A DNA stretch of 64,000 bases from Solirubrobacterales bacterium (GCA_038260305.1 JBBSNY010000010.1:582-64581); one strand, 5' to 3'; positions 1-64,000 are shown, counted from the stretch's first letter. A program made the numbers and translations. The notes: generated by a model not told the origin, from the sequence alone.

Positions 1-439
1 CGTCGCGATGCACGAGCCCGCGGTCGTGCGCGGCGTCGAGCGCGCCGGCGACCTGCGTGACGATGTCGGAGACGAGCGCGAGATCCATCGGGCCGCCATC
101 GATGACCGCCCGCAGCGTGGTCCCCGGGATGAAGCGCATCGCGAGGTACAGCACGCCCTCGAATTCGCCGCCGCGGTGGATCGGCACGATGTTCGGGTGA
201 TCGAGCGACGCCGCCAGGCGGCATTCCGCCTTGAAGCGCGCGACCGCCGTCGCGTTCAACGCGTGCTCGGGCGCGATGATCTTCAGCGCGATCTCGCGAT
301 CGAGGTCGGGGTCGATGGCCTTGTAGACGACTCCCATGCCGCCTCGATCGACGACGCGTTCGACGATGTAGCCGGCAAACTCCGAGCCAGGTTCGAGGTG
401 GGAGGTGGTGCGCTTCGGGCCTTCGGACAAATCGGTCAC
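1..439 (-). CDS. Ser/Thr protein kinase (Hanks type), N-terminal part; gene continues past the left edge
   Basis: Absent from the ORF track (no stop inside the window). My reverse-strand translation from GTG 439, with an in-frame TAG directly upstream: VTDLSEGPKRTTSHLEPGSEFAGYIVERVVDRGGMGVVYKAIDPDLDREIALKII...SLDHPNIVPIHRGG...ALDAAHDRGLVHRD. This shows the glycine loop, the invariant Lys context and the HRD catalytic loop. The listed + ORF 8..454 is its antisense shadow. Confidence 0.8.
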   Translation of the reverse strand, partial: MTDLSEGPKRTTSHLEPGSEFAGYIVERVVDRGGMGVVYKAIDPDLDREIALKIIAPEHALNATAVARFKAECRLAASLDHPNIVPIHRGGEFEGVLYLAMRFIPGTTLRAVIDGGPMDLALVSDIVTQVAGALDAAHDRGLVHRD

Positions 440-613
440 CTACGTCGAAGTTGAGATGTCCTCGCGATCGCCTCCGACGAATGCGCCGGAAGCGGGTGCG
501 AGCGGCTCGATCGGGTGGCGGGATCCTAGATCCCCGTGCTTGTAACGCGCAAGTGCCAGGAGTGTGAGGATCGGCACGCTTCCCGCTCCACGCGGCCGGG
601 GGCGCCGCCGGCG

Positions 614-1414
614 CTAGCGCGGTTCGATGAACAGCGACTGCGCGCAGACGCCGATCGGGCCGTCGAGGTCGTGCAGCGTCGCCGTCGAGAGGCCGAATCC
701 GCTCGCCGACAACGAAGTCCGCGCGTCGAGGCCGATCCACTCCCCGATGGCCTCGCGGTGCAGGTGGATCGTGAGCTCGGTGTTCACGAACAGCCAGTCG
801 CGGAAGGGCAGGATCCAGCTCAGGCCGTTGGCGAAGTCGGCGGCCGCGGCGACGCGGGCGAGCTGCGACGGAGCCTCACCGGGGACGAGCTCGCCGCGCA
901 GGCGGATCCATGCGGCGACCGCACCGCTGCCGAGCTCGCCGCCGACCTGGCTGATCGCGCACGCGTCGGGATAGAACATGGCGCGCTCGCGCGCCGTGAA
1001 CAGCGGCAGCTCGACGCCGTCCTCGGGTGGCGGCAGGGATGCGACGGCGTCGGCGTGCGCGGCGGCCGCGGCCGGCATGTCGGCACGCCGAACGCGCACG
1101 GCGCGAGCGAGGCACGCGCTGCGGCCGCCGGCATCCAGAGACGCGTCGACGACCTGGAAGCGCCGGCCGGGGCGGGCGAGTCCAGACGCCACGGCGACGG
1201 GTCCGAGCGCGACGGCGCTGAGGAAGTCGATCGTCAGGCGCGTCACGACGAGCTCGCTGCCCGGCGCGGTCGCCTCGATCGCGCGCGCGATGAGCGCCGA
1301 CGGCGCGCCGCCGTGCATCATCCGCTCGTCCCACGGCCCGCGGGCGATCTCCGCGGAGGCGTAGCCGTCCGCGACGGGTTCGAACAGCGCCGGGACCGGC
1401 TCGTGCGGCGTCAC
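614..1414 (-). CDS. thioesterase-superfamily protein (acyl-CoA thioesterase II-like double hotdog)
   Basis: ORF 614..1558(-). Family-like stretches: PWDERMMHGGAPSALIARAIE and VNTELTIHLHRE. The first 48 codons of the track ORF lie in a GC-rich tandem repeat, so I moved the start to the in-frame GTG at 1414 (VTPHEPVPALFEP). Start uncertain. Confidence 0.65.
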   Translation of the reverse strand: MTPHEPVPALFEPVADGYASAEIARGPWDERMMHGGAPSALIARAIEATAPGSELVVTRLTIDFLSAVALGPVAVASGLARPGRRFQVVDASLDAGGRSACLARAVRVRRADMPAAAAAHADAVASLPPPEDGVELPLFTARERAMFYPDACAISQVGGELGSGAVAAWIRLRGELVPGEAPSQLARVAAAADFANGLSWILPFRDWLFVNTELTIHLHREAIGEWIGLDARTSLSASGFGLSTATLHDLDGPIGVCAQSLFIEPR

Positions 1415-1428
1415 GGCGTAGACGCTAC

Positions 1429-1566
1429 CCGGCCCGACGGTCGGGCGGACGATCTGGTCCGGGCCGAGGATCCGGCGCGACGGCCCGGCCCGGCGGTCCG
1501 GCCGGATCGATCTGGTCCGGCCCGAAGGTCCGGCGCGACGGGTCCGGCCCGACGGCATGGCCGCCG
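1429..1566. repeat. imperfect ~58-bp tandem repeat (2 units) between the thioesterase start and the helicase stop
   Basis: gatctggtccgggccgaggatccggcgcgacggcccggcc at 1451 recurs as gatctggtccggcccgaaggtccggcgcgacgggtccggcc at 1509. ccggcccgacgg flanks both ends. Confidence 0.55.
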
Positions 1567-1582
1567 GGCATGACCGCGACGG

Positions 1583-2872
1583 CTAGCGGCTGTGGCGACC
1601 GGAGCCGCTCGGGCGGCCCGAGCCGGCCGGGCGAGCGGGACCGGCAGCGGCCGCGCGCTCGCGGCGCCCCGGGCGCGTGCCCGGGCGCGCCGAGGAGCGG
1701 CGCGGCTTGCCCACGCCGCCACCGCCACCGCCACCGCCACCGCTCGTCGTGGTCGGCAGCCCGCTGAGCGAGAACTCGCGGTGCAGGCCGAGATCGGACG
1801 CGATGCGGCTCATGTCGCGCGCCTGGTCGCCGAGCACGAACGTGACGCTGATGCCCGAGCGCCCCGCGCGGCCGGTGCGGCCGGTGCGGTGGACGTAGCC
1901 GTCGCGGTCCTCGGGCATGTCGTAGTTGATGACGTGCGTCACGTCGCGCACGTCGATGCCGCGCGCCGCGACGTCGGTCGCCACGAGCGTGTCGACCTCG
2001 CCGCGCTCGAAGCGGGCGAGCGCCTTCTCGCGCTGAGACTGCGTCTTGTCGCCGTGCATCGCGAGCGCGGTGACGTTGTGGTCGCGCAGGCGCTTGACGA
2101 GCCGGTCGCAGCCGCGCTTCGTGCGCACGAAGACGATCGTCAGACCGCGCTCGGCGTCGCGCAACTCGGCGACGAGGTGGGCGACCTTGGCCTCGTGCTG
2201 GACCTTGATGAAGCGGTGCTCGGTCTCGGGTGTGTTCGCATCGACCGGCGGGACGTGCTCGTGACGGCGCGGGTCGTTCGTGTACGCCTTGGCGATCGTG
2301 CCGGCGTCGCCCTCGAGCGTCGCGGAGAAGAACAGCGTCTGGCGGTTGCGCGGCGTGCGCGCGACGATCCGGTCGACGGCCGGGCGAAAGCCCATGTCGA
2401 GCATCCGGTCGGCCTCGTCGAGGACGAGGATCTGGATGTGCTCGAGCGTGATGGCGCGGCGCTGGAGGATGTCCTCCAGGCGGCCGGGCGTCGCGACGAG
2501 GATGTGGGCGCGGCGGGCGAGCTTCATCTGACGCTCGATGCCGGCGCCGCCGTAGACGCAGGCGACGGACAGCGCGCGGGCGTGCGCCAGGTCGGTCATG
2601 TCGTCGACGATCTGCAGGGCCAGCTCACGGGTCGGAGCGAGGATCAGCGCGCCGGGACGGCGGTCGGTCGCCTTGAGGCGCTCGACGATGGGGATCGCGA
2701 AGGCGAGCGTCTTGCCCGATCCGGTCGGGGATTTGGCGAGGACGTCGTGACCCTCGAGGACGTCCGGAATGACGATGTTCTGGATCGCGAACGGATCCGT
2801 GATGTCGCGCGCCCTGAGCGCATCGACCACCACAGCGGACACGCCGAGATCGGCGAAGGACTTCGAAGACAT
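1583..2872 (-). CDS. DEAD-box ATP-dependent RNA helicase with Gly/Arg-rich C-terminal tail
   Basis: ORF 1583..2872(-). Motifs: AKSPTGSGKT (I), DEAD (II), SAT (III), HRTGRTGRAGRSG (VI). C-terminal GGGGGGGG run then an Arg-rich tail. Confidence 0.95.
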   Translation of the reverse strand: MSSKSFADLGVSAVVVDALRARDITDPFAIQNIVIPDVLEGHDVLAKSPTGSGKTLAFAIPIVERLKATDRRPGALILAPTRELALQIVDDMTDLAHARALSVACVYGGAGIERQMKLARRAHILVATPGRLEDILQRRAITLEHIQILVLDEADRMLDMGFRPAVDRIVARTPRNRQTLFFSATLEGDAGTIAKAYTNDPRRHEHVPPVDANTPETEHRFIKVQHEAKVAHLVAELRDAERGLTIVFVRTKRGCDRLVKRLRDHNVTALAMHGDKTQSQREKALARFERGEVDTLVATDVAARGIDVRDVTHVINYDMPEDRDGYVHRTGRTGRAGRSGISVTFVLGDQARDMSRIASDLGLHREFSLSGLPTTTSGGGGGGGGGVGKPRRSSARPGTRPGRRERAAAAGPARPAGSGRPSGSGRHSR

Positions 2873-3028
2873 GGGGAATGGCTCCTAACGATGGCCTCGC
2901 GGAATCGCGAACGGCCAACAAGCAGTTCGGGAGATTCGACTGACCCGAACCGCGAAAGCGCACTCGAAGACAAGAACCTCATGGGCAACGGCGTCGCCCG
3001 TGGCCTAGACGGTAGCACCACGTTCCCC

Positions 3029-3047
3029 CTGCATTGCGGCAATGCAG
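3029..3047. promoter_or_regulatory. perfect 9+9 bp palindrome in the divergent helicase/aminotransferase intergenic region
   Basis: ctgcattgc-g-gcaatgcag. It overlaps ATG 3042 and the AGGAGA at 3046-3051. Operator or RNA hairpin; function not known. Confidence 0.3.
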
Positions 3048-4265
3048 GAGAAACGCGCGATCATGGGTGGGATGCCGCCTCCCCTGCCCTCCCTCTCCAA
3101 TCGCCTCGGAGACGTGGAGTCCTCGCCGGTGCGGGAGATCCTGAAGCTCACCGAGCGCGCCGAGGTCATCTCGTTCGCCGGCGGACTGCCCGCGCCCGAG
3201 CTGTTCCCCGCCGAGATGGTCGCGCAGGCGTTCGCGACAGCGCTCGGGCCGACCGTCGTGGCGCGCGCGCTCCAGTACTCGACGACCGAGGGCGACCCGG
3301 AACTGCGCGCGCTGCTCGCCGGCCGCTTCGCCGGGCGCGGCCTGCCGGCGCAGGCCGACGAGATCCTCGTCACGACCGGCTCCCAGCAGGCGCTCGGCCT
3401 CGTCGCGAGCGTGCTGATCGATCCCGGCGACGTCGTGCTCGTCGAGAACCCGTCCTACCTCGCGGCGCTGCAGAGCTTCGGCTTCGCGGGCGCGAGGCTC
3501 GTGGCGGCGCCGTGTGACGAGGATGGCCTCGACCCGGAGGCGCTGCCCGCCCTGATCGCCGAGCACCGGCCGAAGTTCCTCTACCTCGTACCGACGTTTC
3601 AGAATCCGACCGGCCGCACCCTGCCCGACGCGCGCCGTCGCCGGCTCGCCGAGATCGTCGCCGTGCACGGGTTGTGGCTTGTCGAGGACGACCCCTACGG
3701 AGAGCTGCGCTACGACGGCGAGCCGCTCGCGCCGATCGCGTCCTACCCAGGCGCAGGCGATCGCACGGTCAGCGTGTCGTCGCTTTCGAAGGTGCTCGCA
3801 CCCGGCCTGCGGATCGGCTTCCTACGCGCGCCCGAGGCGCTGCTGTCGCCGCTGGTCGTCGCCAAGCAGGCGGCCGACCTCCACACCTCGACCGTCGATC
3901 AGCACGCCGCCCGCATCAGCCTGCAGACCGGCGACCTCGACGAGCACATCGAGCTGATCTGCGCGGAGTACCGCCGCCGCCGCGACGCGCTGCTTGGCGG
4001 CCTCGCCGCCGCGCTGCCCGCGGGCTCGGAGTTCAACCACCCCGACGGCGGGATGTTCGTGTGGGCGCGGCTGCCGGCGGGCTGGGACGCGACGCAGCTG
4101 CTGCGCCGGGCGCTCGATCACGACGTCGCCTTCGTGCCAGGCGCGCCCTTCTACGCGACCGATCCCGACCCGCGCACGCTGCGTCTGTCGTTCACGACGC
4201 ACCCGCCGGCGGAGATCGTCGAGGGGCTCAAGCGCCTGCGCGCGGCCGCGTCAGGCGGCAACTAG
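3042..4265 (+). CDS. PLP-dependent aminotransferase (class I/II, 2-aminoadipate/LysN-like)
   Basis: ORF 3042..4265(+). Motifs: FAGGLPAPELFP, YSTTEGDPELR, FQNPTGRTL, and the PLP-lysine context SLSKVLAPGLRIGF. AGGAGA at 3046-3051 makes ATG 3063 an equally likely start. Confidence 0.9.
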   Translation: MQEKRAIMGGMPPPLPSLSNRLGDVESSPVREILKLTERAEVISFAGGLPAPELFPAEMVAQAFATALGPTVVARALQYSTTEGDPELRALLAGRFAGRGLPAQADEILVTTGSQQALGLVASVLIDPGDVVLVENPSYLAALQSFGFAGARLVAAPCDEDGLDPEALPALIAEHRPKFLYLVPTFQNPTGRTLPDARRRRLAEIVAVHGLWLVEDDPYGELRYDGEPLAPIASYPGAGDRTVSVSSLSKVLAPGLRIGFLRAPEALLSPLVVAKQAADLHTSTVDQHAARISLQTGDLDEHIELICAEYRRRRDALLGGLAAALPAGSEFNHPDGGMFVWARLPAGWDATQLLRRALDHDVAFVPGAPFYATDPDPRTLRLSFTTHPPAEIVEGLKRLRAAASGGN

Positions 4266-4285
4266 CCGGGAGCTCCGTGGCTTCA

Positions 4286-4336
4286 GGGGGTTTGTCGATC
4301 TGAGGGCGTATAGGACCTCTAGATCGACACACCCCC
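4286..4336. repeat. REP-like palindromic element, copy 1 (between convergent genes)
   Basis: gggggtttgtcgatct-gagggcgtataggacctc-tagatcgacacaccccc: a 16-bp stem with 1 mismatch. It is the reverse complement of the element at 60954..61004 with 2 substitutions. Confidence 0.75.
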
Positions 4337-4371
4337 GTGTCCAGCGCAGGCGTCTTCCCCGGGCGTTTCGC

Positions 4372-5238
4372 TCAGGTCGGGGCCGCCGCCGTGCCCACGA
4401 CCTCGGGGGCGCTGCGCTCGAGCGCCGGCCAGCCGACGTCCTGTGCGCGCTCGCGCTCCTCGGCGGCGACGCCACCGCGGATGCCGAACAGCCGCTTCGC
4501 ATAGAGCAGATAGGCGACGACGGCGAGGTTGATGACGATGGTGATGATCTTCAAGACCGACAGCTTGTGCGCGAGCTCGTAGGCCTCGAGCGGCAGCAGC
4601 GACGCGGTCACGACGAACGTCAGGTACTCCGCCCAGCGCCGCTGGTACCAGAGCCCGAACGCCTCGATCCCCTCGACAAGCGCGTAGGCGACGAACACGA
4701 GGCCGACGAGGCGCAGCGTCCCGGAGCCCGTCGAGAATGCGCGCTCGATCTCGTGCAGGATGCCGTGGCTCGGCGTCTTCTCGCCGCCGGTGCCGAGCTG
4801 CAGGTCGGTGAGGATCTGATAGAAGCGCCCGCGCAGCGCCTCGCGATGGGCCGCGAAGACGAAGATCACGACGGCGATCGCGCCGAGCACGAGGAAGTGC
4901 GCGAGCCGGTTCACGGCGATGCAGCGCAACACGATCTTGTCGCGCAGCGGCTTGCCGCGCAGGGGCAGGTCGATCTCCTCGCGCGTGGGCGGCGCCTCGC
5001 GGACCGGATCGGATGGCGCGCCGACCGGCAGCCAGGAGTCGCAGCGCAGGCAGCGATGCCAGCGCACGCCCTCGATCTCGCGCGCTACGAGCGCGTCGTC
5101 GGCCGTCAGCCGGCGAGCGTCGATGCCGATCAGCTCGTGTCCGGCGATCGCGCACGCGAGCAGCTCGTAGTGCAGCTTCGGACGCAGCCGACTCGGCTCG
5201 ACGAGCTCGACGCCGGGCAGTCGGTGGCGCTCACGCAT
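4372..5238 (-). CDS. DUF2127-like integral membrane protein
   Basis: ORF 4372..5238(-). N-terminal Cys pair (HRCLRCDSW), then about 4 hydrophobic helices (LAHFLVLGAIAVVIFVF, LVGLVFVAYALVEGIEAFGLW, LTFVVTASLLPLEAY, IITIVINLAVVAYLLY). Confidence 0.65.
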   Translation of the reverse strand: MRERHRLPGVELVEPSRLRPKLHYELLACAIAGHELIGIDARRLTADDALVAREIEGVRWHRCLRCDSWLPVGAPSDPVREAPPTREEIDLPLRGKPLRDKIVLRCIAVNRLAHFLVLGAIAVVIFVFAAHREALRGRFYQILTDLQLGTGGEKTPSHGILHEIERAFSTGSGTLRLVGLVFVAYALVEGIEAFGLWYQRRWAEYLTFVVTASLLPLEAYELAHKLSVLKIITIVINLAVVAYLLYAKRLFGIRGGVAAEERERAQDVGWPALERSAPEVVGTAAAPT

Positions 5239-5321
5239 GTCGCAGCCTCACGGCACCAGCTTCGCACGGCGCGCGTCGGGCGATGGCTGCGATCCGCGCC
5301 GGGTGTGATTGGCTGGGCGCC

Positions 5322-5534
5322 ATGGCACCGCGCGACCTCTCGATCCGGGGCGACACGATCCGTCTCGGCCAGCTGCTGAAGCTCGCCGGCCTCGCCGAGT
5401 CCGGCGGCCACGCGCGCGAGCTCGTGCAGGACGGCGCGGTGGTCGTCAACGGCGAGGTCGACATGCGCCGCGGCCGCCAACTGCACCGCGGCGACGTCGT
5501 GCAGGTCGACGACGAGTCCGTACGCGTCGCCTGA
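5322..5534 (+). CDS. S4-domain RNA-binding protein (YbcJ-like), 70 aa
   Basis: C-terminal part of ORF 5013..5534, from ATG 5322: MAPRDLSIRGDTIRLGQLLKLAGLAESGGHARELVQDGAVVVNGEVDMRRGRQLHRGDVVQVDDESVRVA. This is the typical small S4 fold pattern. Confidence 0.8.
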   Translation: MAPRDLSIRGDTIRLGQLLKLAGLAESGGHARELVQDGAVVVNGEVDMRRGRQLHRGDVVQVDDESVRVA

Positions 5535-5659
5535 GGATCAGGCCCGGCACCTCGCCTGAGGATCAGGCCCGGCGCGTCGCCTGAGGATCAGGCCCGGCGC
5601 GTCGCCTGAGGATCAGGCCCGGCGCGTCGCCTGACGATCAGGCCCGGCGCGTCGCCTGC
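5527..5659. repeat. 25-bp tandem repeat, 5 full copies plus a partial one; the first copy contains the S4 gene stop codon
   Basis: The unit tcgcctgaggatcaggcccggcgcg starts at 5527, 5552, 5577, 5602 and 5627, with a partial copy at 5652. It has no spacers, so it is not CRISPR-like. Confidence 0.9.
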
Positions 5660-5681
5660 GTCGCGTAGCGTTCGGCCCACG

Positions 5682-7178
5682 ATGGCCGACCGCTTCGACT
5701 CCTACCTGCGCCGCGCCGCCGAGCTCGTGCGCGACGGTGACGTGGCGCGCGCCGAGGGCTTCGAGCGACTTGCGCGCCAGACCCTCGAGCGGCTCGGCTC
5801 GCCGCCGCAGCTCGCGTCCCGGCTGCATGCGCTGCGCGGCGACCGCGCGCTGCGCCAGGCCGACTACCCGCTCTCCGAAGAGGCGTTCGGGGACGCGATC
5901 GCGTCGCTGCGCGAGTCCGGCGGCGGCGGGCGCGAGCTCTTCGAGCTGCTGCAGAAGCTTGGCCTGTCGCGCTCGCATCAGGGCGCCGACGAGCGCGCGC
6001 TGGAGGCGTTCGACGAGGCGATCGCCCTCGCGACCACGATCGGCCCGGCGTTCTATCCCGCCGCCTACGTCCAGATCGCGCGCGCTGAGTCGCTGCGGCG
6101 GCTGTCGCGCCGGGCGGATGCCGAGGAGAGCCTGCGCGCGGCGATCGCCGCCGCCGAGTTCGCGCCGCCCGAAGGCCGCGACAAGATCGCCCGCGCGGCG
6201 CGCGGCGCGCTCGATGCGCTGCGCGGGCGGGTGGGATCGGAATCGGGCTCGGCCGCGGGCTCGGCGGGGTCCCCCGCTGCTGTGGCCGCCGGCAGGCCCG
6301 CCCCGCCGGCGCCACCCGCTCCGCTCGATCCCTCGCGGCTGCGCGCCGACGAGGGCGACTACGACGCCGTCCTCGCCGAGCTCGACGAGCTGATCGGGCT
6401 CGCCGCCGTCAAGGCCGAGGTGCGCCGCCTCGCCGAGCTCCTGCGGATCGCGACGATGCGTCGCGCAGAGGGGCTGCGGACCGTGCAGGTCTCGCTGCAC
6501 CTCGTCTTCCAGGGCGGCGCGGGTACCGGCAAGACGACCGTCGCACGGCTCTTCGGACGCCTCTACAAGAGCCTCGGGCTGCTGGCGACCGACAACGTCG
6601 TCGAGGTCACGCGCGAGGACCTCGTCTCCGGCTACGTCGGGCAGACGGCGACGAAGACGAGCCAGGCGATCGACCGGGCGCTCGACGGCGTCCTGTTCCT
6701 CGACGAGGCGTACGGGCTCGTGCGGGCCGGCAGCGAGGGCGACTTCGGGCCCGAGGCCGTCGTCGAGCTGCTGAAACGCATGGAGGACGACCGCTCGCGG
6801 CTGGCCGTCATCGCCGCCGGCTACCCGCACGAGATGACGGAGTTCCTCGCCTCGAACTCGGGCTTTCGCAGCCGCTTCGGCGAGACGATCCACTTCGAGG
6901 ACTACGGCCCCGCCGAGCTCGTCGCGATCTTCGAGAAGTTCGCCGCCGACGCCGACTACGCGCTCGAACCGGAGGCGAAGCTCGAGCTGCAGCGCGTCAT
7001 GGAGCGCCTGCACGCGGCCCGCGACCGCTTCTTCGGCAACGCCCGCACCGCGCGCAACCTCTTCGACGACATCGTGTCGCACCAAGCCGAGCGGCTGCTG
7101 AAGAGCCCGGCCAAGCCCGACCGCGCGGCGCTGATGGCGCTGACGGTCGCCGACGTTCGGGCCGCGGCCCCGTCCTGA
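5682..7178 (+). CDS. AAA+ ATPase (CbxX/SpoVK/EccA-like) with N-terminal TPR-like helical region
   Basis: ORF 5682..7178(+). Walker A is FQGGAGTGKTTVA and Walker B is VLFLDEAYGL. IAAGYP is characteristic of the CbxX/SpoVK subfamily. Confidence 0.9.
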   Translation: MADRFDSYLRRAAELVRDGDVARAEGFERLARQTLERLGSPPQLASRLHALRGDRALRQADYPLSEEAFGDAIASLRESGGGGRELFELLQKLGLSRSHQGADERALEAFDEAIALATTIGPAFYPAAYVQIARAESLRRLSRRADAEESLRAAIAAAEFAPPEGRDKIARAARGALDALRGRVGSESGSAAGSAGSPAAVAAGRPAPPAPPAPLDPSRLRADEGDYDAVLAELDELIGLAAVKAEVRRLAELLRIATMRRAEGLRTVQVSLHLVFQGGAGTGKTTVARLFGRLYKSLGLLATDNVVEVTREDLVSGYVGQTATKTSQAIDRALDGVLFLDEAYGLVRAGSEGDFGPEAVVELLKRMEDDRSRLAVIAAGYPHEMTEFLASNSGFRSRFGETIHFEDYGPAELVAIFEKFAADADYALEPEAKLELQRVMERLHAARDRFFGNARTARNLFDDIVSHQAERLLKSPAKPDRAALMALTVADVRAAAPS

Positions 7179-7194
7179 GCGGGGTCGGCGCGGC

Positions 7195-7779
7195 TTACGG
7201 AACGGGGACGAGCGGGCTGTCGAGCCCGGCCGCGATCCCACGCTCGGCGGCCAGCAGCTCGAGCATGACCGCCGTGTCGGCGATCGCGACGCCGGTGAGG
7301 TGGTCCGAGCGAGCGGAGAAGTCGGCCTCGATCGCCGCGAGCGCGGTCGCATAGGCGTCGGCGTCGCGGTCGGCGAGCGCGCGCAGCGCGTGCGCGGTGC
7401 GTTCGAACGCCTCGCCGCGCGGCTCCATGCGAGCGGCGCGCACGGCGACCTCATCGTCGTCGCCGAGGATGACCGCGGCGACCGCGAGCACGTACGAGGC
7501 GACCGGCGAGCCGTCGGCGTTCTCGTCGCCCTCCAGCGCCGCGCGCACGTCGGCGGCGGCGGGCTCGGCGCGGCCGCCGAGCACGGCGGCCTTCAGCAGG
7601 CCGACGAGGCGGCCGTAGCTCTTCGGCGGCGCGAGCTCCCACGACGCGCGGTACTGCTCGACGGCGCGCGCGTATGCGGCGCGCGCCGCGTCGTGATCGC
7701 CTGCGAGCAGGGCGCCGTGCGCCTCGCCCTCGGTCACAATCGCGGCCATCATGAGCTCGCGGTGTTCGCCGTCGTCCAT
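7195..7779 (-). CDS. hypothetical all-alpha protein
   Basis: ORF 7195..7932(-), trimmed to ATG 7779 (MDDGEHRELMMAAIV), 13 nt downstream of the HPP gene stop. No recognisable motif. Confidence 0.5.
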   Translation of the reverse strand: MDDGEHRELMMAAIVTEGEAHGALLAGDHDAARAAYARAVEQYRASWELAPPKSYGRLVGLLKAAVLGGRAEPAAADVRAALEGDENADGSPVASYVLAVAAVILGDDDEVAVRAARMEPRGEAFERTAHALRALADRDADAYATALAAIEADFSARSDHLTGVAIADTAVMLELLAAERGIAAGLDSPLVPVP

Positions 7780-7792
7780 GCTCGCCCAGAGG

Positions 7793-8818
7793 TTACGCCC
7801 GCTCGGGGCTCGGCGCACGTGATCGCCACGGTTGGCGCGCGGCGACGCCAACGCCGTAGACGCCGAGGTACAGCGCGCCGCCGCCCGCGGCGATCGCAAG
7901 CGTGTAGCTGATCGGCTTGGCGAACGCGCCACCGAGGATCTGCGGGATCAGCGCGATCGCGAGCGCCGGCGGGTGCGGGGCGGCAAGCAACAGCATGACG
8001 ACGAGCGTTCCGACGATCGCGAGCGCGCCCGCGACCCAGGCCACGGGCACGAGCGCCGTCGCGACCGACCCGCACAGCGCCGCACCGACGAGCAGCGCCC
8101 AGCGGCGCAGCCCGACCTGCGCCTCGAGCGGGCCGCGCCCGAGCCATTCGAGACACGAGACAAACAGCGGCGGCGCGATCACGGCGGCCGGCAGCGCCAG
8201 CAGCTCGCCGCCCACGAGGATCCACATGACGATCACGAGCCAGGCCCCGGCGACGGCGCCGGTTGCGTAGCGTCCCGAGCCCGCAACGCCATGCGGACCC
8301 CGCGCGCGTGGCGGATATGTTGCCCCTGGCGACACAAAGGTGCCACGCGCGCCCGCCCGGCGGCGCGGCTGGCGCTCGCGCTCACGCTCGCGTGGGAAGA
8401 AGCGCATGCCGGCCGCGACCACGAGCGAGATCACGAGCACGGCGAGCGGATAGCTGTACTCGCGCACGTCGAAGACGATCGGCAGCACGGCGGCCGACAT
8501 CGACGGGGCGAGGCGCGTGTCGAGCAGCTGCAGCGCGATCATCGCGACCGTGACGGCGACGAGGAGCGTCGCCGTCGACGACAGGTCCGCGCGCAGCAGC
8601 AGCACGCCGGCGGCGGCGAAGACCGGCGGCAGCAGGGCGACCCGCCAGCGCGACGCCGACCAGCCCGGCAGGCCGAGCGACCAGATGCCCATCACGAGCG
8701 CGGCGCCCTCCGGGAAGATGATCTCGTTCGTGCCGAGCAGCGATGCGAGCGCGAGCATCGGCACGACGACCGCCAACGGCAGCACCCAAGCCACGTCGAT
8801 CCGCCGTCCGCCGTGCAC
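7793..8818 (-). CDS. HPP-family-like polytopic membrane protein
   Basis: ORF 7793..8818(-). Two hydrophobic halves separated by a basic loop (RERERERQPRRR). HPP signature in LLLAAPHPPALAIALIP. Confidence 0.55.
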   Translation of the reverse strand: MHGGRRIDVAWVLPLAVVVPMLALASLLGTNEIIFPEGAALVMGIWSLGLPGWSASRWRVALLPPVFAAAGVLLLRADLSSTATLLVAVTVAMIALQLLDTRLAPSMSAAVLPIVFDVREYSYPLAVLVISLVVAAGMRFFPRERERERQPRRRAGARGTFVSPGATYPPRARGPHGVAGSGRYATGAVAGAWLVIVMWILVGGELLALPAAVIAPPLFVSCLEWLGRGPLEAQVGLRRWALLVGAALCGSVATALVPVAWVAGALAIVGTLVVMLLLAAPHPPALAIALIPQILGGAFAKPISYTLAIAAGGGALYLGVYGVGVAARQPWRSRAPSPERA

Positions 8819-8826
8819 GGCGCGGA

Positions 8827-9384
8827 TTAGATCAGGCTTGGCCTTGAGACAGACCGGTCACCCGCGGTGGCGCGCCGGTACTCGACGCATGCCATCCCGA
8901 AGACGGGATCCTCGAAGCGGTCGCGTGTCAGGCTCCAGCCCTCGCGCTCGTAGAAGCGCCGCCCGCGACCATGGTCGGCCGGCGTCCACAGCCGCAGCGC
9001 GCGGTAGCCCTGATCGGCGGCGGCTTTCATCGCGTCCGTGTGCAGGAGCGTCGCGAGGCCTCCGCCCCACCATTCGCGGGCGATGAAGAGCTGCCAGAAA
9101 TGCAGCAGCCCCGGCTCGTCGTCGGGGACGCGCGAGTCGGTGGCGGGCAACCAGCCGACATGGCCGACGAGGCGCTCGCCGTCGTGCGCCAGGCAACACC
9201 AGGCGGTCGGCTTGGCGAGCGTCGCCGCGATGCGGCCGCGCTCGCCGTCGAGGCTCGGCGGCTCCCAGCCCGGCGGCCCGAAGTCCTTGTAGCTCTCGAA
9301 GCCGGCATAGACGAGCTCGGCGATCTGAGGCGCGTCGTCGGCGATCCCGGAGCGGAAGGCGAGCTCGTCGCAGGGCGATTGCAT
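8827..9384 (-). CDS. GNAT family N-acetyltransferase
   Basis: ORF 8827..9537(-), trimmed to ATG 9384 (MQSPCDELAFRSGIADDAPQI). Acetyl-CoA motif region FIAREWWGGGLATLL and C-terminal FYEREGW. Confidence 0.8.
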   Translation of the reverse strand: MQSPCDELAFRSGIADDAPQIAELVYAGFESYKDFGPPGWEPPSLDGERGRIAATLAKPTAWCCLAHDGERLVGHVGWLPATDSRVPDDEPGLLHFWQLFIAREWWGGGLATLLHTDAMKAAADQGYRALRLWTPADHGRGRRFYEREGWSLTRDRFEDPVFGMACVEYRRATAGDRSVSRPSLI

Positions 9385-9442
9385 CGCCAGCGGACGATAC
9401 GCCCGCCACCCCGCGGCGCCGCGGGAGGACGGGCGCCGTCGA

Positions 9443-10405
9443 TCAGCTGCAGATGTTCGTGGGCGCGTACGTGTGGGACACGATGCCGATGCCCGGGACG
9501 GAGAGGTAGATCGTGTCGCCGTCGACAGCCATCGCATCGTACGGGTAGCCGTCCTCGTCGTCGGGGCCGGCCGGGTTCGTCACGACCTCGTCGTCGGTGC
9601 ACGTCGAGGTGGTCCGGAACAGAACCGCCTGGTTGGGGTCGCCGGCGTGCAGCGCGTCGACGAGCGACCACAGGCGCGCGCCGGCGCCGAGCGTGAGACC
9701 CACGACGTTCTCGTCGCTATCCCCCTCGGACCCGGCGACGAACGCCGACCGCAGGTGCGTCCCGTTGACGGTCTGAGCGAACGCGTATGAGTAGACGTCT
9801 GCGGCGACGGCGCCGACGTTCGTCCCGCGCAGATCGACCCAACGGATGCTGTCGATGCCGAACTTCCTGGCGTCCTTCGGCAGCGACAGGTGCTTGGGGG
9901 CGCCGGCGCCCCTGCGCACGAACAGACCTGAGCGGCTCGGGTCGTGGACGCGCGACTTGCCTTTGGTCTTCGTGCATTCGAGGCCGTAGGCGACACGCTC
10001 GAGCCAGCGCGACGGCGCCGTCGTCAGCGAGCAGTTGGATGGGGCGAGCTTCTTGTAGGAGCTGCGATGGCCCGCGAGGTCGTCGGAGTAGGCCTTGCAG
10101 CTCTTCGTACCAGCGCAACGCACGTAAGTGAGCACGAGCCTGCCGTGGCCGTCGTGGCCGAGGTCGAGCGACGGGTAGTAGCCCGTCGGCGCGCCCTGCA
10201 CCGGCCCGATCGTGCCGTCGGTGCCGCGCTGCATGAGCTGGTTGTTCGGGAAGCTGCCGGTCTTCCAGACGACGACGCCGTCGAGGGCGGTCATGCGCTG
10301 GGCATCGACGCCGGGCACGACGACGGTGTCGGCGGCATTGGCGGTGGCGGGAAGCGCGGCGAGCGCGGCGAGCGTCAGTGCGGAGAGGAGGGTTCGCTTG
10401 AGCAT
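9443..10405 (-). CDS. secreted protein of unknown function
   Basis: ORF 9443..10810(-), trimmed to ATG 10405. Signal peptide MLKRTLLSALTLAALAALPATANA. Several Cys pairs. No family recognised. Confidence 0.6.
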   Translation of the reverse strand: MLKRTLLSALTLAALAALPATANAADTVVVPGVDAQRMTALDGVVVWKTGSFPNNQLMQRGTDGTIGPVQGAPTGYYPSLDLGHDGHGRLVLTYVRCAGTKSCKAYSDDLAGHRSSYKKLAPSNCSLTTAPSRWLERVAYGLECTKTKGKSRVHDPSRSGLFVRRGAGAPKHLSLPKDARKFGIDSIRWVDLRGTNVGAVAADVYSYAFAQTVNGTHLRSAFVAGSEGDSDENVVGLTLGAGARLWSLVDALHAGDPNQAVLFRTTSTCTDDEVVTNPAGPDDEDGYPYDAMAVDGDTIYLSVPGIGIVSHTYAPTNICS

Positions 10406-10540
10406 GCAGCGATTGTGCGGGCGCGCGCGGCGGCGCGGTGCAAACCAAGGTGTAGAGATCGCCCCCCTACGGCCGCGCTCTATCGTCGCTGCTTCCGATG
10501 ACCGCGTTCTGGATCGTCTTCGGATTTCTCGTTCTACGGC

Positions 10541-10663
10541 GTGTTGAGCGAGATCGTCTGGCTGACGGCCGGCTTCGTCGCGCGCTGGTACGGCGTGGCC
10601 GTGGCGGTCATCGTCGTGGTCGTCGGCCTGCCCGCCCTCGTGCTGTCCGGGTCGCAGTTCTGA
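10541..10663 (+). CDS. small hydrophobic protein (40 aa from GTG; possibly a frameshifted ~55-aa two-helix protein starting at ATG 10498)
   Basis: My translation: VLSEIVWLTAGFVARWYGVAVAVIVVVVGLPALVLSGSQF, with strong G/C at third codon positions. ATG 10498 (MTAFWIVFGF) is in another frame and would join at the T-run 10525-10527. Confidence 0.35.
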   Translation: MLSEIVWLTAGFVARWYGVAVAVIVVVVGLPALVLSGSQF

Positions 10664-10664
10664 G

Positions 10665-10930
10665 TCATTCCCACGGCAGCGGGATGGCGAGCGTGCGGCT
10701 CGCGGCGTCGGCGTAGAACGCACACGACCGCAACGTGCTCGGCGAGCCCGGGACGAGGGTCGCGGCCCGCGGTCCACGGGGACGCCGTGGCGTTCGTGGC
10801 CGAGCCGCACGACCGTGCGGCTGGGCGCGGGCTCCAGGCGCGGCAGGGCGATCGCGCCCTCCGCGAGCTCGACCGCGAGGATCCGCCAGCCGTCGGCGCG
10901 CGGGGCGGTACTTCTCGGCGCTCAACGCGC
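10665..10930 (-). pseudogene. possible C-terminal remnant of a SpoU/TrmH-type RNA methyltransferase
   Basis: Coding-like stretch with no start codon: DGWRILAVELAEGAIALPRLEPAPSRTVVRLGHERHGVPVD. The continuation needs two frame changes (..DPRPGLAEHVAVV.. then ..AFYADAASRTLAIPLPWE*). It resembles the TrmH pattern (substrate-domain strand, GxExxG, IPxxG..SLNV..A..Y) from memory only. Confidence 0.3.
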
Positions 10931-11029
10931 CCAGGCTTGTGCCTTTCCTTGGTCATGGGATGAGGGTACGCCGCGCGTGGGTCGGGCGGGCGCGCGGCGG
11001 GAGGGCGCGGCGCGGCGCGGCGCGAGCGG

Positions 11030-12046
11030 TCAGGCGCCCTTGCGGGCGCGGCTGGGGGCGACCCGCGAGGGCTCGTCGGGCATCTTCGGATAGACGGGCG
11101 GCCACGGTGCGTCGTGCAGGCCGTTCGCGCGGTCGCGTTCGTGCATGTCCAGCAGCGGCTCGAGCGACTGGGGAGCGTCGTTGATCGCCTCCCACGGGTC
11201 GCTGTGGTCCGCGAGATGCTGTGGCACGGTGGCCATCGTGAGCTCGTCGGGATGCAGCTCGTCGACGTCCTCCCAGCGCAACGGCGTGGAGACCTGCGCC
11301 CCCTTTCGCGCGCGTACCGACCAGGCGCCGAAGACGGTCTTGTGCGGCGCGTTCTGGTTGAAGTCGACGAAGATCCGTCGACCGCGCTCCTCCTTCCACC
11401 AGGCGGCGGTCAGGATGTCGGGCCGGCGGCGCTCGAGCTCGCGCGCGATCGCGACGGCAGCCGAGCGCACCTCGTAGGAGTCCCACTTGGGCTGCAGCCG
11501 GACGTAGACGTGCAGGCCGCGGTTGCCGGTGGTCTTGGGGTAGCTGGTGATGCCCAGCTCCTCGAGCAGCTTGTGGACCTCGGTGGCGGCTTTGCGGACA
11601 TCGGTGAAGTCGGTGCCGGGCTGCGGGTCCAGGTCGAGCCTCAGCTCGTCGCAGTGGTCGGGATCGTCCGCGAGGTACGGCCAGACGTGAAAGCCGAGGC
11701 AGGCGAGGTTGACCGCCCACGCGACGTGCGCGCTGTCGGCCGCGACGAGCGCGCGCGACGGCGTGCCGTTGACGGTCTGCACCGTCGTCGTCTGCAGCCA
11801 GTCAGGCGCGCTGTCGGGCACGCGTTTCTGAAAGAACGACGGCCCGCCGGCGCCCTTGGGGAAGCGCTGCATGAGGACCGGCCGCCCGCCCATCGTCCGC
11901 AGCAGCGGCTCGGCGACGGCGACGTAGTAGTCGACGAGGTCGCGCTTGGTCTCGCCGCGCTCGGCGAACAGAACCTTGCCAGGGCTGGTGATGCGAACAT
12001 GTTGGCCGTCGAGCTCGAGAATCTGGGCGTCGTCTTTGGAGGCCAC
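11030..12046 (-). CDS. ligD: LigD polymerase (primase-polymerase) domain protein, NHEJ
   Basis: ORF 11030..12292(-), trimmed to GTG 12046 (VASKDDAQILELDGQHVRITSPGKVLF). Matching stretches: RDLVDYYVAVAEPLL, GRPVLMQRFPKG, DELRLDLDP, YPKTTGNRGLHVYV, IFVDFNQN. No ligase or nuclease domain. Confidence 0.9.
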   Translation of the reverse strand: MASKDDAQILELDGQHVRITSPGKVLFAERGETKRDLVDYYVAVAEPLLRTMGGRPVLMQRFPKGAGGPSFFQKRVPDSAPDWLQTTTVQTVNGTPSRALVAADSAHVAWAVNLACLGFHVWPYLADDPDHCDELRLDLDPQPGTDFTDVRKAATEVHKLLEELGITSYPKTTGNRGLHVYVRLQPKWDSYEVRSAAVAIARELERRRPDILTAAWWKEERGRRIFVDFNQNAPHKTVFGAWSVRARKGAQVSTPLRWEDVDELHPDELTMATVPQHLADHSDPWEAINDAPQSLEPLLDMHERDRANGLHDAPWPPVYPKMPDEPSRVAPSRARKGA

Positions 12047-12329
12047 TGGCCGCAACCGTACCGAGGGCTGGCAGCGGAGCAAACAGGAGACGATGAGGGG
12101 ACGGCCCGGCCCCTGCCGGCGGGACCGCCCATAGGGGTAACGAGACGACGGGCGGTAGGTATCGGTGTTGGCGGATGTAGCGCGGGTCTGCGGTGTAGGC
12201 ATACGCGCAACCTTGCCAACGAGGGCGAGCAACGGCTCGCGGGCCCGCTGCTCGTACCGGAGCATTCCTCCTGTGATGGCGATGTCGCGCATTGCGCAAG
12301 CACGTCAACACCATTGGGATGGTCCCCTC

Positions 12330-12369
12330 TGCACCAACGATAGTGTCCACTGTGCACCAATGATAGTGT
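12330..12369 (+). promoter_or_regulatory. two 17-bp direct repeats immediately upstream of the DUF4143 ATPase start
   Basis: tgcaccaacgatagtgt (12330-12346) and tgcaccaatgatagtgt (12353-12369), 16/17 identical, 23-bp period, in a locally AT-richer stretch ending 6 nt before GTG 12376. Confidence 0.4.
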
Positions 12370-12375
12370 TAGTTC

Positions 12376-13659
12376 GTGCCTCGGAGCCACGGCTACCAGC
12401 GTCGGGTCCTCGATGACGAGCTCGACGCGCTCATGCTCGGCCTGCCCGCGATTGCCTTGGAGGGGCCGAAAGCCGTCGGCAAGACGGCTACCGCTTTGGA
12501 GCGGGCGGCAACTGTGCACGAGCTCGACGACCCCGACCAGCGCGCGGTCGCGGAGGCCGATCCGGACCGTCTGCTCGCCGCCACACCACCGGTGCTCATC
12601 GACGAGTGGCAATTCGTCCCAGCAGTGTGGGACCGGGTCCGTCGTGCGGTCGACGCTGATCGCACTCCTGGTCGGTTCCTCCTGACCGGCTCCTCCTCGC
12701 CAGTGGAGCGCGGGACGCACTCCGGTGCGGGGCGCGTCGTCGATCTACGGATGCGCCCGTTCGCGCTCGCCGAACGGCTGGCGCAGCCGCCGAGCGTCAG
12801 CCTTGAAGAGCTGCTCCGAGGCCGGCGCCCGGTCATCGCCGGACAGTGCAGCCTGACGCTGGAGGACTACACCGACGAGGTCCTCCGCTCGGGCTTCCCC
12901 GGACTGCGTGGGCTTCCAGAGCGTGCGTCGAGAGCGCAACTCGACGCCTACCTGCGGCGCGTCGTCGATCGCGATTTCCCTGAGCTCGGGCGTGCCGTTC
13001 GCAACCCGACCCTGTTGCGGCGGTGGATGGCGGCGTACGCGGCGGCCACGGCGACGTCGACGTCGTTCGAGAAGATTCGTGCGGCAGCGACGGGCGGCGA
13101 GGATGACAAGCCGGCAAAGACGACCGCTCGGGCCTACCGCGACATCCTCGAGCGCCTCTTCATCCTCGACGACCTGCCCGGATGGCAGCCCTCGCGTAAC
13201 CACATCGCGCAGTTCGCCCTGCCCCCAAAGCACCATCTCGCAGACCCAGCCTTAGCTGCCCGGCTACTGGGCGCGGACCGCGACACGCTCCTCAGAGGCT
13301 CGTCGTCCGGGCCGACCGTTCCACGCGACGGCACGCTGCTCGGCGCCCTCTTCGAGTCCCTCGTGACGCTGTCGGTACGGGTGTACGCCCAGGCGGCAGA
13401 GGCCTCCGTCGGACACCTGCGCACGAAGGGAGGCAGGCACGAGGTCGACCTCATCGTCGAGCGCCCCGACGGCAAGGTCATCGCCATCGAGGTCAAGCTG
13501 GGGGCAACCCCTCGCAGCGCCGATACCAAGCACCTGAGCTGGCTGACCGCGGAACTCGGCGACGACCTCCTCGACGCCGTCGTGATCACGACCGGCCGCG
13601 ACGCCTACCGGCGCGAGGACGGCATCGCCATCGTGCCCGCCGCCCTTCTCGGACCCTGA
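12376..13659 (+). CDS. AAA-domain ATPase with DUF4143 C-terminal domain
   Basis: ORF 12376..13659(+). Walker A-like LEGPKAVGKTATA and Walker B-like VLIDEWQ. FLLTGSS and HEVDLIVE..KVIAIEVK are typical of AAA_14+DUF4143 proteins (recognised from memory). Confidence 0.8.
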   Translation: MPRSHGYQRRVLDDELDALMLGLPAIALEGPKAVGKTATALERAATVHELDDPDQRAVAEADPDRLLAATPPVLIDEWQFVPAVWDRVRRAVDADRTPGRFLLTGSSSPVERGTHSGAGRVVDLRMRPFALAERLAQPPSVSLEELLRGRRPVIAGQCSLTLEDYTDEVLRSGFPGLRGLPERASRAQLDAYLRRVVDRDFPELGRAVRNPTLLRRWMAAYAAATATSTSFEKIRAAATGGEDDKPAKTTARAYRDILERLFILDDLPGWQPSRNHIAQFALPPKHHLADPALAARLLGADRDTLLRGSSSGPTVPRDGTLLGALFESLVTLSVRVYAQAAEASVGHLRTKGGRHEVDLIVERPDGKVIAIEVKLGATPRSADTKHLSWLTAELGDDLLDAVVITTGRDAYRREDGIAIVPAALLGP

Positions 13660-13821
13660 GGACCGCACGGCGGAACTCCAGGTCGTCGTGGATCAAGGCC
13701 TGCACGTTCTGCCGGACGAACGCCAACCTTCGCGGGCGTCGAGTTGGCAGCGCGCTTCGTGGGAGTCTCCCCCGGATCATCGCATCGCGGAGCGGAGGAC
13801 GGGACCGTACATCGACGGCGT

Positions 13822-15078
13822 CTACTCAGACGGTGTGCGGTCGCTCTGGCCGAAATGAGCCGAGGCAGCCCGCAGGTCGCCGATCAGCTCGACCACCGTC
13901 TGCTCCTCCTGCACGATGCGACCGACTGTGGCCATCGCGGTGGCGAGCTCCGCGAGCGACGCGTCATCGGGGGGCGCCAGCGGGCGCCGATCCGCCAAAA
14001 CGCTGCCGCCGCCGGCGTGCCGGTGGTACTCGTCGGGGTTCATCCGCCAGAGGCGCCCGTTCGTGATCGCGAGGAGACGGTCGAGGATGCGCAGGCCCTC
14101 GGGATCCATGTCGCCGTGGTGGCGGGGCGCAGCGCCGCCCTCGATCGTCGCCCGCAGCAGGCGCAAACAGGCCGTTGATGGCCATCCGCTCGTACACACG
14201 AGCGGTGGGCAGTTCTCGCCGAGGTCGTCGGCGGCCGCGGTCATGACGTCGGGGTTCTCGCAGGTGAAGACCGTTGGGCCGCATGCCAGGCACGAGATAC
14301 CGCGCAGTTCTCGCAGCGTCAGCACGCGTGGCTGCGGACATCCGGGCCACACGCCCAGGCACAACACGGTGCTCGACAGCTCGTCACAGCCGAGGCCCCA
14401 GCGGTCATAGCGTGCCCGTCGCGCCTCCGCGCCGCCGCCGCCGGAATCGGTCTCGCCGTCGAGTGCCGCCAGCGCTCGTCGTACCGCCCCGTCGAGCGAG
14501 CGGTCGCGATCGAGGGCATGCGGATCGCCGCCGCAGCACGACGCGGCGAAGCGCGCGAGTGTCTGCGGCGGATCGGCCGGGAGCGCCGCGACGACGGCGA
14601 GCGCGTGTTGCAGGAGCCCGAATGGGTCGCCGCCGCCGGTCCGGGCCGCGGCGCCGGTGGCGCGTTCGCGTTCGAGCCACGACTCGAGATCGGGGTGGCG
14701 GCGCAGCGCCGGGTGCGAGCGCAGCGCGCCCCAGCCGCCCTCGAGTGCCGCGGCCGCGGTGAGCCGGGCCGCACGGCGGTCGACGAGCGGGGCGCCGCCG
14801 AAGCCGGCGCACGACTCGACAAGCCCGCCGGCAAAGCGGGGGGACTCCCGCATCGCCGCGTCGAGCGCGGCGAGATCGACGCTCGCCGTCGCGCCGGGGA
14901 GCACCGCTCGCCAGCGCGGCCCGAGCAACCCCGACAACTCACGGATCTCATCCTCGCGAAGGTCCGCGAGGCGCAGGCGCCCGGCCGCGCGCAGGCCGTT
15001 GCGTTCAAGGCGCCGCGCGGCGTCGCGCAGAACGCGTGTGAGGCCGCCGGGGCCCGGCACCGGCTCTGCGGGGCTCAC
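13822..15078 (-). CDS. jetD: Wadjet type II JetD-like protein (TIGR02679/DUF2399, Toprim-like C-terminus)
   Basis: ORF 13822..15294(-), trimmed to GTG 15078 (VSPAEPVPGPGGLTRVL). C-terminal VFTCENPDV...PLVCTSGWPSTACLRLL...HHGDMDPEGLRILDRLL. Last gene of the four-gene operon. Confidence 0.8.
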   Translation of the reverse strand: MSPAEPVPGPGGLTRVLRDAARRLERNGLRAAGRLRLADLREDEIRELSGLLGPRWRAVLPGATASVDLAALDAAMRESPRFAGGLVESCAGFGGAPLVDRRAARLTAAAALEGGWGALRSHPALRRHPDLESWLERERATGAAARTGGGDPFGLLQHALAVVAALPADPPQTLARFAASCCGGDPHALDRDRSLDGAVRRALAALDGETDSGGGGAEARRARYDRWGLGCDELSSTVLCLGVWPGCPQPRVLTLRELRGISCLACGPTVFTCENPDVMTAAADDLGENCPPLVCTSGWPSTACLRLLRATIEGGAAPRHHGDMDPEGLRILDRLLAITNGRLWRMNPDEYHRHAGGGSVLADRRPLAPPDDASLAELATAMATVGRIVQEEQTVVELIGDLRAASAHFGQSDRTPSE

Positions 15079-15179
15079 CCGTTGACGACCTCCGTCTCGC
15101 AGCACCCACGCGCGGCGATCGGCTGCGGCTGCGGCTCCGGCTGCGGCTTGGAGCGGGTCACCCGTCGACGACCTCCGTC
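15075..15179. repeat. direct duplication of the jetC-stop/jetD-start junction (22-nt repeats, 83-bp period)
   Basis: tcacccgttgacgacctccgtc (15075-15096) against tcacccgtcgacgacctccgtc (15158-15179), 21/22 identical. The spacer contains ggctgc/ggctcc hexamer repeats. Confidence 0.8.
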
Positions 15180-18100
15180 GTCGTTTGCCCGTCCCACACG
15201 AAATGCTGGGCCCACACCCCCCACTCGGCGTTCTCGCGATGCAGCTCGTAGAAGCCGACGCGCGGGACGGTGGCGACGCACGGGTTGAGGTCATACGACG
15301 TCATCACCCAGTCCAGATCGAGCTCGACGAGCAGCGCGAAGACCTGCTCGCGGGTCTGTGGGTCGATGCCGTCCATCGCCTCGTCGAGCGCGACGATGCG
15401 CGGCGCACCGGGCGCGAGGTCATACAGCGCCGCGGCCGTCGCGAACAGCGGCAGGTGCATCAGCACCGACTGCTCGCCGCCGGAACCGAGGCCCTGCGTG
15501 CGCGGTGTGAGCTTGCGAACCGAGCCGTCGGGCTCGTGCAGGTGCAGCGTGAAGCGCCACCAACGCCGGTAGTCCAGTGCCACCGACAGGTGGTCGACGA
15601 TCGCCGTCTGCGACGCCTCGTCGGCGGCACCCGCCCGCGCGTCGGCGATCCGCTGCTCGAGGAAGGCAAACAGCGCGTCGCGCTGCGCCTTGGCGACGTG
15701 CTCGGTCGACCGGTCGCCCAGCAACGCGAGCACCGCCGCCGGCGCGCCCGCATCCTCGTCGACGTCCCACGACAGGCTGACGCTGCGCCCGGCGCCCGTC
15801 GGGCAGCGTCGGAGGATCTCGTTGCGGGCGCGCACGGTCGCCCGGACCGTCGTGATCCGCCCGCGCAGGTGCTCGGCGATCTCGGCGAGCAGCGCCTTGC
15901 CGAGCACCTCGCGGCGCCGCGCCGACAGCACCTGCTCGCGGTGCTCAAGGTCGCCGTCGAGGTCTGAGAGCATCGTCGACGGCGTACGGCGGTGGCCTGC
16001 CCGCGTGATCTCCACGAGGGTGAGGTCGTCGCTTGTGAACGACACCGCGTCCATGTCGAACGCCACCAGCTTCTGACCCAGCCGGCTGACAGCATCGCTG
16101 AGGCGCCGCGCGCGGGCGGACAGGTCGACGTTCGCATCGAGCACTGGGAGCGCCCGGACCCGGTCGAGCGCGGTCGTCAGCGGCCACGTCGCGGCCAGGC
16201 GCTCGTCCTCCGGTGACGCATGCGGACCGACCGCCGCCGTGAAGAGGTCATGCTCGCCGAGCCTCCGAACCCCGTCCAGCGCGGCGACGCGCTCCGTCTC
16301 CGCGATCGCAACCTGGGCGACCGCCTCGCCCGCGAGCCGCTCGGTGTCCTTCGCCGCGCCGATCGCGTCGCGATGTGCCTGCTCGGCGCCATCGCGCGCG
16401 CCATCGAGGCGATGGATGTCGGCGCGCAGGGCGGCCACGCGCGCACGCAGTTCGGACACGCTGGCACCGTCCGTCGTCTCGGCGGCCGCGAGTCGACCGG
16501 CCGCGGAGGCCTCGTCGTCCTGAGCCGCCCGCAGATCGTCGGCCGCCTCGCGGTGAGCGGTCTCGGCGTCGCCCAACGCGCGCCGCGCCGCGTCGACGCG
16601 GCACCGTGCACCGGCGGCATCGAGCAGCGCCTGCTGGGTGCGTTCGCATTCGAAGCCGGCGCGATCGATCGCCTCGGCCGCGGCGCGCAGCGCCGCCGCG
16701 TCCGTCGGCAGTCGCGTGGAGCCCGCGTGGGCGTGAAGCGCGTCGCGCGCGCCGGATACGTCGCGCTCGTATCGCTCGCGCTGCACGACGAGCTCGCTCA
16801 GCTGCTCCTCCCGCGCGGCGAGGCGATCCGCCGTCCGGCGCTCCGCGCGCAGCGCGCTGCGCAGCTCGGCGACATCGGGCAGCGACCGCCGCTCGCGGGC
16901 GAGCTGTTCGCGCGCCGCGGCGACCTGTTCGAGCTCCGCGTCGACGCGCTGCAGCTCCTCCTCGAGGCCGCCGACAACGGCCCGCGCCTGCGACAGCAGG
17001 CGCTCGCGGAGCGCGGCGCGGGCGGCGGCGCCGATGTACTCGGCGACCGGCTTGGCGGCGCGTCCGCGCAGGGGGCCGAAGCGAAAGCGCCCGGGCGCGA
17101 CGCTGACCGGGCCGTCGAGCGCAATCGACCGCAGGACACGCGTCACGACCGCAGCGTCGATCGAGCGCGCGCCCGGGGCCGCCACGAGCATGTCCGCGAG
17201 CGTCGCGCGTGTGCCCGCCCCCGCGCCACCGGTGTCAAGATCCCCGTCGGCTATCAGAGTCAGATCGGCGTCGTGCACGCTGCCGTCCGGCGCGATCCAG
17301 GCATCGAGGATTCCGGCATCCTCGAGCGCGGCTTCGAGCAGCGGTCGCTGCTCGTCCGGCAGGTCCGCTGCGAAGTCGCAGACCGCCCACAGCGGCGCGC
17401 CGGGCCGGCCGTCGCGCGAAGCGCGGCGCGGATGCAGCACCGGAGGCTCCGGATCCTGGCGCTCCTCGATCTCCCCCACGCGGGCGACGGCGCTGGCCAG
17501 CTCGGCGCTCAGGGTGGAGCGCCGGCTCGTGACCCGCGCCTGCTCCCCGGCGAGCTCGTCGACCCGTCCGGCCGCGAGCTCGGTCAGCAGCGCGCCGGGA
17601 TCGCCGTCCTGCGCGGCGAGCGCGGCGAGCCGCTCGAGCTGCTCGTCGCCGATCGACAGCTCGCGCAATGACAGCCGCCACGCCTGCAGCCCGTCATCGA
17701 AGCACTCCAACGCGTCCTCCAACAGCGAGTGGCACGTCGCGGCAGCCACCGCAGCCTCGTCGCGCCTCGTCGCCGCGAGCGCGAGCGGGTCGGCGATCGC
17801 GCGCATCACCTCGAGCGCGGACGCGAGCGTGGCGGCGAGCATGCTCGCGCGCTGCACGTCCTGGGCACGAACCGCCATCCGACCAGGGAGCGCGTCGAGC
17901 GCGGCTCGCTCCGCGACCGGGCAGTCGAGGCCGACCTGCGACAGGAGCGCGGCGAGCCGCGCGAGCACCGCCGTGACCGCTTCCTCCGCGGCAAGCGCGG
18001 CCGCCTGCTCCTCGGCGAGCAGCGTGCCGGCCACGTCGAGCTGGTCGTGCAACCGGGTCGCACTTGCACCCGCCCGCGCCGCCCGCCGCTGCGCCTGCTC

Positions 18101-19177
18101 GTGCTCGCGCGCCCGCGCCTCGAGCAGGCCGACGGCCTTGTAGGCCTCCGAACCGACGAGCTCGAGGTGCTCCTCGGTGACTCTCCGGTGATCGGTCTGG
18201 ACGCGCCCGACCGTCGCCGCCGCCCCGGCGAGCGCCTCCTTGGCAGCGGCATGACCGTCCTCGCACGCACGAGCGCTCGCGCGCGATCTGTCGTACACGC
18301 CGACCGCCGCCTTCAGCCGCTCGCCGCGAACCGCCAGCACGCCGCGCGCATAGCTGCGGCTCTCGCCACTGACGAGCGAGGCAACCTCGCCGCGCGCGTC
18401 ACGCAGCTCGTCGTGCTGACGTTGCAGTTCGTGCAGCTGTTCGAGCGCGTCGCCCAGCTTGCGCACGAGCGCCTCGTCGACCGCCGGCAGCGCGCCCGAC
18501 AGCATCGTCGACAGTCCCTTGACGTTCAGGCTGTCCGACAGCTTCGGCTTGCGCAGCTGGCGGATGATCTCGAGCATCTGCTCGTACAGCTCCGGGGTCG
18601 CGAACGGCATGAGCTGCGCGCGCAGCGCCTCCTTGTAGGCCGTCGGCCCGTCGTGCAGCGCGCCGCCCGCGCGCAGCTGATCGACGAGGTCGCTGCGGAC
18701 GACGGGCTGCATCCCGCCGTCTCCGACGAGGCGGGTCAGCTCGAGGTCGGCTCCGACACGCAACGGCGTCGTGAAGTACCAGCGGTCCTTGACCCCGTCG
18801 GCGCTGCGCGTCGCCTCGAGCCCGATCCCACAGGTGAGAAACCGCTCCGATCCGTCGTCGTCGACGACGCGGAACTCGGCCCACACGTAGCCGACGCGCT
18901 TCGTGGCGCGCCGCTCTGGATACGGATCGGTGCACTCGATGAGGTTCCAGCGCATCGTCTTCGCCGACGAGGCGAACGGGTCGAGCTTGCGCGGCGTGAT
19001 GTCGCCGTCGAGCACGAACGGGATCAACAGCTCGAGCGCCTTGCTCTTGCCCGAGGTGTTGCGCCCACGCAGGGCGAGGCGGCCGTCCTCGACCGCGAAC
19101 TCCTGGTCGGCGTACTCGTAGAGCCCGACGATGCCGAGCCGGTGCGGGCGGAAGCGGGCGACGGGCGGGGCGGTCAT
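15158..19177 (-). CDS. jetC: Wadjet type II JetC-like SMC/Rad50-family ATPase (TIGR02680-like), 1339 aa
   Basis: ORF 15158..19456(-), trimmed to ATG 19177, which overlaps the jetB stop (ATGA). Walker A LRGRNTSGKSKALELLIPFVLDG. Long Ala/Glu/Arg/Leu-rich coiled-coil-like middle. Signature and Walker B GLGSGGEQSVLMHLPLF...PRIVALDEAMDGID. Confidence 0.9.
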   Translation of the reverse strand: MTAPPVARFRPHRLGIVGLYEYADQEFAVEDGRLALRGRNTSGKSKALELLIPFVLDGDITPRKLDPFASSAKTMRWNLIECTDPYPERRATKRVGYVWAEFRVVDDDGSERFLTCGIGLEATRSADGVKDRWYFTTPLRVGADLELTRLVGDGGMQPVVRSDLVDQLRAGGALHDGPTAYKEALRAQLMPFATPELYEQMLEIIRQLRKPKLSDSLNVKGLSTMLSGALPAVDEALVRKLGDALEQLHELQRQHDELRDARGEVASLVSGESRSYARGVLAVRGERLKAAVGVYDRSRASARACEDGHAAAKEALAGAAATVGRVQTDHRRVTEEHLELVGSEAYKAVGLLEARAREHEQAQRRAARAGASATRLHDQLDVAGTLLAEEQAAALAAEEAVTAVLARLAALLSQVGLDCPVAERAALDALPGRMAVRAQDVQRASMLAATLASALEVMRAIADPLALAATRRDEAAVAAATCHSLLEDALECFDDGLQAWRLSLRELSIGDEQLERLAALAAQDGDPGALLTELAAGRVDELAGEQARVTSRRSTLSAELASAVARVGEIEERQDPEPPVLHPRRASRDGRPGAPLWAVCDFAADLPDEQRPLLEAALEDAGILDAWIAPDGSVHDADLTLIADGDLDTGGAGAGTRATLADMLVAAPGARSIDAAVVTRVLRSIALDGPVSVAPGRFRFGPLRGRAAKPVAEYIGAAARAALRERLLSQARAVVGGLEEELQRVDAELEQVAAAREQLARERRSLPDVAELRSALRAERRTADRLAAREEQLSELVVQRERYERDVSGARDALHAHAGSTRLPTDAAALRAAAEAIDRAGFECERTQQALLDAAGARCRVDAARRALGDAETAHREAADDLRAAQDDEASAAGRLAAAETTDGASVSELRARVAALRADIHRLDGARDGAEQAHRDAIGAAKDTERLAGEAVAQVAIAETERVAALDGVRRLGEHDLFTAAVGPHASPEDERLAATWPLTTALDRVRALPVLDANVDLSARARRLSDAVSRLGQKLVAFDMDAVSFTSDDLTLVEITRAGHRRTPSTMLSDLDGDLEHREQVLSARRREVLGKALLAEIAEHLRGRITTVRATVRARNEILRRCPTGAGRSVSLSWDVDEDAGAPAAVLALLGDRSTEHVAKAQRDALFAFLEQRIADARAGAADEASQTAIVDHLSVALDYRRWWRFTLHLHEPDGSVRKLTPRTQGLGSGGEQSVLMHLPLFATAAALYDLAPGAPRIVALDEAMDGIDPQTREQVFALLVELDLDWVMTSYDLNPCVATVPRVGFYELHRENAEWGVWAQHFVWDGQTTTEVVDG

Positions 19178-20376
19178 GCGAGCTCCATCTGGGTCTGGGC
19201 GGCGCGGCGGCCGACGGCCGCGCGGTAGCGGTGGGCAACCGGCAGCGTCTGGATCGCGCCGGTGACCAGGTCGCGCCGGACGAGACGGAGGTCCGTGAGC
19301 ACCTCGAGCGCAGTGCGACAGGCGCGATCGACGGCGTCCGGATCGCGTGGGTCCCACGTCGACCAGTGCTCGGCGTGTCGGCGCAGCAGCGTGCGGGCGA
19401 TCGCGTGCAGCTCCTCCGCGGAGATCGACGAGCCACGGCCCGCGTCGCGCGCACACAGCTCTGGGATCAGCAGCAGCGCGAGCTGCTTGACATGACCGCG
19501 CGCGGGAAACGGCCGGTCGCTGAGCTCGCGGCCGGTCGCGACGAGCGCCGTGCCCTCGCGACGACGCTCGACCGCCAGCCCGGTGATCCGCTGCGCGATC
19601 GCCTCGAGGCGTCCGCGCTGCGCGACGAAGTACATCCGGTCCTCCTCGTCGAGGTCGTCGAGGTACAGGACCGGGTCCTCGACGAGCGCGCGTAGGAGGC
19701 GGCGCGAGCGCGCACGACCGGCGAGCTCGCCACCGCTCTCCTCGGGCGCCTGCAGGTCGCGCGGCTCGACGGCCTCTGCCGTGCGCACGGCGTCGATCAG
19801 CAGCAGTGCCAGCCGGCGGCGGTGGACGTCATAGAACGCCTCGTCGTCGCTCGCCAGCTCCCCGGCCGCGCCGGCGCGCAGCTCCAGGACGCCGGCCGCG
19901 ACGAGGAAGGCCATGGCGTCGTTGAGCGCGAGCCGGTCGGCCCGCGAGCGCCAGTCGAGCGTCACGTCGAGCGAGCGGGCGTGGGCCAGCACCTCCTCGG
20001 CGAGCGCGCCGAGCGGCACCTGCGTCCACGACTTGCGCTCGAGCACCCCCGCGACGACGCAGGCGAGCACGCAGCCGCGTTGCTGCAGCGTGCGGCGCTC
20101 GTCGACGGGCTTGGAGCGCTCGTTGGCGCTGCGCGGCGCGAGCCGCAGCGGCCGCGCGCCGGCGAGGGTGACGCGCTTGGCGAGGTGCGCGGTGTCGGCG
20201 GTGACGGTGAGCGTGGCACCGAGGTGGTCGCGCAACGTCGCGGCGAGCTCCTCGCGATGGCGACGGGCGAGCGCGAACTCCGGGTCGCGGGGCGTCAGCA
20301 GCTGGCGTTCGAGCAGCGCGCGGACGGCACGCAGGCGCTCCTCGGCGGCAGCCTGGGCGACGGCGTCGGGGTTCAC
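19174..20376 (-). CDS. jetB: Wadjet type II JetB-like protein (TIGR02678/DUF2398-like)
   Basis: ORF 19174..20376(-), 400 aa. Its GTG start overlaps the jetA stop (GTGA). Position and size fit. Helical, with the pattern ...LLERQLLTPRDPEFALARRHREEL...DEAFYDVHRRRLALLL recalled for DUF2398. Confidence 0.75.
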   Translation of the reverse strand: MNPDAVAQAAAEERLRAVRALLERQLLTPRDPEFALARRHREELAATLRDHLGATLTVTADTAHLAKRVTLAGARPLRLAPRSANERSKPVDERRTLQQRGCVLACVVAGVLERKSWTQVPLGALAEEVLAHARSLDVTLDWRSRADRLALNDAMAFLVAAGVLELRAGAAGELASDDEAFYDVHRRRLALLLIDAVRTAEAVEPRDLQAPEESGGELAGRARSRRLLRALVEDPVLYLDDLDEEDRMYFVAQRGRLEAIAQRITGLAVERRREGTALVATGRELSDRPFPARGHVKQLALLLIPELCARDAGRGSSISAEELHAIARTLLRRHAEHWSTWDPRDPDAVDRACRTALEVLTDLRLVRRDLVTGAIQTLPVAHRYRAAVGRRAAQTQMELA

Positions 20377-21923
20377 CGCTGGACCTCGATCGCGTAGTCG
20401 GGGCAGTCGAGCTGCCCGTGCTCGGCGGCAACCGTCGTTCGCTCGCCGTCAGGCGGAGGCACGAGCCGCAGGCGCATGCCGCCGTCGGCGGTCGTGGCAC
20501 GACGCGTGCCGTCGCGCTCGCGGGGCTGGGCGAACGCCCGCGAGAGCAGGCCGAGCAGGTGCTCGAGCTCGACCGGGTGCAGGCGGTGCAGCTCGCTCAT
20601 CCGCAGCGTGGCCCCCGTGCCGAGCCGCGCGAGCAGCCGTCCGAGGTGCTCCTGCTCGGCGGACTGCGCGGCACGCACGCGGTCGGCGAGACGATCGTTG
20701 AGCGCCAGCCGCGCCGGCGTGCCGGAGCCGGGGATCCGCGTGCCCGGGGTGCGCAGGTGGGCGGCGACCCTGATCGGCGGAGCGTCGCGCCAGGGCGTGG
20801 ACCCGGGGCTCGAAAGCTGGTCGGCTTCGGGATCGGGCCCGGCGAGGTGGCGCGGCGCGCGGATGCCGGTCGCGACGGCCATGCAGGCCGGCGCCGTCAG
20901 CGCGTCCGCGTCGGCCACGATCCGCGCGAGGCGATCCCACGCAGCGGCACGATCCCGGTGCCCGGCGGCACGGTCGATGAGGCGCTCGGCGATGTCGATG
21001 ATCGCGCGGATCGCGTCGAGCAGCTTGTCGGTCAGCAGCGCCCACGGCGCCTCCGCCTCGCCGGGCCGGCCGAACCACGCGCGGACGCCGTCCCAGCGGG
21101 CGCGCAGCGTGCGGAGGGCCTGCGCGGCGAGCTGCTCGGGCGTCAGGTCGCCGATCGCCGGCGGCAGCGGGCGTCCGGAGAGCACGAGCTCGACGAGGCG
21201 CCCGGTCCCGAGCCGCTCGATCTCTGCGATCGCCGCGAAGATCGGCTCGGCGTGGCGGCGCAGATCACGATGAAAGCCCTGCAGGTAGCCGACGATCACG
21301 TCCTGCTGGACGACGAACTCCTCGCTCGTGATGCGATCGGACGCCGTGAACGCCTGGAGCTGCGTCATGAAGTCGGTCGCGCCCTGGCGCAGGGCGGCGA
21401 CGGCGTCGGCCACGGTCTCGAGGTCCTCGCCGAGGCGCTGGACGTCAGGCTCGGCGGCGGCGAGCTCGTTCGCGATGCGCGCAAGCGTGTCGCGGATCGT
21501 GAGCAGGCGGCCGGACTCGAGGGCGCCGATCTCCTCGCCGAGGGTGTCCAGCTCGGCGAGCAGCCGCTCCACGCGCTCGCCGGACGGCGTGATGTCGTAG
21601 ACCGAGCGCTTGCGACGCCACTCCTCGGCCGAGGTAACGGCGCGCGTGTCCGCGCGGGCGGCGAGCACCCGTTCGCCGACGAGGCGTTCGAGCGTCCGGT
21701 CGAGCACGTCGTCGTCGAGCGTCGCTCCGAACTCGGTCGCCAGCCGCTCGCGCACGTCGCCGGGCGCCAGCTGCCATCCGATGTCGCGCGTCTTGTTGAG
21801 AAAGAAGACGCGCATCACGCGCCGGTAGCGCTCGGCGTGCTCGCCGATCGCGTAGCTGACCTCGCGGCGCTCTGGCAGCCCGGTCGACATCACGAAGAGG
21901 GCCGGGCTCGAGGAAGAATCCAT
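20373..21923 (-). CDS. jetA: Wadjet type II JetA-like protein (TIGR02677/DUF2397-like)
   Basis: ORF 20373..22055(-), trimmed to ATG 21923 (ATG 21890 also possible). N-terminal YAIGEHAERYRRVMRVFF resembles the TIGR02677 N-terminus. First gene of the operon. Confidence 0.75.
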   Translation of the reverse strand: MDSSSSPALFVMSTGLPERREVSYAIGEHAERYRRVMRVFFLNKTRDIGWQLAPGDVRERLATEFGATLDDDVLDRTLERLVGERVLAARADTRAVTSAEEWRRKRSVYDITPSGERVERLLAELDTLGEEIGALESGRLLTIRDTLARIANELAAAEPDVQRLGEDLETVADAVAALRQGATDFMTQLQAFTASDRITSEEFVVQQDVIVGYLQGFHRDLRRHAEPIFAAIAEIERLGTGRLVELVLSGRPLPPAIGDLTPEQLAAQALRTLRARWDGVRAWFGRPGEAEAPWALLTDKLLDAIRAIIDIAERLIDRAAGHRDRAAAWDRLARIVADADALTAPACMAVATGIRAPRHLAGPDPEADQLSSPGSTPWRDAPPIRVAAHLRTPGTRIPGSGTPARLALNDRLADRVRAAQSAEQEHLGRLLARLGTGATLRMSELHRLHPVELEHLLGLLSRAFAQPRERDGTRRATTADGGMRLRLVPPPDGERTTVAAEHGQLDCPDYAIEVQR

Positions 21924-22220
21924 GCCGCGAACGGGTCGTCCCCGGCGTCGGACATGATCTGACAGAAAGGCATCGACATCGGATCGTGGAGCGTAGGCGC
22001 GAGTCCGGTCAGAACTGCGGGATCGAGCGGTCCGCGCCGCGCGCTGGCCACACAAGGTCGAGCCTCAGCCGCGGCAGCGTTTGTCCCTGGGCGTCGGGGC
22101 GCATCGGAAGCAAACGCGATCGGGCGCTGTGCTGCTGCCCCGGCCGCGATCCATCCGCCTGGCTGCGGATACGGGCGCGGTGACTTCCTCCTACGCGGGA
22201 ACTAAAGGTTGCCGCAGCAC

Positions 22221-22240
22221 TGACGCGTCAAACTATAGTT
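22221..22240. promoter_or_regulatory. two adjacent perfect 10-bp palindromes at the abiEi start
   Basis: TGACGCGTCA (22221-22230) followed directly by AACTATAGTT (22231-22240). The second overlaps the TTG start at 22239 and contains a TATAGT -10-like hexamer. Confidence 0.35.
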
Positions 22241-22847
22241 GAGGCAACGCACGCCTACTGACCGCCGAGATCTGCGTCGCCGGCTGTTCGCACTGTCCGC
22301 GGACCAGGCCGGCTATTTCACGGCCGCCCAGGCGAAGGCGGTCGGATACTCGTACCCCGCCCAGGCGCATCATGTGGGCGCAGAGAACTGGATCCGCGTC
22401 GACCGCGGCATCTTCCGCCTTGCCGATTGGGTGCCCGGCATCCACGACGAGCTCGCACGCTGGTATTTGTGGTCGAAGGAGCGTGCGGTCGTGTCGCACG
22501 ACACTGCGCTTGGTGTGTACGAGGTCGGCGAGTTCGAGTCGAGGCGCATCCATCTGACCGTCCGTCCCGGGTTCCGGATGAGGGACGACGCGCTGATTCT
22601 GCACACGGCTGATCTGCCCGCGGAGGATGTCGAGATCCGCCCGGGCTATCGCGTGACGAAGCTCGCGCGGTCACTGATCGATGTCGCCGCCGAGCACCCC
22701 GACGAGGACCAGCTCGCACGCGCGATCGGGGAGGCGCTCGCCCGCGGCACGGTTACGCGCCGTCAACTTCGGACCCGCGCCGAGGCAGTTGATCCACTGG
22801 CCGCCCTTCGCGTCGAGCGGGCGCTCGGCGTGCTGGGGCTGATGTGA
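22239..22847 (+). CDS. abiEi: AbiEi-family antitoxin / transcriptional regulator
   Basis: ORF 22239..22847(+), TTG start. N-terminal ADQAGYFTAAQAKAVGYSYPAQAHHVGAENWIRVDRGIFRL is the AbiEi winged-helix pattern. It overlaps the next ORF by GTGA. Confidence 0.8.
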   Translation: MRQRTPTDRRDLRRRLFALSADQAGYFTAAQAKAVGYSYPAQAHHVGAENWIRVDRGIFRLADWVPGIHDELARWYLWSKERAVVSHDTALGVYEVGEFESRRIHLTVRPGFRMRDDALILHTADLPAEDVEIRPGYRVTKLARSLIDVAAEHPDEDQLARAIGEALARGTVTRRQLRTRAEAVDPLAALRVERALGVLGLM

Positions 22848-23471
22848 CCTATGGCACGCCGCAGGCCCTGCGAACCGCGCTAGAGGCACGCATCCGCATC
22901 GAGTCCGCGACAACTGGGCTTCCTCCGGATCGGCTACGCCGCCGCGTCGTCTTTCAACGGATCGCGATGCGGCTTCAGCGTGCAGAGCCGCGGTCGACGT
23001 CGACCTGGCTGGGCGCCGGTTCGGAGCGATCAAGCTCGACATCTCACCCCGCTCTCACGAGCTCGACGCGACGGACACGATCGGGCTGCCGAACGCGCTC
23101 GAGTTTGCGGGATTCGGCTCGGTCGCTGTCGAGGTCGTCGACATCCACCGCCATGCCGCCGAGAAGCTCCACGGCATGCTCAAGGACTTCGGGGAGCGCG
23201 AGAACTCGCGTGTGCGCGACCTCGCAGACCTGATGCTGATGCTCGATGCCGACCTCGTGTCCGCTGACCAGCTCGCCGATGTCGTGACCGACGTGTGGGC
23301 GGAACGCGACGCAACCAACCCACCCACCGTGCTCCCGGACCTGCCGACGGGCTGGCCAGCGCGATATGAGCGCCTCGCGACCGAGAACCGGATCAAGCCG
23401 ACGTCTTTGCCACCGCCGCCGATGTCGCAGCGGCGCTGTGGCGCTCGATGTTCCCGCCCGACTCCAGGTGA
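22844..23471 (+). pseudogene. abiEii: decayed AbiEii (DUF1814 nucleotidyltransferase) toxin gene
   Basis: The N-terminus MTYGTPQALRTALEARIRIESATTGLPPDRLRRRVVFQRIAMRLQRAEP is in frame 2. The continuation ..LAGRRFGAIKLDIS...HRHAAEKLHGMLKDFGERENSRVRDLADLMLML...WPARYERLA is in frame 1. The tail VFATAADVAAALWRSMFPPDSR* is in frame 0. The W.LKGG / DxD catalytic core expected between the first two pieces is missing. Confidence 0.7.
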
Positions 23472-23601
23472 TCGCATGCGCAACAGGTCGCTCGGAAGTT
23501 CGAAGAACTCGACCGTCGCGGCGACCGACAGGGGATCGCCATTCGGCTCCAGATCGGCAATCTCCGCCTCGTCGGCGCCTTTCTCGCGGCTCCGAGGGTG
23601 A

Positions 23602-23675
23602 TCGGGGAGACAGGATTTGAACCTGCGACCGCCCGGCCCCCAGCCGGGTGCGCTACCAGACTGCGCCACTCCCCG
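23602..23675 (-). tRNA. tRNA-Pro (anticodon GGG)
   Basis: Hand-folded: CGGGGAG-TG-GCGC-AGTCTGGTA-GCGC-A-CCCGG-CTGGGGG-CCGGG-CGGTC-GCAGG-TTCAAAT-CCTGT-CTCCCCG-A, 74 nt. Confidence 0.9.
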
Positions 23676-23688
23676 TGGCCGTGCTTGA

Positions 23689-23759
23689 AGCGGGCGACGG
23701 GAATCGAACCCGCCCTAAAAGCTTGGAAGGCTTTTGTGCAGCCACAACACTTCGCCCGC
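23689..23759 (-). tRNA. tRNA-Gly (anticodon TCC)
   Basis: Hand-folded: acceptor GCGGGCG/CGCCCGC, anticodon arm AAAGC-CTTCCAA-GCTTT, T arm GCGGG-TTCGATT-CCCGT, discriminator T. 71 nt. Confidence 0.85.
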
Positions 23760-23856
23760 ACGCCCGGCGGGAGGATACCGGCTGTGGCCCAGGCTGGCGA
23801 CGCGCACCGCGGCGGCCGCGTACCGCGCGGCCATTGCCCGCGACCGCCCGCCAGGC

Positions 23857-24842
23857 TCAGCCGCGCAGCTTCGCGAGCTGGCGCTTGAGCTCGGCGAACG
23901 CCGGCCGCGGCTTGCCGTCCGAGCCGATGAAGGCCGAGTCCCAGCTGTCGCGCGGCGTCGACGAGTCCCAGTGGTAGAAGTAGATGCGCGTGATCCGCTT
24001 GCTCACGCGCGCGAGCTTGCGGAAGATGAACTTTGTCGCGTGGGCGGCGTGGACCTTGCCCTGCGCGAGCTTGATCTTCGAGCCGTTTCGCCGCGCGACG
24101 AGGCCGCCGATCTCCGTCAACCAGACCTCCCCGGGGACGGCCCGAAGCAGCGCCTTCGTGCGCGTCGTGTGCGCGCGGTTCGCGTCGATGTAGTCGTGCA
24201 GGCCCCAGTACTTCGGCTCGACCTTCGCCGCGCGCCGGAACGCGCGCGCCCACGAAACCGCGTTGTTCTGGTCGAGCAGGTCGGCCGCCAGCACCTCGCA
24301 GCCCGGGCAGTTCTTGCGAATCGCGTCGAAGTACGCGACCACGAGCTTGGGCTTGCGGCACGTCCCGGTCCCGCACTGGTTGGCTTCGTTCCAGGCCGAG
24401 TACGTCTTGATGTCCGGATAGCGCGCTCGGAACGTGAGGAACTGAGCCTTGAGGCGGCGGCCGTCGGCGGCTTGCGGCCGCTCGGCCCCGTCGGGCGGGC
24501 GAACGTCAGCAGCGGCTGTGCGTCCATCGAACGCGCCCCCGCCACCCACTCGTCCAGCCGAGCGGTCTCGTCCGGCGACTTCAACGCATCCCAGGCGACC
24601 GAGCGGCGGGCGTAGCCCAGACCGAGGCCGCGCAGCCGCGCGTCCGCGAACCCCGAAGCCTTCTGGTCGGCGATCCCGACCTTCACGTGGAGCCTGCCAG
24701 TCACCGGACTCAGGCGAGCGGCGTCCGCGACGGAGGCCGACAGCACGAAGAACGCCCCGACGACGGCGAACACGCAACGAGCACTCCGGTGCGGCGAGGC
24801 GACCATCGCGCCGCAGACTAGCCCCGCCATCCTCTGCCGCAC
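23857..24842 (-). pseudogene. secreted glycoside-hydrolase-like protein (TIM-barrel GH-A type) with an internal frameshift
   Basis: The N-terminal half is in the frame of ORF 24117..24842 (signal peptide MVASPHRSARCVFAVVGAFFVLSASVADA, VGIADQKASGFADARL...DAQPLLTF). The C-terminal half is in the frame of ORF 23857..25230 (LKAQFLTFRARYPDIKTYSAWNEANQ...YWGLHDYID...VWLTEIGG). The frames switch near 24455-24500. This could also be a sequencing error. Confidence 0.6.
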
Positions 24843-24885
24843 CCCACCTGGCGCGCAAACCCAGCATCTCCGGGGCTTCCGACAG

Positions 24886-24956
24886 CGGGGGACCCAGGAA
24901 TCGAACCTGGCGTTGCGGTTTTGGAGACCGCCGTGTTACCGATACACTAGTCCCCC
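24886..24956 (-). tRNA. tRNA-Trp (anticodon CCA)
   Basis: Hand-folded: GGGGGAC-TA-GTGT-ATCGGTA-ACAC-G-GCGGT-CTCCAAA-ACCGC-AACG-CCAGG-TTCGATT-CCTGG-GTCCCCC-G. Confidence 0.9.
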
Positions 24957-25205
24957 TCGCGGGCCGCGCATTGTAGATGGCGCCCCGACGGCGAGCATCG
25001 ACCCGATGCCTCTGGAGCCTGACCCGCAGGGACTTCGTCGGTGTTCTCCTCCCGACCTGTCGGCGCGTGCGCAGCGTACCCGACGACCCCGCCGCGAGAA
25101 GTCCATGCATCGGGTAGCTCCTGCCATGGCGCCCGCTACCCTCCAGGTAGATCATTGCGCATGCAACCACTTTGACCCGACGACCACCGACCCAAGGGGA
25201 ACCCC

Positions 25206-25757
25206 ATGAGCGCCACCACCACCACCGCACTGCCGACTGGCACCTGGAACGTCGACCTCGCCCACTCCCACGTCACGTTCAGCGTCCGCCACATCGGCAT
25301 CTCGAAGGTGCGCGGCGAGTTCGCCGCCTACGAGGGCCAACTCGTCATCGCCGAGGACGGCACCGTCACGGCCTCGGGCTCGGTTGATGTCGGCTCGATC
25401 GACACCCGCGATGCCAATCGCGACGGGCACCTTCAGTCGGCGGACTTCTTCGACGTCGAAAACAACCCGAAGATCACGTTCCAGTCGACCTCGATCAGCG
25501 CGATCGACGACGAGACCTACGAGATCACCGGCGACCTGACGATGCACGGCGAGACGAAGCCGATCACGCTCAAGGCCGAGCTCGGCGGCACCGAGACCGA
25601 CGCCTTCGGCGCGGAGCGCGTCGGTCTCGACATCACCGGCGAGATCAGCCGCGGCGACTTCGGCATGAAGTTCAACATGGCGCTTGGCAGCGGCAACGTC
25701 GTCGTCAGCGACAAGGTCAAGGTCGAGCTCGACATCTCGGCGATCAAGGCCTCCTAG
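25206..25757 (+). CDS. YceI-family polyisoprenoid-binding protein
   Basis: ORF 25206..25757(+). Matching stretches: HSHVTFSVRHIGISKVRGEF, DTRDANRDGHLQSADFFDVENNPKITF, GDLTMHGETKPI. Confidence 0.9.
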   Translation: MSATTTTALPTGTWNVDLAHSHVTFSVRHIGISKVRGEFAAYEGQLVIAEDGTVTASGSVDVGSIDTRDANRDGHLQSADFFDVENNPKITFQSTSISAIDDETYEITGDLTMHGETKPITLKAELGGTETDAFGAERVGLDITGEISRGDFGMKFNMALGSGNVVVSDKVKVELDISAIKAS

Positions 25758-25819
25758 AGCCTCGGCGTGCCGGGCGTCAGACTGCACTCGGTGGACCTCC
25801 CTCCTCCTCCCTCCGAGCG

Positions 25820-26755
25820 TTGAGCGTCCGGCGCGCCGACCACGCCCCCGCCGCGCCCGCGACCGACGGGCGCGGCGACGGGCGTCTCACGCTCGACCGG
25901 CTCACGCGGCCGCAGGACCCGGTCGAGGTCGTCCTCTTCGACACCCTCGACGTCGGCAGCGACGGCGTCGACGGCATCCGTGAGCCCCATCGCCACGACT
26001 ACCACGAGCTCATCTGGACGCATGCGGGCTCGGGGCATCACCTGCTCGACAACCGCACCGTCCCCGTCGTGGCCGGCACGATCACGGTCATCGGCCGCGG
26101 CCAGGTGCACGTCTTCGAACGCGCCGAGGGCCTGCGCGGGGCCGCCGTGCGCTTCGGCGAGGAGCTCCTGCACGAGGGCCCGATCGCGCGTGCCGACCCC
26201 GCCTGGCTGCTCGGCGGCTGCGGCGGCTGGAACGTCACCGTTCCGCGCAGCCACTACAGCGCGCTGGAGGCAATGATCGGCGCGCTCGCCGCGGAGACGA
26301 AGGGCCCCCTCGACGCCCGCAGCGCCGACCTCCAGCGCCACCTGCTGTCGGTCCTGCTGCTGTGGATCGAGCGCTGGTACGACGGTGAGCGCACCGAGCG
26401 CCGCGACGGCAACGACGCCGCGCTCGAACTCTTTCGTCGCTTCTCGCGCGTGCTCGAACGCGATTTCGCCGCCCACCACGACGCCGGCCACTACGCCGAC
26501 GCACTGGCGATGCCGCCGGCGGCGCTGTCGCACGCGCTCAGCCAGGTCGTCGGGCGCTCGACGAAGGAGCTCGTCACCGACCGGGTGATGATGGAGGCGA
26601 CGCGCCTGCTGACGTTCACGGATCGCACGATCGGCGAGGTCGCCTTCCAGACCGGCTTCGGCGACCCGCTGTACTTCTCGCGCGCGTTCAAGCGCCACAC
26701 CGGTGAGCCGCCGACGGCGTTTCGCGACCGTACGCGCGGCGTAGCTCCGGCGTGA
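25820..26755 (+). CDS. AraC-family transcriptional regulator (cupin + HTH)
   Basis: ORF 25820..26755(+), TTG start uncertain. Cupin region HRHDYHELIW. The C-terminal AraC HTH is ELVTDRVMMEATRLLTFTDRTIGEVAFQTGFGDPLYFSRAFKRHTGEPP. Confidence 0.85.
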   Translation: MSVRRADHAPAAPATDGRGDGRLTLDRLTRPQDPVEVVLFDTLDVGSDGVDGIREPHRHDYHELIWTHAGSGHHLLDNRTVPVVAGTITVIGRGQVHVFERAEGLRGAAVRFGEELLHEGPIARADPAWLLGGCGGWNVTVPRSHYSALEAMIGALAAETKGPLDARSADLQRHLLSVLLLWIERWYDGERTERRDGNDAALELFRRFSRVLERDFAAHHDAGHYADALAMPPAALSHALSQVVGRSTKELVTDRVMMEATRLLTFTDRTIGEVAFQTGFGDPLYFSRAFKRHTGEPPTAFRDRTRGVAPA

Positions 26756-26891
26756 ACCAAGCCGTTCCCGGCTCCGTCCCCGGTCCTCCGGAGACCCCGA
26801 GCCGCCGCCGCGAGCGAGGCGCCACGCGATGTCCATGCATCCGCGACATCGAGCCATGGAACATCGCTCCCTCGAAGCGGAGGATGTTGGC

Positions 26892-27800
26892 ATGAGCACA
26901 ACCACGACCCCCACAGAACAGATCGTTCCGACCCTCCCCGACACGCTGCGCCTCGGCCCGACGCACCTCACCGTCTCCAACCTCGACGGCTCGATCGCCT
27001 TCTACGAGCGCACGCTCGGCCTCCAGGTCCACGCCCGCAGCGCCGACGCGGCGTCGCTCGGCAGCGGCGGCGAGGACCTGCTCGTCCTCACCGGCGTGCC
27101 CGGCGCCGGACTCGGCGGGCGCCACGCCGGCCTGTACCACTACGCCCTGCTGTACCCCACGCGCGCGGACCTCGCGCGCGCCATCGTGCGCCTCGCCGAG
27201 ACGGGCACCCGCATCGAGGGCGCATCGGACCACGGCGTCTCCGAGGCGATCTACCTGCGCGACCCCGACGACAACGGCATCGAGCTCTACGTCGACCGCC
27301 CGCGCGCGGACTGGCCGGCGCCGCGCCACCCCGACGAGCGCGTCGCGATGTACACGATCGCGCTCGACATGGCGGCGCTGCTGGAGACCGTCCATGGCGA
27401 GGCGCCGCAGCCCGTCGCGGGCCCCGGCATCCGCACCGGCCATCTGCACCTCCACGTCGCGAACGTCGAGCGCGGACTCGCCTTCTACCGCGACGTGCTC
27501 GGCTTCGAGATCATGGTGCAACTGCCCTCGGCGGTGTTCATGTCGGCCGGCGGCTACCACCATCACGTCGGCTGCAACGTCTGGCTCGGCAACGACGTCA
27601 AGCCGCGCCCGGAGAACAGCGCCGGGCTGCGCCAGTGGACCGTCTACCTCGCGACCGCGGCGGACGTCGAGGCCGTGCGCGCCCGCGTCGAGGCGGCGGG
27701 GCTGGCGCTGGAGGATCACGGCAACGGCTTCCTCACGCGCGATCCGTCGCAGACCGCGGTCGTCTTCGAGGTGGCGCCCGACCAGGCAGCGACCGCGTAG
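26892..27800 (+). CDS. VOC/glyoxalase-family protein (two-domain extradiol dioxygenase-like)
   Basis: ORF 26829..27800(+), trimmed to ATG 26892 (MSTTTTPTEQ). Two VOC repeats: HLTVSNLDGSIAFYERTLGL...SDHGVSEAIYLRDPDDNGIELY, and HLHLHVANVERGLAFYRDVLGFE...FLTRDPSQTAVVF. Confidence 0.85.
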   Translation: MSTTTTPTEQIVPTLPDTLRLGPTHLTVSNLDGSIAFYERTLGLQVHARSADAASLGSGGEDLLVLTGVPGAGLGGRHAGLYHYALLYPTRADLARAIVRLAETGTRIEGASDHGVSEAIYLRDPDDNGIELYVDRPRADWPAPRHPDERVAMYTIALDMAALLETVHGEAPQPVAGPGIRTGHLHLHVANVERGLAFYRDVLGFEIMVQLPSAVFMSAGGYHHHVGCNVWLGNDVKPRPENSAGLRQWTVYLATAADVEAVRARVEAAGLALEDHGNGFLTRDPSQTAVVFEVAPDQAATA

Positions 27801-27883
27801 GCCGCGGCGCGACCTTTGCTCGCCGTCGTCGTTGCCTTCGTGCAGATGACCGCGCAGTCACCACTCCGCATTGAGGAGCACCC

Positions 27884-28186
27884 ATGAAGACCGCTGTCCT
27901 GACGATCCTCGCCACCGTTGCGTTCATGGGGCTGTATGCCGCCCCCGGAATCGCCGCGGTCCGCGACTGCCACACGTACTCCGACAAGCCGAACACGCTG
28001 ATCAGCTCGGCGCGCAACATGACCTGTGGCCAAGCGGTGCGGGTCATGCGCGGCTATCACGGCCAGATCTCCCGCCGCTTCCATGTGGCTCGCTTCACCT
28101 GCATCCGTCAGAGCGGCGGGCAGTTCGGCGGGCAGTGGCGTTGCTCGGCGGGCGGGAAAGCGTTTCGCTTCGAGTTCAAGGACTGA
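27884..28186 (+). CDS. small secreted Cys-containing protein, unknown function
   Basis: ORF 27884..28186(+). GAGGAG lies 5 nt upstream of the ATG. Signal peptide MKTAVLTILATVAFMGLYAAPGIAA. Four Cys. Confidence 0.6.
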   Translation: MKTAVLTILATVAFMGLYAAPGIAAVRDCHTYSDKPNTLISSARNMTCGQAVRVMRGYHGQISRRFHVARFTCIRQSGGQFGGQWRCSAGGKAFRFEFKD

Positions 28187-28318
28187 GTCCTTCGCGGCGG
28201 CGGCCCGTCAGGCCGCGAGCGCGGGCCGCTCAAGCGCGGTCCGCGTGCGCCGGCGAGGCTAGCCGACGGGCGCCCGCGCCGAACGTTGTGTGAGCACCTG
28301 CACACGTCGCGGCGGTGG

Positions 28319-28490
28319 TCACGCCTCGAGCTGTCCGAACGCCGCCAGCAGCACGGCGTTCACGCCCGCGACGGCGGCGAACAGGCCGGCGGCCAGCGGG
28401 CGCCGACGCTCGCGCCGCCGTAGGCGAGCGCCGCGAGCGCGGCGAGCTCGAGGACGAACTTCAGCGCGAGGTTCGCTGCCCTGATCGCCG
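28319..28490 (-). pseudogene. possible frameshifted remnant of a DUF2568-like small membrane protein
   Basis: MAAIRAANLALKFVLELAALAALAYGGASVG stops after a frame change. The hydrophobic continuation PLAAGLFAAVAGVNAVLLAAFGQLEA* is in the adjacent frame (ORFs 28360..28716 and 28319..28726). Family recognised from memory only. Confidence 0.3.
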
Positions 28491-28694
28491 CCATGTTCCA
28501 CATGCTCGCTGCTACGGCGGCGGCACGCGAGGGCGGAGAGGCCGCCGGACGCGCTCGCGCTGCAGGGCAGCGAGGGCTCCGAGCGCGACCTGCGAGTCGT
28601 GTCGCATGGGCGTCTGCTTGACACCCCGATCCGGGAGCCCATGCGTTCGGGGATCTGCGGCCAGCGCGGACGTTCGCGGTGCGCGGCGCCGACA

Positions 28695-28714
28695 GGCACG
28701 GCTGGAGCCGTGCC
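28695..28714 (-). terminator. hairpin just 3' of tRNA-Leu(TAG)
   Basis: ggcacggct-gg-agccgtgcc, a perfect 9-bp stem, 13 nt beyond the tRNA 3' end. No clear U-tract. Confidence 0.4.
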
Positions 28715-28727
28715 AATCAGCACCAAA

Positions 28728-28809
28728 TGCGGGCGGAGGGACTCGAACCCCCATAGCTTTCGCCACCGGCACCTAAAGCCGGCGTGTCTACCAATTCCAC
28801 CACGCCCGC
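28728..28809 (-). tRNA. tRNA-Leu (anticodon TAG)
   Basis: Reverse strand: GCGGGCGTGGTGGAATTGGTAGACACGCCGGCTTTAGGTGCCGGTGGCGAAAGCTATGGGGGTTCGAGTCCCTCCGCCCGCA. Anticodon arm CCGGC-TTTAGGT-GCCGG. Long variable arm. Confidence 0.9.
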
Positions 28810-28852
28810 AAGGTCGCCTGCCGGGGCCGCTCCCCCTCGGTCACGGGATTGT

Positions 28853-29332
28853 ATGTTGGCTGACGGCATGGCCCATCGAGCGACGGTCATCGAGCATCCC
28901 AACCGCGACGCGCCGGCGTCGCGCGCCACGCAGGCGGCGGTCGTCGCGCTCCTGCTCGCGAGCGCGGCCGTGCTCGTGATCGTCACGGTCGGCGGCTGGT
29001 CGCGCATCCAGGGCGCGAAGTCGGTGCAGATCGCGTTCATCCTCGTGTATGTCGCGATGGCGTTCTACGTCGGACGCTGGCGCAGCGGCGTGCTGCCGGT
29101 CGCCGCGGCGTTCGCGATCGTGCTCGCGATGTTCGCCGCGATCAGCGCGCCCGGCTGGTTCGCACGCAACGGGACGGGCTTCGATGACCCGCTGCTCGAC
29201 GCGGGCCTCGTCGGCGTCCTGACCGTGCTGCTCGTGCCGCTGCAGATCGCGCTGATCCTGTTCGCGGCGCGCGGCTTCTCGCAGCGCTGGAGCGTCGAGG
29301 TCGAGCGCCCCGCGGGTGCCGCGCTCGCGTAA
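28853..29332 (+). CDS. integral membrane protein, unknown function
   Basis: ORF 28784..29332(+), trimmed past the tRNA overlap to ATG 28853 (ATG 28868 also possible). About 4 predicted TM helices (AAVVALLLASAAVLVIVTV, IAFILVYVAMAFYV, VAAAFAIVLAMFAAI, LVGVLTVLLVPLQIALILFA). Confidence 0.6.
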   Translation: MLADGMAHRATVIEHPNRDAPASRATQAAVVALLLASAAVLVIVTVGGWSRIQGAKSVQIAFILVYVAMAFYVGRWRSGVLPVAAAFAIVLAMFAAISAPGWFARNGTGFDDPLLDAGLVGVLTVLLVPLQIALILFAARGFSQRWSVEVERPAGAALA

Positions 29333-29366
29333 CGGCCCCCGCCGGGCCTACAATCGAGCACCCCAC

Positions 29367-29450
29367 GCCCGGGTGCTGGAATTGGAATACAGGATCGGCT
29401 CAAAACCGATTGCCCGTGAGGGATTGTGGGTTCGAGTCCCACCCCGGGTA
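29367..29450 (+). tRNA. tRNA-Leu (anticodon CAA)
   Basis: GCCCGGGTGCTGGAATTGGAATACAGGATCGGCTCAAAACCGATTGCCCGTGAGGGATTGTGGGTTCGAGTCCCACCCCGGGTA. Anticodon arm ATCGG-CTCAAAA-CCGAT. Long variable arm. G1-U72 wobble in the acceptor stem. Confidence 0.85.
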
Positions 29451-29455
29451 CTGCA

Positions 29456-29866
29456 CTACACGCTGACGAGCACCAGCCGGGGGTCGAGCGCAGCAAGATC
29501 TCCGGGATCGCTCGTCACGACGGTATGGTCGCGAGCGCGAGCGCAAATGACGACGGACGCATCGACGATGTCGGTCGTGCCCGCGTTTGCGCAGAGCGCT
29601 CCCACGGCGCGCGCTTCCGGTTCGTCCAAAGCGATCACGCTGACGGCCTCCACCGCGAGGAATCTGGCAAGTCGGGCCTGCCGACTCGACCCCCTCCATG
29701 CCTGCGCCACGACCCCGGCCGGCACGGCGATCTCGAAGCCCGAGATCGCGGCCTCGGCGAGCAACGCCCGGAGATAGGGGTCGGCTCGTTCGATCGCGAT
29801 CAGCGCACCGGTGTCGAGGGTGATGCCCGGCAAGGTCAGTCGAGGCCGAGCGCTTGCCGCGCCCAT
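29456..29866 (-). CDS. vapC: PIN-domain toxin VapC
   Basis: Tail of ORF 29456..30565(-), from ATG 29866: ...ITLDTGALIAIERADP...IDASVVICARARDHTVVTSDPGDL. The start may instead be TTG 29833 next to the vapB stop. Confidence 0.8.
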   Translation of the reverse strand: MGAASARPRLTLPGITLDTGALIAIERADPYLRALLAEAAISGFEIAVPAGVVAQAWRGSSRQARLARFLAVEAVSVIALDEPEARAVGALCANAGTTDIVDASVVICARARDHTVVTSDPGDLAALDPRLVLVSV

Positions 29867-30063
29867 GCCCTGTGTTCTTCGGTTGGCGGTCCCGCCTCCG
29901 CGGACATCTCCGCGAGGAGCTCGGTCAGTCCGTCGTAGCGCCGACGTTGCTGCATCGCACCGGCGATGAAGGCAGACACCGACGCCGCGCGACCGTCGGC
30001 CACGGCCTGCCGCGCGTCCTCGACGAGCTCGTCCGGGAGGCTCACGGCGATCTTGATGGTCAT
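29836..30063 (-). CDS. vapB: ribbon-helix-helix (CopG/VapB-type) antitoxin
   Basis: ORF 29836..30063(-). MTIKIAVSLPDELVEDARQAVADGRAASVSAFIAGAM shows the RHH beta-strand plus helices. Directly upstream of vapC. Confidence 0.8.
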   Translation of the reverse strand: MTIKIAVSLPDELVEDARQAVADGRAASVSAFIAGAMQQRRRYDGLTELLAEMSAEAGPPTEEHRAWARQALGLD

Positions 30064-30090
30064 ACCGCGAGCATACCGCCCGTGACCGGC

Positions 30091-30879
30091 CTACGTCACG
30101 AGCGACTCGAGCTCGTCGATGAGCCCCGGCGGGGCGACGACGAGCCCGCCCGGCACGTCGCCGACGGCGTCCAGCGGGCGCACGACGAGGCCTGCGCGCT
30201 CGCACAGCAGCGCGCCCGCGGCGATGTCCCAGATGTGCACGCCGCGCTCGTAGAAGCAGTCGTAGCGCCCGGCGGCCGTCCACGCGAGGTCGAGCGCCGC
30301 GCTGCCCATGCGACGCACGTCGCGCACGACGGGCAGCAGACGCGCGACGACCGCCGCCTGCAGCTCGCGCACCGACGCCTCGTAGGCGAAGCCCGTCGCC
30401 ACGAGCGAGGAAGCCAGGTCGGCCCGCGCAGAGCCGCTCAAGGGCGTGCCGTCGAGCGTCGCGGCCCCGCCGCGCTCGGCGGCGAAGATCTCGTCGCGCA
30501 GGGGATCGAAGACGACCCCCGCGAGGCCGCCGTCGGCGTCGTGGACGGCGACGCTGACGCACCACTGCGGAATGCCGAAGAGGAAGTTCACGGTGCCGTC
30601 GAGCGGGTCGACGATCCAGCGCAGCCCCTCCCCCGCCTGCGTCTCGCCGCCCTCCTCTCCGAGGATCGCGTCGCCCGGCCGCCGCAGCGCCAGGAGTTCG
30701 CGGATCGCCCGCTCGGCCTCGAGATCGGCCTGCGAGACGACGTCGGTCGCCGAGCTCTTCGTGCCGACCGCCTGCTCGCCGCCGGCGACGACCCTCAGCC
30801 GCAGCAGCTCACCGGCGGCGCGAGCGCACTCGGCCGCGACGACCCGCAGCGCGGTCGGGGTCGCGTCGCTCAAGCTCAA
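30091..30879 (-). CDS. inositol monophosphatase family protein
   Basis: Tail of the artefactual ORF 30091..33966(-). TTG 30879 overlaps the amidase stop (TTGA). Motifs: ILGEEGG, WIVDPLDGTVNF, WDIAAGALL. Confidence 0.9.
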   Translation of the reverse strand: MSLSDATPTALRVVAAECARAAGELLRLRVVAGGEQAVGTKSSATDVVSQADLEAERAIRELLALRRPGDAILGEEGGETQAGEGLRWIVDPLDGTVNFLFGIPQWCVSVAVHDADGGLAGVVFDPLRDEIFAAERGGAATLDGTPLSGSARADLASSLVATGFAYEASVRELQAAVVARLLPVVRDVRRMGSAALDLAWTAAGRYDCFYERGVHIWDIAAGALLCERAGLVVRPLDAVGDVPGGLVVAPPGLIDELESLVT

Positions 30880-32258
30880 GAGACCGGCGGGCGCGCGCCG
30901 GCCCACGGGCGCGCGGCTTCGATCTGTGCCGCGAGCGCAAGCAGCGTCGGCTCGGAGTCCGGGCGCCCGCAGAGCTGGACCGACAGCGGCAGGCCGCCGG
31001 CATCGAAGCCCGCCGGCACCGCGGCCGCCGGGTTGCCGATGTGGTTCCACAGCGGGTTGAAGGCGACGAAGCCGGCCGCGCCGTTGAAGGTCCGCAGCGC
31101 GCCGGCACCCTCGAAGCGACCCACCTTCAAGGGCGCCGCGGTCAGCGTCGGTGTCAGGACGACGTCGACGTCGTCGAAGATCGCGTTGATCCGCGCCGCG
31201 TCGCGATCCTGCGCGGCGACCGCACGCGACAGCAGCGGCCGCGCGGCGGCGCCCATCCGCACCATCCCGCGCGTGCGCTTCTCGAGCCGCGAGCGGTCGG
31301 GCACCGTCTGGGCCTCGAGCCAGGTCCCCGCGAGGTAGCGCACGATGACGTTGCGCCCGATGAGCCCGTAGCTCGGGGAGCGCTCGACGACCTCGTGGCC
31401 GAGCGAGCGCAACAGCTCCGCGGTCTCCAGCGTCGCGCGCTTCTGGTCCTTGCCGAGCCGGGCGACCGCGCCCGGCGGGATCTTCGTCGTCAGCGCGATC
31501 TTCAGCTTGCCGGGCTCGCGGGCCGCCGCGGCGACCCACGGCTCGCCCGTCGCGACCTCGTACAGCAGCGCGCTGTCGGCGACCGAGCGGGTCAGGAAGC
31601 CGAACACGCTCAGCCCCGTCCAGACGTCGCCGAGCGGCGCCGTCGACACGCGACCGCGCTGGGTCTTCAGGCCGAACAGGCCGCAGCAGGCAGCCGGGAT
31701 GCGGATCGAGCCGGCGCCGTCGGACGCCGTCGCGGCCGGAACCAGCGCGCCCGCGACCGCCGACGCCGAGCCGCCACTCGAGCCGCCCGGCGAACGCCCG
31801 AGGTCCCAGGGATTGCGGGTCGCACCGCCGTGGGCGGTCTCCGTGAAGGGCCACAGCATGAGCTCCGGCGTGCGGGTGACGCCGATCACGATCGCGCCGG
31901 CCGCGCGCAGCCGGCGCACGAGCTCGCCGTCCTCGGTCTCCGCGGCGCCGTGCGCGTTTGAGCCACGCACGCGCGGGGTGCCCGCGACCGGCATGTCGTC
32001 CTTGACGGCGATCGGGACGCCGAGCAGCGGGCGGTCGCCGCCGCCGCGGGCGCGGCCCGTCGCCTGGTCGGCCTCGAGCAGCGCTCGCTCGGAGAAGACC
32101 ACGCGAAACGCGTTGAGCTGCGGATCGAGCGCGGCGATCCGTTCGAGCGCGGTCTCGACGAGCTCGGGCGGCGTGACCTCGCCGCGGCGCACGAGCTCGG
32201 CTTGGCGCGCGACGCCGGCGAAGGCAAGATCGCGTCGCTCGCTGGAGGTGGCGGCCAT
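30876..32258 (-). CDS. amidase (amidase-signature family)
   Basis: ORF 30876..32258(-). GVPIAVKDD and the AS signature GGSSGGSASAVAGALVPAATASDGAGSIRIPAACCG. Confidence 0.9.
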   Translation of the reverse strand: MAATSSERRDLAFAGVARQAELVRRGEVTPPELVETALERIAALDPQLNAFRVVFSERALLEADQATGRARGGGDRPLLGVPIAVKDDMPVAGTPRVRGSNAHGAAETEDGELVRRLRAAGAIVIGVTRTPELMLWPFTETAHGGATRNPWDLGRSPGGSSGGSASAVAGALVPAATASDGAGSIRIPAACCGLFGLKTQRGRVSTAPLGDVWTGLSVFGFLTRSVADSALLYEVATGEPWVAAAAREPGKLKIALTTKIPPGAVARLGKDQKRATLETAELLRSLGHEVVERSPSYGLIGRNVIVRYLAGTWLEAQTVPDRSRLEKRTRGMVRMGAAARPLLSRAVAAQDRDAARINAIFDDVDVVLTPTLTAAPLKVGRFEGAGALRTFNGAAGFVAFNPLWNHIGNPAAAVPAGFDAGGLPLSVQLCGRPDSEPTLLALAAQIEAARPWAGARPPVS

Positions 32259-32364
32259 CGCAACGACAGACTAATCGCCGCGGACCTGACGCCACGATCG
32301 GGGGACCCGCTGTGTGACGGATGTCGTGTTGACGCGCCAACTCGCACGTGAGACGGTCGACGAC

Positions 32365-32937
32365 ATGAGCACCTATCCGGTCGTCTACGAGCAGTCCCCG
32401 TCCATCGAGCGCAATCGCCTGACGGTCTTCTTCCGTCTCTTCATGGTGATCCCGCATGCCATCGTGAGCATCTTCTACGGATTCGCCGCCTACGTCGTGG
32501 TGTTCCTCGCCTGGTTCGCGATCCTCTTCACCGGGCGCTACCCGGTCGGCATGTACAACTTCGTCGCCGGCTACCTGCGCTTCCTGACGCGCTACAACGC
32601 CTACACGTACCTCGTCACCGACGTCTTCCCGCCGTTCGACGGCGCGGAGCACCCCGAGTACCCGGTGGCGCTGCACATCCCCGCGACGCCGAAGCCGAGC
32701 TACAGCCGCCTGACGACGTTCTTTCGCTTCATCCTCATGATCCCGGTCGTCGTGCTGCTGTACATCTTCTCGATCTGGGTCGAGCTGCTCGCGATCGTGA
32801 TCTGGTTCGTCGCGGTGATCATGGGCAAGGTGTCGCCGGGCCTCGTCGGCGCGCTGGGCTTCCCGCTGGCCTACATCGCCCGCGCCGGGGCCTACGGCAC
32901 GCTGATCACGGACGCATGGCCACCGCTCGAGGCCTGA
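32365..32937 (+). CDS. DUF4389-like membrane protein
   Basis: ORF 32314..32937(+), start taken at ATG 32365 (MSTYPVVYEQ). RNRLTVFFRLFMVIPHAIV...FAILFTGRYPVGMYNF...YLVTDVFPPF, with the pattern repeated in the second half. Confidence 0.7.
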   Translation: MSTYPVVYEQSPSIERNRLTVFFRLFMVIPHAIVSIFYGFAAYVVVFLAWFAILFTGRYPVGMYNFVAGYLRFLTRYNAYTYLVTDVFPPFDGAEHPEYPVALHIPATPKPSYSRLTTFFRFILMIPVVVLLYIFSIWVELLAIVIWFVAVIMGKVSPGLVGALGFPLAYIARAGAYGTLITDAWPPLEA

Positions 32938-32977
32938 CCGCTGGCCCGGCGCGCCGGCCGACCTATCCTCCTCTGCA

Positions 32978-33757
32978 ATGGACCTCGTCCTGCAGGAGGA
33001 TCGCGGTGCGGTCCGCCACATCGTCCTCAACCGGCCGCACAAGCGCAACGCGCTGAACACCGAGCTCATCAAGCGGCTCGGGGAGGCGCTGCGCACGGCC
33101 GCCGCCGACACGTCGGTGCGCTGCGTCGTCTTGAGCGGCGCCGGGACGATGTTCTCCAGCGGCATGGACTCCGGGGAGCTTGGCGCGATCGCCGAGGACC
33201 CGGAGAACCTGCGCGAATGGCGCGAGCGGATCATGTCGATCTGGAACCTCTGTGAGCGGATGGCGAAGCCGACGATCGCGCAGATCCACGGCGCCTGCCT
33301 TGGCGGCGCCGCGGAGCTCGCGCTCGCGTGCGACCTGCGGGTCATGGCCGACGACGCGGTGATCGGCCTCGTCGAGACCCGCATCGGCCTGATTCCCGAT
33401 CTCGGCGGCTGCTCGCGGCTGCCCGCGATCGTCGGTCTCGGGCGTGCGAAGGAGCTCATCATGTGCTCGAAGTTCGTCGACGGGACCGAGGCCGAGCGGA
33501 TCGGCCTCGCCAACCGCGTCACCCCCGCGGCGGAGCTCGATGCGGCGACCGGCCTGCTCGTCGGGGAGCTCTTGACGTGCGCGCCGCTCGCGGTCGGCCT
33601 CGCGAAGGGGATCATCGACGCGTCGGCGCTGCCGGCGCTCGACGAGACACTCGAGCAGGAGGTCACGGCCCAGGAGCTGTGCGTCACGAGCGAGGATTTT
33701 CGCGAGGGCGTGCTCGCGTTCGCCGAGCGCCGACCACCGCACTTCAGCGGCCGCTGA
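32978..33757 (+). CDS. enoyl-CoA hydratase/isomerase (crotonase) family protein
   Basis: ORF 32978..33757(+). Matching stretches: VLSGAGTMFSSGMD, KPTIAQIHGACLGGAAELALACDLRV, RAKELIMCSKFVDGTEAERIGLANRV. Confidence 0.9.
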   Translation: MDLVLQEDRGAVRHIVLNRPHKRNALNTELIKRLGEALRTAAADTSVRCVVLSGAGTMFSSGMDSGELGAIAEDPENLREWRERIMSIWNLCERMAKPTIAQIHGACLGGAAELALACDLRVMADDAVIGLVETRIGLIPDLGGCSRLPAIVGLGRAKELIMCSKFVDGTEAERIGLANRVTPAAELDAATGLLVGELLTCAPLAVGLAKGIIDASALPALDETLEQEVTAQELCVTSEDFREGVLAFAERRPPHFSGR

Positions 33758-33798
33758 GCACGGGCCCCGTCGGGAGGGCCGGTTATGCTCGGTAGCGC

Positions 33799-34500
33799 TT
33801 GCCCGAGCCGGTCTCCATCATCGGCGCCTCTGGTGCCCTCGGCTTCGGTCTGGCCGTGCGACTCGCACGGGCCGGCTGCGAAGTCGTCATCGGCTCGCGC
33901 GAAATCGATCGCGCCGCTGAGGCGGTCGCGCGCGCCCACGCAGCCGTGCCGGGAGCGACGTTCCACGCCGCATCCAACGCCGACGCCGCCGCGGCGAACG
34001 AGCTACTGATTCTCACGGTCCCGTTTCGCAATCAGGCCGAGACGCTGCACAACGTCCGCGACGTGTTGCGGACGGGCCAGCTGCTGATCGACGCGACCGT
34101 GCCGCTCGCGGCCGCCGTCGGTGGCAAGGCGACGCGGACGATCGGCGTCTGGCAGGGCTCGGCGGCGCAGCAGGCGCAGGAGCTGACCCCCGACGGCGTC
34201 AACGTCGTCAGCGCGCTGCACACCATCAGCGCGCGGTCGTTGCGCGATCTCGACAACGCGCTCGACGAGGACGTCCTCCTCGCGGGTGACCGGCGTGCCG
34301 ACAAGGCCCGTGTGGCCGCGCTGCTCGACAGCATCGACGGGCTGCGCTGTGTCGACTGCGGCCGCCTGGAGATGGCGCGTCTCACCGAGCAGCTGACGGC
34401 GCTCATGATCTCGATCAACGTGCGCTACAAAACACACGCCGGGGCGAAGATCACGGGGCTGCCCGACAACCTGTGGCCCGTGGCCACGTCGGCGCAGTGA
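33799..34500 (+). CDS. npdG: NADPH-dependent F420 reductase
   Basis: ORF 33799..34500(+). Rossmann motif VSIIGASGALGFGLAVRLARAG. Its context is directly upstream of cofD/cofC/cofE. Confidence 0.8.
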   Translation: MPEPVSIIGASGALGFGLAVRLARAGCEVVIGSREIDRAAEAVARAHAAVPGATFHAASNADAAAANELLILTVPFRNQAETLHNVRDVLRTGQLLIDATVPLAAAVGGKATRTIGVWQGSAAQQAQELTPDGVNVVSALHTISARSLRDLDNALDEDVLLAGDRRADKARVAALLDSIDGLRCVDCGRLEMARLTEQLTALMISINVRYKTHAGAKITGLPDNLWPVATSAQ

Positions 34501-35408
34501 TGGCGACCGCGGTCGTGGTGCTGGCGGGTGGAAGCGGCGGTGCGAAGCTCGCGCGCGGGATGCTCGACATCGTCGGCGACGGCCTCACGATCATCGCCAA
34601 CACCGCCGACGACATCGTGATCTACGGGGCCTACGTCAGCCCGGATCCTGACCTCTGCACGTTCTGGCTCGCCGACCTCATCGACGAGCGCGGCTGGGGC
34701 CTGCGCGACGACAGCTTCGCCGTCATGGACGCGCTGCGCGGGCTCGGCGGCGACGTCTGGTTCAATCTCGGCGACCGCGACCTCGCGATCGGCATCGAGC
34801 GCTCGCGACGCCTCGGCGAGGGCGCCTCGCTGACCGAGGTGCTGGTCGAGCTCGGCGCGGCGCTCGGCATCGCAGGTCGCGTGTTGCCGATGTGCGACGA
34901 GCCCGTCCGGACGTGGGTCCTCGCCCGCGACGCGTGGACGCCGTTTCAGGAGTTCATGATCCGCGAGGGCGGCGCTGGGCCGATCGACGACATGCAGCTT
35001 CGAGGGATCGAGGCCGCGCGAGCGACCCCCGAGGCGCTTGCGGCGATCGCCGCCGCCGACGCGATCGTCATCGGTCCGTCCAATCCAGTCATCTCGATCG
35101 GGCCTATCCTCGCAGTAGGAGACATGCGTCAGGCCATGATCGATAGCCCCGCCCCCGTCGTCGCGGTCTCGCCGCTCGTTGACGGCGCCGTCGTCAAGGG
35201 CCCGACCGAGGCGTTCATGCGGTGGGCCGGCTATCCGCTTACGACGGCCGCGATCGCCGCGACGTACGCGGGCCTCATCGACGGCCTCGTCGCCGACGAG
35301 GCCGTCGACGACCTGCCGGTCCTGCGCACCGACACGCTCATGCGCGACGCAGACGACCGCCGCCGCGTCGCTGCGGAGACGCTGCGTTTCGCCGAGGGCC
35401 TCGCCTGA
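34500..35408 (+). CDS. cofD: 2-phospho-L-lactate transferase (F420 biosynthesis)
   Basis: ORF 34473..35408(+). ATG 34500 overlaps the npdG stop by 1 nt. Matching stretches: VVVLAGGSGGAKLARG, IANTADD, ISIGPIL. Confidence 0.9.
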   Translation: MATAVVVLAGGSGGAKLARGMLDIVGDGLTIIANTADDIVIYGAYVSPDPDLCTFWLADLIDERGWGLRDDSFAVMDALRGLGGDVWFNLGDRDLAIGIERSRRLGEGASLTEVLVELGAALGIAGRVLPMCDEPVRTWVLARDAWTPFQEFMIREGGAGPIDDMQLRGIEAARATPEALAAIAAADAIVIGPSNPVISIGPILAVGDMRQAMIDSPAPVVAVSPLVDGAVVKGPTEAFMRWAGYPLTTAAIAATYAGLIDGLVADEAVDDLPVLRTDTLMRDADDRRRVAAETLRFAEGLA

Positions 35409-36145
35409 TGGCGCGCGGATCCGCGCCCGACAGCGCCCGCCGCGGCCCCCTGCCCGAGACGTTCGCGGTCCTGCCCGTCAAGCGCTTCGGCGCCGCGAAG
35501 GCGCGCCTCGGCGACGAGCTGTCCGGCGGCACGCGCCGGGCGCTGGCCGAGGCGATGATGACCGACGTGCTCATGGCCCTACGGCGCACGACCGCCGTCA
35601 CCGACGTGCTGCTCGTGACCTCCGAGCCGGCCGCCGAGGCGATCGGCCGCGGGTACGGGGCGGACGTCCTGCACGATGACCTCGAGGACGGTCAGACCCA
35701 GGCGGCGCTGATCGGCATCGAGGTCGCGATGGAGTCCGGCGCGACGCGGGTCCTGCTCGTGCCGGGCGACACCCCGGCCCTCGATCCCAAGGAGCTCGAG
35801 GCGCTGCTGGACCGGCCGGTCGACGAGCCGTCGGTCGTCATCGTCCCCGATCGTCACGGGACCGGGACGAACGCGCTGCTGCTGACCCCGCCGGACGTCA
35901 TCGAGCCCGCGTTCGGTCCCGACAGCCGCGCCAAGCACGAGCGCGCGGCGGCGGTCGCCCGCGTGCCAGCGGTCGTCGTCGACGTCGAGACGCTCGCGCT
36001 CGACGTCGACACCGCCGAGGACCTCGCGGCGCTGCGAGTCGCGCTCGCCAACCGTCGCGGCGGCGCCGCGCACACGCGCGGCATGCTGAGCCGTTTGGCG
36101 AACACGCGCAAGACCGTCGCGCCCGCCGAGCCGCCCGGCAGTTGA
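35408..36145 (+). CDS. cofC: 2-phospho-L-lactate (phosphoenolpyruvate) guanylyltransferase
   Basis: In-frame part of ORF 35222..36145(+), from ATG 35408, which overlaps the cofD stop. Matching stretches: FAVLPVKRFGAAKARL, LLVPGDTPAL, HGTGTNALLL. Confidence 0.85.
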   Translation: MARGSAPDSARRGPLPETFAVLPVKRFGAAKARLGDELSGGTRRALAEAMMTDVLMALRRTTAVTDVLLVTSEPAAEAIGRGYGADVLHDDLEDGQTQAALIGIEVAMESGATRVLLVPGDTPALDPKELEALLDRPVDEPSVVIVPDRHGTGTNALLLTPPDVIEPAFGPDSRAKHERAAAVARVPAVVVDVETLALDVDTAEDLAALRVALANRRGGAAHTRGMLSRLANTRKTVAPAEPPGS

Positions 36146-36888
36146 TCGCCGCCGCCGCCCTGCCCGGTATGCCGGAGGTGCGGCCCGGCGATGACCTCGC
36201 GCGGCTGCTCGTGGAGGCTGCGCGGGCGCCGTTCGCCAAGGGCTATGTCCTCGTGATCGCGCACAAGGTCGTCTCCAAGAGCGAGGGGCGGGTCGTCGCA
36301 CTCGACACCGTCGAGCCGAGCGAACGGGCGATCGCGCTCGGCGCCGAGCACGGCAAGGACCCGCGCCTCGTCGAGCTCATCCTGCGCGAGAGCAGCGAGA
36401 TCGTGCGCTCGCGACCGGGCGTGCTGATCTGCCGCACCCACCACGGCTTCGTCTGCGCGAACGCGGGCGTCGACGCCTCCAATGCCGGGGCGCCGGGCGA
36501 GGCCGTGCTGCTGCCACGCGATCCGGATGCCTCGGCGTGCGCCCTGCGCGCCCGCCTGCGCGAGCTGACCGGGGTCGCCCCTGCCGTCATCATCGCCGAC
36601 TCCTTCGGTCGCGCCTGGCGGCTGGGCCAGTGCGATGTCGCGATCGGCGTCGCCGGCCTGCGCGCGCTCGAGGACTGGCGCGGGCGCGACGACGCCGCCG
36701 GGCGCCCGCTCGAGGCGACGGTCATCGCAGTCGCCGACGAGGCGGCCGCGGCGGCCGATCTCGCGCGCGCCAAGGACGGCCGTGAGCCGGCCGTGCTCGT
36801 GCGCGGCCTGGAGCGCCATGTCATCGACGTGGACGGCCCGGGGGCGGCGGCCCTGCTGCGAGCTCGTGACGAGGATCTCTTCTTGTAG
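36142..36888 (+). CDS. cofE: coenzyme F420-0:L-glutamate ligase
   Basis: ORF 36142..36888(+). TTG overlaps the cofC stop (TTGA). Matching stretches: IAHKVVSKSEGR, THHGFVCANAGVDASN, ADSFGRAWRLGQCDVAIG. Confidence 0.9.
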   Translation: MIAAAALPGMPEVRPGDDLARLLVEAARAPFAKGYVLVIAHKVVSKSEGRVVALDTVEPSERAIALGAEHGKDPRLVELILRESSEIVRSRPGVLICRTHHGFVCANAGVDASNAGAPGEAVLLPRDPDASACALRARLRELTGVAPAVIIADSFGRAWRLGQCDVAIGVAGLRALEDWRGRDDAAGRPLEATVIAVADEAAAAADLARAKDGREPAVLVRGLERHVIDVDGPGAAALLRARDEDLFL

Positions 36889-37043
36889 GTGGGCTGGACC
36901 GACGTGACATCGAGTGCCTCAGAGGGCGCGATATGGGCGGCCGGAGATCATCGCGGCCGCGGCGGCTCGACGTTCTCATTCACGCGCCAGCTATCGAGAG
37001 CGCGAGGTTGGGCACCGTGGGCCGTGGGGTATCTGCGATCACC

Positions 37044-37553
37044 ATGAACGCCGAGATCACCTTGCACGTCGACGGCGCGGCGCGATCGCTGACCGTCGAC
37101 ACCCGCACGACGCTGCTCGACGCGCTGCGCGAGCGACTCGCCAACACGAGTCCGAAGAAGGGCTGCGACCACGGTCAGTGCGGCGCCTGCACGATCCTGC
37201 TCGACGGGCGCCGTGTGCTGGCCTGCCTCGCGCTCGCCGTCGCCCACGACGGGGCGCACATCACGACCGCCGACGGCCTGCAGCACGACGGGGTGCTGCA
37301 CGCGGTCGCGCAGGCGTTCATCGACCACGACGCCTTGCAGTGCGGCTACTGCACGCCCGGGCAGATCTGCTCGGCGGTCGGGATGCTCGACGAGCTCGCC
37401 GCCGGCCGGCCGAGCGCGGCAACGCCCGCCGGCGCCGAACCACTGCTGGATGACGACGAGATCGCCGAGCGCATGAGCGGCAACCTCTGCCGTTGCGGCG
37501 CGTACATGAACATCGTCCCGGCGGTGCGCCAGGCCGCGGAGGCGACGCGATGA
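37044..37553 (+). CDS. molybdenum hydroxylase (xanthine dehydrogenase family) [2Fe-2S] small subunit
   Basis: ORF 36933..37553(+), trimmed to ATG 37044. Cys clusters GCDHGQCGACTILLDG and QCGYCTPGQI, plus NLCRCGAY. Confidence 0.9.
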   Translation: MNAEITLHVDGAARSLTVDTRTTLLDALRERLANTSPKKGCDHGQCGACTILLDGRRVLACLALAVAHDGAHITTADGLQHDGVLHAVAQAFIDHDALQCGYCTPGQICSAVGMLDELAAGRPSAATPAGAEPLLDDDEIAERMSGNLCRCGAYMNIVPAVRQAAEATR

Positions 37554-38539
37554 GGCCTTTTCTCTACGACGCGCCTGGCGAAGCGCTCGACGCGGTGCGC
37601 GCCGTGGCGGCCGATCCCGACGCGATGTTCCTCGCCGGCGGCACGAACCTCGTCGACCACCTCAAGCTCGGCATCATCGAGCCCGGCCGGCTCGTGGACG
37701 TCCGCGCGCTGACCTCGAGCGAGATCGTCGAGCGCGACGACGGAGGGCTGAGCATCGGGGCGGCGGTCCGTAACGCGGACCTCGCCGCCGATCCCCGCGT
37801 ACGCAAGCGCTACCCGGTGCTCTCCGAGGCCCTGCTCGCCGGCGCCTCCGGGCAGCTGCGCAACATGGCGACGACCGGCGGCAACCTGCTGCAGCGCACG
37901 CGCTGCACGTACTTTCAGGACGTCACGACGCCGTGCAACAAGCGCGTGCCGGGCAGCGGCTGCTCGGCCGTCGGCGGCTGGACGCGCAACCACGCGATCC
38001 TCGGCACTTCCGCCGACTGCGTTGCGACGCACCCCTCCGACATGGCCGTCGCACTCGCCGCGCTCGACGCACGCGTCCACATCCTCGGCCTGGACGGCGA
38101 GCGCATGATCGCGCTCGGCGACCTGCATCGCCTGCCCGGCGCCGCGCCGCAGCGCGACACCGTGCTCGAGCACGGCGAGCTCATCACCACCGTCGAGCTG
38201 CCCGCCGCGGCGTGCGCCTCGAACTCGCGCTACCGCAAGGTCCGCGACCGCGCCTCCTACGCGTTCGCGCTCGTCTCGGTCGCCGCCGCGCTCGACGTCC
38301 GCGACGGCACCGTGCGCGATGTCCGGATCGCGCTCGGCGGCGTCGCGCACAAACCCTGGCGCGCGTCGCTGGCGGAGGACGCGCTGCGCGGCGCGCCGGC
38401 GACGATCGACAGCTACCGCGCCGCGGCCGATGCCGAGCTGTTCGTGGCACGGGCGCTCGACGGCCTCGACGGCGGCAATGCCTTCAAGATCGATCTGCTG
38501 CGACGCACGCTGACCGCGACGCTACGAGACCTGACATGA
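37550..38539 (+). CDS. molybdenum hydroxylase FAD-binding medium subunit
   Basis: ORF 37493..38539(+). ATG 37550 overlaps the small-subunit stop (ATGA). FLAGGTNLVDHLKLGI and ATTGGNLLQRTRC. Confidence 0.9.
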   Translation: MRPFLYDAPGEALDAVRAVAADPDAMFLAGGTNLVDHLKLGIIEPGRLVDVRALTSSEIVERDDGGLSIGAAVRNADLAADPRVRKRYPVLSEALLAGASGQLRNMATTGGNLLQRTRCTYFQDVTTPCNKRVPGSGCSAVGGWTRNHAILGTSADCVATHPSDMAVALAALDARVHILGLDGERMIALGDLHRLPGAAPQRDTVLEHGELITTVELPAAACASNSRYRKVRDRASYAFALVSVAAALDVRDGTVRDVRIALGGVAHKPWRASLAEDALRGAPATIDSYRAAADAELFVARALDGLDGGNAFKIDLLRRTLTATLRDLT

Positions 38540-38677
38540 GCGCCGCGAGACCGGGCTCGGGCGATCTGCCGCGACGCGTGCGCACAGCGACCCCGCGGGA
38601 TCTCGCATGAGCGCCGCGAAGCCGGACTCGGGCGTGCTGCTGGAGCGCCACGCGATCGGGCGCGATCTCGCTCGCCG
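38536..38677 (+). repeat. diverged ~71-bp tandem duplication of the 5' end of the large-subunit gene, creating a 24-codon bridging ORF
   Basis: catgagcgccgcgagaccgggctcgggcg (38535) against catgagcgccgcgaagccggactcgggcg (38606), 26/29 identical. Both units end in gatctcgc. The peptides are MSAARPGSGDLPRRVRTATPRDLA* and MSAAKPDSGVLLERHAIGRDLA... Confidence 0.8.
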
Positions 38678-40718
38678 CGACGGCCGCGCGAAGGTCACCG
38701 GGACCGCACGCTACGCGGTGGAGGCGGCCGTCGAGCGGCCGCTGTTCGTGCATCCGATCCAGGCGACGATCGCGCTCGGGACCGTCGCCGAGCTCGACAC
38801 CTCCGCCGCCGACGAGCTCGAAGGTGTCGTCGTCGTGCTGACGCCCGCCACGGCCGAGCGCCTGGCGAGCACCGACGACGCGGAGCTCGCGATCCTGCAG
38901 ACCGACGAGGTTGCGTTTCGCGGCCAGATCATCGGGGCGGTCATCGCTCGGACGTCGGAGGTCGCGCGCGACGCCGCCGACCTCGTGCGCGTCCGCTACG
39001 CCGAACGCGAGCACGACGTCGAGTTCTCCGCCGACCGCGACGACCTCTACAAGCCCGAGAAGGTCAACGCGGGGTTCGAGGCCGACACCGTCGAGGGTGA
39101 CGTCGATGCGGCGATGGGCGCCGCGGCGGCGACCGTCGACGAGACGTACACGACGGCGATGGTCCACAACAACCCGCTCGAGCCGCACGCCTCGACGGCC
39201 CTGTGGGACGACAAGACGCTGACGTTGTGGGATTCGACGCAGGGCGTGCACTCGGCGCGCTCGGTCCTAGCGGAGGTGTTCGGGCTCGCGGAGGAGCAGC
39301 TGCGGGTCATCTGCCCGTACGTCGGCGGCGGCTTCGGATCGAAGGGCACGCCGCACGCGAACGTCGTGCTCGCCGTGCTCTGCGCCCGCGCCGTGCCCGG
39401 CGAGCCCGTCCGCCTCGCGCTCACGCGCCAACAGATGTTCGCGCTCGCCGGCTACCGCACCCCGACGATCCAGCGCGTGCAGCTCGCCGCCGACCCCGAC
39501 AGCCGCCTGCTGGCGATAGCCCACGACGTCGTCGAGCTGACCTCGAAGATCAAGGAGTACGCCGAGCAGACCGCCGTCGCGACGCGCGGCATGTACGCAG
39601 CGCCCAACCGGCGCACGACGCACCGGCTCGCCGCGCTCGACCTGCCCGTCCCCTCGTGGATGCGCGCGCCGGGCGAGTGCCCCGGGATGTTCGCGCCCGA
39701 GGTCGCGCTCGACGAGCTCGCCGAGAAGCTCGGCATCGATCCGATCGAGCTGCGCATCCGCAACGAGCCCGAGGTCGACCCGGAGTCAGGCAAGCCGTTC
39801 TCGAGCCGGAACCTCGTCGCGTGCCTGCGCGACGGCGCCGCGCGCTTCGGCTGGGGCGAGCGCAACGCGCCGCCCGGCAGCCGCCGCGAGGGCGACTGGC
39901 TCCTCGGCACGGGGGTCGCGGCATCGATCTACCCGACGTACCGGATGTCCGCGTCGACGGCCAGGATCCGCTTCGAGGGCGGCCGCTACGGCGTGCAGAT
40001 CGGCGCCGCGGACCTCGGCACCGGCACGTGGACGACGCTCGCGCAGATTGCGGCAGACGCGCTCGCCGTGCACGTCGACCACGTCAACCTGCAGATCGGC
40101 GACACGCGCCTGCCGTATGCGTCGGTGGCCGGCGGCTCGTCGGGGATGACCACGTGGGGTTCGGCCGTCGTCGAGGCCGCCTCCGCGTTCCGCAACGCGT
40201 TCGGCGACGAGCCCGCCGACGGCGACGAGGCCCAGGGCGACGTCGGTCGCGCGAGCGAGGACTACAAGATGTCCGCCTACGGGGCACAGTTCGCCGAGGC
40301 CCGGGTGAACATCGACACCGGTGAGGTCCGCGTTCCGCGCCTGCTCGGCGTCTTCGCCTGCGGCCAGATCATCAACCCGCGCACGGCGCGCTCGCAGTTC
40401 ATCGGCGGGATGACCATGGGCCTGTCGATGGCGCTGCACGAGTCCAGCGTCGTCGACCCGCGCTTCGGCCACGTCGTCACCCACGACCTCGCCGACTACC
40501 ACGTCGCCGCGAACGCCGACGTCGGCGAGATCGAGGCGCACTGGGTCGAGGAGCACGACCCGCACGTCAACGCGATGGGCTCCAAGGGCATCGGCGAGAT
40601 CGGGATCGTCGGCACCGCCGCCGCGATCTCCAACGCCGTCTACGACGCGACCGGCGTGCGCGTACGCTCGCTGCCGATCACGCTCGACAAGCTCCTCGCG
40701 GGGCTACCCGCCCAATAG
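38607..40718 (+). CDS. molybdenum hydroxylase molybdopterin-binding large subunit
   Basis: ORF 38607..40718(+), 703 aa. Aldehyde oxidase/xanthine dehydrogenase a/b-hammerhead and MoCo-binding patterns: GTARYAVE, VGGGFGSK, GEIGIVGTAAAISNAV. Confidence 0.9.
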   Translation: MSAAKPDSGVLLERHAIGRDLARRDGRAKVTGTARYAVEAAVERPLFVHPIQATIALGTVAELDTSAADELEGVVVVLTPATAERLASTDDAELAILQTDEVAFRGQIIGAVIARTSEVARDAADLVRVRYAEREHDVEFSADRDDLYKPEKVNAGFEADTVEGDVDAAMGAAAATVDETYTTAMVHNNPLEPHASTALWDDKTLTLWDSTQGVHSARSVLAEVFGLAEEQLRVICPYVGGGFGSKGTPHANVVLAVLCARAVPGEPVRLALTRQQMFALAGYRTPTIQRVQLAADPDSRLLAIAHDVVELTSKIKEYAEQTAVATRGMYAAPNRRTTHRLAALDLPVPSWMRAPGECPGMFAPEVALDELAEKLGIDPIELRIRNEPEVDPESGKPFSSRNLVACLRDGAARFGWGERNAPPGSRREGDWLLGTGVAASIYPTYRMSASTARIRFEGGRYGVQIGAADLGTGTWTTLAQIAADALAVHVDHVNLQIGDTRLPYASVAGGSSGMTTWGSAVVEAASAFRNAFGDEPADGDEAQGDVGRASEDYKMSAYGAQFAEARVNIDTGEVRVPRLLGVFACGQIINPRTARSQFIGGMTMGLSMALHESSVVDPRFGHVVTHDLADYHVAANADVGEIEAHWVEEHDPHVNAMGSKGIGEIGIVGTAAAISNAVYDATGVRVRSLPITLDKLLAGLPAQ

Positions 40719-40726
40719 CGGCCGAC

Positions 40727-41200
40727 TCAGGCGGGGCCGACGTGCTCGACGCGGTAGCGGCGCTCGCCGCCGGGCGCCGACACAGACACCGTGTCGCCGG
40801 CGCGTGCGCCGACGAGCGCGCGGGCGACGGGCGACTCGGAGGACAGCTTGCCGGTCTTGAGATCGGCCTCGGTCGGGCCGACGAGCGTGAAGACGGCCTC
40901 GCGGCCGGAGGAGTCGTCGATGACCTTCACCTTCGAGCCGAAGCCGACGACGTCCGGGTCGGCGGTGCCCTCCACGACGCGGGCGGCACGCAGCCGCTCG
41001 GTCAGGCGCTTGATCTTCGTCTCCAGGTGCGCCTGGTCCTCCTTGGCGATGTGGTACTCGGCGTTCTCCTTGAGGTCGCCGAGCTCGCGCGCCGCCTTGA
41101 TGCGAACCGCCATCTCCGCGCGGCCCTCGCTCTCGAGCTGCGCGATCTCCGCGCGCAGCGCCGTCAGGCCTTCGGGGGTGATCTGTTCGGGTTCGAGCAT
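40727..41200 (-). CDS. greA: transcription elongation factor GreA
   Basis: ORF 40727..41200(-). Matching stretches: DLKENAEYHIAKEDQAHLETKIKRL and LSSESPVARALVGARAGD. Confidence 0.95.
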   Translation of the reverse strand: MLEPEQITPEGLTALRAEIAQLESEGRAEMAVRIKAARELGDLKENAEYHIAKEDQAHLETKIKRLTERLRAARVVEGTADPDVVGFGSKVKVIDDSSGREAVFTLVGPTEADLKTGKLSSESPVARALVGARAGDTVSVSAPGGERRYRVEHVGPA

Positions 41201-41241
41201 CGGGGCAGCCTAGCGCCGCCCCGAAGCGGCCGCGCGGCGGG

Positions 41242-43452
41242 CTACGCGGCGGCCGGCAGCTCGTAGCGCCGGCGCGGCTCGTAGAGCGTCGTGCGCTCCG
41301 CCGCCGGTCGCCCGGCGCGGTGGGCGGCGGCGACGAGGTCGTGCGGTTCGAGGCGGACGCCGTGGTAGCTGCCGGCGAGGCGGCTGATGTTCTCCTCCAT
41401 GAGCGTGCCGCCGAGGTCGTTGACGCCCCAGCGCAGCGCGTCGGTCGCGGCATCCAGGCCCATCTTCACCCAGCTCGCCTGGAGGTTGACGACGCTGCGC
41501 CCGAGCGCGAGCCGGAACGCAGCGGTGTGCTTGAGGTTCTCCGCCACGGAGATCTCCTGCACGCCGTGCGTGCGGCCGAGCAGCGTGTGAAAGGGGATGA
41601 AGCTCAGCGGCACGAACTCCGTGAAGCCGCCCGTGCGGGCCTGCAGGTCCCGCACGACGCGCATGTGCTCGGCGAGCTCCCACGGCTCCTCGATGTGGCC
41701 GAACATGACCGTGACGGTCGAGCGCAGCCCGGCTCGATGCGAGGCTTCGATGATCTGCACCCAGCGCGCCACCGGCAACTTGTTCGGGCTGATGCGCTGG
41801 CGCACCCCGTCGTGCAGGACCTCGGCCGCCGTGCCCGGCGTCGAGTCCAGGCCGGCCTCGCGCAGGCGCTCGAAGACGGCGTCGGGCGCGAGGCCGCTGA
41901 CGTCGCACATGTGCGAGATCTCCATCGGCGAGTAGGCATGCAGGTGCAGCTGCGGCGCGGTGTCCTTGGCGAGCCGCAACCACGACTCGTAGTCCTCCAG
42001 GCCCCAGTCCGGGTGGATGCCCGACTGCATGCAGAGCTCGGTCGCGCCGAACGCGACGGCCTCGTGCACGCGCGCGACGAACTCGTCGCGGCCGTACTCG
42101 TAGGCGTCGGGCGAGCGCTTGCCCTGGCCGAAGCCGCAGAACGCGCAGCCGACGATGCAGACGTTCGAGACGTTGACGTTGCGGTTGACGACGAACGTGA
42201 CGGTGTCCCCGCAGAGCTCGGCGCGCAGCTCGTCGGCGGCCTGACGCATGTCCTCGATCGCCTCCGGCCGCGTCTCGGCGAACAGCGCGGTGAGTTCGTC
42301 GGGCGTCAGCGCGACACCCTCGCGCCCGCGCCGGATCGCGCCGGCGGCGAGGTCCGGGCGCAGCGGGCGCGGCGGCTGCGTGCGGCCGCTGCCGCGGCGC
42401 GGGATGAAGCTCCAGAAGCGCGCCTTGATGACGTCGAGCACGGCCGGTGCGACCCACTGCGGATCGATGTACCGCGGGTAGACGCACAACCTCTCGGTCA
42501 GCGCGAAGCCGTCGGGCGCGAGGCGCTTTCGGACCTGGTGCGGCGAGGGAAACGCGTGCTCGGGCGAGATGTGGTCGCCGTTGGCGCTCAAGCCCCCGAG
42601 GTCGGTCGCGCCGGCGCGCACGAGCTCGAGCCACCAATCGGCGAGGTTCGGCGGCACCTGCACGCCGACGTCCGGCAGCAGCCGGTGCGTCTCGGCGATC
42701 AGCCGCTTCATGTCCTCGATCGTCACCGCCGTCGCCCACTTCGGCAGGTCCATGCGCGGGCCGTGGCCGATCCCGGTGCGCCACAGCTCACGGGCGCTCT
42801 CGTCGGCGATCTGCGCCGGCTCGCGGCCGTAATAGCTCGAGTGCGGGACGAAGTTCTGCAGGATGACCTCCTGCAGGTGGCCGTGCTCGGCATGGACGGC
42901 TGCGAGCGCCTCGAGCGCCGCGATCCGCTCGTCCTCGCTCTCGCCGATGCCGACGAGGATCCCGCTCGTGAACGGGATCCGCAGCTCGCCCGCCGCGGCG
43001 ATCGTCTCCAGCCGTCGCGCGGGGTGCTTGGAGGGCGAGCCCTGGTGGGCGACGAGATCGGGGTTGACGGACTCGAGCATGAGCCCCTGCGAGGCGCTGA
43101 CCTCGCGCAGGCGAGCGAGATCGGCGCGTGACAGCACGCCGAGGTTCGTGTGCGGCAGCAGGCCGCGCTCGAGCGCCCGCTCGCAGGCCCAGACGACATA
43201 CCCGACGAAGTCCTCGTGGCCGTACTCGCGCAGCAGCGTGCGCACGCCGGCGTCGACCTCCGGCCGCTCGCCGGTCAGCACGAGCAGCTCCTTGACGTTG
43301 CGTTTCGCGGCGCCGTCGAGCAGCGCGAGCACCTCGTCGGGCGCGTGCAGATGTGTGCGGTGCGTCGCGAACGCGCAGTACTTGCAGTAGCAGCGACACG
43401 TCCGCGACAGCGAGAGCGTCAGGTTGCGGCTGAAGGTGACCCGCCGGCGCAC
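41242..43452 (-). CDS. fbiC: FO synthase (fused CofG/CofH), F420 chromophore biosynthesis
   Basis: Tail of ORF 41242..44418(-), from GTG 43452 (VRRRVTFSRNLTLSLSRTCRCYCKYCAF). Second radical-SAM cluster NVCIVGCAFCGF. Start uncertain. Confidence 0.9.
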   Translation of the reverse strand: MRRRVTFSRNLTLSLSRTCRCYCKYCAFATHRTHLHAPDEVLALLDGAAKRNVKELLVLTGERPEVDAGVRTLLREYGHEDFVGYVVWACERALERGLLPHTNLGVLSRADLARLREVSASQGLMLESVNPDLVAHQGSPSKHPARRLETIAAAGELRIPFTSGILVGIGESEDERIAALEALAAVHAEHGHLQEVILQNFVPHSSYYGREPAQIADESARELWRTGIGHGPRMDLPKWATAVTIEDMKRLIAETHRLLPDVGVQVPPNLADWWLELVRAGATDLGGLSANGDHISPEHAFPSPHQVRKRLAPDGFALTERLCVYPRYIDPQWVAPAVLDVIKARFWSFIPRRGSGRTQPPRPLRPDLAAGAIRRGREGVALTPDELTALFAETRPEAIEDMRQAADELRAELCGDTVTFVVNRNVNVSNVCIVGCAFCGFGQGKRSPDAYEYGRDEFVARVHEAVAFGATELCMQSGIHPDWGLEDYESWLRLAKDTAPQLHLHAYSPMEISHMCDVSGLAPDAVFERLREAGLDSTPGTAAEVLHDGVRQRISPNKLPVARWVQIIEASHRAGLRSTVTVMFGHIEEPWELAEHMRVVRDLQARTGGFTEFVPLSFIPFHTLLGRTHGVQEISVAENLKHTAAFRLALGRSVVNLQASWVKMGLDAATDALRWGVNDLGGTLMEENISRLAGSYHGVRLEPHDLVAAAHRAGRPAAERTTLYEPRRRYELPAAA

Positions 43453-43563
43453 CCCGCTGAGTCTAGGCTCCGGGCCACCCGGGCCGGCTGGGCCGGGCCG
43501 TGGCAGGCCGGCGCGCCGCAGCGGCCCGCCCCGGCACCCGCCCACCGTATGCTCGTCGCCGAC

Positions 43564-44556
43564 ATGGGTCGCACGCGCGTCACGGCGTTCCTGCTCGCCG
43601 CCGCGCTCGGCCTCGCCGCCTGCGGGGCCGCGGGCGACGACGTCACCCCGAACGCAACGCCGACGTTGCTGCTGGACTTCCAGCCCAACGCCGTCCACGC
43701 CGGCATCTACATGGCCGTCGCCCGCGGTTATGACACAGCGCTCGGCGTCCACCTGCGCATCCGTGCCCCATCGGACTCGACCGACGCGGTGAAGCTGCTC
43801 GTCGCCGGCCGCGCCGACCTCGCGATCCTCGACATCCACGACCTTGCGCTCGCCCGCGAGCGCGGCAAGGACCTCGTCGGCGTGATGGCGATCGTCCAGT
43901 CCCCGCTGGCCGCCGTGCTCGCGCTGCCAAACGTCAAGACGCCACGGCAGCTCGAAGGCCGCCGCGTCGGCGTCACCGGGCTGCCGAGCGACGACGCCGT
44001 CCTGCGCTCGATCGTCAAGGGCGCCGGCGGCGATCCGGACAAGCTGCGCCCGACGACGATCGGCTTCACGGCGGTGCCGAGCCTGCTGAACGGGCGCGTT
44101 TCGGCGGCGACCGGCTTCTGGAACGACGAGGGCGTCGCACTGCGCGCCAAGCGCCCCGGCGTGCACGTCTTCCGGGTCGACGACTACGGCGCCCCGGCCT
44201 ACCCCGAGCTCGTCCTCACGACGACACGTCAGACGCTGCAGGACGAGCCCGCGACGATCCGCGCGACGGTCGCCGCCCTGGCGCGCGGCTACTCGGAGGT
44301 CATGAGCGATCCCGACAGCGCCGTCAGCACGCTGCTCGCGGCGACGAGCGGCCTCGATCGCGCGGATGTCGCGCGCAAACTCGATGCCGTCGCGCCCGAG
44401 TTCACGAGCGGCGCGCACGCCTTCGGCGAGCTCGATCCCGCCCGCCTACGGGCGTGGGCCCGCTGGGAGCTTCGCTTCGGCATCGTCAAGCGCCTACCCG
44501 ACGTCGCGAAGATGTTCGACGGCCGCTTCGTACCGCGCTCCGACGACCGCGACTGA
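43564..44556 (+). CDS. ABC-transporter substrate-binding lipoprotein (NMT1/THI5-like, nitrate/sulfonate/bicarbonate type)
   Basis: Tail of ORF 43150..44556(+), from ATG 43564 (ATG 43549 also in frame). Lipobox LGLAAC. LLLDFQPNAVHAGIYMAVARGY. No permease or ATPase gene is adjacent. Confidence 0.75.
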   Translation: MGRTRVTAFLLAAALGLAACGAAGDDVTPNATPTLLLDFQPNAVHAGIYMAVARGYDTALGVHLRIRAPSDSTDAVKLLVAGRADLAILDIHDLALARERGKDLVGVMAIVQSPLAAVLALPNVKTPRQLEGRRVGVTGLPSDDAVLRSIVKGAGGDPDKLRPTTIGFTAVPSLLNGRVSAATGFWNDEGVALRAKRPGVHVFRVDDYGAPAYPELVLTTTRQTLQDEPATIRATVAALARGYSEVMSDPDSAVSTLLAATSGLDRADVARKLDAVAPEFTSGAHAFGELDPARLRAWARWELRFGIVKRLPDVAKMFDGRFVPRSDDRD

Positions 44557-44568
44557 CCACGGCCCGTC

Positions 44569-44871
44569 TCACAGCAGCAGGGCCATGATCTGCGACGAGC
44601 GCAGCGTGCCGTCGCGGCGGCGGTAGTGGTTGCGAAGGATCCCCTCCGTCTCGAAGCCGCAGGACGCATACAGCGCGATCGCCCGCTCGTTGTCTGGCCA
44701 GACCTCGAGCTCGAGCTTGTGCATCCCCTCGCCGCGTGCGTGCTCGATGGCGACCGCGAGCATCGCGCGCCCACGGCCCTTGCCGCGTTGCGCGGCGATG
44801 ATCGACATCCCGAGCGAGCCGACGCCCGCAACGCGGGTGCGTTCAGCGCCGCTGCCCTCGCGCGCGCTCAT
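44569..44871 (-). CDS. short GNAT-type acetyltransferase (C-terminal half only; possibly truncated)
   Basis: ORF 44569..44871(-), 100 aa. Acetyl-CoA motif AAQRGKGRGRAML and C-terminal LYASCGFETEG. The N-terminal strands expected for GNAT are not present upstream in any frame that I could read. Confidence 0.55.
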   Translation of the reverse strand: MSAREGSGAERTRVAGVGSLGMSIIAAQRGKGRGRAMLAVAIEHARGEGMHKLELEVWPDNERAIALYASCGFETEGILRNHYRRRDGTLRSSQIMALLL

Positions 44872-44952
44872 ACCGGCTTCCTACCGCGGCCAGTCGCCAT
44901 CCATGCCCGCGTTCGATGTGCTGGACGCATCGCCGCGCAGGACGACCAAGGG

Positions 44953-45744
44953 ATGTCCGCCGTGCCCCACCGCACCCGACGCCGCACCGAGCACGAGCCC
45001 AGCCGCATCCTGTCGCGGACGGTCGCGGTGCTGTCCGGGCTGACGTTGCTGGCGGCGGCGAGCGCCCCGCTCGCCGCCGCTGCGAGCGGCACGGCCGGGA
45101 CGGTGGGCGCGGCAGCCGTGCTCGCGCAGGGCAACGCGCAGACCGTGCGCGCCGCGAAGGCATCCAGGGCGACGCTCGGCGCGCGCCTGCTGCGCCGCAC
45201 CGAGCTGCGCAGCAGCCCCGGCGGACCGGTCGTGGCGACGCTCGCCACACGCACCGAGTACGGCTCGCCGCGCGTGCTCGCCGTCGTCGCGCGCCGCGGC
45301 CACTGGCTCGGCGTGCTGTCGGACGCGATGCCCAACTCGCGCGCCGGCTGGATCCCCGCGACCCACGCGCGGCTGCAACAGGAGCGCTACGGCATCGACG
45401 TCGACCGCTCCGAGCGGCTGCTGACGATCCGCCGCGACGGCCGTGTCGTGCGCCGCCTGCGGGTCGCGGTCGGCGCCTCGTCGACCGCTACGCCGACCGG
45501 CCGCTACGCCGTCACCGACTCCGTCCTCTACGGCTCCGGCCCGTACGGCTGCTGCGCGCTGCCGATCACCGGCCATCAGCGCGCCCTGCCGGCCGATCGC
45601 AACCGGCTCGCGATCCACGGCACGATCGCCGAGGCCTCGATCGGCAGCGCGGCGAGCGGCGGCTGCCTGCGCGCCCACGACGCGGACATGCGCTGGCTCA
45701 TCACGCGGATCGCCGCGGGCACACAGGTCCGGATCAGGGCATGA
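44953..45744 (+). CDS. L,D-transpeptidase (YkuD domain), secreted
   Basis: In-frame part of ORF 44626..45744(+), from ATG 44953. Signal/TM segment AVLSGLTLLAAASAPLAAAA. Catalytic region LAIHGTIAEASIGSAASGGCLR. Confidence 0.85.
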   Translation: MSAVPHRTRRRTEHEPSRILSRTVAVLSGLTLLAAASAPLAAAASGTAGTVGAAAVLAQGNAQTVRAAKASRATLGARLLRRTELRSSPGGPVVATLATRTEYGSPRVLAVVARRGHWLGVLSDAMPNSRAGWIPATHARLQQERYGIDVDRSERLLTIRRDGRVVRRLRVAVGASSTATPTGRYAVTDSVLYGSGPYGCCALPITGHQRALPADRNRLAIHGTIAEASIGSAASGGCLRAHDADMRWLITRIAAGTQVRIRA

Positions 45745-47375
45745 GCAGCCTGGCCAGGCGTTCGCCGCTCGTGACGGTGCCCCGATCGACGCCCGCCCTC
45801 CTGCCGGCCGCCCGCCCTGCCGATGAACGTCTGATGTTCGAATCGGACTCCTACCGGGCCGCGGCGCTCGTCAGCTCCTCCCCCGACCCGATCATCTGCT
45901 GCACGCTCGCGGGCCGCATCACAGAATGGAACCCGGCAGCCGAGCGCCTCCACGGCTACTCCTGCGACGAGGCCGTTGGAGCATCGATCGAGCTGCTCGT
46001 GCCGCCGGAGCTCTCCTGCGCGCACCTGCTCGAGCGGATCGCGGCGGGCCGGACCGTTCCTGCGTTCGACACCCAGCGGATGACAAAGGCCGGCGAACGC
46101 GTCGACGTCTCGATCTCGATGTCGCCGATCGCCGACGAGGACGGTGCGATCGTCGGCGCGGCCGCCTTCGAGCGCGACATCGGCCGTCGCGTCCTCGCCC
46201 AGGAGCGCCAGCGCGACAGCGAGATGCTGCTTGTCGGCGCCAACCAGCGACTGGACCGGGCCAACCGCCGCAACGAGGCGCTGCTGAACTCCGCCGGCGA
46301 CGGGATCTACGGCATCGATCGCGACGGCACGACGATCTTCGCGAACCCGGCTGCGGCGCGGCTCTCGGGCCATCACCTCGGCGACATCCTCGGCCGCAGC
46401 CGCCACGATACGTTCCGCCACACGAAGGCCGACGGCAGGCAATACCCGGCGGGGACCTGCCCCGTCTCGGCATCGTTGCAGGACGGCACGGTGCATCGCT
46501 GCGACGCCGACGTCTACTGGCGCAAGGACGGCACGAGCTTCCCCGTCGAGTACACGAGCACGCCGATCCTCGAGGCCGACGGCGTCGTCGGCGCGGTCGT
46601 CGTCTTCAAGGACATCAGCGAGCGCCGCGAGCTCGAGCGCTCGAAGGACACGTTCGTCGCCTCCGTCTCACACGAGCTGCGCACGCCGCTGACCTCGATC
46701 CTCGGCTACCTCGAGCTCATCGGCGACAGCGCCGGCGAGCTCTCGGCCGAGCACCGCCGCTTCCTGCGCGTCGTCGACCGCAACGCCGACCGGTTGCTGC
46801 GCGTCGTCGACGACCTCCTGCTCGTCGCCCAGGTCGACGCGGGGGCGATCGAGCTCGACCTCGTCGCCGTCGACGTCGCCGGTCTCGTCGACGATGCCAT
46901 CGAGGTCGCGCGCCCGCAGGCCACGGCGGCCGGCCTCGAGCTCGTCACGGAGGTCGCCACGAGCGCGATGCTGCACGGCGACCGAGCGCGGCTCGGCCAG
47001 ATCCTCGACAACCTCATCTCCAACGCCGTCAAGTTCACCCCGGCCGGCGGCCACGTCACGCTGCGGGCGTTCGCGCACGACGACGACGTCGTGCTGGAGG
47101 TCTGCGACGACGGTGCCGGGATGTCGGCACGTGAGCAGGAGCAGCTCTTCCAGCGCTTCTATCGAACTCCCGCGGCGTCCGAGCACGCGATCCAGGGCAC
47201 GGGCCTGGGCCTGACGATCGTCAGGGCGCTCGTCGAGGCGCACGGCGGCACGGTCTCGGTAACGAGCGCGACCGGCGCCGGGACGACGTTTCGCATCGCA
47301 CTGCCGGCCGGCGACGATCGCGCCGCCCCGTCGGCGGCGCTCCCCGCGGCGGCTGGTCAGCCAGGCCGCAGGTAG
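45741..47375 (+). CDS. cytoplasmic PAS-PAS sensor histidine kinase
   Basis: In-frame part of ORF 44916..47375(+), from ATG 45741, which overlaps the transpeptidase stop (ATGA). Two PAS-like modules. H-box SHELRTPLTSILGY. N/G boxes NLISNAVKFTP and GTGLGLTIV. No TM segment. Confidence 0.9.
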   Translation: MSSLARRSPLVTVPRSTPALLPAARPADERLMFESDSYRAAALVSSSPDPIICCTLAGRITEWNPAAERLHGYSCDEAVGASIELLVPPELSCAHLLERIAAGRTVPAFDTQRMTKAGERVDVSISMSPIADEDGAIVGAAAFERDIGRRVLAQERQRDSEMLLVGANQRLDRANRRNEALLNSAGDGIYGIDRDGTTIFANPAAARLSGHHLGDILGRSRHDTFRHTKADGRQYPAGTCPVSASLQDGTVHRCDADVYWRKDGTSFPVEYTSTPILEADGVVGAVVVFKDISERRELERSKDTFVASVSHELRTPLTSILGYLELIGDSAGELSAEHRRFLRVVDRNADRLLRVVDDLLLVAQVDAGAIELDLVAVDVAGLVDDAIEVARPQATAAGLELVTEVATSAMLHGDRARLGQILDNLISNAVKFTPAGGHVTLRAFAHDDDVVLEVCDDGAGMSAREQEQLFQRFYRTPAASEHAIQGTGLGLTIVRALVEAHGGTVSVTSATGAGTTFRIALPAGDDRAAPSAALPAAAGQPGRR

Positions 47376-48052
47376 CGGTAGCCGAAGCCGCGCACCGTCT
47401 GGATGAGGTCCGGGCCGATCTTGCGCCGCAGGTAGCCGACGTAGAGCTTCACCTGATCGGGCGATACGTGGAGCGGGTCGTCCCAGGCGAGCTCGATGAG
47501 CTGCTCGCGGCTGAGGACCTGGTGCGGGTGGCGCACGAACGCCGACAGCAGCCGGAACTCGAGCGGCGTCAGGGCGACGTCCTCGCCGCGGCGCTTGACG
47601 GCGTAGCTCGCGAAGTCGATCTCGAGCGCATCGTCTTCGTAGCGCTCGTGCGTATGCACGCCGCCGCGGCGGGTGCGGCGCAGCAGCGCGTCGACGCGGG
47701 CGAGCAGCTCCTGGCGGCCGAACGGCTTGACGACGTAGTCATCGCTGCCGCCGCGCAGGCCGCGCACGAGCTCGAGCTCAAGGCTGCGGGCGGTCAGCAT
47801 CAGGACCGGGACGTCGCTGAGATCGCGGATCCGCTCGAGCGTCTGCCAGCCGTCGAGCTCGGGCATCGTGACGTCGAGGATGACGAGGTCCGGCGGATGG
47901 GCGTGAAATGCGCGCAGACCCGCGCGGCCGTCGCAGGCCAAGCGCACGTCGTGCCCGCCGCGCTCGAGCAGGACGCCGAGCAGCTCGCGGATGTCACGCT
48001 CGTCGTCGACTACGAGGATCGCCGAGCGCGGTGGGCTCTGACTCGAGGCCAT
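47357..48052 (-). CDS. OmpR-family response regulator
   Basis: ORF 47357..48352(-), trimmed to ATG 48052, preceded by TAGGAGGTAT. Matching stretches: ILVVDDERDIRE, LVILDVTMPELDG, LTPLEFRLL, VRGFGYRY. Confidence 0.9.
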   Translation of the reverse strand: MASSQSPPRSAILVVDDERDIRELLGVLLERGGHDVRLACDGRAGLRAFHAHPPDLVILDVTMPELDGWQTLERIRDLSDVPVLMLTARSLELELVRGLRGGSDDYVVKPFGRQELLARVDALLRRTRRGGVHTHERYEDDALEIDFASYAVKRRGEDVALTPLEFRLLSAFVRHPHQVLSREQLIELAWDDPLHVSPDQVKLYVGYLRRKIGPDLIQTVRGFGYRYLRPG

Positions 48053-48110
48053 ACCTCCTATGTCGGCGCATTGGCGCCGCGACGTGAGGATGGCGCGGAC
48101 GCCGCGCGCG

Positions 48111-49214
48111 TCAGAATGCCGCCGCGAGCGCCGCGGCGCCGAACGTCGCGAGCCGGCCTGCCGCGTCGCCGCCGGTCGCCTTGCCGGGGTGCGACGCGCC
48201 GTTGAGCCCGTCGAAGCTCGGGTCGTTGACCGACGGATCGCCGACGACGACGCGCTCGCAGCCGTGCGCCGCCGCGTACTGGCCCTCGGCGACGTTCTCG
48301 ACATACGCGACGTCGTTGCCGGGACCGCAGTCGTAGAGGTCGATGCGAGCACCGCCGTAGAGCGCGTCGTCGCCGTCGCCGCCGAAGATGCGATCGTTCG
48401 ATCCGCCGCCGATCACGATGTCGTTGCCGGGGCCGCCGTCGGAGAGCCCGTCGCCGAGCTGATCGGCGTTCTCGCGCGTGGGGATCTGCGGGCCGCCGCG
48501 GATGACGTCGTTGCCGGGGCCGCCGTGGATCACGCGATCCGTGCCGCCCGCCGTGGCGATGTAGTCGTCGCCGGGGCCGCCGTCGATCGTCTCCTCGGCG
48601 TCGGAGAGCTGCTCGACGATGTAGTCGTTGCCGCGACCGCCGATGAGGACGTCTGCCCCGGGGCCGCCGTCGATGCGGTCGTTGCCGTCGCCACCGTCGA
48701 CACGATCCTCGCCGGCGCCGCCATCGAGGGTGTCGTTGCCCGCGCCGCCGTTGAGACGGTCGTCGGCGGCGTCGCCGTTGATCGTGTCGACGCCGGCGCC
48801 GCCGTACAGGCGGTCCGCCTGCGATCCGCCGTCGATGCGGTCGTTGCCCGCGCGGCCGTACGCGCGGTCGCGGCCCGCGCCGCCGACCAGGTGATCGTCA
48901 CCGCTGCCGCCGTCGAGGAAGTCGTCGCCGCCCGCGCCGAGGAGCCGGTCGTTGCCTGTGCCGCCGGTGAGCCGGTCGGCGTCGGTGCCGCCATCGAGGC
49001 GATCGTTGCCGCCGAACCCGCGCAGGGTGTCCTTGCCCTCGCGGCCGAAGAGGCGGTCGGCGTGCGACGTGCCGAGCAGCGTGTTCGCCTTCGCGGTGCC
49101 GCGCTTCGTGACGGCCGCCGCGGTCGCGGCGATCGTCAACAGGAGGGCGAGGGCGATCATGGCGGGCAGCAGCCGTGACGTGAGGCGATGGGTGCGGAGA
49201 TCCACGCTTGACAC
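48111..49214 (-). CDS. hemolysin-type calcium-binding (RTX-like) repeat protein with N-terminal signal/TM segment
   Basis: ORF 48111..49214(-). More than 15 GGxGxD-type nonapeptides (GGNDRLDGG, GGTGNDRLLG, GGAGNDTLDGGAGEDRVDGGDGNDRIDGG, ...). N-terminal LLPAMIALALLLTIAATAAA. Confidence 0.85.
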   Translation of the reverse strand: MSSVDLRTHRLTSRLLPAMIALALLLTIAATAAAVTKRGTAKANTLLGTSHADRLFGREGKDTLRGFGGNDRLDGGTDADRLTGGTGNDRLLGAGGDDFLDGGSGDDHLVGGAGRDRAYGRAGNDRIDGGSQADRLYGGAGVDTINGDAADDRLNGGAGNDTLDGGAGEDRVDGGDGNDRIDGGPGADVLIGGRGNDYIVEQLSDAEETIDGGPGDDYIATAGGTDRVIHGGPGNDVIRGGPQIPTRENADQLGDGLSDGGPGNDIVIGGGSNDRIFGGDGDDALYGGARIDLYDCGPGNDVAYVENVAEGQYAAAHGCERVVVGDPSVNDPSFDGLNGASHPGKATGGDAAGRLATFGAAALAAAF

Positions 49215-49301
49215 CTACCCCCGCGCCGCGTTGGCTACCCGACGAGGCCGTCGGCAAGCCCCGGGCCCTCGCGTTGCATCCACAACGACGCGTGCCATCG
49301 G

Positions 49302-49664
49302 CTACTGCGAGCGGATGCGCTTGAACTCGTCGCGCGCGGACTGCGGGCGACCCCACATCTGCGTCACCTCGACGCGTCCGCAGCGCATCTCGCGCAGCGC
49401 GAGCTCACCCTCGATGCCGGCGTCGTCGAGCAGCTTGAGCGTCCCGTGCACGGCGGGTGCGGCCGCGGCGTGCCCGAAGCGGTGCGCGACGAGCAGCTTC
49501 CAGTGCCAGTCGTGACGCGAGTAGGGCTGGGCGTTGCACGTCACGAGGTACGTGGCCGCGTCGATGTAGCGCTTCTCGTCGGCGATCCGCAGGTCGAGCT
49601 CGAGGTCGGTCCAGTCGTCGGGAAGCGAATCGACGATCTGCGTGAACGTGTGTGCGAGCGCCAT
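49302..49664 (-). CDS. hypothetical protein (120 aa)
   Basis: ORF 49302..49664(-). Good third-position GC. No motif recognised. Confidence 0.55.
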   Translation of the reverse strand: MALAHTFTQIVDSLPDDWTDLELDLRIADEKRYIDAATYLVTCNAQPYSRHDWHWKLLVAHRFGHAAAAPAVHGTLKLLDDAGIEGELALREMRCGRVEVTQMWGRPQSARDEFKRIRSQ

Positions 49665-49710
49665 TGGCGCGCAAGGCTAGCGGGACGGGCGGCCCGCCGC
49701 CCGCCGCGCC

Positions 49711-50499
49711 TCAGTACACCTCCGGGACGAAGGTCTGGTCGGTGATCGGGGGTCGCACGTAGTGGCCGTCGTCCTGGCGTGCCGGAAGCTCGAGCGGCGG
49801 CGGGATGACGTCCTCGTAGGGGATCATCGACAGCAGGTGCGCGATGCAGTTGAGGCGGGCGCGGCGCTTGTCGTTCGCATCGACGACGTACCACGGCGCC
49901 TGCTTGATGTCGGTCGCCGCGAACATGTTGTCCTTCGCCCGCGAGTACTCCACCCACTTCTCGCGCGACTGCAGGTCCATCGGGCTGAGCTTCCAGCGGC
50001 GCATCGGGTCCGTGATGCGCGCCTGGAAGCGCTTCTCCTGCTCGGCATCAGAGACCGAGAACCAGTACTTGATGAGAATGATCCCGGATAGCACAAGCAT
50101 CCGCTCAAACTCCGGGCAGGAGCGCATGAACTCCTGGTACTCCTCCTCGGTGCAGAAGCCCATCACGCGCTCGACGCCGGCGCGGTTGTACCAGGAGCGG
50201 TCGAACATCACGAGCTCGCCGGCCGCGGGCAGGTGGGCCGCGTAGCGCTGGAAGTACCACTGCGTGCGCTCGCGCTCGGTCGGCGCGGCGAGCGCGGCGA
50301 TCCGCCACACCCTTGGGCTCGTTCGCTCGGCGATGCGCTTGATGACACCGCCCTTGCCGGCGGCGTCGCGGCCCTCGAAGACGACGACGACCTTGAGGCC
50401 CTCGGCCTTCATGTACTCCTGCATCAGGACGAGCTCGCGCTGCAGGCGCGTCAGCTCCTTGTCGAAGACCTTGCGGTCGAGCTTCTTGATCTTTGCCAT
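49711..50499 (-). CDS. ppk2: polyphosphate kinase 2
   Basis: ORF 49711..50859(-), trimmed to ATG 50499 (MAKIKKLDRKVFDKEL). Matching stretches: VVFEGRDAAGKGG, FDRSWYNRAGVERV, KYWFSVSDAEQEKRF. Confidence 0.9.
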   Translation of the reverse strand: MAKIKKLDRKVFDKELTRLQRELVLMQEYMKAEGLKVVVVFEGRDAAGKGGVIKRIAERTSPRVWRIAALAAPTERERTQWYFQRYAAHLPAAGELVMFDRSWYNRAGVERVMGFCTEEEYQEFMRSCPEFERMLVLSGIILIKYWFSVSDAEQEKRFQARITDPMRRWKLSPMDLQSREKWVEYSRAKDNMFAATDIKQAPWYVVDANDKRRARLNCIAHLLSMIPYEDVIPPPLELPARQDDGHYVRPPITDQTFVPEVY

Positions 50500-50576
50500 A
50501 CGGCCCAGTCTCGTGCGCGGCGACGCGCCGGACAAGGCCGTGGTGGCGCAAATGCGGCCCCGTCGACTGGACACCG

Positions 50577-52331
50577 CTACCGCTTGATGCGCTTGAGCCT
50601 GATCGTCCGCTTCGTCGGCTTCACCTTGCGGTCGGATGGAGTCAGCGTGAGGGTCGCCTTGAGCGCGCTGCGCGAGAGGCGTAGGCGCTTGCGGCCGATC
50701 GGGTTGAGCTTGATGACCAAGCGACGGCTGCTCCCCGCCGCCACGGAGTAGCGCCCGCTGGCGAGGATGATCGTCGATGTTGCGGCCGAGCGCGCGGAAG
50801 CCGCTGTGCGTGCCACGGTGATCTTCGCCGTTCCTGTGCACTTCGCGACCTTGCCGCATCGCAGCAGGACGCGGATCGTCCCCGCGCTCGAGGGCGTGAC
50901 GAATGCCGGAACACGCCCGAGCGAGACGACCGCGTGCTTGGTGCTCGAAGCGTCGCCGGTGCCACCCGTCCCACTGGTCCCGCCCGTGCCGGTCCCGCCC
51001 GTGCCGGTCCCGCCCGTGCCGGTCCCGCCGCTGGCGGTCCCACCGACGCCGGTCGCGCCAGTGCCGGTCCCCCCAGCAGCGGTCCCGCCGTCGCCGGTGC
51101 CTCCGGTGGCGCCCCCGCCGCCGCCACCCGTGCCGCCGCCGCCCGCGGGCGCTGGATCAACGGTGTAGCCGACGGTCTTGGTTGCCGTGTTCCCCGCGAC
51201 ATCGGTCGCCGTGACCTTGAACTGATGCGCGCCCGCCGCAGCGGTATCGACCATCGCCGGATACAAACACGACGCAACCCCCGACCCACCCGGGTCCGAG
51301 CACGCGACAACCGACGACACAGACGCCCCGAGCGCGAAGTTCGCGCCCACCGCCGGCGTGCTCACCACGATCGTCGGCGGCGTCTGATCAACGAGCACCA
51401 CCGTGTAGTGAACCGTCTTGGTCGCGTGATGGCCCTCGTTATCGGCGGCCGACACGACGAACGTGTGCGCACCGACCGAGGACGTATCGACCGTCGCCGG
51501 ATAGTCGCACGACGCGATACCACTGCCAGGCGCGCTGCACCCAGCATCCGACGCCAAAGAAGAGCCCTGCGCGTACTGCCCGCCCTCCGCCGGAGTCGTG
51601 ACCGTGATGGTGACCGGATCCGTCGTACCCGACGCATCCACGATGTACTGCACCGAGCTCGACGTCGTGTTACCCGCACCATCCTGCGCCGTAGCCGCAA
51701 ACGTATGGGTGCCCGTCGCCGCCGTATCGACCATCGCGGGATACACACACGAGGAGAGACCACTGCCACCCGCATCGCTACACGACACGACCGACGTCAC
51801 GCTCGCACCCTGCACAAGATGCTGGCCGTTGGTCGGCGTCGAAAACGCGATCGTCGGCGGCGTCCTATCCGCGCCGACGGTGTAGCCGACGGTCTCGGTC
51901 GCCGTGTTCCCCGCGACATCGGTCGCCGTGACCATGAACTCATGGGCGCCCGCCGCAGCGGTATCGACCATCGCCGGATACACACACGACAAAACCCCCG
52001 ACCCACCCGGGTCCGAGCACGCGACGTCCGACGACACCAAGGCCCCAACCGCGAAGTCCGCACCCGCCGCCGGCGTGCTCACCACGATCGTCGGCGGCGT
52101 CTCATCAAAGACCACCTCGGCGCTGTTCGAACACGTCTCCGGCGCTGTGATCGCCGTGCAGCCGCGGCTCGCCGGCTGCGGGAACCCGATCATGCCGACC
52201 GCGCTCGCCGACGCCGGTGCGACGGTGGCGGCGGCCGGCCCGCAGAAGGCAGCCATCGCCGTCAGGCCGACGCTGAGGACGAGCACGCCCCTGTGTGCCC
52301 AGCGGACGATCTCAAACGCTGATCGCGACAT
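50577..52331 (-). CDS. secreted protein with four ~90-aa Ig-like (HYR-like) repeats, Gly/Thr linker and basic C-terminal domain
   Basis: ORF 50577..52439(-), trimmed to ATG 52331. There are four repeats of the type PPTI..STP..G......SV.S.V.CSD.GGSG..SC.YPA.VDT...G.H.F.V.A.D.AGN....V.YTV. The linker is GGTGTGGTGTGGTGTGG. Confidence 0.75.
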   Translation of the reverse strand: MSRSAFEIVRWAHRGVLVLSVGLTAMAAFCGPAAATVAPASASAVGMIGFPQPASRGCTAITAPETCSNSAEVVFDETPPTIVVSTPAAGADFAVGALVSSDVACSDPGGSGVLSCVYPAMVDTAAAGAHEFMVTATDVAGNTATETVGYTVGADRTPPTIAFSTPTNGQHLVQGASVTSVVSCSDAGGSGLSSCVYPAMVDTAATGTHTFAATAQDGAGNTTSSSVQYIVDASGTTDPVTITVTTPAEGGQYAQGSSLASDAGCSAPGSGIASCDYPATVDTSSVGAHTFVVSAADNEGHHATKTVHYTVVLVDQTPPTIVVSTPAVGANFALGASVSSVVACSDPGGSGVASCLYPAMVDTAAAGAHQFKVTATDVAGNTATKTVGYTVDPAPAGGGGTGGGGGGATGGTGDGGTAAGGTGTGATGVGGTASGGTGTGGTGTGGTGTGGTSGTGGTGDASSTKHAVVSLGRVPAFVTPSSAGTIRVLLRCGKVAKCTGTAKITVARTAASARSAATSTIILASGRYSVAAGSSRRLVIKLNPIGRKRLRLSRSALKATLTLTPSDRKVKPTKRTIRLKRIKR

Positions 52332-52465
52332 CACTACCCCAGTCCTTGGTCCCTCGCGGAGCGATTCCGTGCCCGCGAACGTGGCTGACGCTATCAGAGG
52401 GCCAAGCGCGATCCACACGCTCGAACGGCGCCCGCGCACCCGGGGACTCGGGCTATCCTCCGACG

Positions 52466-53425
52466 ATGCCCACGATCACCGACGAGCTCGTCGCCGAGCA
52501 CCGTGCGCTCATCCGGGAATGCGGCCTCATCGACCGTTCGGAGCGCGGCAAGCTCGCGCTCACCGGCAGCGAATGCAATGCGTTTCTGGCCGGTCAGGTG
52601 ACGAACGACATCGTCGGGCTCGAGGCTGGCCGCGGCTGCTACGCGGCGTTTCTCACCCACAAGGGCAAGATGCTCGGCGACCTGCGCGTACTGGCTGTCG
52701 GCGAGCCGGCTGCGGAGCTGCTGCTCGACACCGAGCGCGCGACCCTGCAGGCGCTCTTCGACCTCGTCCGACGTTTCAAGATCGGCTATGACGTCGAGCT
52801 GCACAAGCGCACCGTTCAGCGCGGGCTGCTGTCGTTGATCGGCCCGCGGGCGCGGGCAATCGCCGGCGCGCAGGACCTCGCCGAGGAGGAGCACGCCCAC
52901 CGCGCCGGAGCGATCGCCGGCCACGCCGTGCGACTGATCGTCACCGACGGCGGCATCGACGTGCTCTGCGACGCCGACGACACCGACGCCGTGCGCGCAG
53001 CGCTGGAGCAGGACGGCGCGACGCCCGTCTCGGAGGCCGCCACCGAGATCGTCCGCGTCGAGCGCGGGCGCCCGCGCTATGGCTTCGACCTCGACGACAC
53101 GACGATCCCTCAGGAGGCGGGCCTGAACGCCCGCGCGGTGAGCTTCACGAAGGGCTGCTATGTCGGCCAGGAGACGGTCGCGCGGCTCTTCTACCGCGGC
53201 AAGCCCAACCGCCACCTGCGCGGCCTGCGGCTGTCGGAGCCCGCGCCGGTCGGAACGGAGCTGCAGCTCGGCGAGCGCGTCGTCGGTCGCCTCACGAGCT
53301 CCGTCGTCTCCCCCACCGACGGACCGATCGCGCTCGCGCTCGTGCGCCGCGAGGCTCCGGTCGGCGAGACCGTCGCGCTCGCCGGCGGCGCCAGCGCCGA
53401 GGTCGTCGAGCTCCCATTCAGCTGA
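52466..53425 (+). CDS. ygfZ: folate-binding protein YgfZ / GcvT-family
   Basis: ORF 52295..53425(+), trimmed to ATG 52466 (MPTITDELVAEHRAL). LTGSECNAFLAGQVTND and the hallmark KGCYVGQE. Confidence 0.85.
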   Translation: MPTITDELVAEHRALIRECGLIDRSERGKLALTGSECNAFLAGQVTNDIVGLEAGRGCYAAFLTHKGKMLGDLRVLAVGEPAAELLLDTERATLQALFDLVRRFKIGYDVELHKRTVQRGLLSLIGPRARAIAGAQDLAEEEHAHRAGAIAGHAVRLIVTDGGIDVLCDADDTDAVRAALEQDGATPVSEAATEIVRVERGRPRYGFDLDDTTIPQEAGLNARAVSFTKGCYVGQETVARLFYRGKPNRHLRGLRLSEPAPVGTELQLGERVVGRLTSSVVSPTDGPIALALVRREAPVGETVALAGGASAEVVELPFS

Positions 53426-55313
53426 CGCCCGTGGGCGCGCCGGCGGCGTCACCCCGCAACGGCCAAGCGCCCGTGTCTGAAGCCGCTTGTGCGGGCGCGG
53501 CGGCGTCACCCCGCAGCGGCCAAGTGCCCGTGTCTGAAGCCGCTTGTGCGGGCGCGGCGGCGTCACCCTCTGGCCCAAAGCCGGCGCCCGTGAGGAAGCG
53601 ATCGATCGTGGCGGGCCCGGGAGCCGGGCGCAGGTCGAGGCTGTCGGCGTCGTGGCCCGCCAACCACGTCTGCACGATCCGCGTCTCGGCGACGGCTTCG
53701 GCGGGTAGCTGCGCGACCGAGTCGTGGCGCCCGCGGAGCGCCGCCGGCGTGCGCTCGTGGACGTCGGCCGCGGACGCGTCCGGCGCCCAGTCCGCGAGCC
53801 GGCCGCCGACGATCCAGAACGCGTCGTGGCCGGTCGCCCGCGGATGTTGGGCGAGGACGAGCCGCGGATGCGCATGCGTCGCGGCCAGCGAGCGCCCGTC
53901 GCGATCCAGCGAGCGGACGAGCAGCGCGATCCGCTCGCGCCGGCGCCGCAGCCAGGCGGCGCGCTCGTAGCGCTGGTCGGCGGCGGCGGCGCGCATCTGC
54001 GCATCGAGGTGCGCCAGGAGTGCCCCGCCGCCGCCACCGCCACCGCCACCGGAGCGGGGGTCGCCGTCGGTCTCGGTGAACAGGCCGAGTGCCTCGTCGA
54101 GGCGGCGGCGGTAGAGATTCGGATCAAGGTCGTTGAGGCACGGCGACAGGCAGCGCCCCATCTCGCCGTAGGCCGACGGCCACGGGCGTAGGCGCAGCTT
54201 GCGCCCGCAGTGGCGCAGGCCGAACAGCGAGTCGAGCTGCTCCTTGAGCTCAACCGCCCCGGCGCGACTGGGCAGCGGCCCGATCGTGACGGCGCGCCCC
54301 GCGGCCGGCTCGCGCGCGATTTCGAGCACAGGGAATGCGATGTCCAGACGGCAGCGCAGGTACACGTACGGGTCGTCGTGCTTGTGGACGACGTTGCCGG
54401 GCGGGCGCAGCTCGCGGATCAGCCGGTGCTCGAGCACAAGCGCCCCGAGCTCCGAGCACGTCGGGCGGTGGTCGACGATCGCCGCCTGCTCCGTCCATCC
54501 CTCGGTCGCCGCCGAGGCAGCGAAGTGTGAGCGCGCACGCGTGCGCAGCGACACGGACTTGCCGACGTAGAGGACCTGGCCCGCGCTGTTGCGAAACAGG
54601 TAGACGCCCGGCACGTCGGGCAGCGAGGACGTGTCCGGGCGATGGCGCTTGATCGTCCCGCCGGTGAGCGTGCGCTTTGCCCGCGGCCGGGCGCGCCGCA
54701 CCGGGCCAAGGGCCGTCAGCGCGTCGGCGACGGTCGCGGCATGCGCGCACAGGCGCCCGAAGAGCGCGCAGAACACGCGCGCGCACGTCTCGGCGTCGGC
54801 GAGCGCACGGTGCGTCGTCTCGACCTCGATGCCGAGCGCGTCGGCGAGCGCCGCCAGCCTGCGCTGGCGCACGAGCGGAGCGAAGCGGCGCGCAAGCGCG
54901 ACGGTGCACAAGACCGGCGGATCGGGCCAGCGCAGGCCGGCTCGGCCGAAAGCCTGGCGCAGCACGCGGCGGTCGAAGGAGGCGTTGTGGGCGACGAACA
55001 CCCGTCCCTCGAGCTGCTCGGCGAGGTCGGGCAGGACGGCCTCGGCGGCCGGGGCCGCGTCGACCATCTGCTGGGAGATCTGCGTGAAGCGCTGGATCGC
55101 CCGCGACAGCGGCGCCCGCGCGCCGACGAGCGTCTCCCAGCGATCGTGCAGCTCGCCGCCGCCGACGAGCACCGCCCCGACCTCCGTCAGCTCGCAGTCC
55201 TCCCCCGCGCGGCCGTTGGTCTCGGTGTCGACGACGAGGAACTCGGCCGTCGCGAGCGGCTGGTTGAGCAGATCCACGAACGTATGTTCTCTGCCCGCCC
55301 AGACGCCATGCAC
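53418..55313 (-). CDS. DEDDh 3'-5' exonuclease fused to a GIY-YIG (UvrC/Cho-like) nuclease domain
   Basis: ORF 53418..55313(-), GTG start. Exo motifs VVDTETNG, FVAHNASFDRRVL, HRALADAETCARVF. GIY-YIG motifs GVYLFRNSAGQVLYVGKSVSLRTR...ELGALVLEHRLIRELRPPGN. Gly9 tract. C-terminal 19-aa tandem repeat. Confidence 0.85.
   Translation of the reverse strand: MHGVWAGREHTFVDLLNQPLATAEFLVVDTETNGRAGEDCELTEVGAVLVGGGELHDRWETLVGARAPLSRAIQRFTQISQQMVDAAPAAEAVLPDLAEQLEGRVFVAHNASFDRRVLRQAFGRAGLRWPDPPVLCTVALARRFAPLVRQRRLAALADALGIEVETTHRALADAETCARVFCALFGRLCAHAATVADALTALGPVRRARPRAKRTLTGGTIKRHRPDTSSLPDVPGVYLFRNSAGQVLYVGKSVSLRTRARSHFAASAATEGWTEQAAIVDHRPTCSELGALVLEHRLIRELRPPGNVVHKHDDPYVYLRCRLDIAFPVLEIAREPAAGRAVTIGPLPSRAGAVELKEQLDSLFGLRHCGRKLRLRPWPSAYGEMGRCLSPCLNDLDPNLYRRRLDEALGLFTETDGDPRSGGGGGGGGGALLAHLDAQMRAAAADQRYERAAWLRRRRERIALLVRSLDRDGRSLAATHAHPRLVLAQHPRATGHDAFWIVGGRLADWAPDASAADVHERTPAALRGRHDSVAQLPAEAVAETRIVQTWLAGHDADSLDLRPAPGPATIDRFLTGAGFGPEGDAAAPAQAASDTGTWPLRGDAAAPAQAASDTGAWPLRGDAAGAPTGVS
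53433..53570. repeat. 57-bp tandem repeat (about 2.3 units, the first with a 3-bp insertion) coding the C-terminus of the exonuclease/GIY-YIG protein
   Basis: The units start at 53433, 53493 and 53550 (gggcgcggcggcgtcaccccgcagcggccaagtgcccgtgtctgaagccgcttgtgc). The encoded peptide is GDAAAPAQAASDTG(T/A)WPLR, present twice. Confidence 0.85.
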
Positions 55314-55382
55314 GCGACCTTGCAGCGGCGGCCCGGGGGTCGCCGAGGCGCTCGGGTAGGTTGCCGAGGGTCAGTCCCTCGG

Positions 55383-55844
55383 ATGCCTGTGTCAACTAGG
55401 ACGGTGAAAGCGATCGCTGCGCGACGCGCGACGTCACGGGCCGCCGTCCTGCTCGCGTCCACGCTCGCGCTCGCGGCCTGCGGCGCCGACCAGGTCGCCG
55501 ATCGCCCATCCGAGCCGCCCGCGATCACGGTCAGCGCGACGATCTCCGCGCGCGCGGTCACGGTCTCGCCGGCGCACTTCGGGGCCCGCACGGTCGACCT
55601 GCTGATCTCCAACCAGAGCTCCACCTCGCGCCAGCTCGTCCTGCGCAGCGCGCGCCTTGCGAGCGGCGCGGATGCGCTCGAGCAGACGACGGGACCGATC
55701 AACCCGGGCGGCACGATCACGCTGCACGCGAAGCTTGGCGAGGGCGTGTACACGGCCTCGGTCCGGCGCTCGACGGTCGCCCCCGCGACCATCACCGTCG
55801 GCCCGGCGGGCACCGACGCGGCCGACGATCTGCTGGCGCCGTAG
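55383..55844 (+). CDS. lipoprotein, unknown function
   Basis: In-frame part of ORF 54642..55844(+), from ATG 55383. Lipobox LALAAC. Beta-rich small domain. Confidence 0.6.
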   Translation: MPVSTRTVKAIAARRATSRAAVLLASTLALAACGADQVADRPSEPPAITVSATISARAVTVSPAHFGARTVDLLISNQSSTSRQLVLRSARLASGADALEQTTGPINPGGTITLHAKLGEGVYTASVRRSTVAPATITVGPAGTDAADDLLAP

Positions 55845-55879
55845 TGGCACGCGAGCAAGACGCCGCCGAGGTTGCGACA

Positions 55880-56458
55880 ATGCGCGCAATGCGCCGGACC
55901 AGGATCGTTCCCGCAGCGCTCGTGGCCCTGGTGCTCGGGACAGCGTCCGCGCTCGTGCTGAGCGGCGGGTCGTCGGCCAGGCCATCAAGGTCGCAGACGC
56001 TGTTTCGCACGACGCTGCTCCAGGACGCCAAGACGACGGCCGGGATCAAGCGCGTCCTGCGCGGGGGCGGCATCGTCGCACCCGAGATCGCCTACCAGGA
56101 CGTCACCGGCGACGGGCGCTCGGACGCGGTCGTGACGGTCGAGACCGGCGGCGCCGCCGGTGCCGTGGCCGTCTACGTCTTCAGCACACACGGCAAGGCG
56201 GCCGACAGTCAGCTGCGCGCGGTCTACCGCTCCCAGCAGCTGTATCGCGCCATCGTCCAGGTCTCCGCAGGGACGCTGATCCTGCGCACGCCGCGCTACG
56301 CGTCCGGTGACGATCTCTGCTGCCCGGCGAAGGTCTTCGAGCGCGTCTACGCGTGGAACGACGCTGCGGCCACGCTCAAGCAGCGCGCCTCGGTGGAGCT
56401 CGACGGCCCCAGCGCCACGACGACGACGACGCCCGCCGTGCCGCCGGCGCAGGGCTGA
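55880..56458 (+). CDS. secreted protein with one FG-GAP/VCBS-like motif, Thr/Pro C-terminal tail
   Basis: ORF 55844..56458(+), start taken at ATG 55880 (MRAMRRTRIVPAALVALVLGTASA). DVTGDGRSDAVV motif. Tail TTTTTPAVPPAQG. Confidence 0.55.
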   Translation: MRAMRRTRIVPAALVALVLGTASALVLSGGSSARPSRSQTLFRTTLLQDAKTTAGIKRVLRGGGIVAPEIAYQDVTGDGRSDAVVTVETGGAAGAVAVYVFSTHGKAADSQLRAVYRSQQLYRAIVQVSAGTLILRTPRYASGDDLCCPAKVFERVYAWNDAAATLKQRASVELDGPSATTTTTPAVPPAQG

Positions 56459-56711
56459 CCGCCGCCCGCGATACGCGGCGATCGCGCCCACCGGCGTTGC
56501 CCGCGCGTTGCCCGCGGCCGCCAGGAACGGCCGGACCCGCTCCAGGGAGCCAGACCACAGCCGGCCTGTGCCAGCTCGCACACCGATGACTTCGACCCCG
56601 GCGGGCGGTCTGTGTTCCACGAGCCACGACAAGGAGGAGGTTCGCCGCCTGACCACCGCCGCCGCGGGCGCAACGGCACGCAACCAATGCGAGTGTGCAA
56701 TACTTGCGTGC

Positions 56712-57197
56712 ATGCAAGCATCTACTTCGCCCGTCGCCGCCGCGCCGCCCCTAGCCGAGGCAGACGCGCTCGCGGCCGACCTGCTCGCGCTCTGGCGCCG
56801 CGTCATCGGCACGGGCTCCGGCGACCCCCGCGCCTACGCGATCTTCGAGGAGCTCGACCTCACGCTGACGCAGGTCAAGGCGTTGTGCGCGCTGTCGGCC
56901 AGCGAGCTGACCGTCAAGGAGCTCGCCGAGCGGCTCGGGCTGTCGCTGCCCGGCGCCAGCCGTGCCGTCGACGCGCTCGTCGCGCGTGACCTGCTGCACC
57001 GCCGCGAGGACCCCGCCGACCGCCGCCAGAAGCGCCTGACCTCGAGCACGGCGGGCCGCGATGCACTCACCCGCCTCGACGAGGCCCGCCTCGCCGGCGT
57101 CGCCGCGTTCGCCGTGACGCTGCCGGCCGACCAGTGCCGGCAGCTTTCGGGCGCGCTGCGCCCGATTCTCGACGACCTGCAGGAGGTGGGCTCGTGA
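56712..57197 (+). CDS. MarR-family transcriptional regulator
   Basis: In-frame part of ORF 56307..57197(+), from ATG 56712. LTLTQVKALCALSASELTVKELAERLGLSLPGASRAVDALVARDLLHRREDPADRRQKRL. Confidence 0.85.
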   Translation: MQASTSPVAAAPPLAEADALAADLLALWRRVIGTGSGDPRAYAIFEELDLTLTQVKALCALSASELTVKELAERLGLSLPGASRAVDALVARDLLHRREDPADRRQKRLTSSTAGRDALTRLDEARLAGVAAFAVTLPADQCRQLSGALRPILDDLQEVGS

Positions 57198-58654
57198 CGA
57201 AGCGACTGGCCCTCAACGAGGACAACCGCCGCTGGTGGACGCTAGCGGCGATGTGCTTCGCGCTGTTCATGATCATGCTCGACAACACGGTCGTGAACGT
57301 CGCGCTGCCGTCGATTCAGAGGGACCTGCACTCGACGTACGCGACGCTCGAGTGGACGGTCAACGCGTACACGCTGTCGCTCGCCGTGCTGCTCATCACC
57401 GGCGGCCGGCTCGGCGACATCTTCGGCCGCCGCAAGGTGTTCCTCTTGGGTGTCGGCCTGTTCGCAGCCTCGAGCGCGTTCATCGGCTTCTCGCAGACCG
57501 ACGCCTGGCTCATCGGCGGTCGCGCGGCCCAGGGCATGGGTGCCGCGCTCATGATGCCGGCGACGTTGTCGATCATCACGAACACGTTCGCACCGCAGGA
57601 GCGCGGCCGCGCGCTCGGCATGTGGGCTGGGGTGTCGGCGCTGGCGCTCGCGATCGGGCCCGTCGTCGGCGGCTACCTCGTCGAGTACGTCTCATGGCAG
57701 TCGATCTTCTTCCTCAACCTGCCGGTCGCCGCCGGCGCCTTGGCGATCACGCTGTTCGCGACGAAGGAATCGCGCGACGAGAGCGTCGTGGCGAAGCTCG
57801 ACCTCGGCGGCATCGCGGCGATCACGATCGGGCTCGGCGCCCTGACGCTGGCGCTCGTCGAGGCCAGCACGTGGGGCTGGGGATCGCCCGCCAACGTGGG
57901 CCTGCTCGCCGTCGCGGCGGCGGGTCTCGTCGCCTTCGCGATCGTCGAGCGGCGCGTCCGCGTGCCGATGGTCGACTTCGAGTTCTTCCGCTCCAAGACG
58001 TTCCTCGGGGCGAGCCTCGTCGCCTTCATCGTGTCGTTCGCGATGCTCGCGATGTTCTTCTTCATCGCGATCTACATGCAGAACATCGAGGGCTACTCGC
58101 CGCTGGAAGCCGGCATCCGCTTCCTGCCGACGACGCTCTGCATCATCCTCATCTCGCCGTTCTCCGGGCGGCTCGCCGATCGCATCGGCCCGCGCCCACT
58201 CATGACCGGCGGCCTGCTGCTCGTCGCGATCTCGCTCTTCTGGCAGTCGCACCTGTCGGTCGGCTCGGGCTTCTCCTTCCTGGCCCCCGGCTTCGTGCTG
58301 ATGGGCGTCGGGATGGGCTTCACGATGTCGCCGATGAGCACCGCCGCGATGAACGCCGTCGATCGCACGAAGGCCGGCGTCGCCGGCGGCATCCTGTCGA
58401 TGAGCCGGATGGTCGGCGGAACGCTCGGCGTCGCCGTCATGGGCGCCTTCATCGGCAAGCCTTCGGACCCCTCGGCATACGTCTCGTCGCTCGGCCACGG
58501 GCTCGTCATGGGCGCCGTCGTCGCTGCCATGGGCGCGCTCGTCGCGTGGACGCTCATCTCGCCCGAGCTCGCCGGCGGCGTGACGTCGGCGCCGGTCGTC
58601 GGCGAGGCCGTCCAGCCGCCGGCGGAGGGGACGCGCGAGCCGGTGGGTGCGTAG
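57194..58654 (+). CDS. MFS transporter, DHA2 (EmrB/QacA, 14-TMS) type
   Basis: ORF 57134..58654(+). GTG 57194 overlaps the marR stop (GTGA). FMIMLDNTVVNVALPSIQRDL and GGRLGDIFGRRKVF. About 14 hydrophobic segments. Confidence 0.9.
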   Translation: MTKRLALNEDNRRWWTLAAMCFALFMIMLDNTVVNVALPSIQRDLHSTYATLEWTVNAYTLSLAVLLITGGRLGDIFGRRKVFLLGVGLFAASSAFIGFSQTDAWLIGGRAAQGMGAALMMPATLSIITNTFAPQERGRALGMWAGVSALALAIGPVVGGYLVEYVSWQSIFFLNLPVAAGALAITLFATKESRDESVVAKLDLGGIAAITIGLGALTLALVEASTWGWGSPANVGLLAVAAAGLVAFAIVERRVRVPMVDFEFFRSKTFLGASLVAFIVSFAMLAMFFFIAIYMQNIEGYSPLEAGIRFLPTTLCIILISPFSGRLADRIGPRPLMTGGLLLVAISLFWQSHLSVGSGFSFLAPGFVLMGVGMGFTMSPMSTAAMNAVDRTKAGVAGGILSMSRMVGGTLGVAVMGAFIGKPSDPSAYVSSLGHGLVMGAVVAAMGALVAWTLISPELAGGVTSAPVVGEAVQPPAEGTREPVGA

Positions 58655-59915
58655 GATCCCCCGGGTGGCGATCGATCTCAGCCAAATCGCAACCGTCGAC
58701 ACCGAGCCCGGCGAGCTGCCGGCGACGATGTCCGCCTGGGTGATCCGCAAAGACCGCGAGGGCGAGCCCGTCGACGCCTTCCAGGTCGAGGAGATCGAGG
58801 TCCCGGAGCCCGCGGCGTTCGAGGTCGTCGTGCGGGTCATGGCGGCCGGCGTGAACTTCAACAACGTCTGGGCTGCTTTGGGGAAGCCGGTGTCGGTGTT
58901 CCGCTACCACCCCGACGAGGAGCACCACATCGGCGGCTCGGATGCCTCCGGGATCGTCTGGAAGGTCGGCCCCGGCGTCACGCGCTGGAAGCCCGGCGAC
59001 GAGGTCGTCGTGCATTGCAACCAGGCCTCCTACGAGGACGTCGAGGTCCACGGCCTCGACCCGCTCGCCGCGCCGAGCCAGCAGATCTGGGGCTATGAGA
59101 CGAGCTGGGGCTCGTTCGCCCAGTTCTGCAAGGTCCAGGCGCAGCAGCTGCTCCCAAAGCCCACGCACCTCGCGTGGGAGGAGGCCGCGTCGTACGGCCT
59201 GACCTACTTCACCGCCTACCGAATGCTGATGGACCAGTGTGGCCTGCAGGCCGGCCACAAGGTCCTCATCTGGGGTGCCGCCGGCGGCCTCGGCGTGTTC
59301 GCGACCCAGCTCTGCGCCTTGGCCGGCGCCGACTGCGTCGGCGTCGTGTCTTCGGATGAGAAGGGCGCGTTGGTGCGGCAGCTCGGCGCGAAGGGCTTCA
59401 TCAACCGCAACGAGTTCGCGGGCATGATGCGCCGCGGCGGCGAGACTCCCGAGCAGGAGAAGGCGCGCTTCGGCGTCTCACGCGCCTTCGCCAAGCGCGT
59501 CAAGCAGATCCTCGGCGACGCCCCCGACATCGTCTTCGAGCACGTCGGCAAGGCGACGTTCCCGACGAGCGTCTTCTGCGTCAAGCCGTTCGGCAAGGTC
59601 GTCATCTGCGGTGCCACGTCGGGCTTCGATCTCGATTTCGACGTACGCTATCTGTGGATGCGCCAGAAGCAGATCATCGGCTCGCACTTCGCCAACGCGT
59701 GGCAGTGCCACAAGGCCAACGAGCTTGTACGCGAGTCGAAGATCCGTCCCGTCCTGTGGAAGACGATGGGATTTGAGGACGTCGCGAACGCACATCAGCT
59801 CATGCACGAGAACAAGCACGCCGGGAAGATCGCGATCCTCGTGGGCGCGACCGCGGTCGGTCAGGGAGCGACGACCGAGGGGCCCGGCGCGATCATGGCG
59901 GAGGTAGGTGCCTGA
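58647..59915 (+). CDS. ccr: crotonyl-CoA carboxylase/reductase-like MDR enzyme
   Basis: ORF 58647..59915(+). Matching stretches: MSAWVIR, VMAAGVNFNNVWAALGKP, WGYETSWGSFAQF, IWGAAGGLGVFATQL, GKIAILV. Start uncertain. Confidence 0.75.
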   Translation: MRRIPRVAIDLSQIATVDTEPGELPATMSAWVIRKDREGEPVDAFQVEEIEVPEPAAFEVVVRVMAAGVNFNNVWAALGKPVSVFRYHPDEEHHIGGSDASGIVWKVGPGVTRWKPGDEVVVHCNQASYEDVEVHGLDPLAAPSQQIWGYETSWGSFAQFCKVQAQQLLPKPTHLAWEEAASYGLTYFTAYRMLMDQCGLQAGHKVLIWGAAGGLGVFATQLCALAGADCVGVVSSDEKGALVRQLGAKGFINRNEFAGMMRRGGETPEQEKARFGVSRAFAKRVKQILGDAPDIVFEHVGKATFPTSVFCVKPFGKVVICGATSGFDLDFDVRYLWMRQKQIIGSHFANAWQCHKANELVRESKIRPVLWKTMGFEDVANAHQLMHENKHAGKIAILVGATAVGQGATTEGPGAIMAEVGA

Positions 59916-60262
59916 TGGCATACGGCGTGGTGCATCTCCCGGTCTACGCGACGGGCTTTCGCGCAGATGACATCGAGGCGGCGCTCGCGCAGCTCGCCCC
60001 GATCTCGCTGCGCTACGGGGCGACCCGGTACGACGTGCACCGCTCGCGCGACGACCGCCACAGGTTCCTGATGACGATCGAGTTCGCGGAGAAGGGCGGC
60101 TGGGACGCGTTCTGGTTCGGCGAGGAGTTCACCGATTGGCGCACCTCCTGCTCGAGCTGGTACACGGTGCCGCTGCTGTACTTCTGGAACGACACCGTCG
60201 CCTCGAGGATGCTGCGCAGCGCCGAGGAAGCGCTCGTCGGCGACACCGCCGGCCCGGACTGA
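59915..60262 (+). CDS. hypothetical small protein (115 aa), coupled to ccr
   Basis: ORF 59915..60262(+). The ATG shares 1 nt with the ccr stop. Trp/Phe-rich (GGWDAFWFGEEFTDWRTSCSSWYTVPLLYFWND). No family recognised. Confidence 0.55.
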   Translation: MAYGVVHLPVYATGFRADDIEAALAQLAPISLRYGATRYDVHRSRDDRHRFLMTIEFAEKGGWDAFWFGEEFTDWRTSCSSWYTVPLLYFWNDTVASRMLRSAEEALVGDTAGPD

Positions 60263-60286
60263 TCGCCGGCCGCGGGGACGGCTCCC

Positions 60287-60886
60287 GTGACGTCGGTCGT
60301 ACCCGAGCGCGTCGCGGGGTTTCTGTCGGCGGCCGAGTGCCTGCGTGTCGTCGCCGAGATCGATGCGGCGCAGCAGGCACAGGCCGAGATCTGGGGCGAC
60401 GGCGGCTTCGGCGTGCACCCGGGCTCGCGCCGCGGCGCGATCGCGACCCTGCCGGCCGCCACCGAGGATCTCGTGCAAAATCGCCTGTGGGAGGTCATGC
60501 CGCGCCTCGAGGCGCGCTTCGGCTGCGAGGTCTCGCACATCAGCGGCGCGACCGCGCTCGTCTATCGCGAGGGCGACCACTTCGCTGCGCACTCCGACGG
60601 CGGTGGCGATGACGACGCGCCCCCGGAGGTGCGCGCGCGGCGCGTCTCGCTCGTCGTCGCCTTGAACGACGGCGCCGGTCCGTCGGCTGAGTTCACCGGC
60701 GGAGCGCTCGAGTTCTACGCGGGAACCGTGCCGGAGGTCGCCACCCGCGTCGCGCCGCTGCTGAGCGTCTCCAGCGAGCGCGGCCTGCTCGTCGCCTTCG
60801 GCTCCTCGCTGATCCACCGCGTGGCCCCGGTCATCACAGGCCGGCGCTACTCGCTCGCCCTGTGGGCACTCGCGGCACAGAACTGA
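60287..60886 (+). CDS. 2OG-Fe(II) oxygenase (prolyl-hydroxylase-like)
   Basis: ORF 60287..60886(+). HxD in FAAHSDGG, distal His in SLIHRVAPV, and RRYSLALW, which supplies the 2OG-binding Arg/Ser. Confidence 0.8.
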   Translation: MTSVVPERVAGFLSAAECLRVVAEIDAAQQAQAEIWGDGGFGVHPGSRRGAIATLPAATEDLVQNRLWEVMPRLEARFGCEVSHISGATALVYREGDHFAAHSDGGGDDDAPPEVRARRVSLVVALNDGAGPSAEFTGGALEFYAGTVPEVATRVAPLLSVSSERGLLVAFGSSLIHRVAPVITGRRYSLALWALAAQN

Positions 60887-60903
60887 GCGCGTTTCGTCAC
60901 AAA

Positions 60904-60926
60904 CGCGTGGTGTTTCGTACCACGCG
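60904..60926 (+). terminator. hairpin after the 2OG oxygenase gene
   Basis: cgcgtggt-gtttcgt-accacgcg, an 8-bp stem, 18 nt after the stop. No U-tract. Confidence 0.35.
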
Positions 60927-60953
60927 ACCCGCGAGCATGCCCCCATGGCCAAA

Positions 60954-61004
60954 GGGGTTTGTCGATCTGGAGGTCCTATACGCCCTCAGATCGACAAACC
61001 CCCC
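60954..61004. repeat. REP-like palindromic element, copy 2
   Basis: ggggtttgtcgatctg-gaggtcctatacgccct-cagatcgacaaacccc(cc): a perfect 16-bp stem with a 17-nt loop. It is the reverse complement of 4286..4336 apart from 2 substitutions. Confidence 0.8.
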
Positions 61005-61013
61005 GACTGCGAG

Positions 61014-61916
61014 GTGGCGCGACGGGCCGCCGAGCAGCACGGAGTCGTCTCGACCGCCCAGTTGCGTGACTGCGGGCTCGACAGCAAGGCGGTCTCGCGC
61101 CGCGTCCGCGCCGGCCGCCTGCACCCCGTGCATCGAGGCGTCTACGCGGTAGGACACCCCGCGCTGGCGCTGGCCGGGCGGTTCGTGGCAGCCGTGCTCG
61201 CCTGCAGAGACGATGCGTTGCTGAGCCATTTCGCGGCCGCGGCCTACTGGGGGTTCTTCGCGTGGGAGGACCGTCGCATCGACGTGACCGTCGTGGGGAC
61301 CACCACGCGCCTCATCGAGGGAGTGCGCCCGCACCGTGCCACATCCATGCACGAGCGCGACGTGTGGCGCCGGGACGGGATGCGGGTCACCTCGCCCGCG
61401 CGCACGCTGCTCGATCTCGCCGCGGTCCTGCCGCCGCCGACGCTGAAACGGGCCGCGCGGCAGGCACAGGCCGAGCAACGCGTGAACATCCGCCAGATCG
61501 CGGAGATCCTCACCCGCGCGAACGGGCACCGCGGCGTGACCAAGCTGCTCGCGATCGTCGCCGACGGACCCGCTCCGACGCGCAGCGACCTCGAGGACCT
61601 GCTGCTCGACCTGCTCGACGAAGGCGGCATCGAGCGACCGAGGATCAACGCGCCGCTGACGCTCGACGGGCGACGGATCGTGCCCGACTTCCTCTGGCCC
61701 CAGACGCGCCTCGCCGTCGAAGCCGACAGCCGGCGCTGGCACGACCATTCGCTCGTCAAGGAGAACGACGCCGAGAAGCAGGCGATCCTCGAAGCGCACG
61801 GCTACCGCGTGCTACGGATCACGTGGAGGGAGATCGTCGCGCGGCCCCCGCAGACGCTCGCGCGCGTCCGCTGCGCACTCGACGGCCGCTACTCGGCGAC
61901 GACGACCTCGGCCTGA
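61014..61916 (+). CDS. DUF559 (Vsr-like endonuclease fold) protein with AbiEi-like N-terminal HTH
   Basis: ORF 60945..61916(+), trimmed to GTG 61014, just after the palindromic element. GVVSTAQLRDCGLDSKAVSRRVRAGRLHPVHRGVYAVG. C-terminal PDFLWPQTRLAVEADSRRWH...GYRVLRITW. Confidence 0.8.
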   Translation: MARRAAEQHGVVSTAQLRDCGLDSKAVSRRVRAGRLHPVHRGVYAVGHPALALAGRFVAAVLACRDDALLSHFAAAAYWGFFAWEDRRIDVTVVGTTTRLIEGVRPHRATSMHERDVWRRDGMRVTSPARTLLDLAAVLPPPTLKRAARQAQAEQRVNIRQIAEILTRANGHRGVTKLLAIVADGPAPTRSDLEDLLLDLLDEGGIERPRINAPLTLDGRRIVPDFLWPQTRLAVEADSRRWHDHSLVKENDAEKQAILEAHGYRVLRITWREIVARPPQTLARVRCALDGRYSATTTSA

Positions 61917-62284
61917 GCGTTGCGGATGATCGCCTTGCCGTCCTGCGTGCAGATGGCCTCCACGATCGCGACGCCGGCGTCGACCGACGCCACGCTGCCC
62001 GTGATCGTCAGCTCCTGCTCGGGCAGCCCCATGCCGCGGAACTGGACCGACAGGCTGCGCAGCGACTGCGGGCCGCCGCCCGCGTCCGTGACCGCGCGCG
62101 CGACCTGGGCCATCGTGTAGAGCCCGTGCAGGATGCGCCCCGGCAGCCCGACCTGCTGGGCGAACCGCTCGTCGATGTGGATCGGGTTGAAGTCGCCCGA
62201 GGCGCCCGCGTAGCGAACCGTCAGGTAGCGGTCCGGCGTCACCGAGAGCGGCTCGATCGCGGCGCCGGGCTCGAGGCTCGCCAT
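61889..62284 (-). CDS. MaoC-like (R)-specific dehydratase subunit (HadB-like)
   Basis: ORF 61889..62434(-), trimmed to ATG 62284. YAGASGDFNPIHIDERFAQQVGLPGRILHG. Confidence 0.85.
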   Translation of the reverse strand: MASLEPGAAIEPLSVTPDRYLTVRYAGASGDFNPIHIDERFAQQVGLPGRILHGLYTMAQVARAVTDAGGGPQSLRSLSVQFRGMGLPEQELTITGSVASVDAGVAIVEAICTQDGKAIIRNAQAEVVVAE

Positions 62285-62288
62285 CGCG

Positions 62289-62732
62289 TCAGGCCCCACG
62301 CACGACGTTGGACCAGGTCCCGGTGCAGACGGTCTCGCCGCGCTGGTTCTCCGACACCGACTCGAAGACGAAGAAGCCCGCGCCGCGGCGCTCGCTGACG
62401 TCCTTGACAGTGACGGTCGTCGCGATCTCGTCACCGGCGATGACGAGCGGGCCCCAGCGGAACTCCTGTCCGGAGTGCACTAGGCGCGAGAAGTCGATGC
62501 CGATCTCGGGATCGAACATCCCCTCGGCGACCGCCGGCATCGCGTAGACGACCGCGAACATCGGCGGTGCCACGATATCGTCGTAGCCGGCCTCGCGCGC
62601 GGCGTCGGGATCGTGGTGCAGCAGGTTGGTCTCGCCGACGGCGCGCGCGTACTCGCGCACCTTCTCGCGCCCGACCGCGTAGCCGGTCGGCGGGTAGGTC
62701 CTGCCGACGACATCGGTGTTGACGGCCATCAC
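62289..62732 (-). CDS. MaoC N-terminal-type dehydratase subunit (HadA-like)
   Basis: ORF 62289..62732(-). REYARAVGETNLLHHDPDAAREAGYDDIVAPPMF. Its stop lies 4 nt before the partner gene start. Confidence 0.85.
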   Translation of the reverse strand: MMAVNTDVVGRTYPPTGYAVGREKVREYARAVGETNLLHHDPDAAREAGYDDIVAPPMFAVVYAMPAVAEGMFDPEIGIDFSRLVHSGQEFRWGPLVIAGDEIATTVTVKDVSERRGAGFFVFESVSENQRGETVCTGTWSNVVRGA

Positions 62733-62751
62733 GCGGAGTCTAGGACGAGCG

Positions 62752-63534
62752 CTAGATGAAGCTCGGCACGCTGCCGCCGTCCGCCGACCACGCCGCGCCG
62801 GCCACCGTGCTCGCCTGCGCCGAGCACAGGAACACGATCACGGCGGCGATCTCCTCAGGCTCGGCGAAACGCCCGAGCGGGACCTTCGCCTGCTGCGCCG
62901 ACAGCGCCTCGTCGCGCGAGATGCCCCGCGCCGCGGCGGCCTGGTCGGCGAGCCCGCCGTCGGCAAGCCATAACGGCGACGTCACCGGTCCCGGCGCGAC
63001 GGCGTTGACGAGCACGCCGTCGCCGACGTAGCGATCGGCGAAGTGGCGCGACAGCGACAGCTGCGCCGCTTTCGTGACGGAGTAGGCGACGTTCGTCAGC
63101 GACGGGCGCTTGCCCGACGACGAGCAGACGTTGACGATCCGCCCGCCGCCGGCGGCCGCCATCAGCGGCGCGGCGGCGCGCATGAGCCGCATCGGCCCCA
63201 TGACGTTGAGCTCCCATTGACCCTGCCAATCGTCGTCGGTGAGCTCCTCCAGCGGGCGCACGAAGCTCGTGCCCGCGTTGTTGACGAGCACGTCGACGGC
63301 GCCGAGGCGCTCGACGCAGGCCGTCACGATGCGTTCGGCGTCGGCCGGTTCGGTGACGTCCGCGACGAGGTGCTCCGCGTCGAGCTGCGCCGCGACCGCC
63401 GTCAGCTCGTCGCAGGCGCGGGCGACGAGCAGCACGCGCGCGCCCTCCTCGCGCAGCAGCCGTGCGGTCGCGAGCCCGATGCCGCGCGTCGAGCCGGTGA
63501 CGATGCACGCCTTGTCGCGCAGGCCGAGGTCCAT
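62752..63534 (-). CDS. SDR-family oxidoreductase
   Basis: ORF 62752..63624(-), trimmed to ATG 63534. IVTGSTRGIGLA, NNAG, and the catalytic YSVTKAA. Confidence 0.9.
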   Translation of the reverse strand: MDLGLRDKACIVTGSTRGIGLATARLLREEGARVLLVARACDELTAVAAQLDAEHLVADVTEPADAERIVTACVERLGAVDVLVNNAGTSFVRPLEELTDDDWQGQWELNVMGPMRLMRAAAPLMAAAGGGRIVNVCSSSGKRPSLTNVAYSVTKAAQLSLSRHFADRYVGDGVLVNAVAPGPVTSPLWLADGGLADQAAAARGISRDEALSAQQAKVPLGRFAEPEEIAAVIVFLCSAQASTVAGAAWSADGGSVPSFI

Positions 63535-63673
63535 CGCTGCATCCTCCAACATCCGCTCGTGGCCGTGCGGGCCGGGGCCCCCCACGGAGTCGAGCGGCTT
63601 CGTGCGCGCGGTGGCGGAGTCCACGCCGCCAACGCCATGTCACAGCCGCCGGCCAGGTGCAACTGTGGGTGCG

Positions 63674-64000
63674 ATGGCCACGAGGCGGACCGACATCGAG
63701 GCGCTGTACGCCCGCCACCGCGAGCCGCTGCTGCTGTTCCTCGCCCGGCGGACGGCCGATCCACAGGTCGCCCTCGACCTCTGGGCGGAGACGTTCGCGC
63801 ACGCGGCAATCTCTCGCCGCCGGTTCCGGGGCACGAGCGACGAAGAGTCCGCCGGCTGGCTCTACGCGATCGCACGGCGCCGGCTCGCGCTCTACTACCG
63901 CCGCGGCCACGCCGAGCGCCGGATGCTCGATCGCCTGAAGCTCGAACGCACGCCGGCCGGGCCGGAGCTGCTCGCCGAGGTCGAGCGCCGCGCCGGCCTC
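63674..64000 (+). CDS. ECF-type sigma-70 family factor, N-terminal part; continues past the right edge
   Basis: Not in the ORF track (no stop). My translation from ATG 63674: MATRRTDIEALYARHREPLLLFLARRTADPQVALDLWAETFAHAAISRRRFRGTSDEESAGWLYAIARRRLALYYRRG.. This is the sigma region 2 pattern. Confidence 0.75.
   Translation, partial: MATRRTDIEALYARHREPLLLFLARRTADPQVALDLWAETFAHAAISRRRFRGTSDEESAGWLYAIARRRLALYYRRGHAERRMLDRLKLERTPAGPELLAEVERRAGL

Follow-up and report, generated by a model that had tools for sequence, protein, structure and literature searches.

Does the run of accessory genes that abuts a tRNA-Pro gene in this Solirubrobacterales genome constitute a tRNA-targeted genomic island, and did it arrive as one unit? 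The window, by which we mean the whole 64,000-nt stretch analysed (GCA_038260305.1 JBBSNY010000010.1:582-64581), holds this block at positions 12,047-23,601 (~11.5 kb). We consider it probable, at roughly 75%, that the block is an accessory, presently non-mobile mosaic of three defense or toxin–antitoxin cassettes, situated at a lineage-wide tRNA-Pro(GGG) hotspot in a Solirubrobacteraceae-like chromosome.

An Intact Wadjet Operon with a Candidate Defense ATPase and an AbiE Remnant

The block contains a DUF4143/AAA_14 ATPase, jetABCD, and an AbiE pair with intact antitoxin and dead toxin, and nothing else. Pfam, PADLOC, and TIGR profiles confirm the initial annotation, which had placed only accessory-type genes between a LigD polymerase gene and tRNA-Pro, with profile matches for all four of its entries (a DUF4143 ATPase, a Wadjet-like operon, AbiEi, and a decayed AbiEii). 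PADLOC places three defense-related systems within these 11.5 kb, namely a type II Wadjet, an AbiE remnant, and a PDC-S01 candidate, each of them putatively defensive by family membership. The left neighbor is a stand-alone LigD primase-polymerase (LigD-pol; 11030-12046, minus strand; Pfam LigD_Prim-Pol, E = 5e-92), and the left junction is a divergent intergenic region (12047-12375, GC 0.64) that carries two 17-bp direct repeats, read in the sequence at 12330-12372 shortly 5′ of the ATPase start. At the right junction, a unique 139-bp spacer (23463-23601) runs from the end of the AbiE cassette to the 3′ end of tRNA-Pro and has no match among the 222 loci compared. Because the named genes occupy all but intergenic stretches of 329, 162, and 315 bp, the block has no room for an integrase, and we found no integrase Pfam match in it or in the ~8 kb to either side, in agreement with what had been remarked earlier.

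The jetABCD genes form an intact type II Wadjet operon of uninterrupted full-length reading frames, which match PADLOC JetA2, JetB2, JetC2, and JetD2 (E = 1e-86, 4e-67, 3e-282, and 1e-90) and, from one profile end to the other, TIGR02677-80. All four lie on the minus strand: jetA (20373-21923; Pfam DUF2397, E = 1e-100; TIGR02677), whose 516-aa product is the window's own recorded protein, P0003; jetB (19174-20376; Pfam DUF2398, E = 2e-62; TIGR02678); jetC, encoding an SMC-like ATPase (15158-19177; TIGR02680 positions 1-1354 of 1356) with the motifs GRNTSGKS (Walker A) and LDEA (Walker B), whose ATG at 19177 overlaps the stop of jetB; and jetD, encoding the Toprim-type nuclease subunit (13822-15078; DUF3323 + DUF2399; TIGR02679 positions 2-382 of 382), which begins with GTG at 15078. 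JetABC loads onto DNA and extrudes loops, and where it stalls on small circular DNA JetD then cleaves, which amounts to plasmid restriction. The same function is expected of the window operon as a family member. This mechanism has been established mainly for type I (10.1101/2022.10.04.510915; PMC10889018), and a structure is available for type II (10.1101/2025.03.10.642339). The jetA-B-C-D order, overlapping stop and start codons, profile matches over the full length, and JetC Walker motifs are all as in type II systems, but unlike the Wadjet operon of locus L081 the window has 57 extra nucleotides at the jetC/jetD junction (15096-15152), uncoupling jetD.

The ATPase gene (12376-13659, plus strand; Pfam AAA_14 + DUF4143) matches the PADLOC profile PDLC04790 (PDC-S01) with E = 1.2e-80 over positions 11-417 of 422, and we regard it as a candidate single-gene defense system. 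None of the 222 loci holds a homologue. Matches occur in 191 plasmid records, a Prosthecochloris aestuarii plasmid gene is 61% identical, and a literature search on DUF4143 together with defense returned nothing specific.

The AbiE cassette (22200-23462, plus strand; edges defined against L214) comprises a promoter and palindrome region, an intact abiEi (22239-22847; PADLOC AbiEi, E = 5e-62), and an abiEii remnant (22844-23462; PADLOC AbiEii fragments at profile positions 7-53 and 182-251), with the antitoxin gene upstream and the two genes overlapping by GTGA at 22844-22847. As toxin references we used the intact 287-aa AbiEii partners of the closest AbiEi homologues, in L214 and L217. Against these, blastn and tblastn reveal a clean internal 238-bp deletion at 22990-22992, which takes out AbiEii residues ~50-128 with the KGG...DLD nucleotidyltransferase core, and a second lesion, a frameshift near 23406; the toxin gene is decayed, as first described. 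AbiEi is a DNA-binding autorepressor and antitoxin, and with the toxin gone the only AbiE component that can be functional here would be this antitoxin/repressor. Genes abiEi and jetA diverge from a 315-bp region bearing AbiEi-type palindromes, and the 259 bp that separate the Wadjet cassette edge from that of AbiE (21941-22199) are unique to this genome. It is a long shot that the orphan AbiEi, retained after toxin loss, was recruited as a regulator of the neighboring Wadjet operon; if it was, an anti-plasmid SMC system would be under the control of what remains of a toxin–antitoxin pair. The bicistronic layout, 4-nt overlap, winged-helix N-terminal domain of AbiEi, and promoter palindromes are those of AbiE, a type IV toxin–antitoxin and abortive infection system, although, unlike the systems of Dy et al. 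2014 (PMC3985639) and Beck et al. 2020 (PMC7319586), the window's toxin is core-less and frameshifted.

The tRNA-Pro Side of the Locus Is Hypervariable

ARAGORN places tRNA-Pro(GGG) at 23602-23675 and tRNA-Gly(TCC), the start of the conserved right backbone, at 23689-23759, both on the minus strand. Because of this orientation the 3′ end of tRNA-Pro, at 23602, faces the block, as had been claimed. We compared the locus with relatives represented by metagenome-assembled genomes or metagenome contigs at ~72-88% protein identity (~12 syntenic contigs and ~76 metagenome loci). Homology between the window and every relative begins at 23600-23602, that is, at the tRNA-Pro 3′ end. The right backbone, in which tRNA-Gly is followed by a GH-like gene, tRNA-Trp, YceI, an AraC-like gene, a glyoxalase, and two tRNA-Leu, is syntenic with L206, L087, L092, and L208-L213.

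Cargo at this position changes from one relative to the next. The closest relative, L206 (~83% nt), is colinear with the backbone on both sides at 81-86% nt (window 7255-10463 and 23601-27770), and at the block's position it has 6.6 kb of genes unrelated to it (DUF3311, SSF, LigD-pol, AMP-binding, cupin, and an AbiEi only 28% identical), while L207 carries a 1565-aa kinase-nSTAND-WD40 gene. Identity among L209, L210, and L211 stays at 99.3-99.9% as far as the final base of tRNA-Pro, after which they continue into three different defense islands, with Mrr, type I RM with AbiE, and an integrase in the first, an integrase fragment, a transposase, and a reverse transcriptase in the second, and GmrSD, type III RM, and ThsB_TIR in the third. 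Across relatives the cargo includes Mrr, type I/III RM, GmrSD, ThsB_TIR, AbiE, reverse transcriptase, and nSTAND. When grouped by similarity, the 113 ORFs located within 2.6 kb on the side of tRNA-Pro yield 101 clusters, and a family is shared in 15/76 loci; over the same distance on the tRNA-Gly side, our asymmetry control, 133 ORFs fall into 52 clusters and a family is shared in 65/79 loci. The tRNA-Pro side is thus hypervariable down to strain level and the tRNA-Gly side conserved. The block is absent from the syntenic site in L206, L207, L208-L213, L087, L092, and L174, and no same-species genome lacking it was found.

The left flank has itself been rearranged. LigD-pol matches L206 at 82% identity (blastn) in the orientation opposite to the backbone; it is inverted relative to L206, L208, L152, and L115 and absent from other relatives, so that it makes no stable block boundary and the rearranged region may start at ~10,464. 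The SSF/DUF3311 pair of L206 is also missing from the window's left flank.

Integrase Islands Use the Same tRNA Gene in Relatives

Islands of relatives identify the att core as the 3′ 44-46 nt of tRNA-Pro, from the anticodon loop to the 3′ end. L222 contains a 12.3-kb island with a 430-aa integrase, bounded by perfect 46-nt direct repeats of the tRNA-Pro 3′ part; L217/L218 contain the same 46-mer and an integrase 84% identical in nucleotides to that of L222; and L196 has two additional 44-nt copies. By this sequence evidence tRNA-Pro(GGG) is a proven attachment site (attB) for tyrosine-integrase islands in relatives. The initial annotation's tRNA-targeted island geometry is therefore real for the lineage, since att-flanked integrase islands occupy the site and 0.4-0.5 kb separates LigD-pol from tRNA-Pro in L152 and L115, which also answers the earlier query whether ligD neighbors these tRNAs elsewhere.

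Among the genes of the L217/L218 island, which is related to that of L222, is the nearest intact homologue of the window's AbiE (80% nt identity). Cassette homology is all that ties the AbiE of the window to these integrase islands; the cassette flanks match none of them. The same AbiE subfamily also occurs outside the tRNA-Pro context, adjoining tRNA-Met in L214.

Tyrosine-integrase islands in tRNA genes are said to have been sorted by Williams in 2002 into classes that include an anticodon-loop sublocation. Like tRNA-integrating islands, the window block adjoins a tRNA 3′ end, and in L222, L217/L218, and L196 the identity block from anticodon loop to 3′ end, with the integrase inside the island, resembles the anticodon-loop class. 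Unlike such islands, the block is missing both the integrase and a second copy of att, and because of this it is not classifiable as a tRNA-integrated island and is at most a remnant of one. A search with the tRNA-Pro 3′ part found no repeat above chance elsewhere in the window, in line with the far-side inspection made by eye, and the earlier judgment that the block, if once mobile, is now fixed or degraded was right, because both integrase and att are missing from this copy.

It is possible, if on balance unlikely, that no integrase ever acted here and that the block came in by homologous recombination through the tRNA cluster and left-flank arms after DNA uptake from related strains. Turnover of integrase-less core defense hotspots is thought to run by such recombination. 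The tRNA-Pro gene is 100% identical across relatives (blastn-short), the conserved flanks would serve recombination, most occupied sites in relatives have no integrase within 10 kb, and at E. coli hotspot #37 most occupants (68%) likewise have no detectable mobility genes (PMC10121019). However, tRNA-Pro does serve integrase islands with perfect att repeats in this lineage, the left flank has been rearranged in the window, and the data fit this route and the decay of an integrated island alike.

Separately Bounded Cassettes Suggest Several Acquisitions

Homology within the block breaks at module edges. The Wadjet cassette (13868-21940, minus strand) shares 78-84% nt with jetABCD operons of other Solirubrobacteraceae, which stand in unrelated contexts; blastn matches to L081 and L082 end at the operon edges (13868-21940 against L081), and the flanks of L081-L084 differ. 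The AbiE cassette is as sharply bounded and it, too, occurs elsewhere in unrelated contexts. By these boundaries the block is at least three separately bounded cassettes and not demonstrably one island. Its content would have been assembled through several separate acquisitions. The tRNA-proximal AbiE module was probably carried in by an L217/L222-family island, from which integrase, attR, and the catalytic core of the toxin would afterwards have disappeared.

Composition is uneven among modules. GC3 is 0.829 in the DUF4143 ATPase and 0.803 in abiEi, the only two genes below all 27 backbone genes, and 0.90-0.925 in jetA-C, where codon usage is native-like. Taken as a whole, the block is close to the window in GC (0.7237 vs 0.7197). 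Of the two GC-poor ends initially described, the left one stands, 12056-12375 (GC 0.637) being among the lowest 1.6% of same-size stretches; the other, 22056-22238 (GC 0.672), is only in the lowest 12% and is no end at all but the intergenic region, internal to the block, from which jetA and abiEi diverge. The window itself displays no integration event, with no integrase, no att repeat, and background-like GC.

That the whole 11.5-kb block arrived once, by integrase at tRNA-Pro, with integrase and distal att since decayed beyond recognition, we judge distinctly improbable. Its size resembles that of the att-bounded L222 island, on the right it stops precisely at the 3′ end of the tRNA, and the left junction holds a weak att-like stretch (12075-12119; 31/46, direct orientation), which matches the 46-nt att better than anything else outside the tRNA itself, with two ties. 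Its score is 32 of 92, which two further sites in the window also reach, and the corresponding stretch of L206 resembles att less. The stretch falls within a conserved non-coding element of ~80 nt (12072-12149) that aligns with L206 around 17689-17724 and that, on a weaker reading, may be a decayed attR at an old island end. Against a single arrival also stand the separate edges and relatives of Wadjet and AbiE, the unequal GC3, and the fact that no locus among the 222 holds any two of the three modules together.

There is next to no chance that the block is ancestral lineage core lost by relatives: its GC equals that of the window, jetA-C have native-like codon usage, and JetA finds its best matches in Solirubrobacteraceae (82-87%) at a divergence similar to that of LigD-pol, but all three modules are missing from the site in each of the ~12 syntenic relatives, their jetABCD operons lie elsewhere, each holds different cargo, which repeated loss alone cannot yield, and the order from LigD-pol/g9443 to tRNA-Pro, whose conservation would have marked ancestral core, varies even in the closest relatives. 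Equally hard to credit is an assembly artefact, a chimera formed at a repeated tRNA in a metagenome-assembled contig: a 16,025-nt Logan contig from run X1, probably the window's source sample, does terminate inside tRNA-Pro, suggesting a branch point in the assembly graph, and one related sample holds several coexisting strains that differ at the site, but that contig (depth ~50) matches 10400-23598 with 0 differences and links the left backbone (~7.6 kb), across the entire block, to the tRNA, and a single L206 contig is syntenic with both window flanks.

A Defense Hotspot in Soil Solirubrobacteraceae

A mosaic at a tRNA-Pro hotspot fits a pattern described in other bacteria. [quoted passage not shown] 2023, PMC10121019), and core defense hotspots are known from Pseudomonas aeruginosa (Johnson et al. 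2023, PMC10250203). With both, the locus shares conserved flanks and strain-variable, defense-rich cargo that includes Wadjet and AbiE, and with those of E. coli also the tRNA-gene location and an occupant devoid of detectable mobility genes. It differs in belonging to another phylum, to uncultured soil Solirubrobacteraceae at ~72% GC, and in being defined from ~12 syntenic contigs and ~76 metagenome loci, known from their sequence, rather than from a pan-genome. We read the locus as a clear but ordinary case of a bacterial defense island that lost its own mobility. Relatives of this soil actinobacterium repeatedly reuse tRNA-Pro as a landing site for foreign DNA, and exactly at the 3′ end of that gene lies a block of what would be, by family membership, three anti-plasmid/anti-phage modules.

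Gene content at tRNA-Pro(GGG)

The 3′ end of tRNA-Pro(GGG) (window positions 23602–23675, minus strand, with tRNA-Gly(TCC) next) points towards a block of accessory genes at 12,047–23,601, as the initial annotation had noted, and the reading of this block as an island was borne out by synteny: the content of the site differs in relatives and the flanks are colinear. The closest relative, locus L206 (88% amino acid identity in the GH-like protein encoded beyond tRNA-Gly), is colinear with the window at 81–86% nucleotide identity over 7255–10463 and 23601–27770. In L206, the interval between these stretches holds DUF3311, SSF, LigD primase-polymerase (LigD-pol), AMP-binding enzyme, cupin and 28%-identical AbiEi genes (6.6 kb); the corresponding interval of the window spans 13.1 kb. 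A pattern placed across the tRNA-Pro/tRNA-Gly junction matched 120 metagenome loci, several of which keep the right-flank order of the window (GH-like gene, YceI, glyoxalase and the following genes); further relatives were found via homologues of the GH-like gene. Homology of every relative to the window begins at 23600–23602.

Past the 3′ end of tRNA-Pro, relatives carry diverse genes. Locus L208 has HNH_2, oxidoreductase and LigD-pol genes, L213 has a transposase, MTaX1, a cytosine methylase, GmrSD and an nSTAND NTPase, and L087 has an intact AbiEi/AbiEii pair different from that of the window. A single SPW-repeat gene separates tRNA-Pro from the homologue of g9443, the backbone gene left of LigD-pol, in L174, and the distance from tRNA-Pro to LigD-pol is 0.4–0.5 kb in L152 and L115. 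Three loci from one sample (ERZ25039476) share 99.3–99.9% identity along 3.5 kb ending at the final base of tRNA-Pro, past which they hold three unrelated defence islands: Mrr, RadC, a type I RM system with embedded AbiE, and an integrase (L209); an HTH gene, integrase and transposase fragments and a reverse transcriptase (L210); and HNH_2, GmrSD, type III RM and two ThsB_TIR genes (L211). The hotspot is polymorphic between strains. To control for taxonomic breadth, both sides of the tRNA pair were compared within 2.6 kb. The 113 ORFs on the tRNA-Pro side formed 101 clusters, with any family common to 15/76 loci, and the 133 ORFs on the tRNA-Gly side formed 52 clusters, with a shared family in 65/79 loci.

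Other features of these loci deserve mention. In L207, a close relative, the gene directly after tRNA-Pro (L207:1788–6485) encodes a candidate immune sensor of the STAND type, a product of 1565 aa that combines Pkinase, nSTAND1 and WD40 domains; an FHA/GerE protein is encoded next. The backbone of L213 is interrupted between the GH-like gene and tRNA-Gly (L213:10994–13260) by genes for a short-chain dehydrogenase and for two tube proteins of contractile injection systems (Phage_T4_gp19/CIS_tube), and this insertion is a second, smaller variable point. The GH-like (Glyco_hydro_cc-type) gene of the window (23857–24842, between tRNA-Gly and tRNA-Trp) matches intact 318–326-aa homologues in one frame only across the C-terminal ~210 residues; it is apparently frameshifted here and is intact in L087, L206 and others.

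tRNA-Pro as an attachment site

The suspected tRNA-targeted geometry is realised in a relative, L222, which extends L209 on the same contig. At its tRNA-Pro(GGG), L222 harbours a complete integrative island of 12.3 kb (L222:6090–18490). The two ends are marked by perfect direct repeats of 46 nt, which correspond to tRNA positions 29–74; one copy is part of the tRNA and the other lies 12.3 kb away. The island encodes a 430-aa tyrosine integrase, HsdR, HsdM, a probable HsdS, RadC and Mrr, with AbiEi/AbiEii embedded in the type I RM operon. Loci L217/L218 contain the identical 46-mer without a full tRNA; the ~100 nt after it share 85% identity with the end of the L222 island, their integrase is 84% identical to that of L222 at the nucleotide level, and their AbiEi/AbiEii pair is the closest to that of the window (80% nucleotide identity) and is oriented in the same way with respect to the att copy. 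In L196 (L196:1387–6739), the 3′ part of tRNA-Pro recurs in two additional copies of 44 nt, one at a distance of 0.95 kb from the tRNA and the other at 5.2 kb, which suggests tandem insertions at one att site. Guessing integrases by size among tRNA-adjacent ORFs gave 0 in 20 ORFs; a tally of 120 ORFs contained two Phage_integrase matches. tRNA-Pro(GGG) genuinely serves as an attachment site within this lineage.

The window itself carries no repeat of tRNA-Pro above chance anywhere along its length, and a Smith-Waterman scan using the 46-nt att core of the relatives returned a top non-self score of 34/92, in agreement with the initial observation that the tRNA 3′ end is not repeated at the far side. 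A decayed attR at 12075–12119 (31/46 identity, score 32/92) was rejected as not significant; a second site in the window reaches this score and a third surpasses it. The reported lack of an integrase also held: non-coding DNA in the block amounts to just 329, 162, 315 and 139 bp, and these gaps therefore leave no space for one.

Composition and origin of the block

All genes recognised in the block are of the accessory type that had been claimed: a PDC-S01 ATPase, jetABCD, abiEi and a broken abiEii. The AAA_14 + DUF4143 ATPase (12376–13659, plus strand) matches the PADLOC single-gene candidate PDC-S01 (E 1e-80) and is a candidate defence gene. The type II Wadjet operon is complete on the minus strand, with jetA (20373–21923), jetB (19174–20376), jetC (15158–19177, with Walker A and B motifs) and jetD (13822–15078) assigned by PADLOC as JetA2, JetB2, JetC2 and JetD2 and the TIGR02677-80 profiles matched end to end. 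The best relatives of window proteins are Solirubrobacterales/Solirubrobacteraceae MAGs. Two 17-bp direct repeats (TGCACCAAyGATAGTGT, 23-bp period) at 12330–12372, 3–4 nt upstream of the ATPase start, look like an operator. At the jetC/jetD junction, 57 nt (15096–15152) have no counterpart in the jetABCD operon of locus L081 and duplicate the final part of jetC (GGAGGTCGTCxACGGGTGA); jetD consequently begins 79 nt past the jetC stop, with no overlap.

The block has a mosaic structure. Similarity to the L081 operon (78–84% nucleotide identity) extends from 13868 to 21940 and ends at the operon edges, and jetABCD occurs in three unrelated contexts in L081, L082/L083 and L084. The AbiE cassette has edges at 22200 and 23462. 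No relative of the DUF4143 ATPase turned up in the fetched loci or among viral contigs, and its best plasmid match (61% amino acid identity) is from Prosthecochloris aestuarii, a green sulfur bacterium. None of the fetched loci combines two of the three modules. The Wadjet of L084 (L084:10001–12950) is decaying, with jetA intact, jetB fragmented, ~70 jetC codons left and jetD absent; it adjoins a PemK/RHH toxin-antitoxin pair.

The decay proposed for the AbiEii toxin was upheld. The closest homologues of AbiEi (22239–22847, plus strand, upstream of broken abiEii) share 86–88% amino acid identity, and each is followed by an intact 287-aa AbiEii. Intact loci align with the window over 22200–22989 and 22993–23462, skipping 238 bp of the toxin gene, so that residues ~50–128, including the KGG...DLD nucleotidyltransferase core, are missing; a second lesion is a frameshift near 23406. 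Run X1, which is probably the source sample, yields a Logan contig of 16,025 nt with 0 differences to window 10400–23598, and the lesions are therefore reproduced by a second assembler. In the window, the toxin is dead.

Base composition agreed in part with the initial claim that both block ends are GC-poor. The left junction (12056–12375) has a GC content of 0.637, in the lowest 1.6% among same-size windows, whereas 22056–22238 (0.672) is just in the lowest 12% and is the jetA/abiEi divergent intergenic region, internal to the block. Overall GC is 0.7237 for the block versus 0.7197 for the window (72%), well within the spread of 11.5-kb windows. GC3 is heterogeneous: abiEi (0.803) and the ATPase (0.829) lie under all 27 backbone genes measured (0.853–0.948), jetD is at 0.857, and jetA–C are typical (0.90–0.925).

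The left boundary

The left neighbour of the block, a stand-alone LigD-pol (11030–12046, minus strand), is inverted relative to L206, L208, L152 and L115 and is not near the site in L174, L207, L209–L211 and L213. Its relatives show 69–86% identity in the best 80 of 583 related stretches, which come from MAGs labelled Actinomycetota, Dormibacterota and Chloroflexia, and no neighbour gene is common to the window and any of these best 80 of 583 loci; an exact look-up gave no matching record. LigD-pol has no stable context and is not a fixed border of the block. Since it is variable and backbone homology with L206 and L174 stops at ~10,463–10,468, 12,047–23,601 is a minimal extent, and the rearranged region may start at ~10,464. 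Window 10464–11029 has no counterpart in L206, and a suspected SpoU/TrmH relic at 10665–10930 gave no Pfam match at E ≤ 0.01 (two ORFs tried).

A ~80-nt GC-rich non-coding element (12072–12149) is conserved with L206 (17689–17724 at 92%) within intergenic DNA that is not. It lies upstream of the g9443 homologue in L206 and is displaced by ~1.55 kb in the window, beyond LigD-pol; the att-like stretch 12075–12119 belongs to it. Its orientation contradicts a simple inversion of LigD-pol, and no flanking inverted or direct repeats that would account for one were found.

Classification, proposed function and significance

The block is without two defining features of an integrative island, an integrase and att, and is therefore classed as a defence island at a hotspot, one that may contain the remnant of an integrative island. 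Among known systems it comes nearest to the tRNA-associated defence hotspots described in E. coli and to the core defence hotspots of P. aeruginosa, where many occupants likewise have no recognisable mobility genes (PMC10121019; PMC10250203). The concept is already known from E. coli and Pseudomonas and is repeated here.

By analogy with their families, the JetABC SMC-like loop extruder would stall on small circular DNA and license JetD to cut, with plasmid restriction as the expected outcome (10.1101/2022.10.04.510915; PMC10889018; type II structure, 10.1101/2025.03.10.642339). [quoted passage not shown] The block as a unit cannot be self-mobile.

Solirubrobacteraceae are abundant, essentially uncultured soil Actinomycetota. 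A defence and integration hotspot is documented here at their tRNA-Pro(GGG); the evidence includes junctions exact to the base pair, polymorphism between strains and the definition of a 46-nt att core. With cargo including the 1565-aa kinase-nSTAND-WD40 protein, HNH_2 proteins and a trypsin-endonuclease fusion, the hotspot is a practical source for mining new defence genes, and the integrase/att pair of L222 could become a genetic tool for the family.

Follow-up and report, generated by a model that had tools for sequence, protein, structure and literature searches.

A probable type II Wadjet (JetABCD) operon with a duplicated jetC/jetD junction on an actinobacterial chromosome

The locus at positions 13822–21923 of the 64-kb window (the whole stretch of DNA analysed, 64,000 nucleotides) is very probably an intact chromosomal type II Wadjet (JetABCD) operon, which by homology would act in plasmid restriction. 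It is a routine member of an already described family and is of low novelty. The host is a Solirubrobacteraceae-like actinobacterium. Four co-directional genes on the minus strand encode, in the order jetA-jetB-jetC-jetD, proteins of 516, 400, 1339 and 418 aa, as a sequence-only reading had stated and as the ORF listing and translations bear out. The features of the locus are the following.

jetA, 20373..21923, minus strand: 516 aa; kleisin subunit; DUF2397 / TIGR02677 / JetA2
jetB, 19174..20376, minus strand: 400 aa; tandem-KITE subunit; DUF2398 / TIGR02678 / JetB2; GTG start overlaps the jetA stop
jetC, 15158..19177, minus strand: 1339 aa; SMC-type ATPase; TIGR02680 / JetC2; ATG start overlaps the jetB stop
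putative relay ORF, 15075..15161, minus strand: 28 codons, VTRSKPQPEPQPQPIAARGCCETEVVNG followed by a stop; GTG overlaps the jetC stop, TGA overlaps the jetD GTG
duplicated jetC-end/jetD-start junction, 15054..15179, minus strand: two 43-nt copies, 83 nt apart
jetD, 13822..15078, minus strand: 418 aa; CAP-like and Toprim nuclease subunit; DUF3323 + DUF2399 / TIGR02679 / JetD2
jetA-abiEi intergenic region, 21924..22238, unstranded: 315 nt, abiEi divergent; putative promoter region, by position

The mechanical listing gives minus-strand ORFs at 20373–22055, 19174–20376, 15158–19456 and 13822–15294. The protein lengths used here follow from the starts chosen in the sequence-only reading and not from these longest ORFs. 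The longer ORFs were rejected as genes because the 72-codon extension 5' of the start of the 418-aa jetD has an atypical codon GC (GC3 0.65 and GC2 0.83, against a GC3 of 0.86 in the body of jetD) and because the matches to the PADLOC models begin just downstream of the chosen start. Across the operon genes GC3 is 0.86–0.93 (0.925 in jetA), and the codon-position GC is typical for true genes of the host genome. All four protein sequences occur, in identical form, among the called products of a 134,753-bp NCBI contig. The operon promoter presumably lies within the 315-nt region between jetA and abiEi, judging from position alone; a sigma-70 consensus scan of 13400–22400 gave no site, a weak test for a 72% GC actinobacterium.

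Two of the three operon junctions are 4-nt overlaps. The jetA/jetB junction reads 'cagcGGTGAacc', with GTGA at 20376–20373, and the jetB/jetC junction reads 'cgcATGAccg', with ATGA at 19177–19174. These overlaps had been described correctly, but the accompanying statement that the first three junctions overlap does not stand: three junctions exist in all, and at the last of them jetC and jetD are separated by 79 nt (15079–15157).

Each of the four proteins is matched along its whole length by type II-specific models, with the NCBIfam matches above the curated cut-offs, and the proposed type II identity was recovered as predicted with Pfam, NCBIfam TIGR02677–TIGR02680 and the PADLOC type II models. 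JetA matches PF09660 (DUF2397) with an E-value of 9.2e-101 over profile positions 2–482 of 483, TIGR02677 with 258 bits (cut-off 165.85) and, as its best PADLOC model, JetA2 (E 1e-86). In a phmmer search it aligns with N. vireti JetA (9qe0_E; E 1.8e-21), residues 16–510 lying on 9–491 of 500. JetB matches PF09661 (DUF2398; E 1.8e-62), TIGR02678 (156 bits, cut-off 124.65) and best of all PADLOC models JetB2 (E 4e-67). Plain sequence search (phmmer) finds no match between JetB and N. vireti JetB, which is matched by profile and fold only. The AF2 model of JetB (mean pLDDT 80.9) has 9qe0_D, N. vireti JetB, as its top Foldseek match (391 columns, TM 0.59/0.61, E 1.7e-11), and in this structural alignment the two proteins share 17% identity. 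Type I JetB and MukE cover ~170–240 columns only, about one lobe. On the basis of the model, JetB is predicted to be a tandem KITE, with four winged-helix domains in one chain, that resembles 9qe0_D along its whole length.

JetC gives 750.4 bits against TIGR02680 (cut-off 462.85), with residues 8–1332 lying on 1–1354 of 1356, and its best PADLOC model is JetC2 (E 9e-282). The ATPase motifs that had been noted are found at residues 38 (Walker A, G38RNTSGKS), 1232 (ABC signature, S1232GGE) and 1261 (Walker B, I1261VALDE), where they line up with the corresponding motifs of N. vireti JetC. The phmmer alignment to the latter protein (9qe0_A; E 2.4e-67) consists of three blocks, corresponding to the N-terminal head, the hinge region and the C-terminal head. 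Residues ~201–550 and ~701–1200 are enriched in A/E/R/L/Q/K/D/M and for the most part contain little Pro or Gly; the centre between them is Pro/Gly-rich and aligns, over residues 587–821, to the N. vireti hinge region. This composition gives indirect support to the coiled coil proposed for the middle of the protein in the sequence-only reading. Type II JetC has long coiled-coil arms with an elbow, and a compact hinge that lacks a channel; for the present JetC this layout is putative, and composition and the hinge alignment are what speaks for it. The only Pfam domain past its cut-off in JetC is PF13558, SbcC_Walker_B (E 7e-20), which could point to a repair ATPase of the SbcCD/Rad50, RecN or RecF type with unrelated partner genes. 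This identity is scarcely credible, however, and was rejected: the generic SbcC_Walker_B domain is all that is shared, no NCBIfam match of such a kind is seen, TIGR02680 and JetC2 describe the protein end to end, the operon lacks an Mre11/SbcD-type nuclease, and JetA, JetB and JetD, which accompany JetC, each match the expected Wadjet-II family. JetC is not classed as SbcC, RecN or RecF.

The fourth protein, JetD, matches PF11796 (DUF3323; E 5.7e-41) and PF09664 (DUF2399; E 4.2e-34). It passes TIGR02679 at the borderline, scoring 196.1 bits where the cut-off is 196, and its best PADLOC model is JetD2 (E 1.1e-90). The Toprim-like core seen in the sequence-only reading is present in the translation as CENPDV / CTSGW / HHGDMDPEG, and 47 homologues show no change at E274, N275 or D323 and at least 90% conservation of D325. 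The AF2 model (mean pLDDT 93.8, pTM 0.82) has as leading Foldseek matches MksG (8b7f), P. aeruginosa JetD (7til) and topo VI-A (1d3y), and from this model JetD is predicted to carry a CAP/Toprim fold.

The type II system of N. vireti LMG 21834 (nvJET-II) has since been reconstituted and its structure solved (PDB 9QE0/9QE1; Roisné-Hamelin, Liu & Gruber, bioRxiv 10.1101/2025.03.10.642339), and the present JetC and JetA are recognisable by sequence as homologues of its subunits. The earlier view that the family is already known rather than new is correct. Gene order is the same in both operons and the subunits are of similar size: 516 aa against a 500-residue chain for JetA, 400 against 388 aa for JetB, and 1339 aa against a 1371-residue chain for JetC. 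The hosts differ, N. vireti belonging to the Bacillota and the present organism being a 72% GC Thermoleophilia-type actinobacterium, and the sequences are strongly diverged. The operon described here also differs in its 83-nt jetC/jetD duplication. In B. subtilis the N. vireti system restricts plasmids. For its activity in vitro JetABC, JetD and ATP were needed, and Mn2+ enabled cleavage; the cuts fell at random positions on circular DNA, and linear DNA was not cut (bioRxiv 10.1101/2025.03.10.642339).

By analogy, the operon would be expressed in the host organism, and its products would assemble into a complex that extrudes loops and cleaves plasmids. JetC would form an SMC dimer, closed by the kleisin JetA, which would also pair two motor units as a dimer of motors, with JetB bound to JetA as a single tandem-KITE subunit. 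Driven by ATP, the JetABC complex would load on DNA and extrude loops. Where the DNA is a small circle, the motors would traverse all of it and then stall, and the stalled complex would activate a dimer of the CAP/Toprim nuclease JetD, which would cut the DNA without sequence specificity. The large chromosome and linear DNA would escape cleavage, the net result being the restriction of incoming plasmids.

The same four-component logic of SMC, kleisin, KITE and CAP/Toprim nuclease is found in type I Wadjet and MksBEFG, represented by the JetABCD systems of E. coli GF4-3 and P. aeruginosa PA14 and by the MksBEFG system of C. glutamicum, with its MksG nuclease (PDB 8B7F, 7TIL, 8AS8, 8DK1). The JetD model finds its best structural matches there, in MksG and P. 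aeruginosa JetD, and type I JetB matches one lobe of the present JetB. A type I assignment was nevertheless rejected, as the type I models of PADLOC reach just 1e-4 to 4e-9 on the proteins of the operon (JetC1 4e-9 and JetD1 ~1e-4, against 9e-282 and 1e-90 for the type II models), and JetA1 and JetB1 match none of them. The proteins also differ in length. E. coli type I JetB has 242 aa (bioRxiv 10.1101/2025.03.10.642339), about half the length of the 400-aa tandem-KITE JetB, and the type I JetC models are shorter than the 1339-aa JetC, at ~1100–1150 profile positions.

The operon shares its SMC, kleisin and KITE subunits with the MukBEF and MksBEF condensins as well; MukE matches one lobe of JetB, and the resting state of the N. 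vireti type II complex resembles MukBEF (bioRxiv 10.1101/2025.03.10.642339). A chromosome-organising condensin, rather than a defence system, is nonetheless very improbable. MukBEF and MksBEF lack a nuclease subunit, whereas the present operon encodes JetD with its conserved Toprim acidic residues. The best models are JetA2, JetB2, JetC2 and JetD2, and the Pfam and NCBIfam scans of the operon proteins gave none of the Muk or Mks family models. The genomic setting bears on the same point. The operon lies within a small defence cluster adjoining tRNA-Pro/tRNA-Gly, together with a PDC-S01 candidate gene, AbiEi and a degraded AbiEii; outside this cluster the window has the appearance of chromosomal housekeeping DNA. 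Solirubrobacteraceae homologues already number in the dozens in public databases, and NCBI annotates several of them as TIGR02678 or TIGR02679 family proteins. Metagenome-assembled Solirubrobacteraceae genomes (for example JBBJOJ010000032.1, DATAZX010000016.1 and JAUXSD010000042.1) carry the same four TIGR02677–02680 genes in the same order, with JetD 65–79% identical and JetB up to 88% identical among relatives, but their flanking genes differ from those of the window. Such a context, different from one relative to another and with defence-type genes on the flanks here, fits a mobile defence module and not a core housekeeping locus.

The reading of the locus as a type II Wadjet operon leaves one departure from its relatives, at the jetC/jetD junction. 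A repeat search of the window shows that the 79-nt gap arises from an 83-nt duplication: two 43-nt copies, at 15137–15179 and 15054–15096, are spaced by 83 nt and are 81% identical. Aligned locally they score 40, whereas the best of 300 shuffles reached 25. Each copy holds GGAGG followed by GGGTGA, while the inner 53 nt of the insert have no other occurrence within the 64-kb window. The insert is missing from all five relatives examined, each of which has the plain 4-nt GTGA overlap, and it recurs when the sequence is taken from an independent Logan assembly. The earlier description of the junction as disrupted is right in that the overlap is lost, but too strong, since the duplication leaves the reading frames of both jetC and jetD intact. 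JetD dosage could be altered, because an overlap conserved in the five relatives is lost here.

It is conceivable, though unlikely, that the operon is on its way to inactivation or re-tuning, with the insertion uncoupling jetD from jetC so that the nuclease becomes too scarce for restriction, or is lowered on purpose, and JetABC is left to extrude loops with little nuclease at hand. The restriction of the insertion to this sequence, with the overlap retained in the five relatives, and its recurrence in the second assembly are consistent with such a change. Decay of defence genes does occur at this locus, as the adjacent AbiEii is a pseudogene, broken into two frames with the middle missing, and a gene between the tRNAs also appears frameshifted. 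Against this, the four ORFs are full-length by comparison with the profiles and retain the checked motif residues, and the duplication has copied GGAGG to the front of the true jetD start, where it stands 10 nt 5' of the GTG. Translation of jetD is probably kept by means of this copy.

A second route to jetD is offered by the 28-codon relay ORF, which begins on the old GTGA overlap with the jetC stop and finishes on a new GTGA overlap with jetD. This putative ORF may be translated. Coupling between jetC and jetD may survive because the ORF ends in that overlap, and stop/start coupling from it possibly also sustains translation of jetD. That the duplication is a working relay rather than neutral damage, and would re-tune the amount of JetD nuclease made per JetC motor, is improbable. 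If true, the relay would show the toxic nuclease arm of an SMC defence system being held under dosage control in nature.

The Wadjet operon comprises four genes, which from jetA to jetD encode a kleisin, a tandem-KITE protein, an SMC-type ATPase and a CAP-like protein with a Toprim nuclease. From 13822 to 22055 a mechanical ORF list gives four long minus-strand ORFs in succession, within which the genes are bounded as follows.

20373-21923, minus strand: jetA, 516 aa
19174-20376, minus strand: jetB, 400 aa
15158-19177, minus strand: jetC, 1339 aa
13822-15078, minus strand: jetD, 418 aa

These starts are those of the sequence-only reading, and the ORF list, the third-position G+C and the public gene calls confirm the four genes with these sizes and positions. 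The G+C content across the whole window is 68–76%, with third-position values of 0.86–0.93 for all four jet genes, as in real genes of this genome. Public records hold the identical set of four protein sequences, with the same lengths, as gene calls on a 134,753-bp NCBI contig and a Logan assembly. The longest mechanical ORFs (jetD of 490 aa from the ATG at 15294, jetC of 1432 aa and jetA of 560 aa) were rejected as genes, since the extensions lack a coding GC3, the profile matches begin past the shorter starts and the public calls are the shorter forms. For jetD, the 72-codon stretch ahead of the 418-aa start has a GC3 of 0.65 and a GC2 of 0.83. Direct reading of the jetA/jetB boundary (GGTGA) and the jetB/jetC boundary (CATGA) bears out the 4-nt start/stop overlaps proposed at 20373-20376 and 19174-19177. 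A consensus promoter scan gave no site and the terminator-like sites all fall within coding sequence, both uninformative for an actinobacterium of 72% G+C. Rfam reported four tRNAs only over the window, with no structured RNA within or beside the operon.

All four proteins belong to the families expected of Wadjet type II. In Pfam, JetA matches DUF2397 (E 9e-101) and JetB DUF2398 (2e-62), both over the full length, JetD matches DUF3323 and DUF2399, and SbcC_Walker_B is located on the C-terminal head of JetC. The NCBIfam models TIGR02677, TIGR02678, TIGR02680 and TIGR02679 match JetA to JetD, one each, end to end and over the curated cut-offs, JetD being right at the threshold (196.1 against 196). 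The top PADLOC models are all of type II (JetA2 1e-86, JetB2 4e-67, JetC2 9e-282, JetD2 1e-90), the type I models reaching 4e-9 for JetC1 and about 1e-4 for JetD1 at best. Together with the structural comparison below, these matches fully support the sequence-only reading, which had assigned the cassette to Wadjet type II from gene order, sizes and motifs.

A solved Wadjet-II complex is that of Neobacillus vireti (pdb 9qe0). JetC aligns with its JetC (chain A, E 2.4e-67) in three blocks corresponding to the N-terminal head, the central hinge region and the C-terminal head. The N-terminal head contains GRNTSGKS where N. vireti JetC has GTNGSGKS, and in the C-terminal head SGGEQ and IVALDEA replace SGGEK and IISLDEA. 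For JetA, the match to its N. vireti counterpart likewise extends along the whole protein (E 1.8e-21). Plain sequence searches of the PDB with JetB and JetD found no relatives, and both were therefore modelled from alignments of database homologues for comparison by fold. The predicted JetD model is confident (pLDDT 93.8, pTM 0.82), and its best structural matches are the Corynebacterium glutamicum MksG nuclease, Pseudomonas aeruginosa JetD and topoisomerase VI-A. Within the Toprim domain E274 (in CENP) and D323 (the first Asp of the DxD, in GDMD) are invariant in 47 homologues, in which D325 is at least 90% conserved. The predicted JetB model (pLDDT 80.9) has as its top match the tandem-KITE chain of N. 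vireti (9qe0 chain D; 391 columns, TM about 0.6), whereas type I JetB and MukE cover only about half of it. A tandem-KITE JetB has been described for N. vireti type II, with the suggestion that it may extend to the majority or all of type II (bioRxiv 10.1101/2025.03.10.642339).

When transferred to Bacillus subtilis, the N. vireti Wadjet-II system restricts plasmids. In vitro it requires JetABC, JetD and ATP, with minimal cleavage before the addition of Mn2+; circular and artificially circularised DNA is cut at random positions and linear DNA is spared, a pattern consistent with an extrusion-then-cleavage mechanism that type I has too (bioRxiv 10.1101/2025.03.10.642339). As all components and the checked motif residues are present in the operon described here, the same mechanism was assigned to it, whereby circular DNA would be extruded and then cleaved, as in characterised Wadjet systems. 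Confidence is high in the identity of the operon as a Wadjet-II system, and moderate that it is active at the present day.

The junction between jetC and jetD is duplicated.

15054-15179, minus strand: duplicated jetC-stop/jetD-start junction, with a 28-codon ORF between two GTGA overlaps

In the Wadjet loci of five relatives (L001, L002, L006, L007 and L008), of which L006 is the closest (JetD 79% identical), the two genes meet in a GTGA overlap ('…GTCGACGGGTGAG…'). In the window two copies of this junction lie 83 nt apart, in 43-nt repeats (15137-15179 and 15054-15096) that are 81% identical; aligned, the cores of the two copies score 40, and shuffled sequences reach at most 25. jetC stops at the first copy and jetD begins at the second, after which the codons (VSPAE…LTRVLRDA) match the JetD N-termini of the relatives. 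GGAGG precedes the GTG in each copy, with a spacing of 10 nt in the jetD copy. The first GTG opens a relay ORF of 28 codons, the TGA of which overlaps the jetD GTG. A second, independent assembly of this sequence also contains the insert, which the five relatives lack. The origin of the insert as a copy of a dispersed repeat was rejected; the inner 53 nt occur once in the window. The junction, which had been called disrupted, is thus altered by duplication but not destroyed. It is the only slightly unusual feature of the operon, and amounts to a natural, small-scale experiment on how jetC and jetD are coupled.

A scan of genome contigs, based on single-protein patterns, gave four loci only, and the wider distribution comes from protein searches. 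The nearest loci are in Solirubrobacteraceae metagenome-assembled genomes, and dozens of homologues from this family are 55–88% identical. More distant homologues occur in Patulibacter, Pseudonocardiaceae, Streptomyces, Kitasatospora, Nonomuraea and Microbacterium, and many homologues already carry TIGR02678 or TIGR02679 labels. A literature search for 'TIGR02680' found nothing relevant. The earlier judgement that the system is described and not novel is correct, the family, type II subclass, structure and mechanism all being published, and the operon is a routine addition to that family. Its importance outside annotation is slight: an intact Wadjet-II operon is added to those known, here from a little-studied, very GC-rich actinobacterial lineage that is Solirubrobacteraceae-like. 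Restriction of circular plasmids brought into this organism or its relatives is to be expected; the standard laboratory strain of Mycobacterium smegmatis owes its efficient plasmid uptake to a Wadjet null mutation (PMC10586767). The diverged tandem-KITE JetB and JetD may serve as comparison sequences for SMC research.

The operon is flanked by further defence-type genes and a tRNA.

11030-12292, minus strand: stand-alone LigD primase-polymerase domain gene (PF21686, E 5e-92), beyond the PDC-S01 gene
12376-13659, plus strand: AAA_14 and DUF4143 ATPase gene, convergent with jetD (PADLOC candidate system PDC-S01, E 1.4e-80)
22239-23601, plus strand: AbiE toxin–antitoxin remnant, divergent from jetA, abiEi then AbiEii fragments
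23602-23675: tRNA-Pro, directly against which the AbiEii fragments end

The adjacency of the PDC-S01-type gene is not kept in the relatives' Wadjet loci, and the scanned ORFs adjoining the LigD-type gene showed neither a Ku nor a ligase domain. The antitoxin-type abiEi looks intact (PADLOC E 5e-62). AbiEii is reduced to two fragments, one matching profile positions 7-53 and the other, in another frame, 182-251; the middle of the profile is missing, which indicates a pseudogene. tRNA-Pro and tRNA-Gly lie beside these fragments and tRNA-Trp 1.1 kb further; as to a tRNA-targeted integrative island, the 3′ end of tRNA-Pro is not repeated anywhere in the window, and no integrase was found among the scanned ORFs near the operon. 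The genes flanking Wadjet differ between the window and the relatives, in keeping with a defence module that is mobile. In L006 a Polbeta/NTP_transf_2 nucleotidyltransferase gene (1-446) precedes the operon and an N6_N4 DNA methyltransferase gene (11726-12565) lies about 3 kb downstream, a context unlike that of the window, which suggests that the operon moves between defence-type neighbourhoods. The other scanned ORFs of the window are of housekeeping type (aminotransferase, amidase, molybdopterin dehydrogenase, radical-SAM with a CofH C-terminal domain, histidine kinase, PPK2, RNase T-type exonuclease, MFS transporter and DEAD-box helicase), and the context is therefore chromosomal.

Between tRNA-Gly and tRNA-Trp a minus-strand gene (23857-24842) is apparently split over two frames. 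ORF 24117-24842 carries the N-terminal part, which opens with a hydrophobic stretch resembling a signal peptide, and ORF 23857-25230 a well-formed C-terminal part. Pfam gave no match, and the split reflects either pseudogene formation by frameshift or an error of assembly. Two divergent tRNA-Leu genes with anticodons TAG (28727-28810, minus strand) and CAA (29367-29451, plus strand) bracket a 192-aa open frame (28757-29332, plus strand) with no Pfam match; tRNA-Leu(CAA) is an ARAGORN call that falls below report at the Rfam gathering threshold. Finally, a tandem array of about 6–8 copies of a 25-nt unit, GAGGATCAGGCCCGGCGCGTCGCCT, at 5483-5682 lies just upstream of a TPR, AAA and AAA_lid_6 ATPase gene (5610-7178, plus strand), overlapping the start of its open frame.
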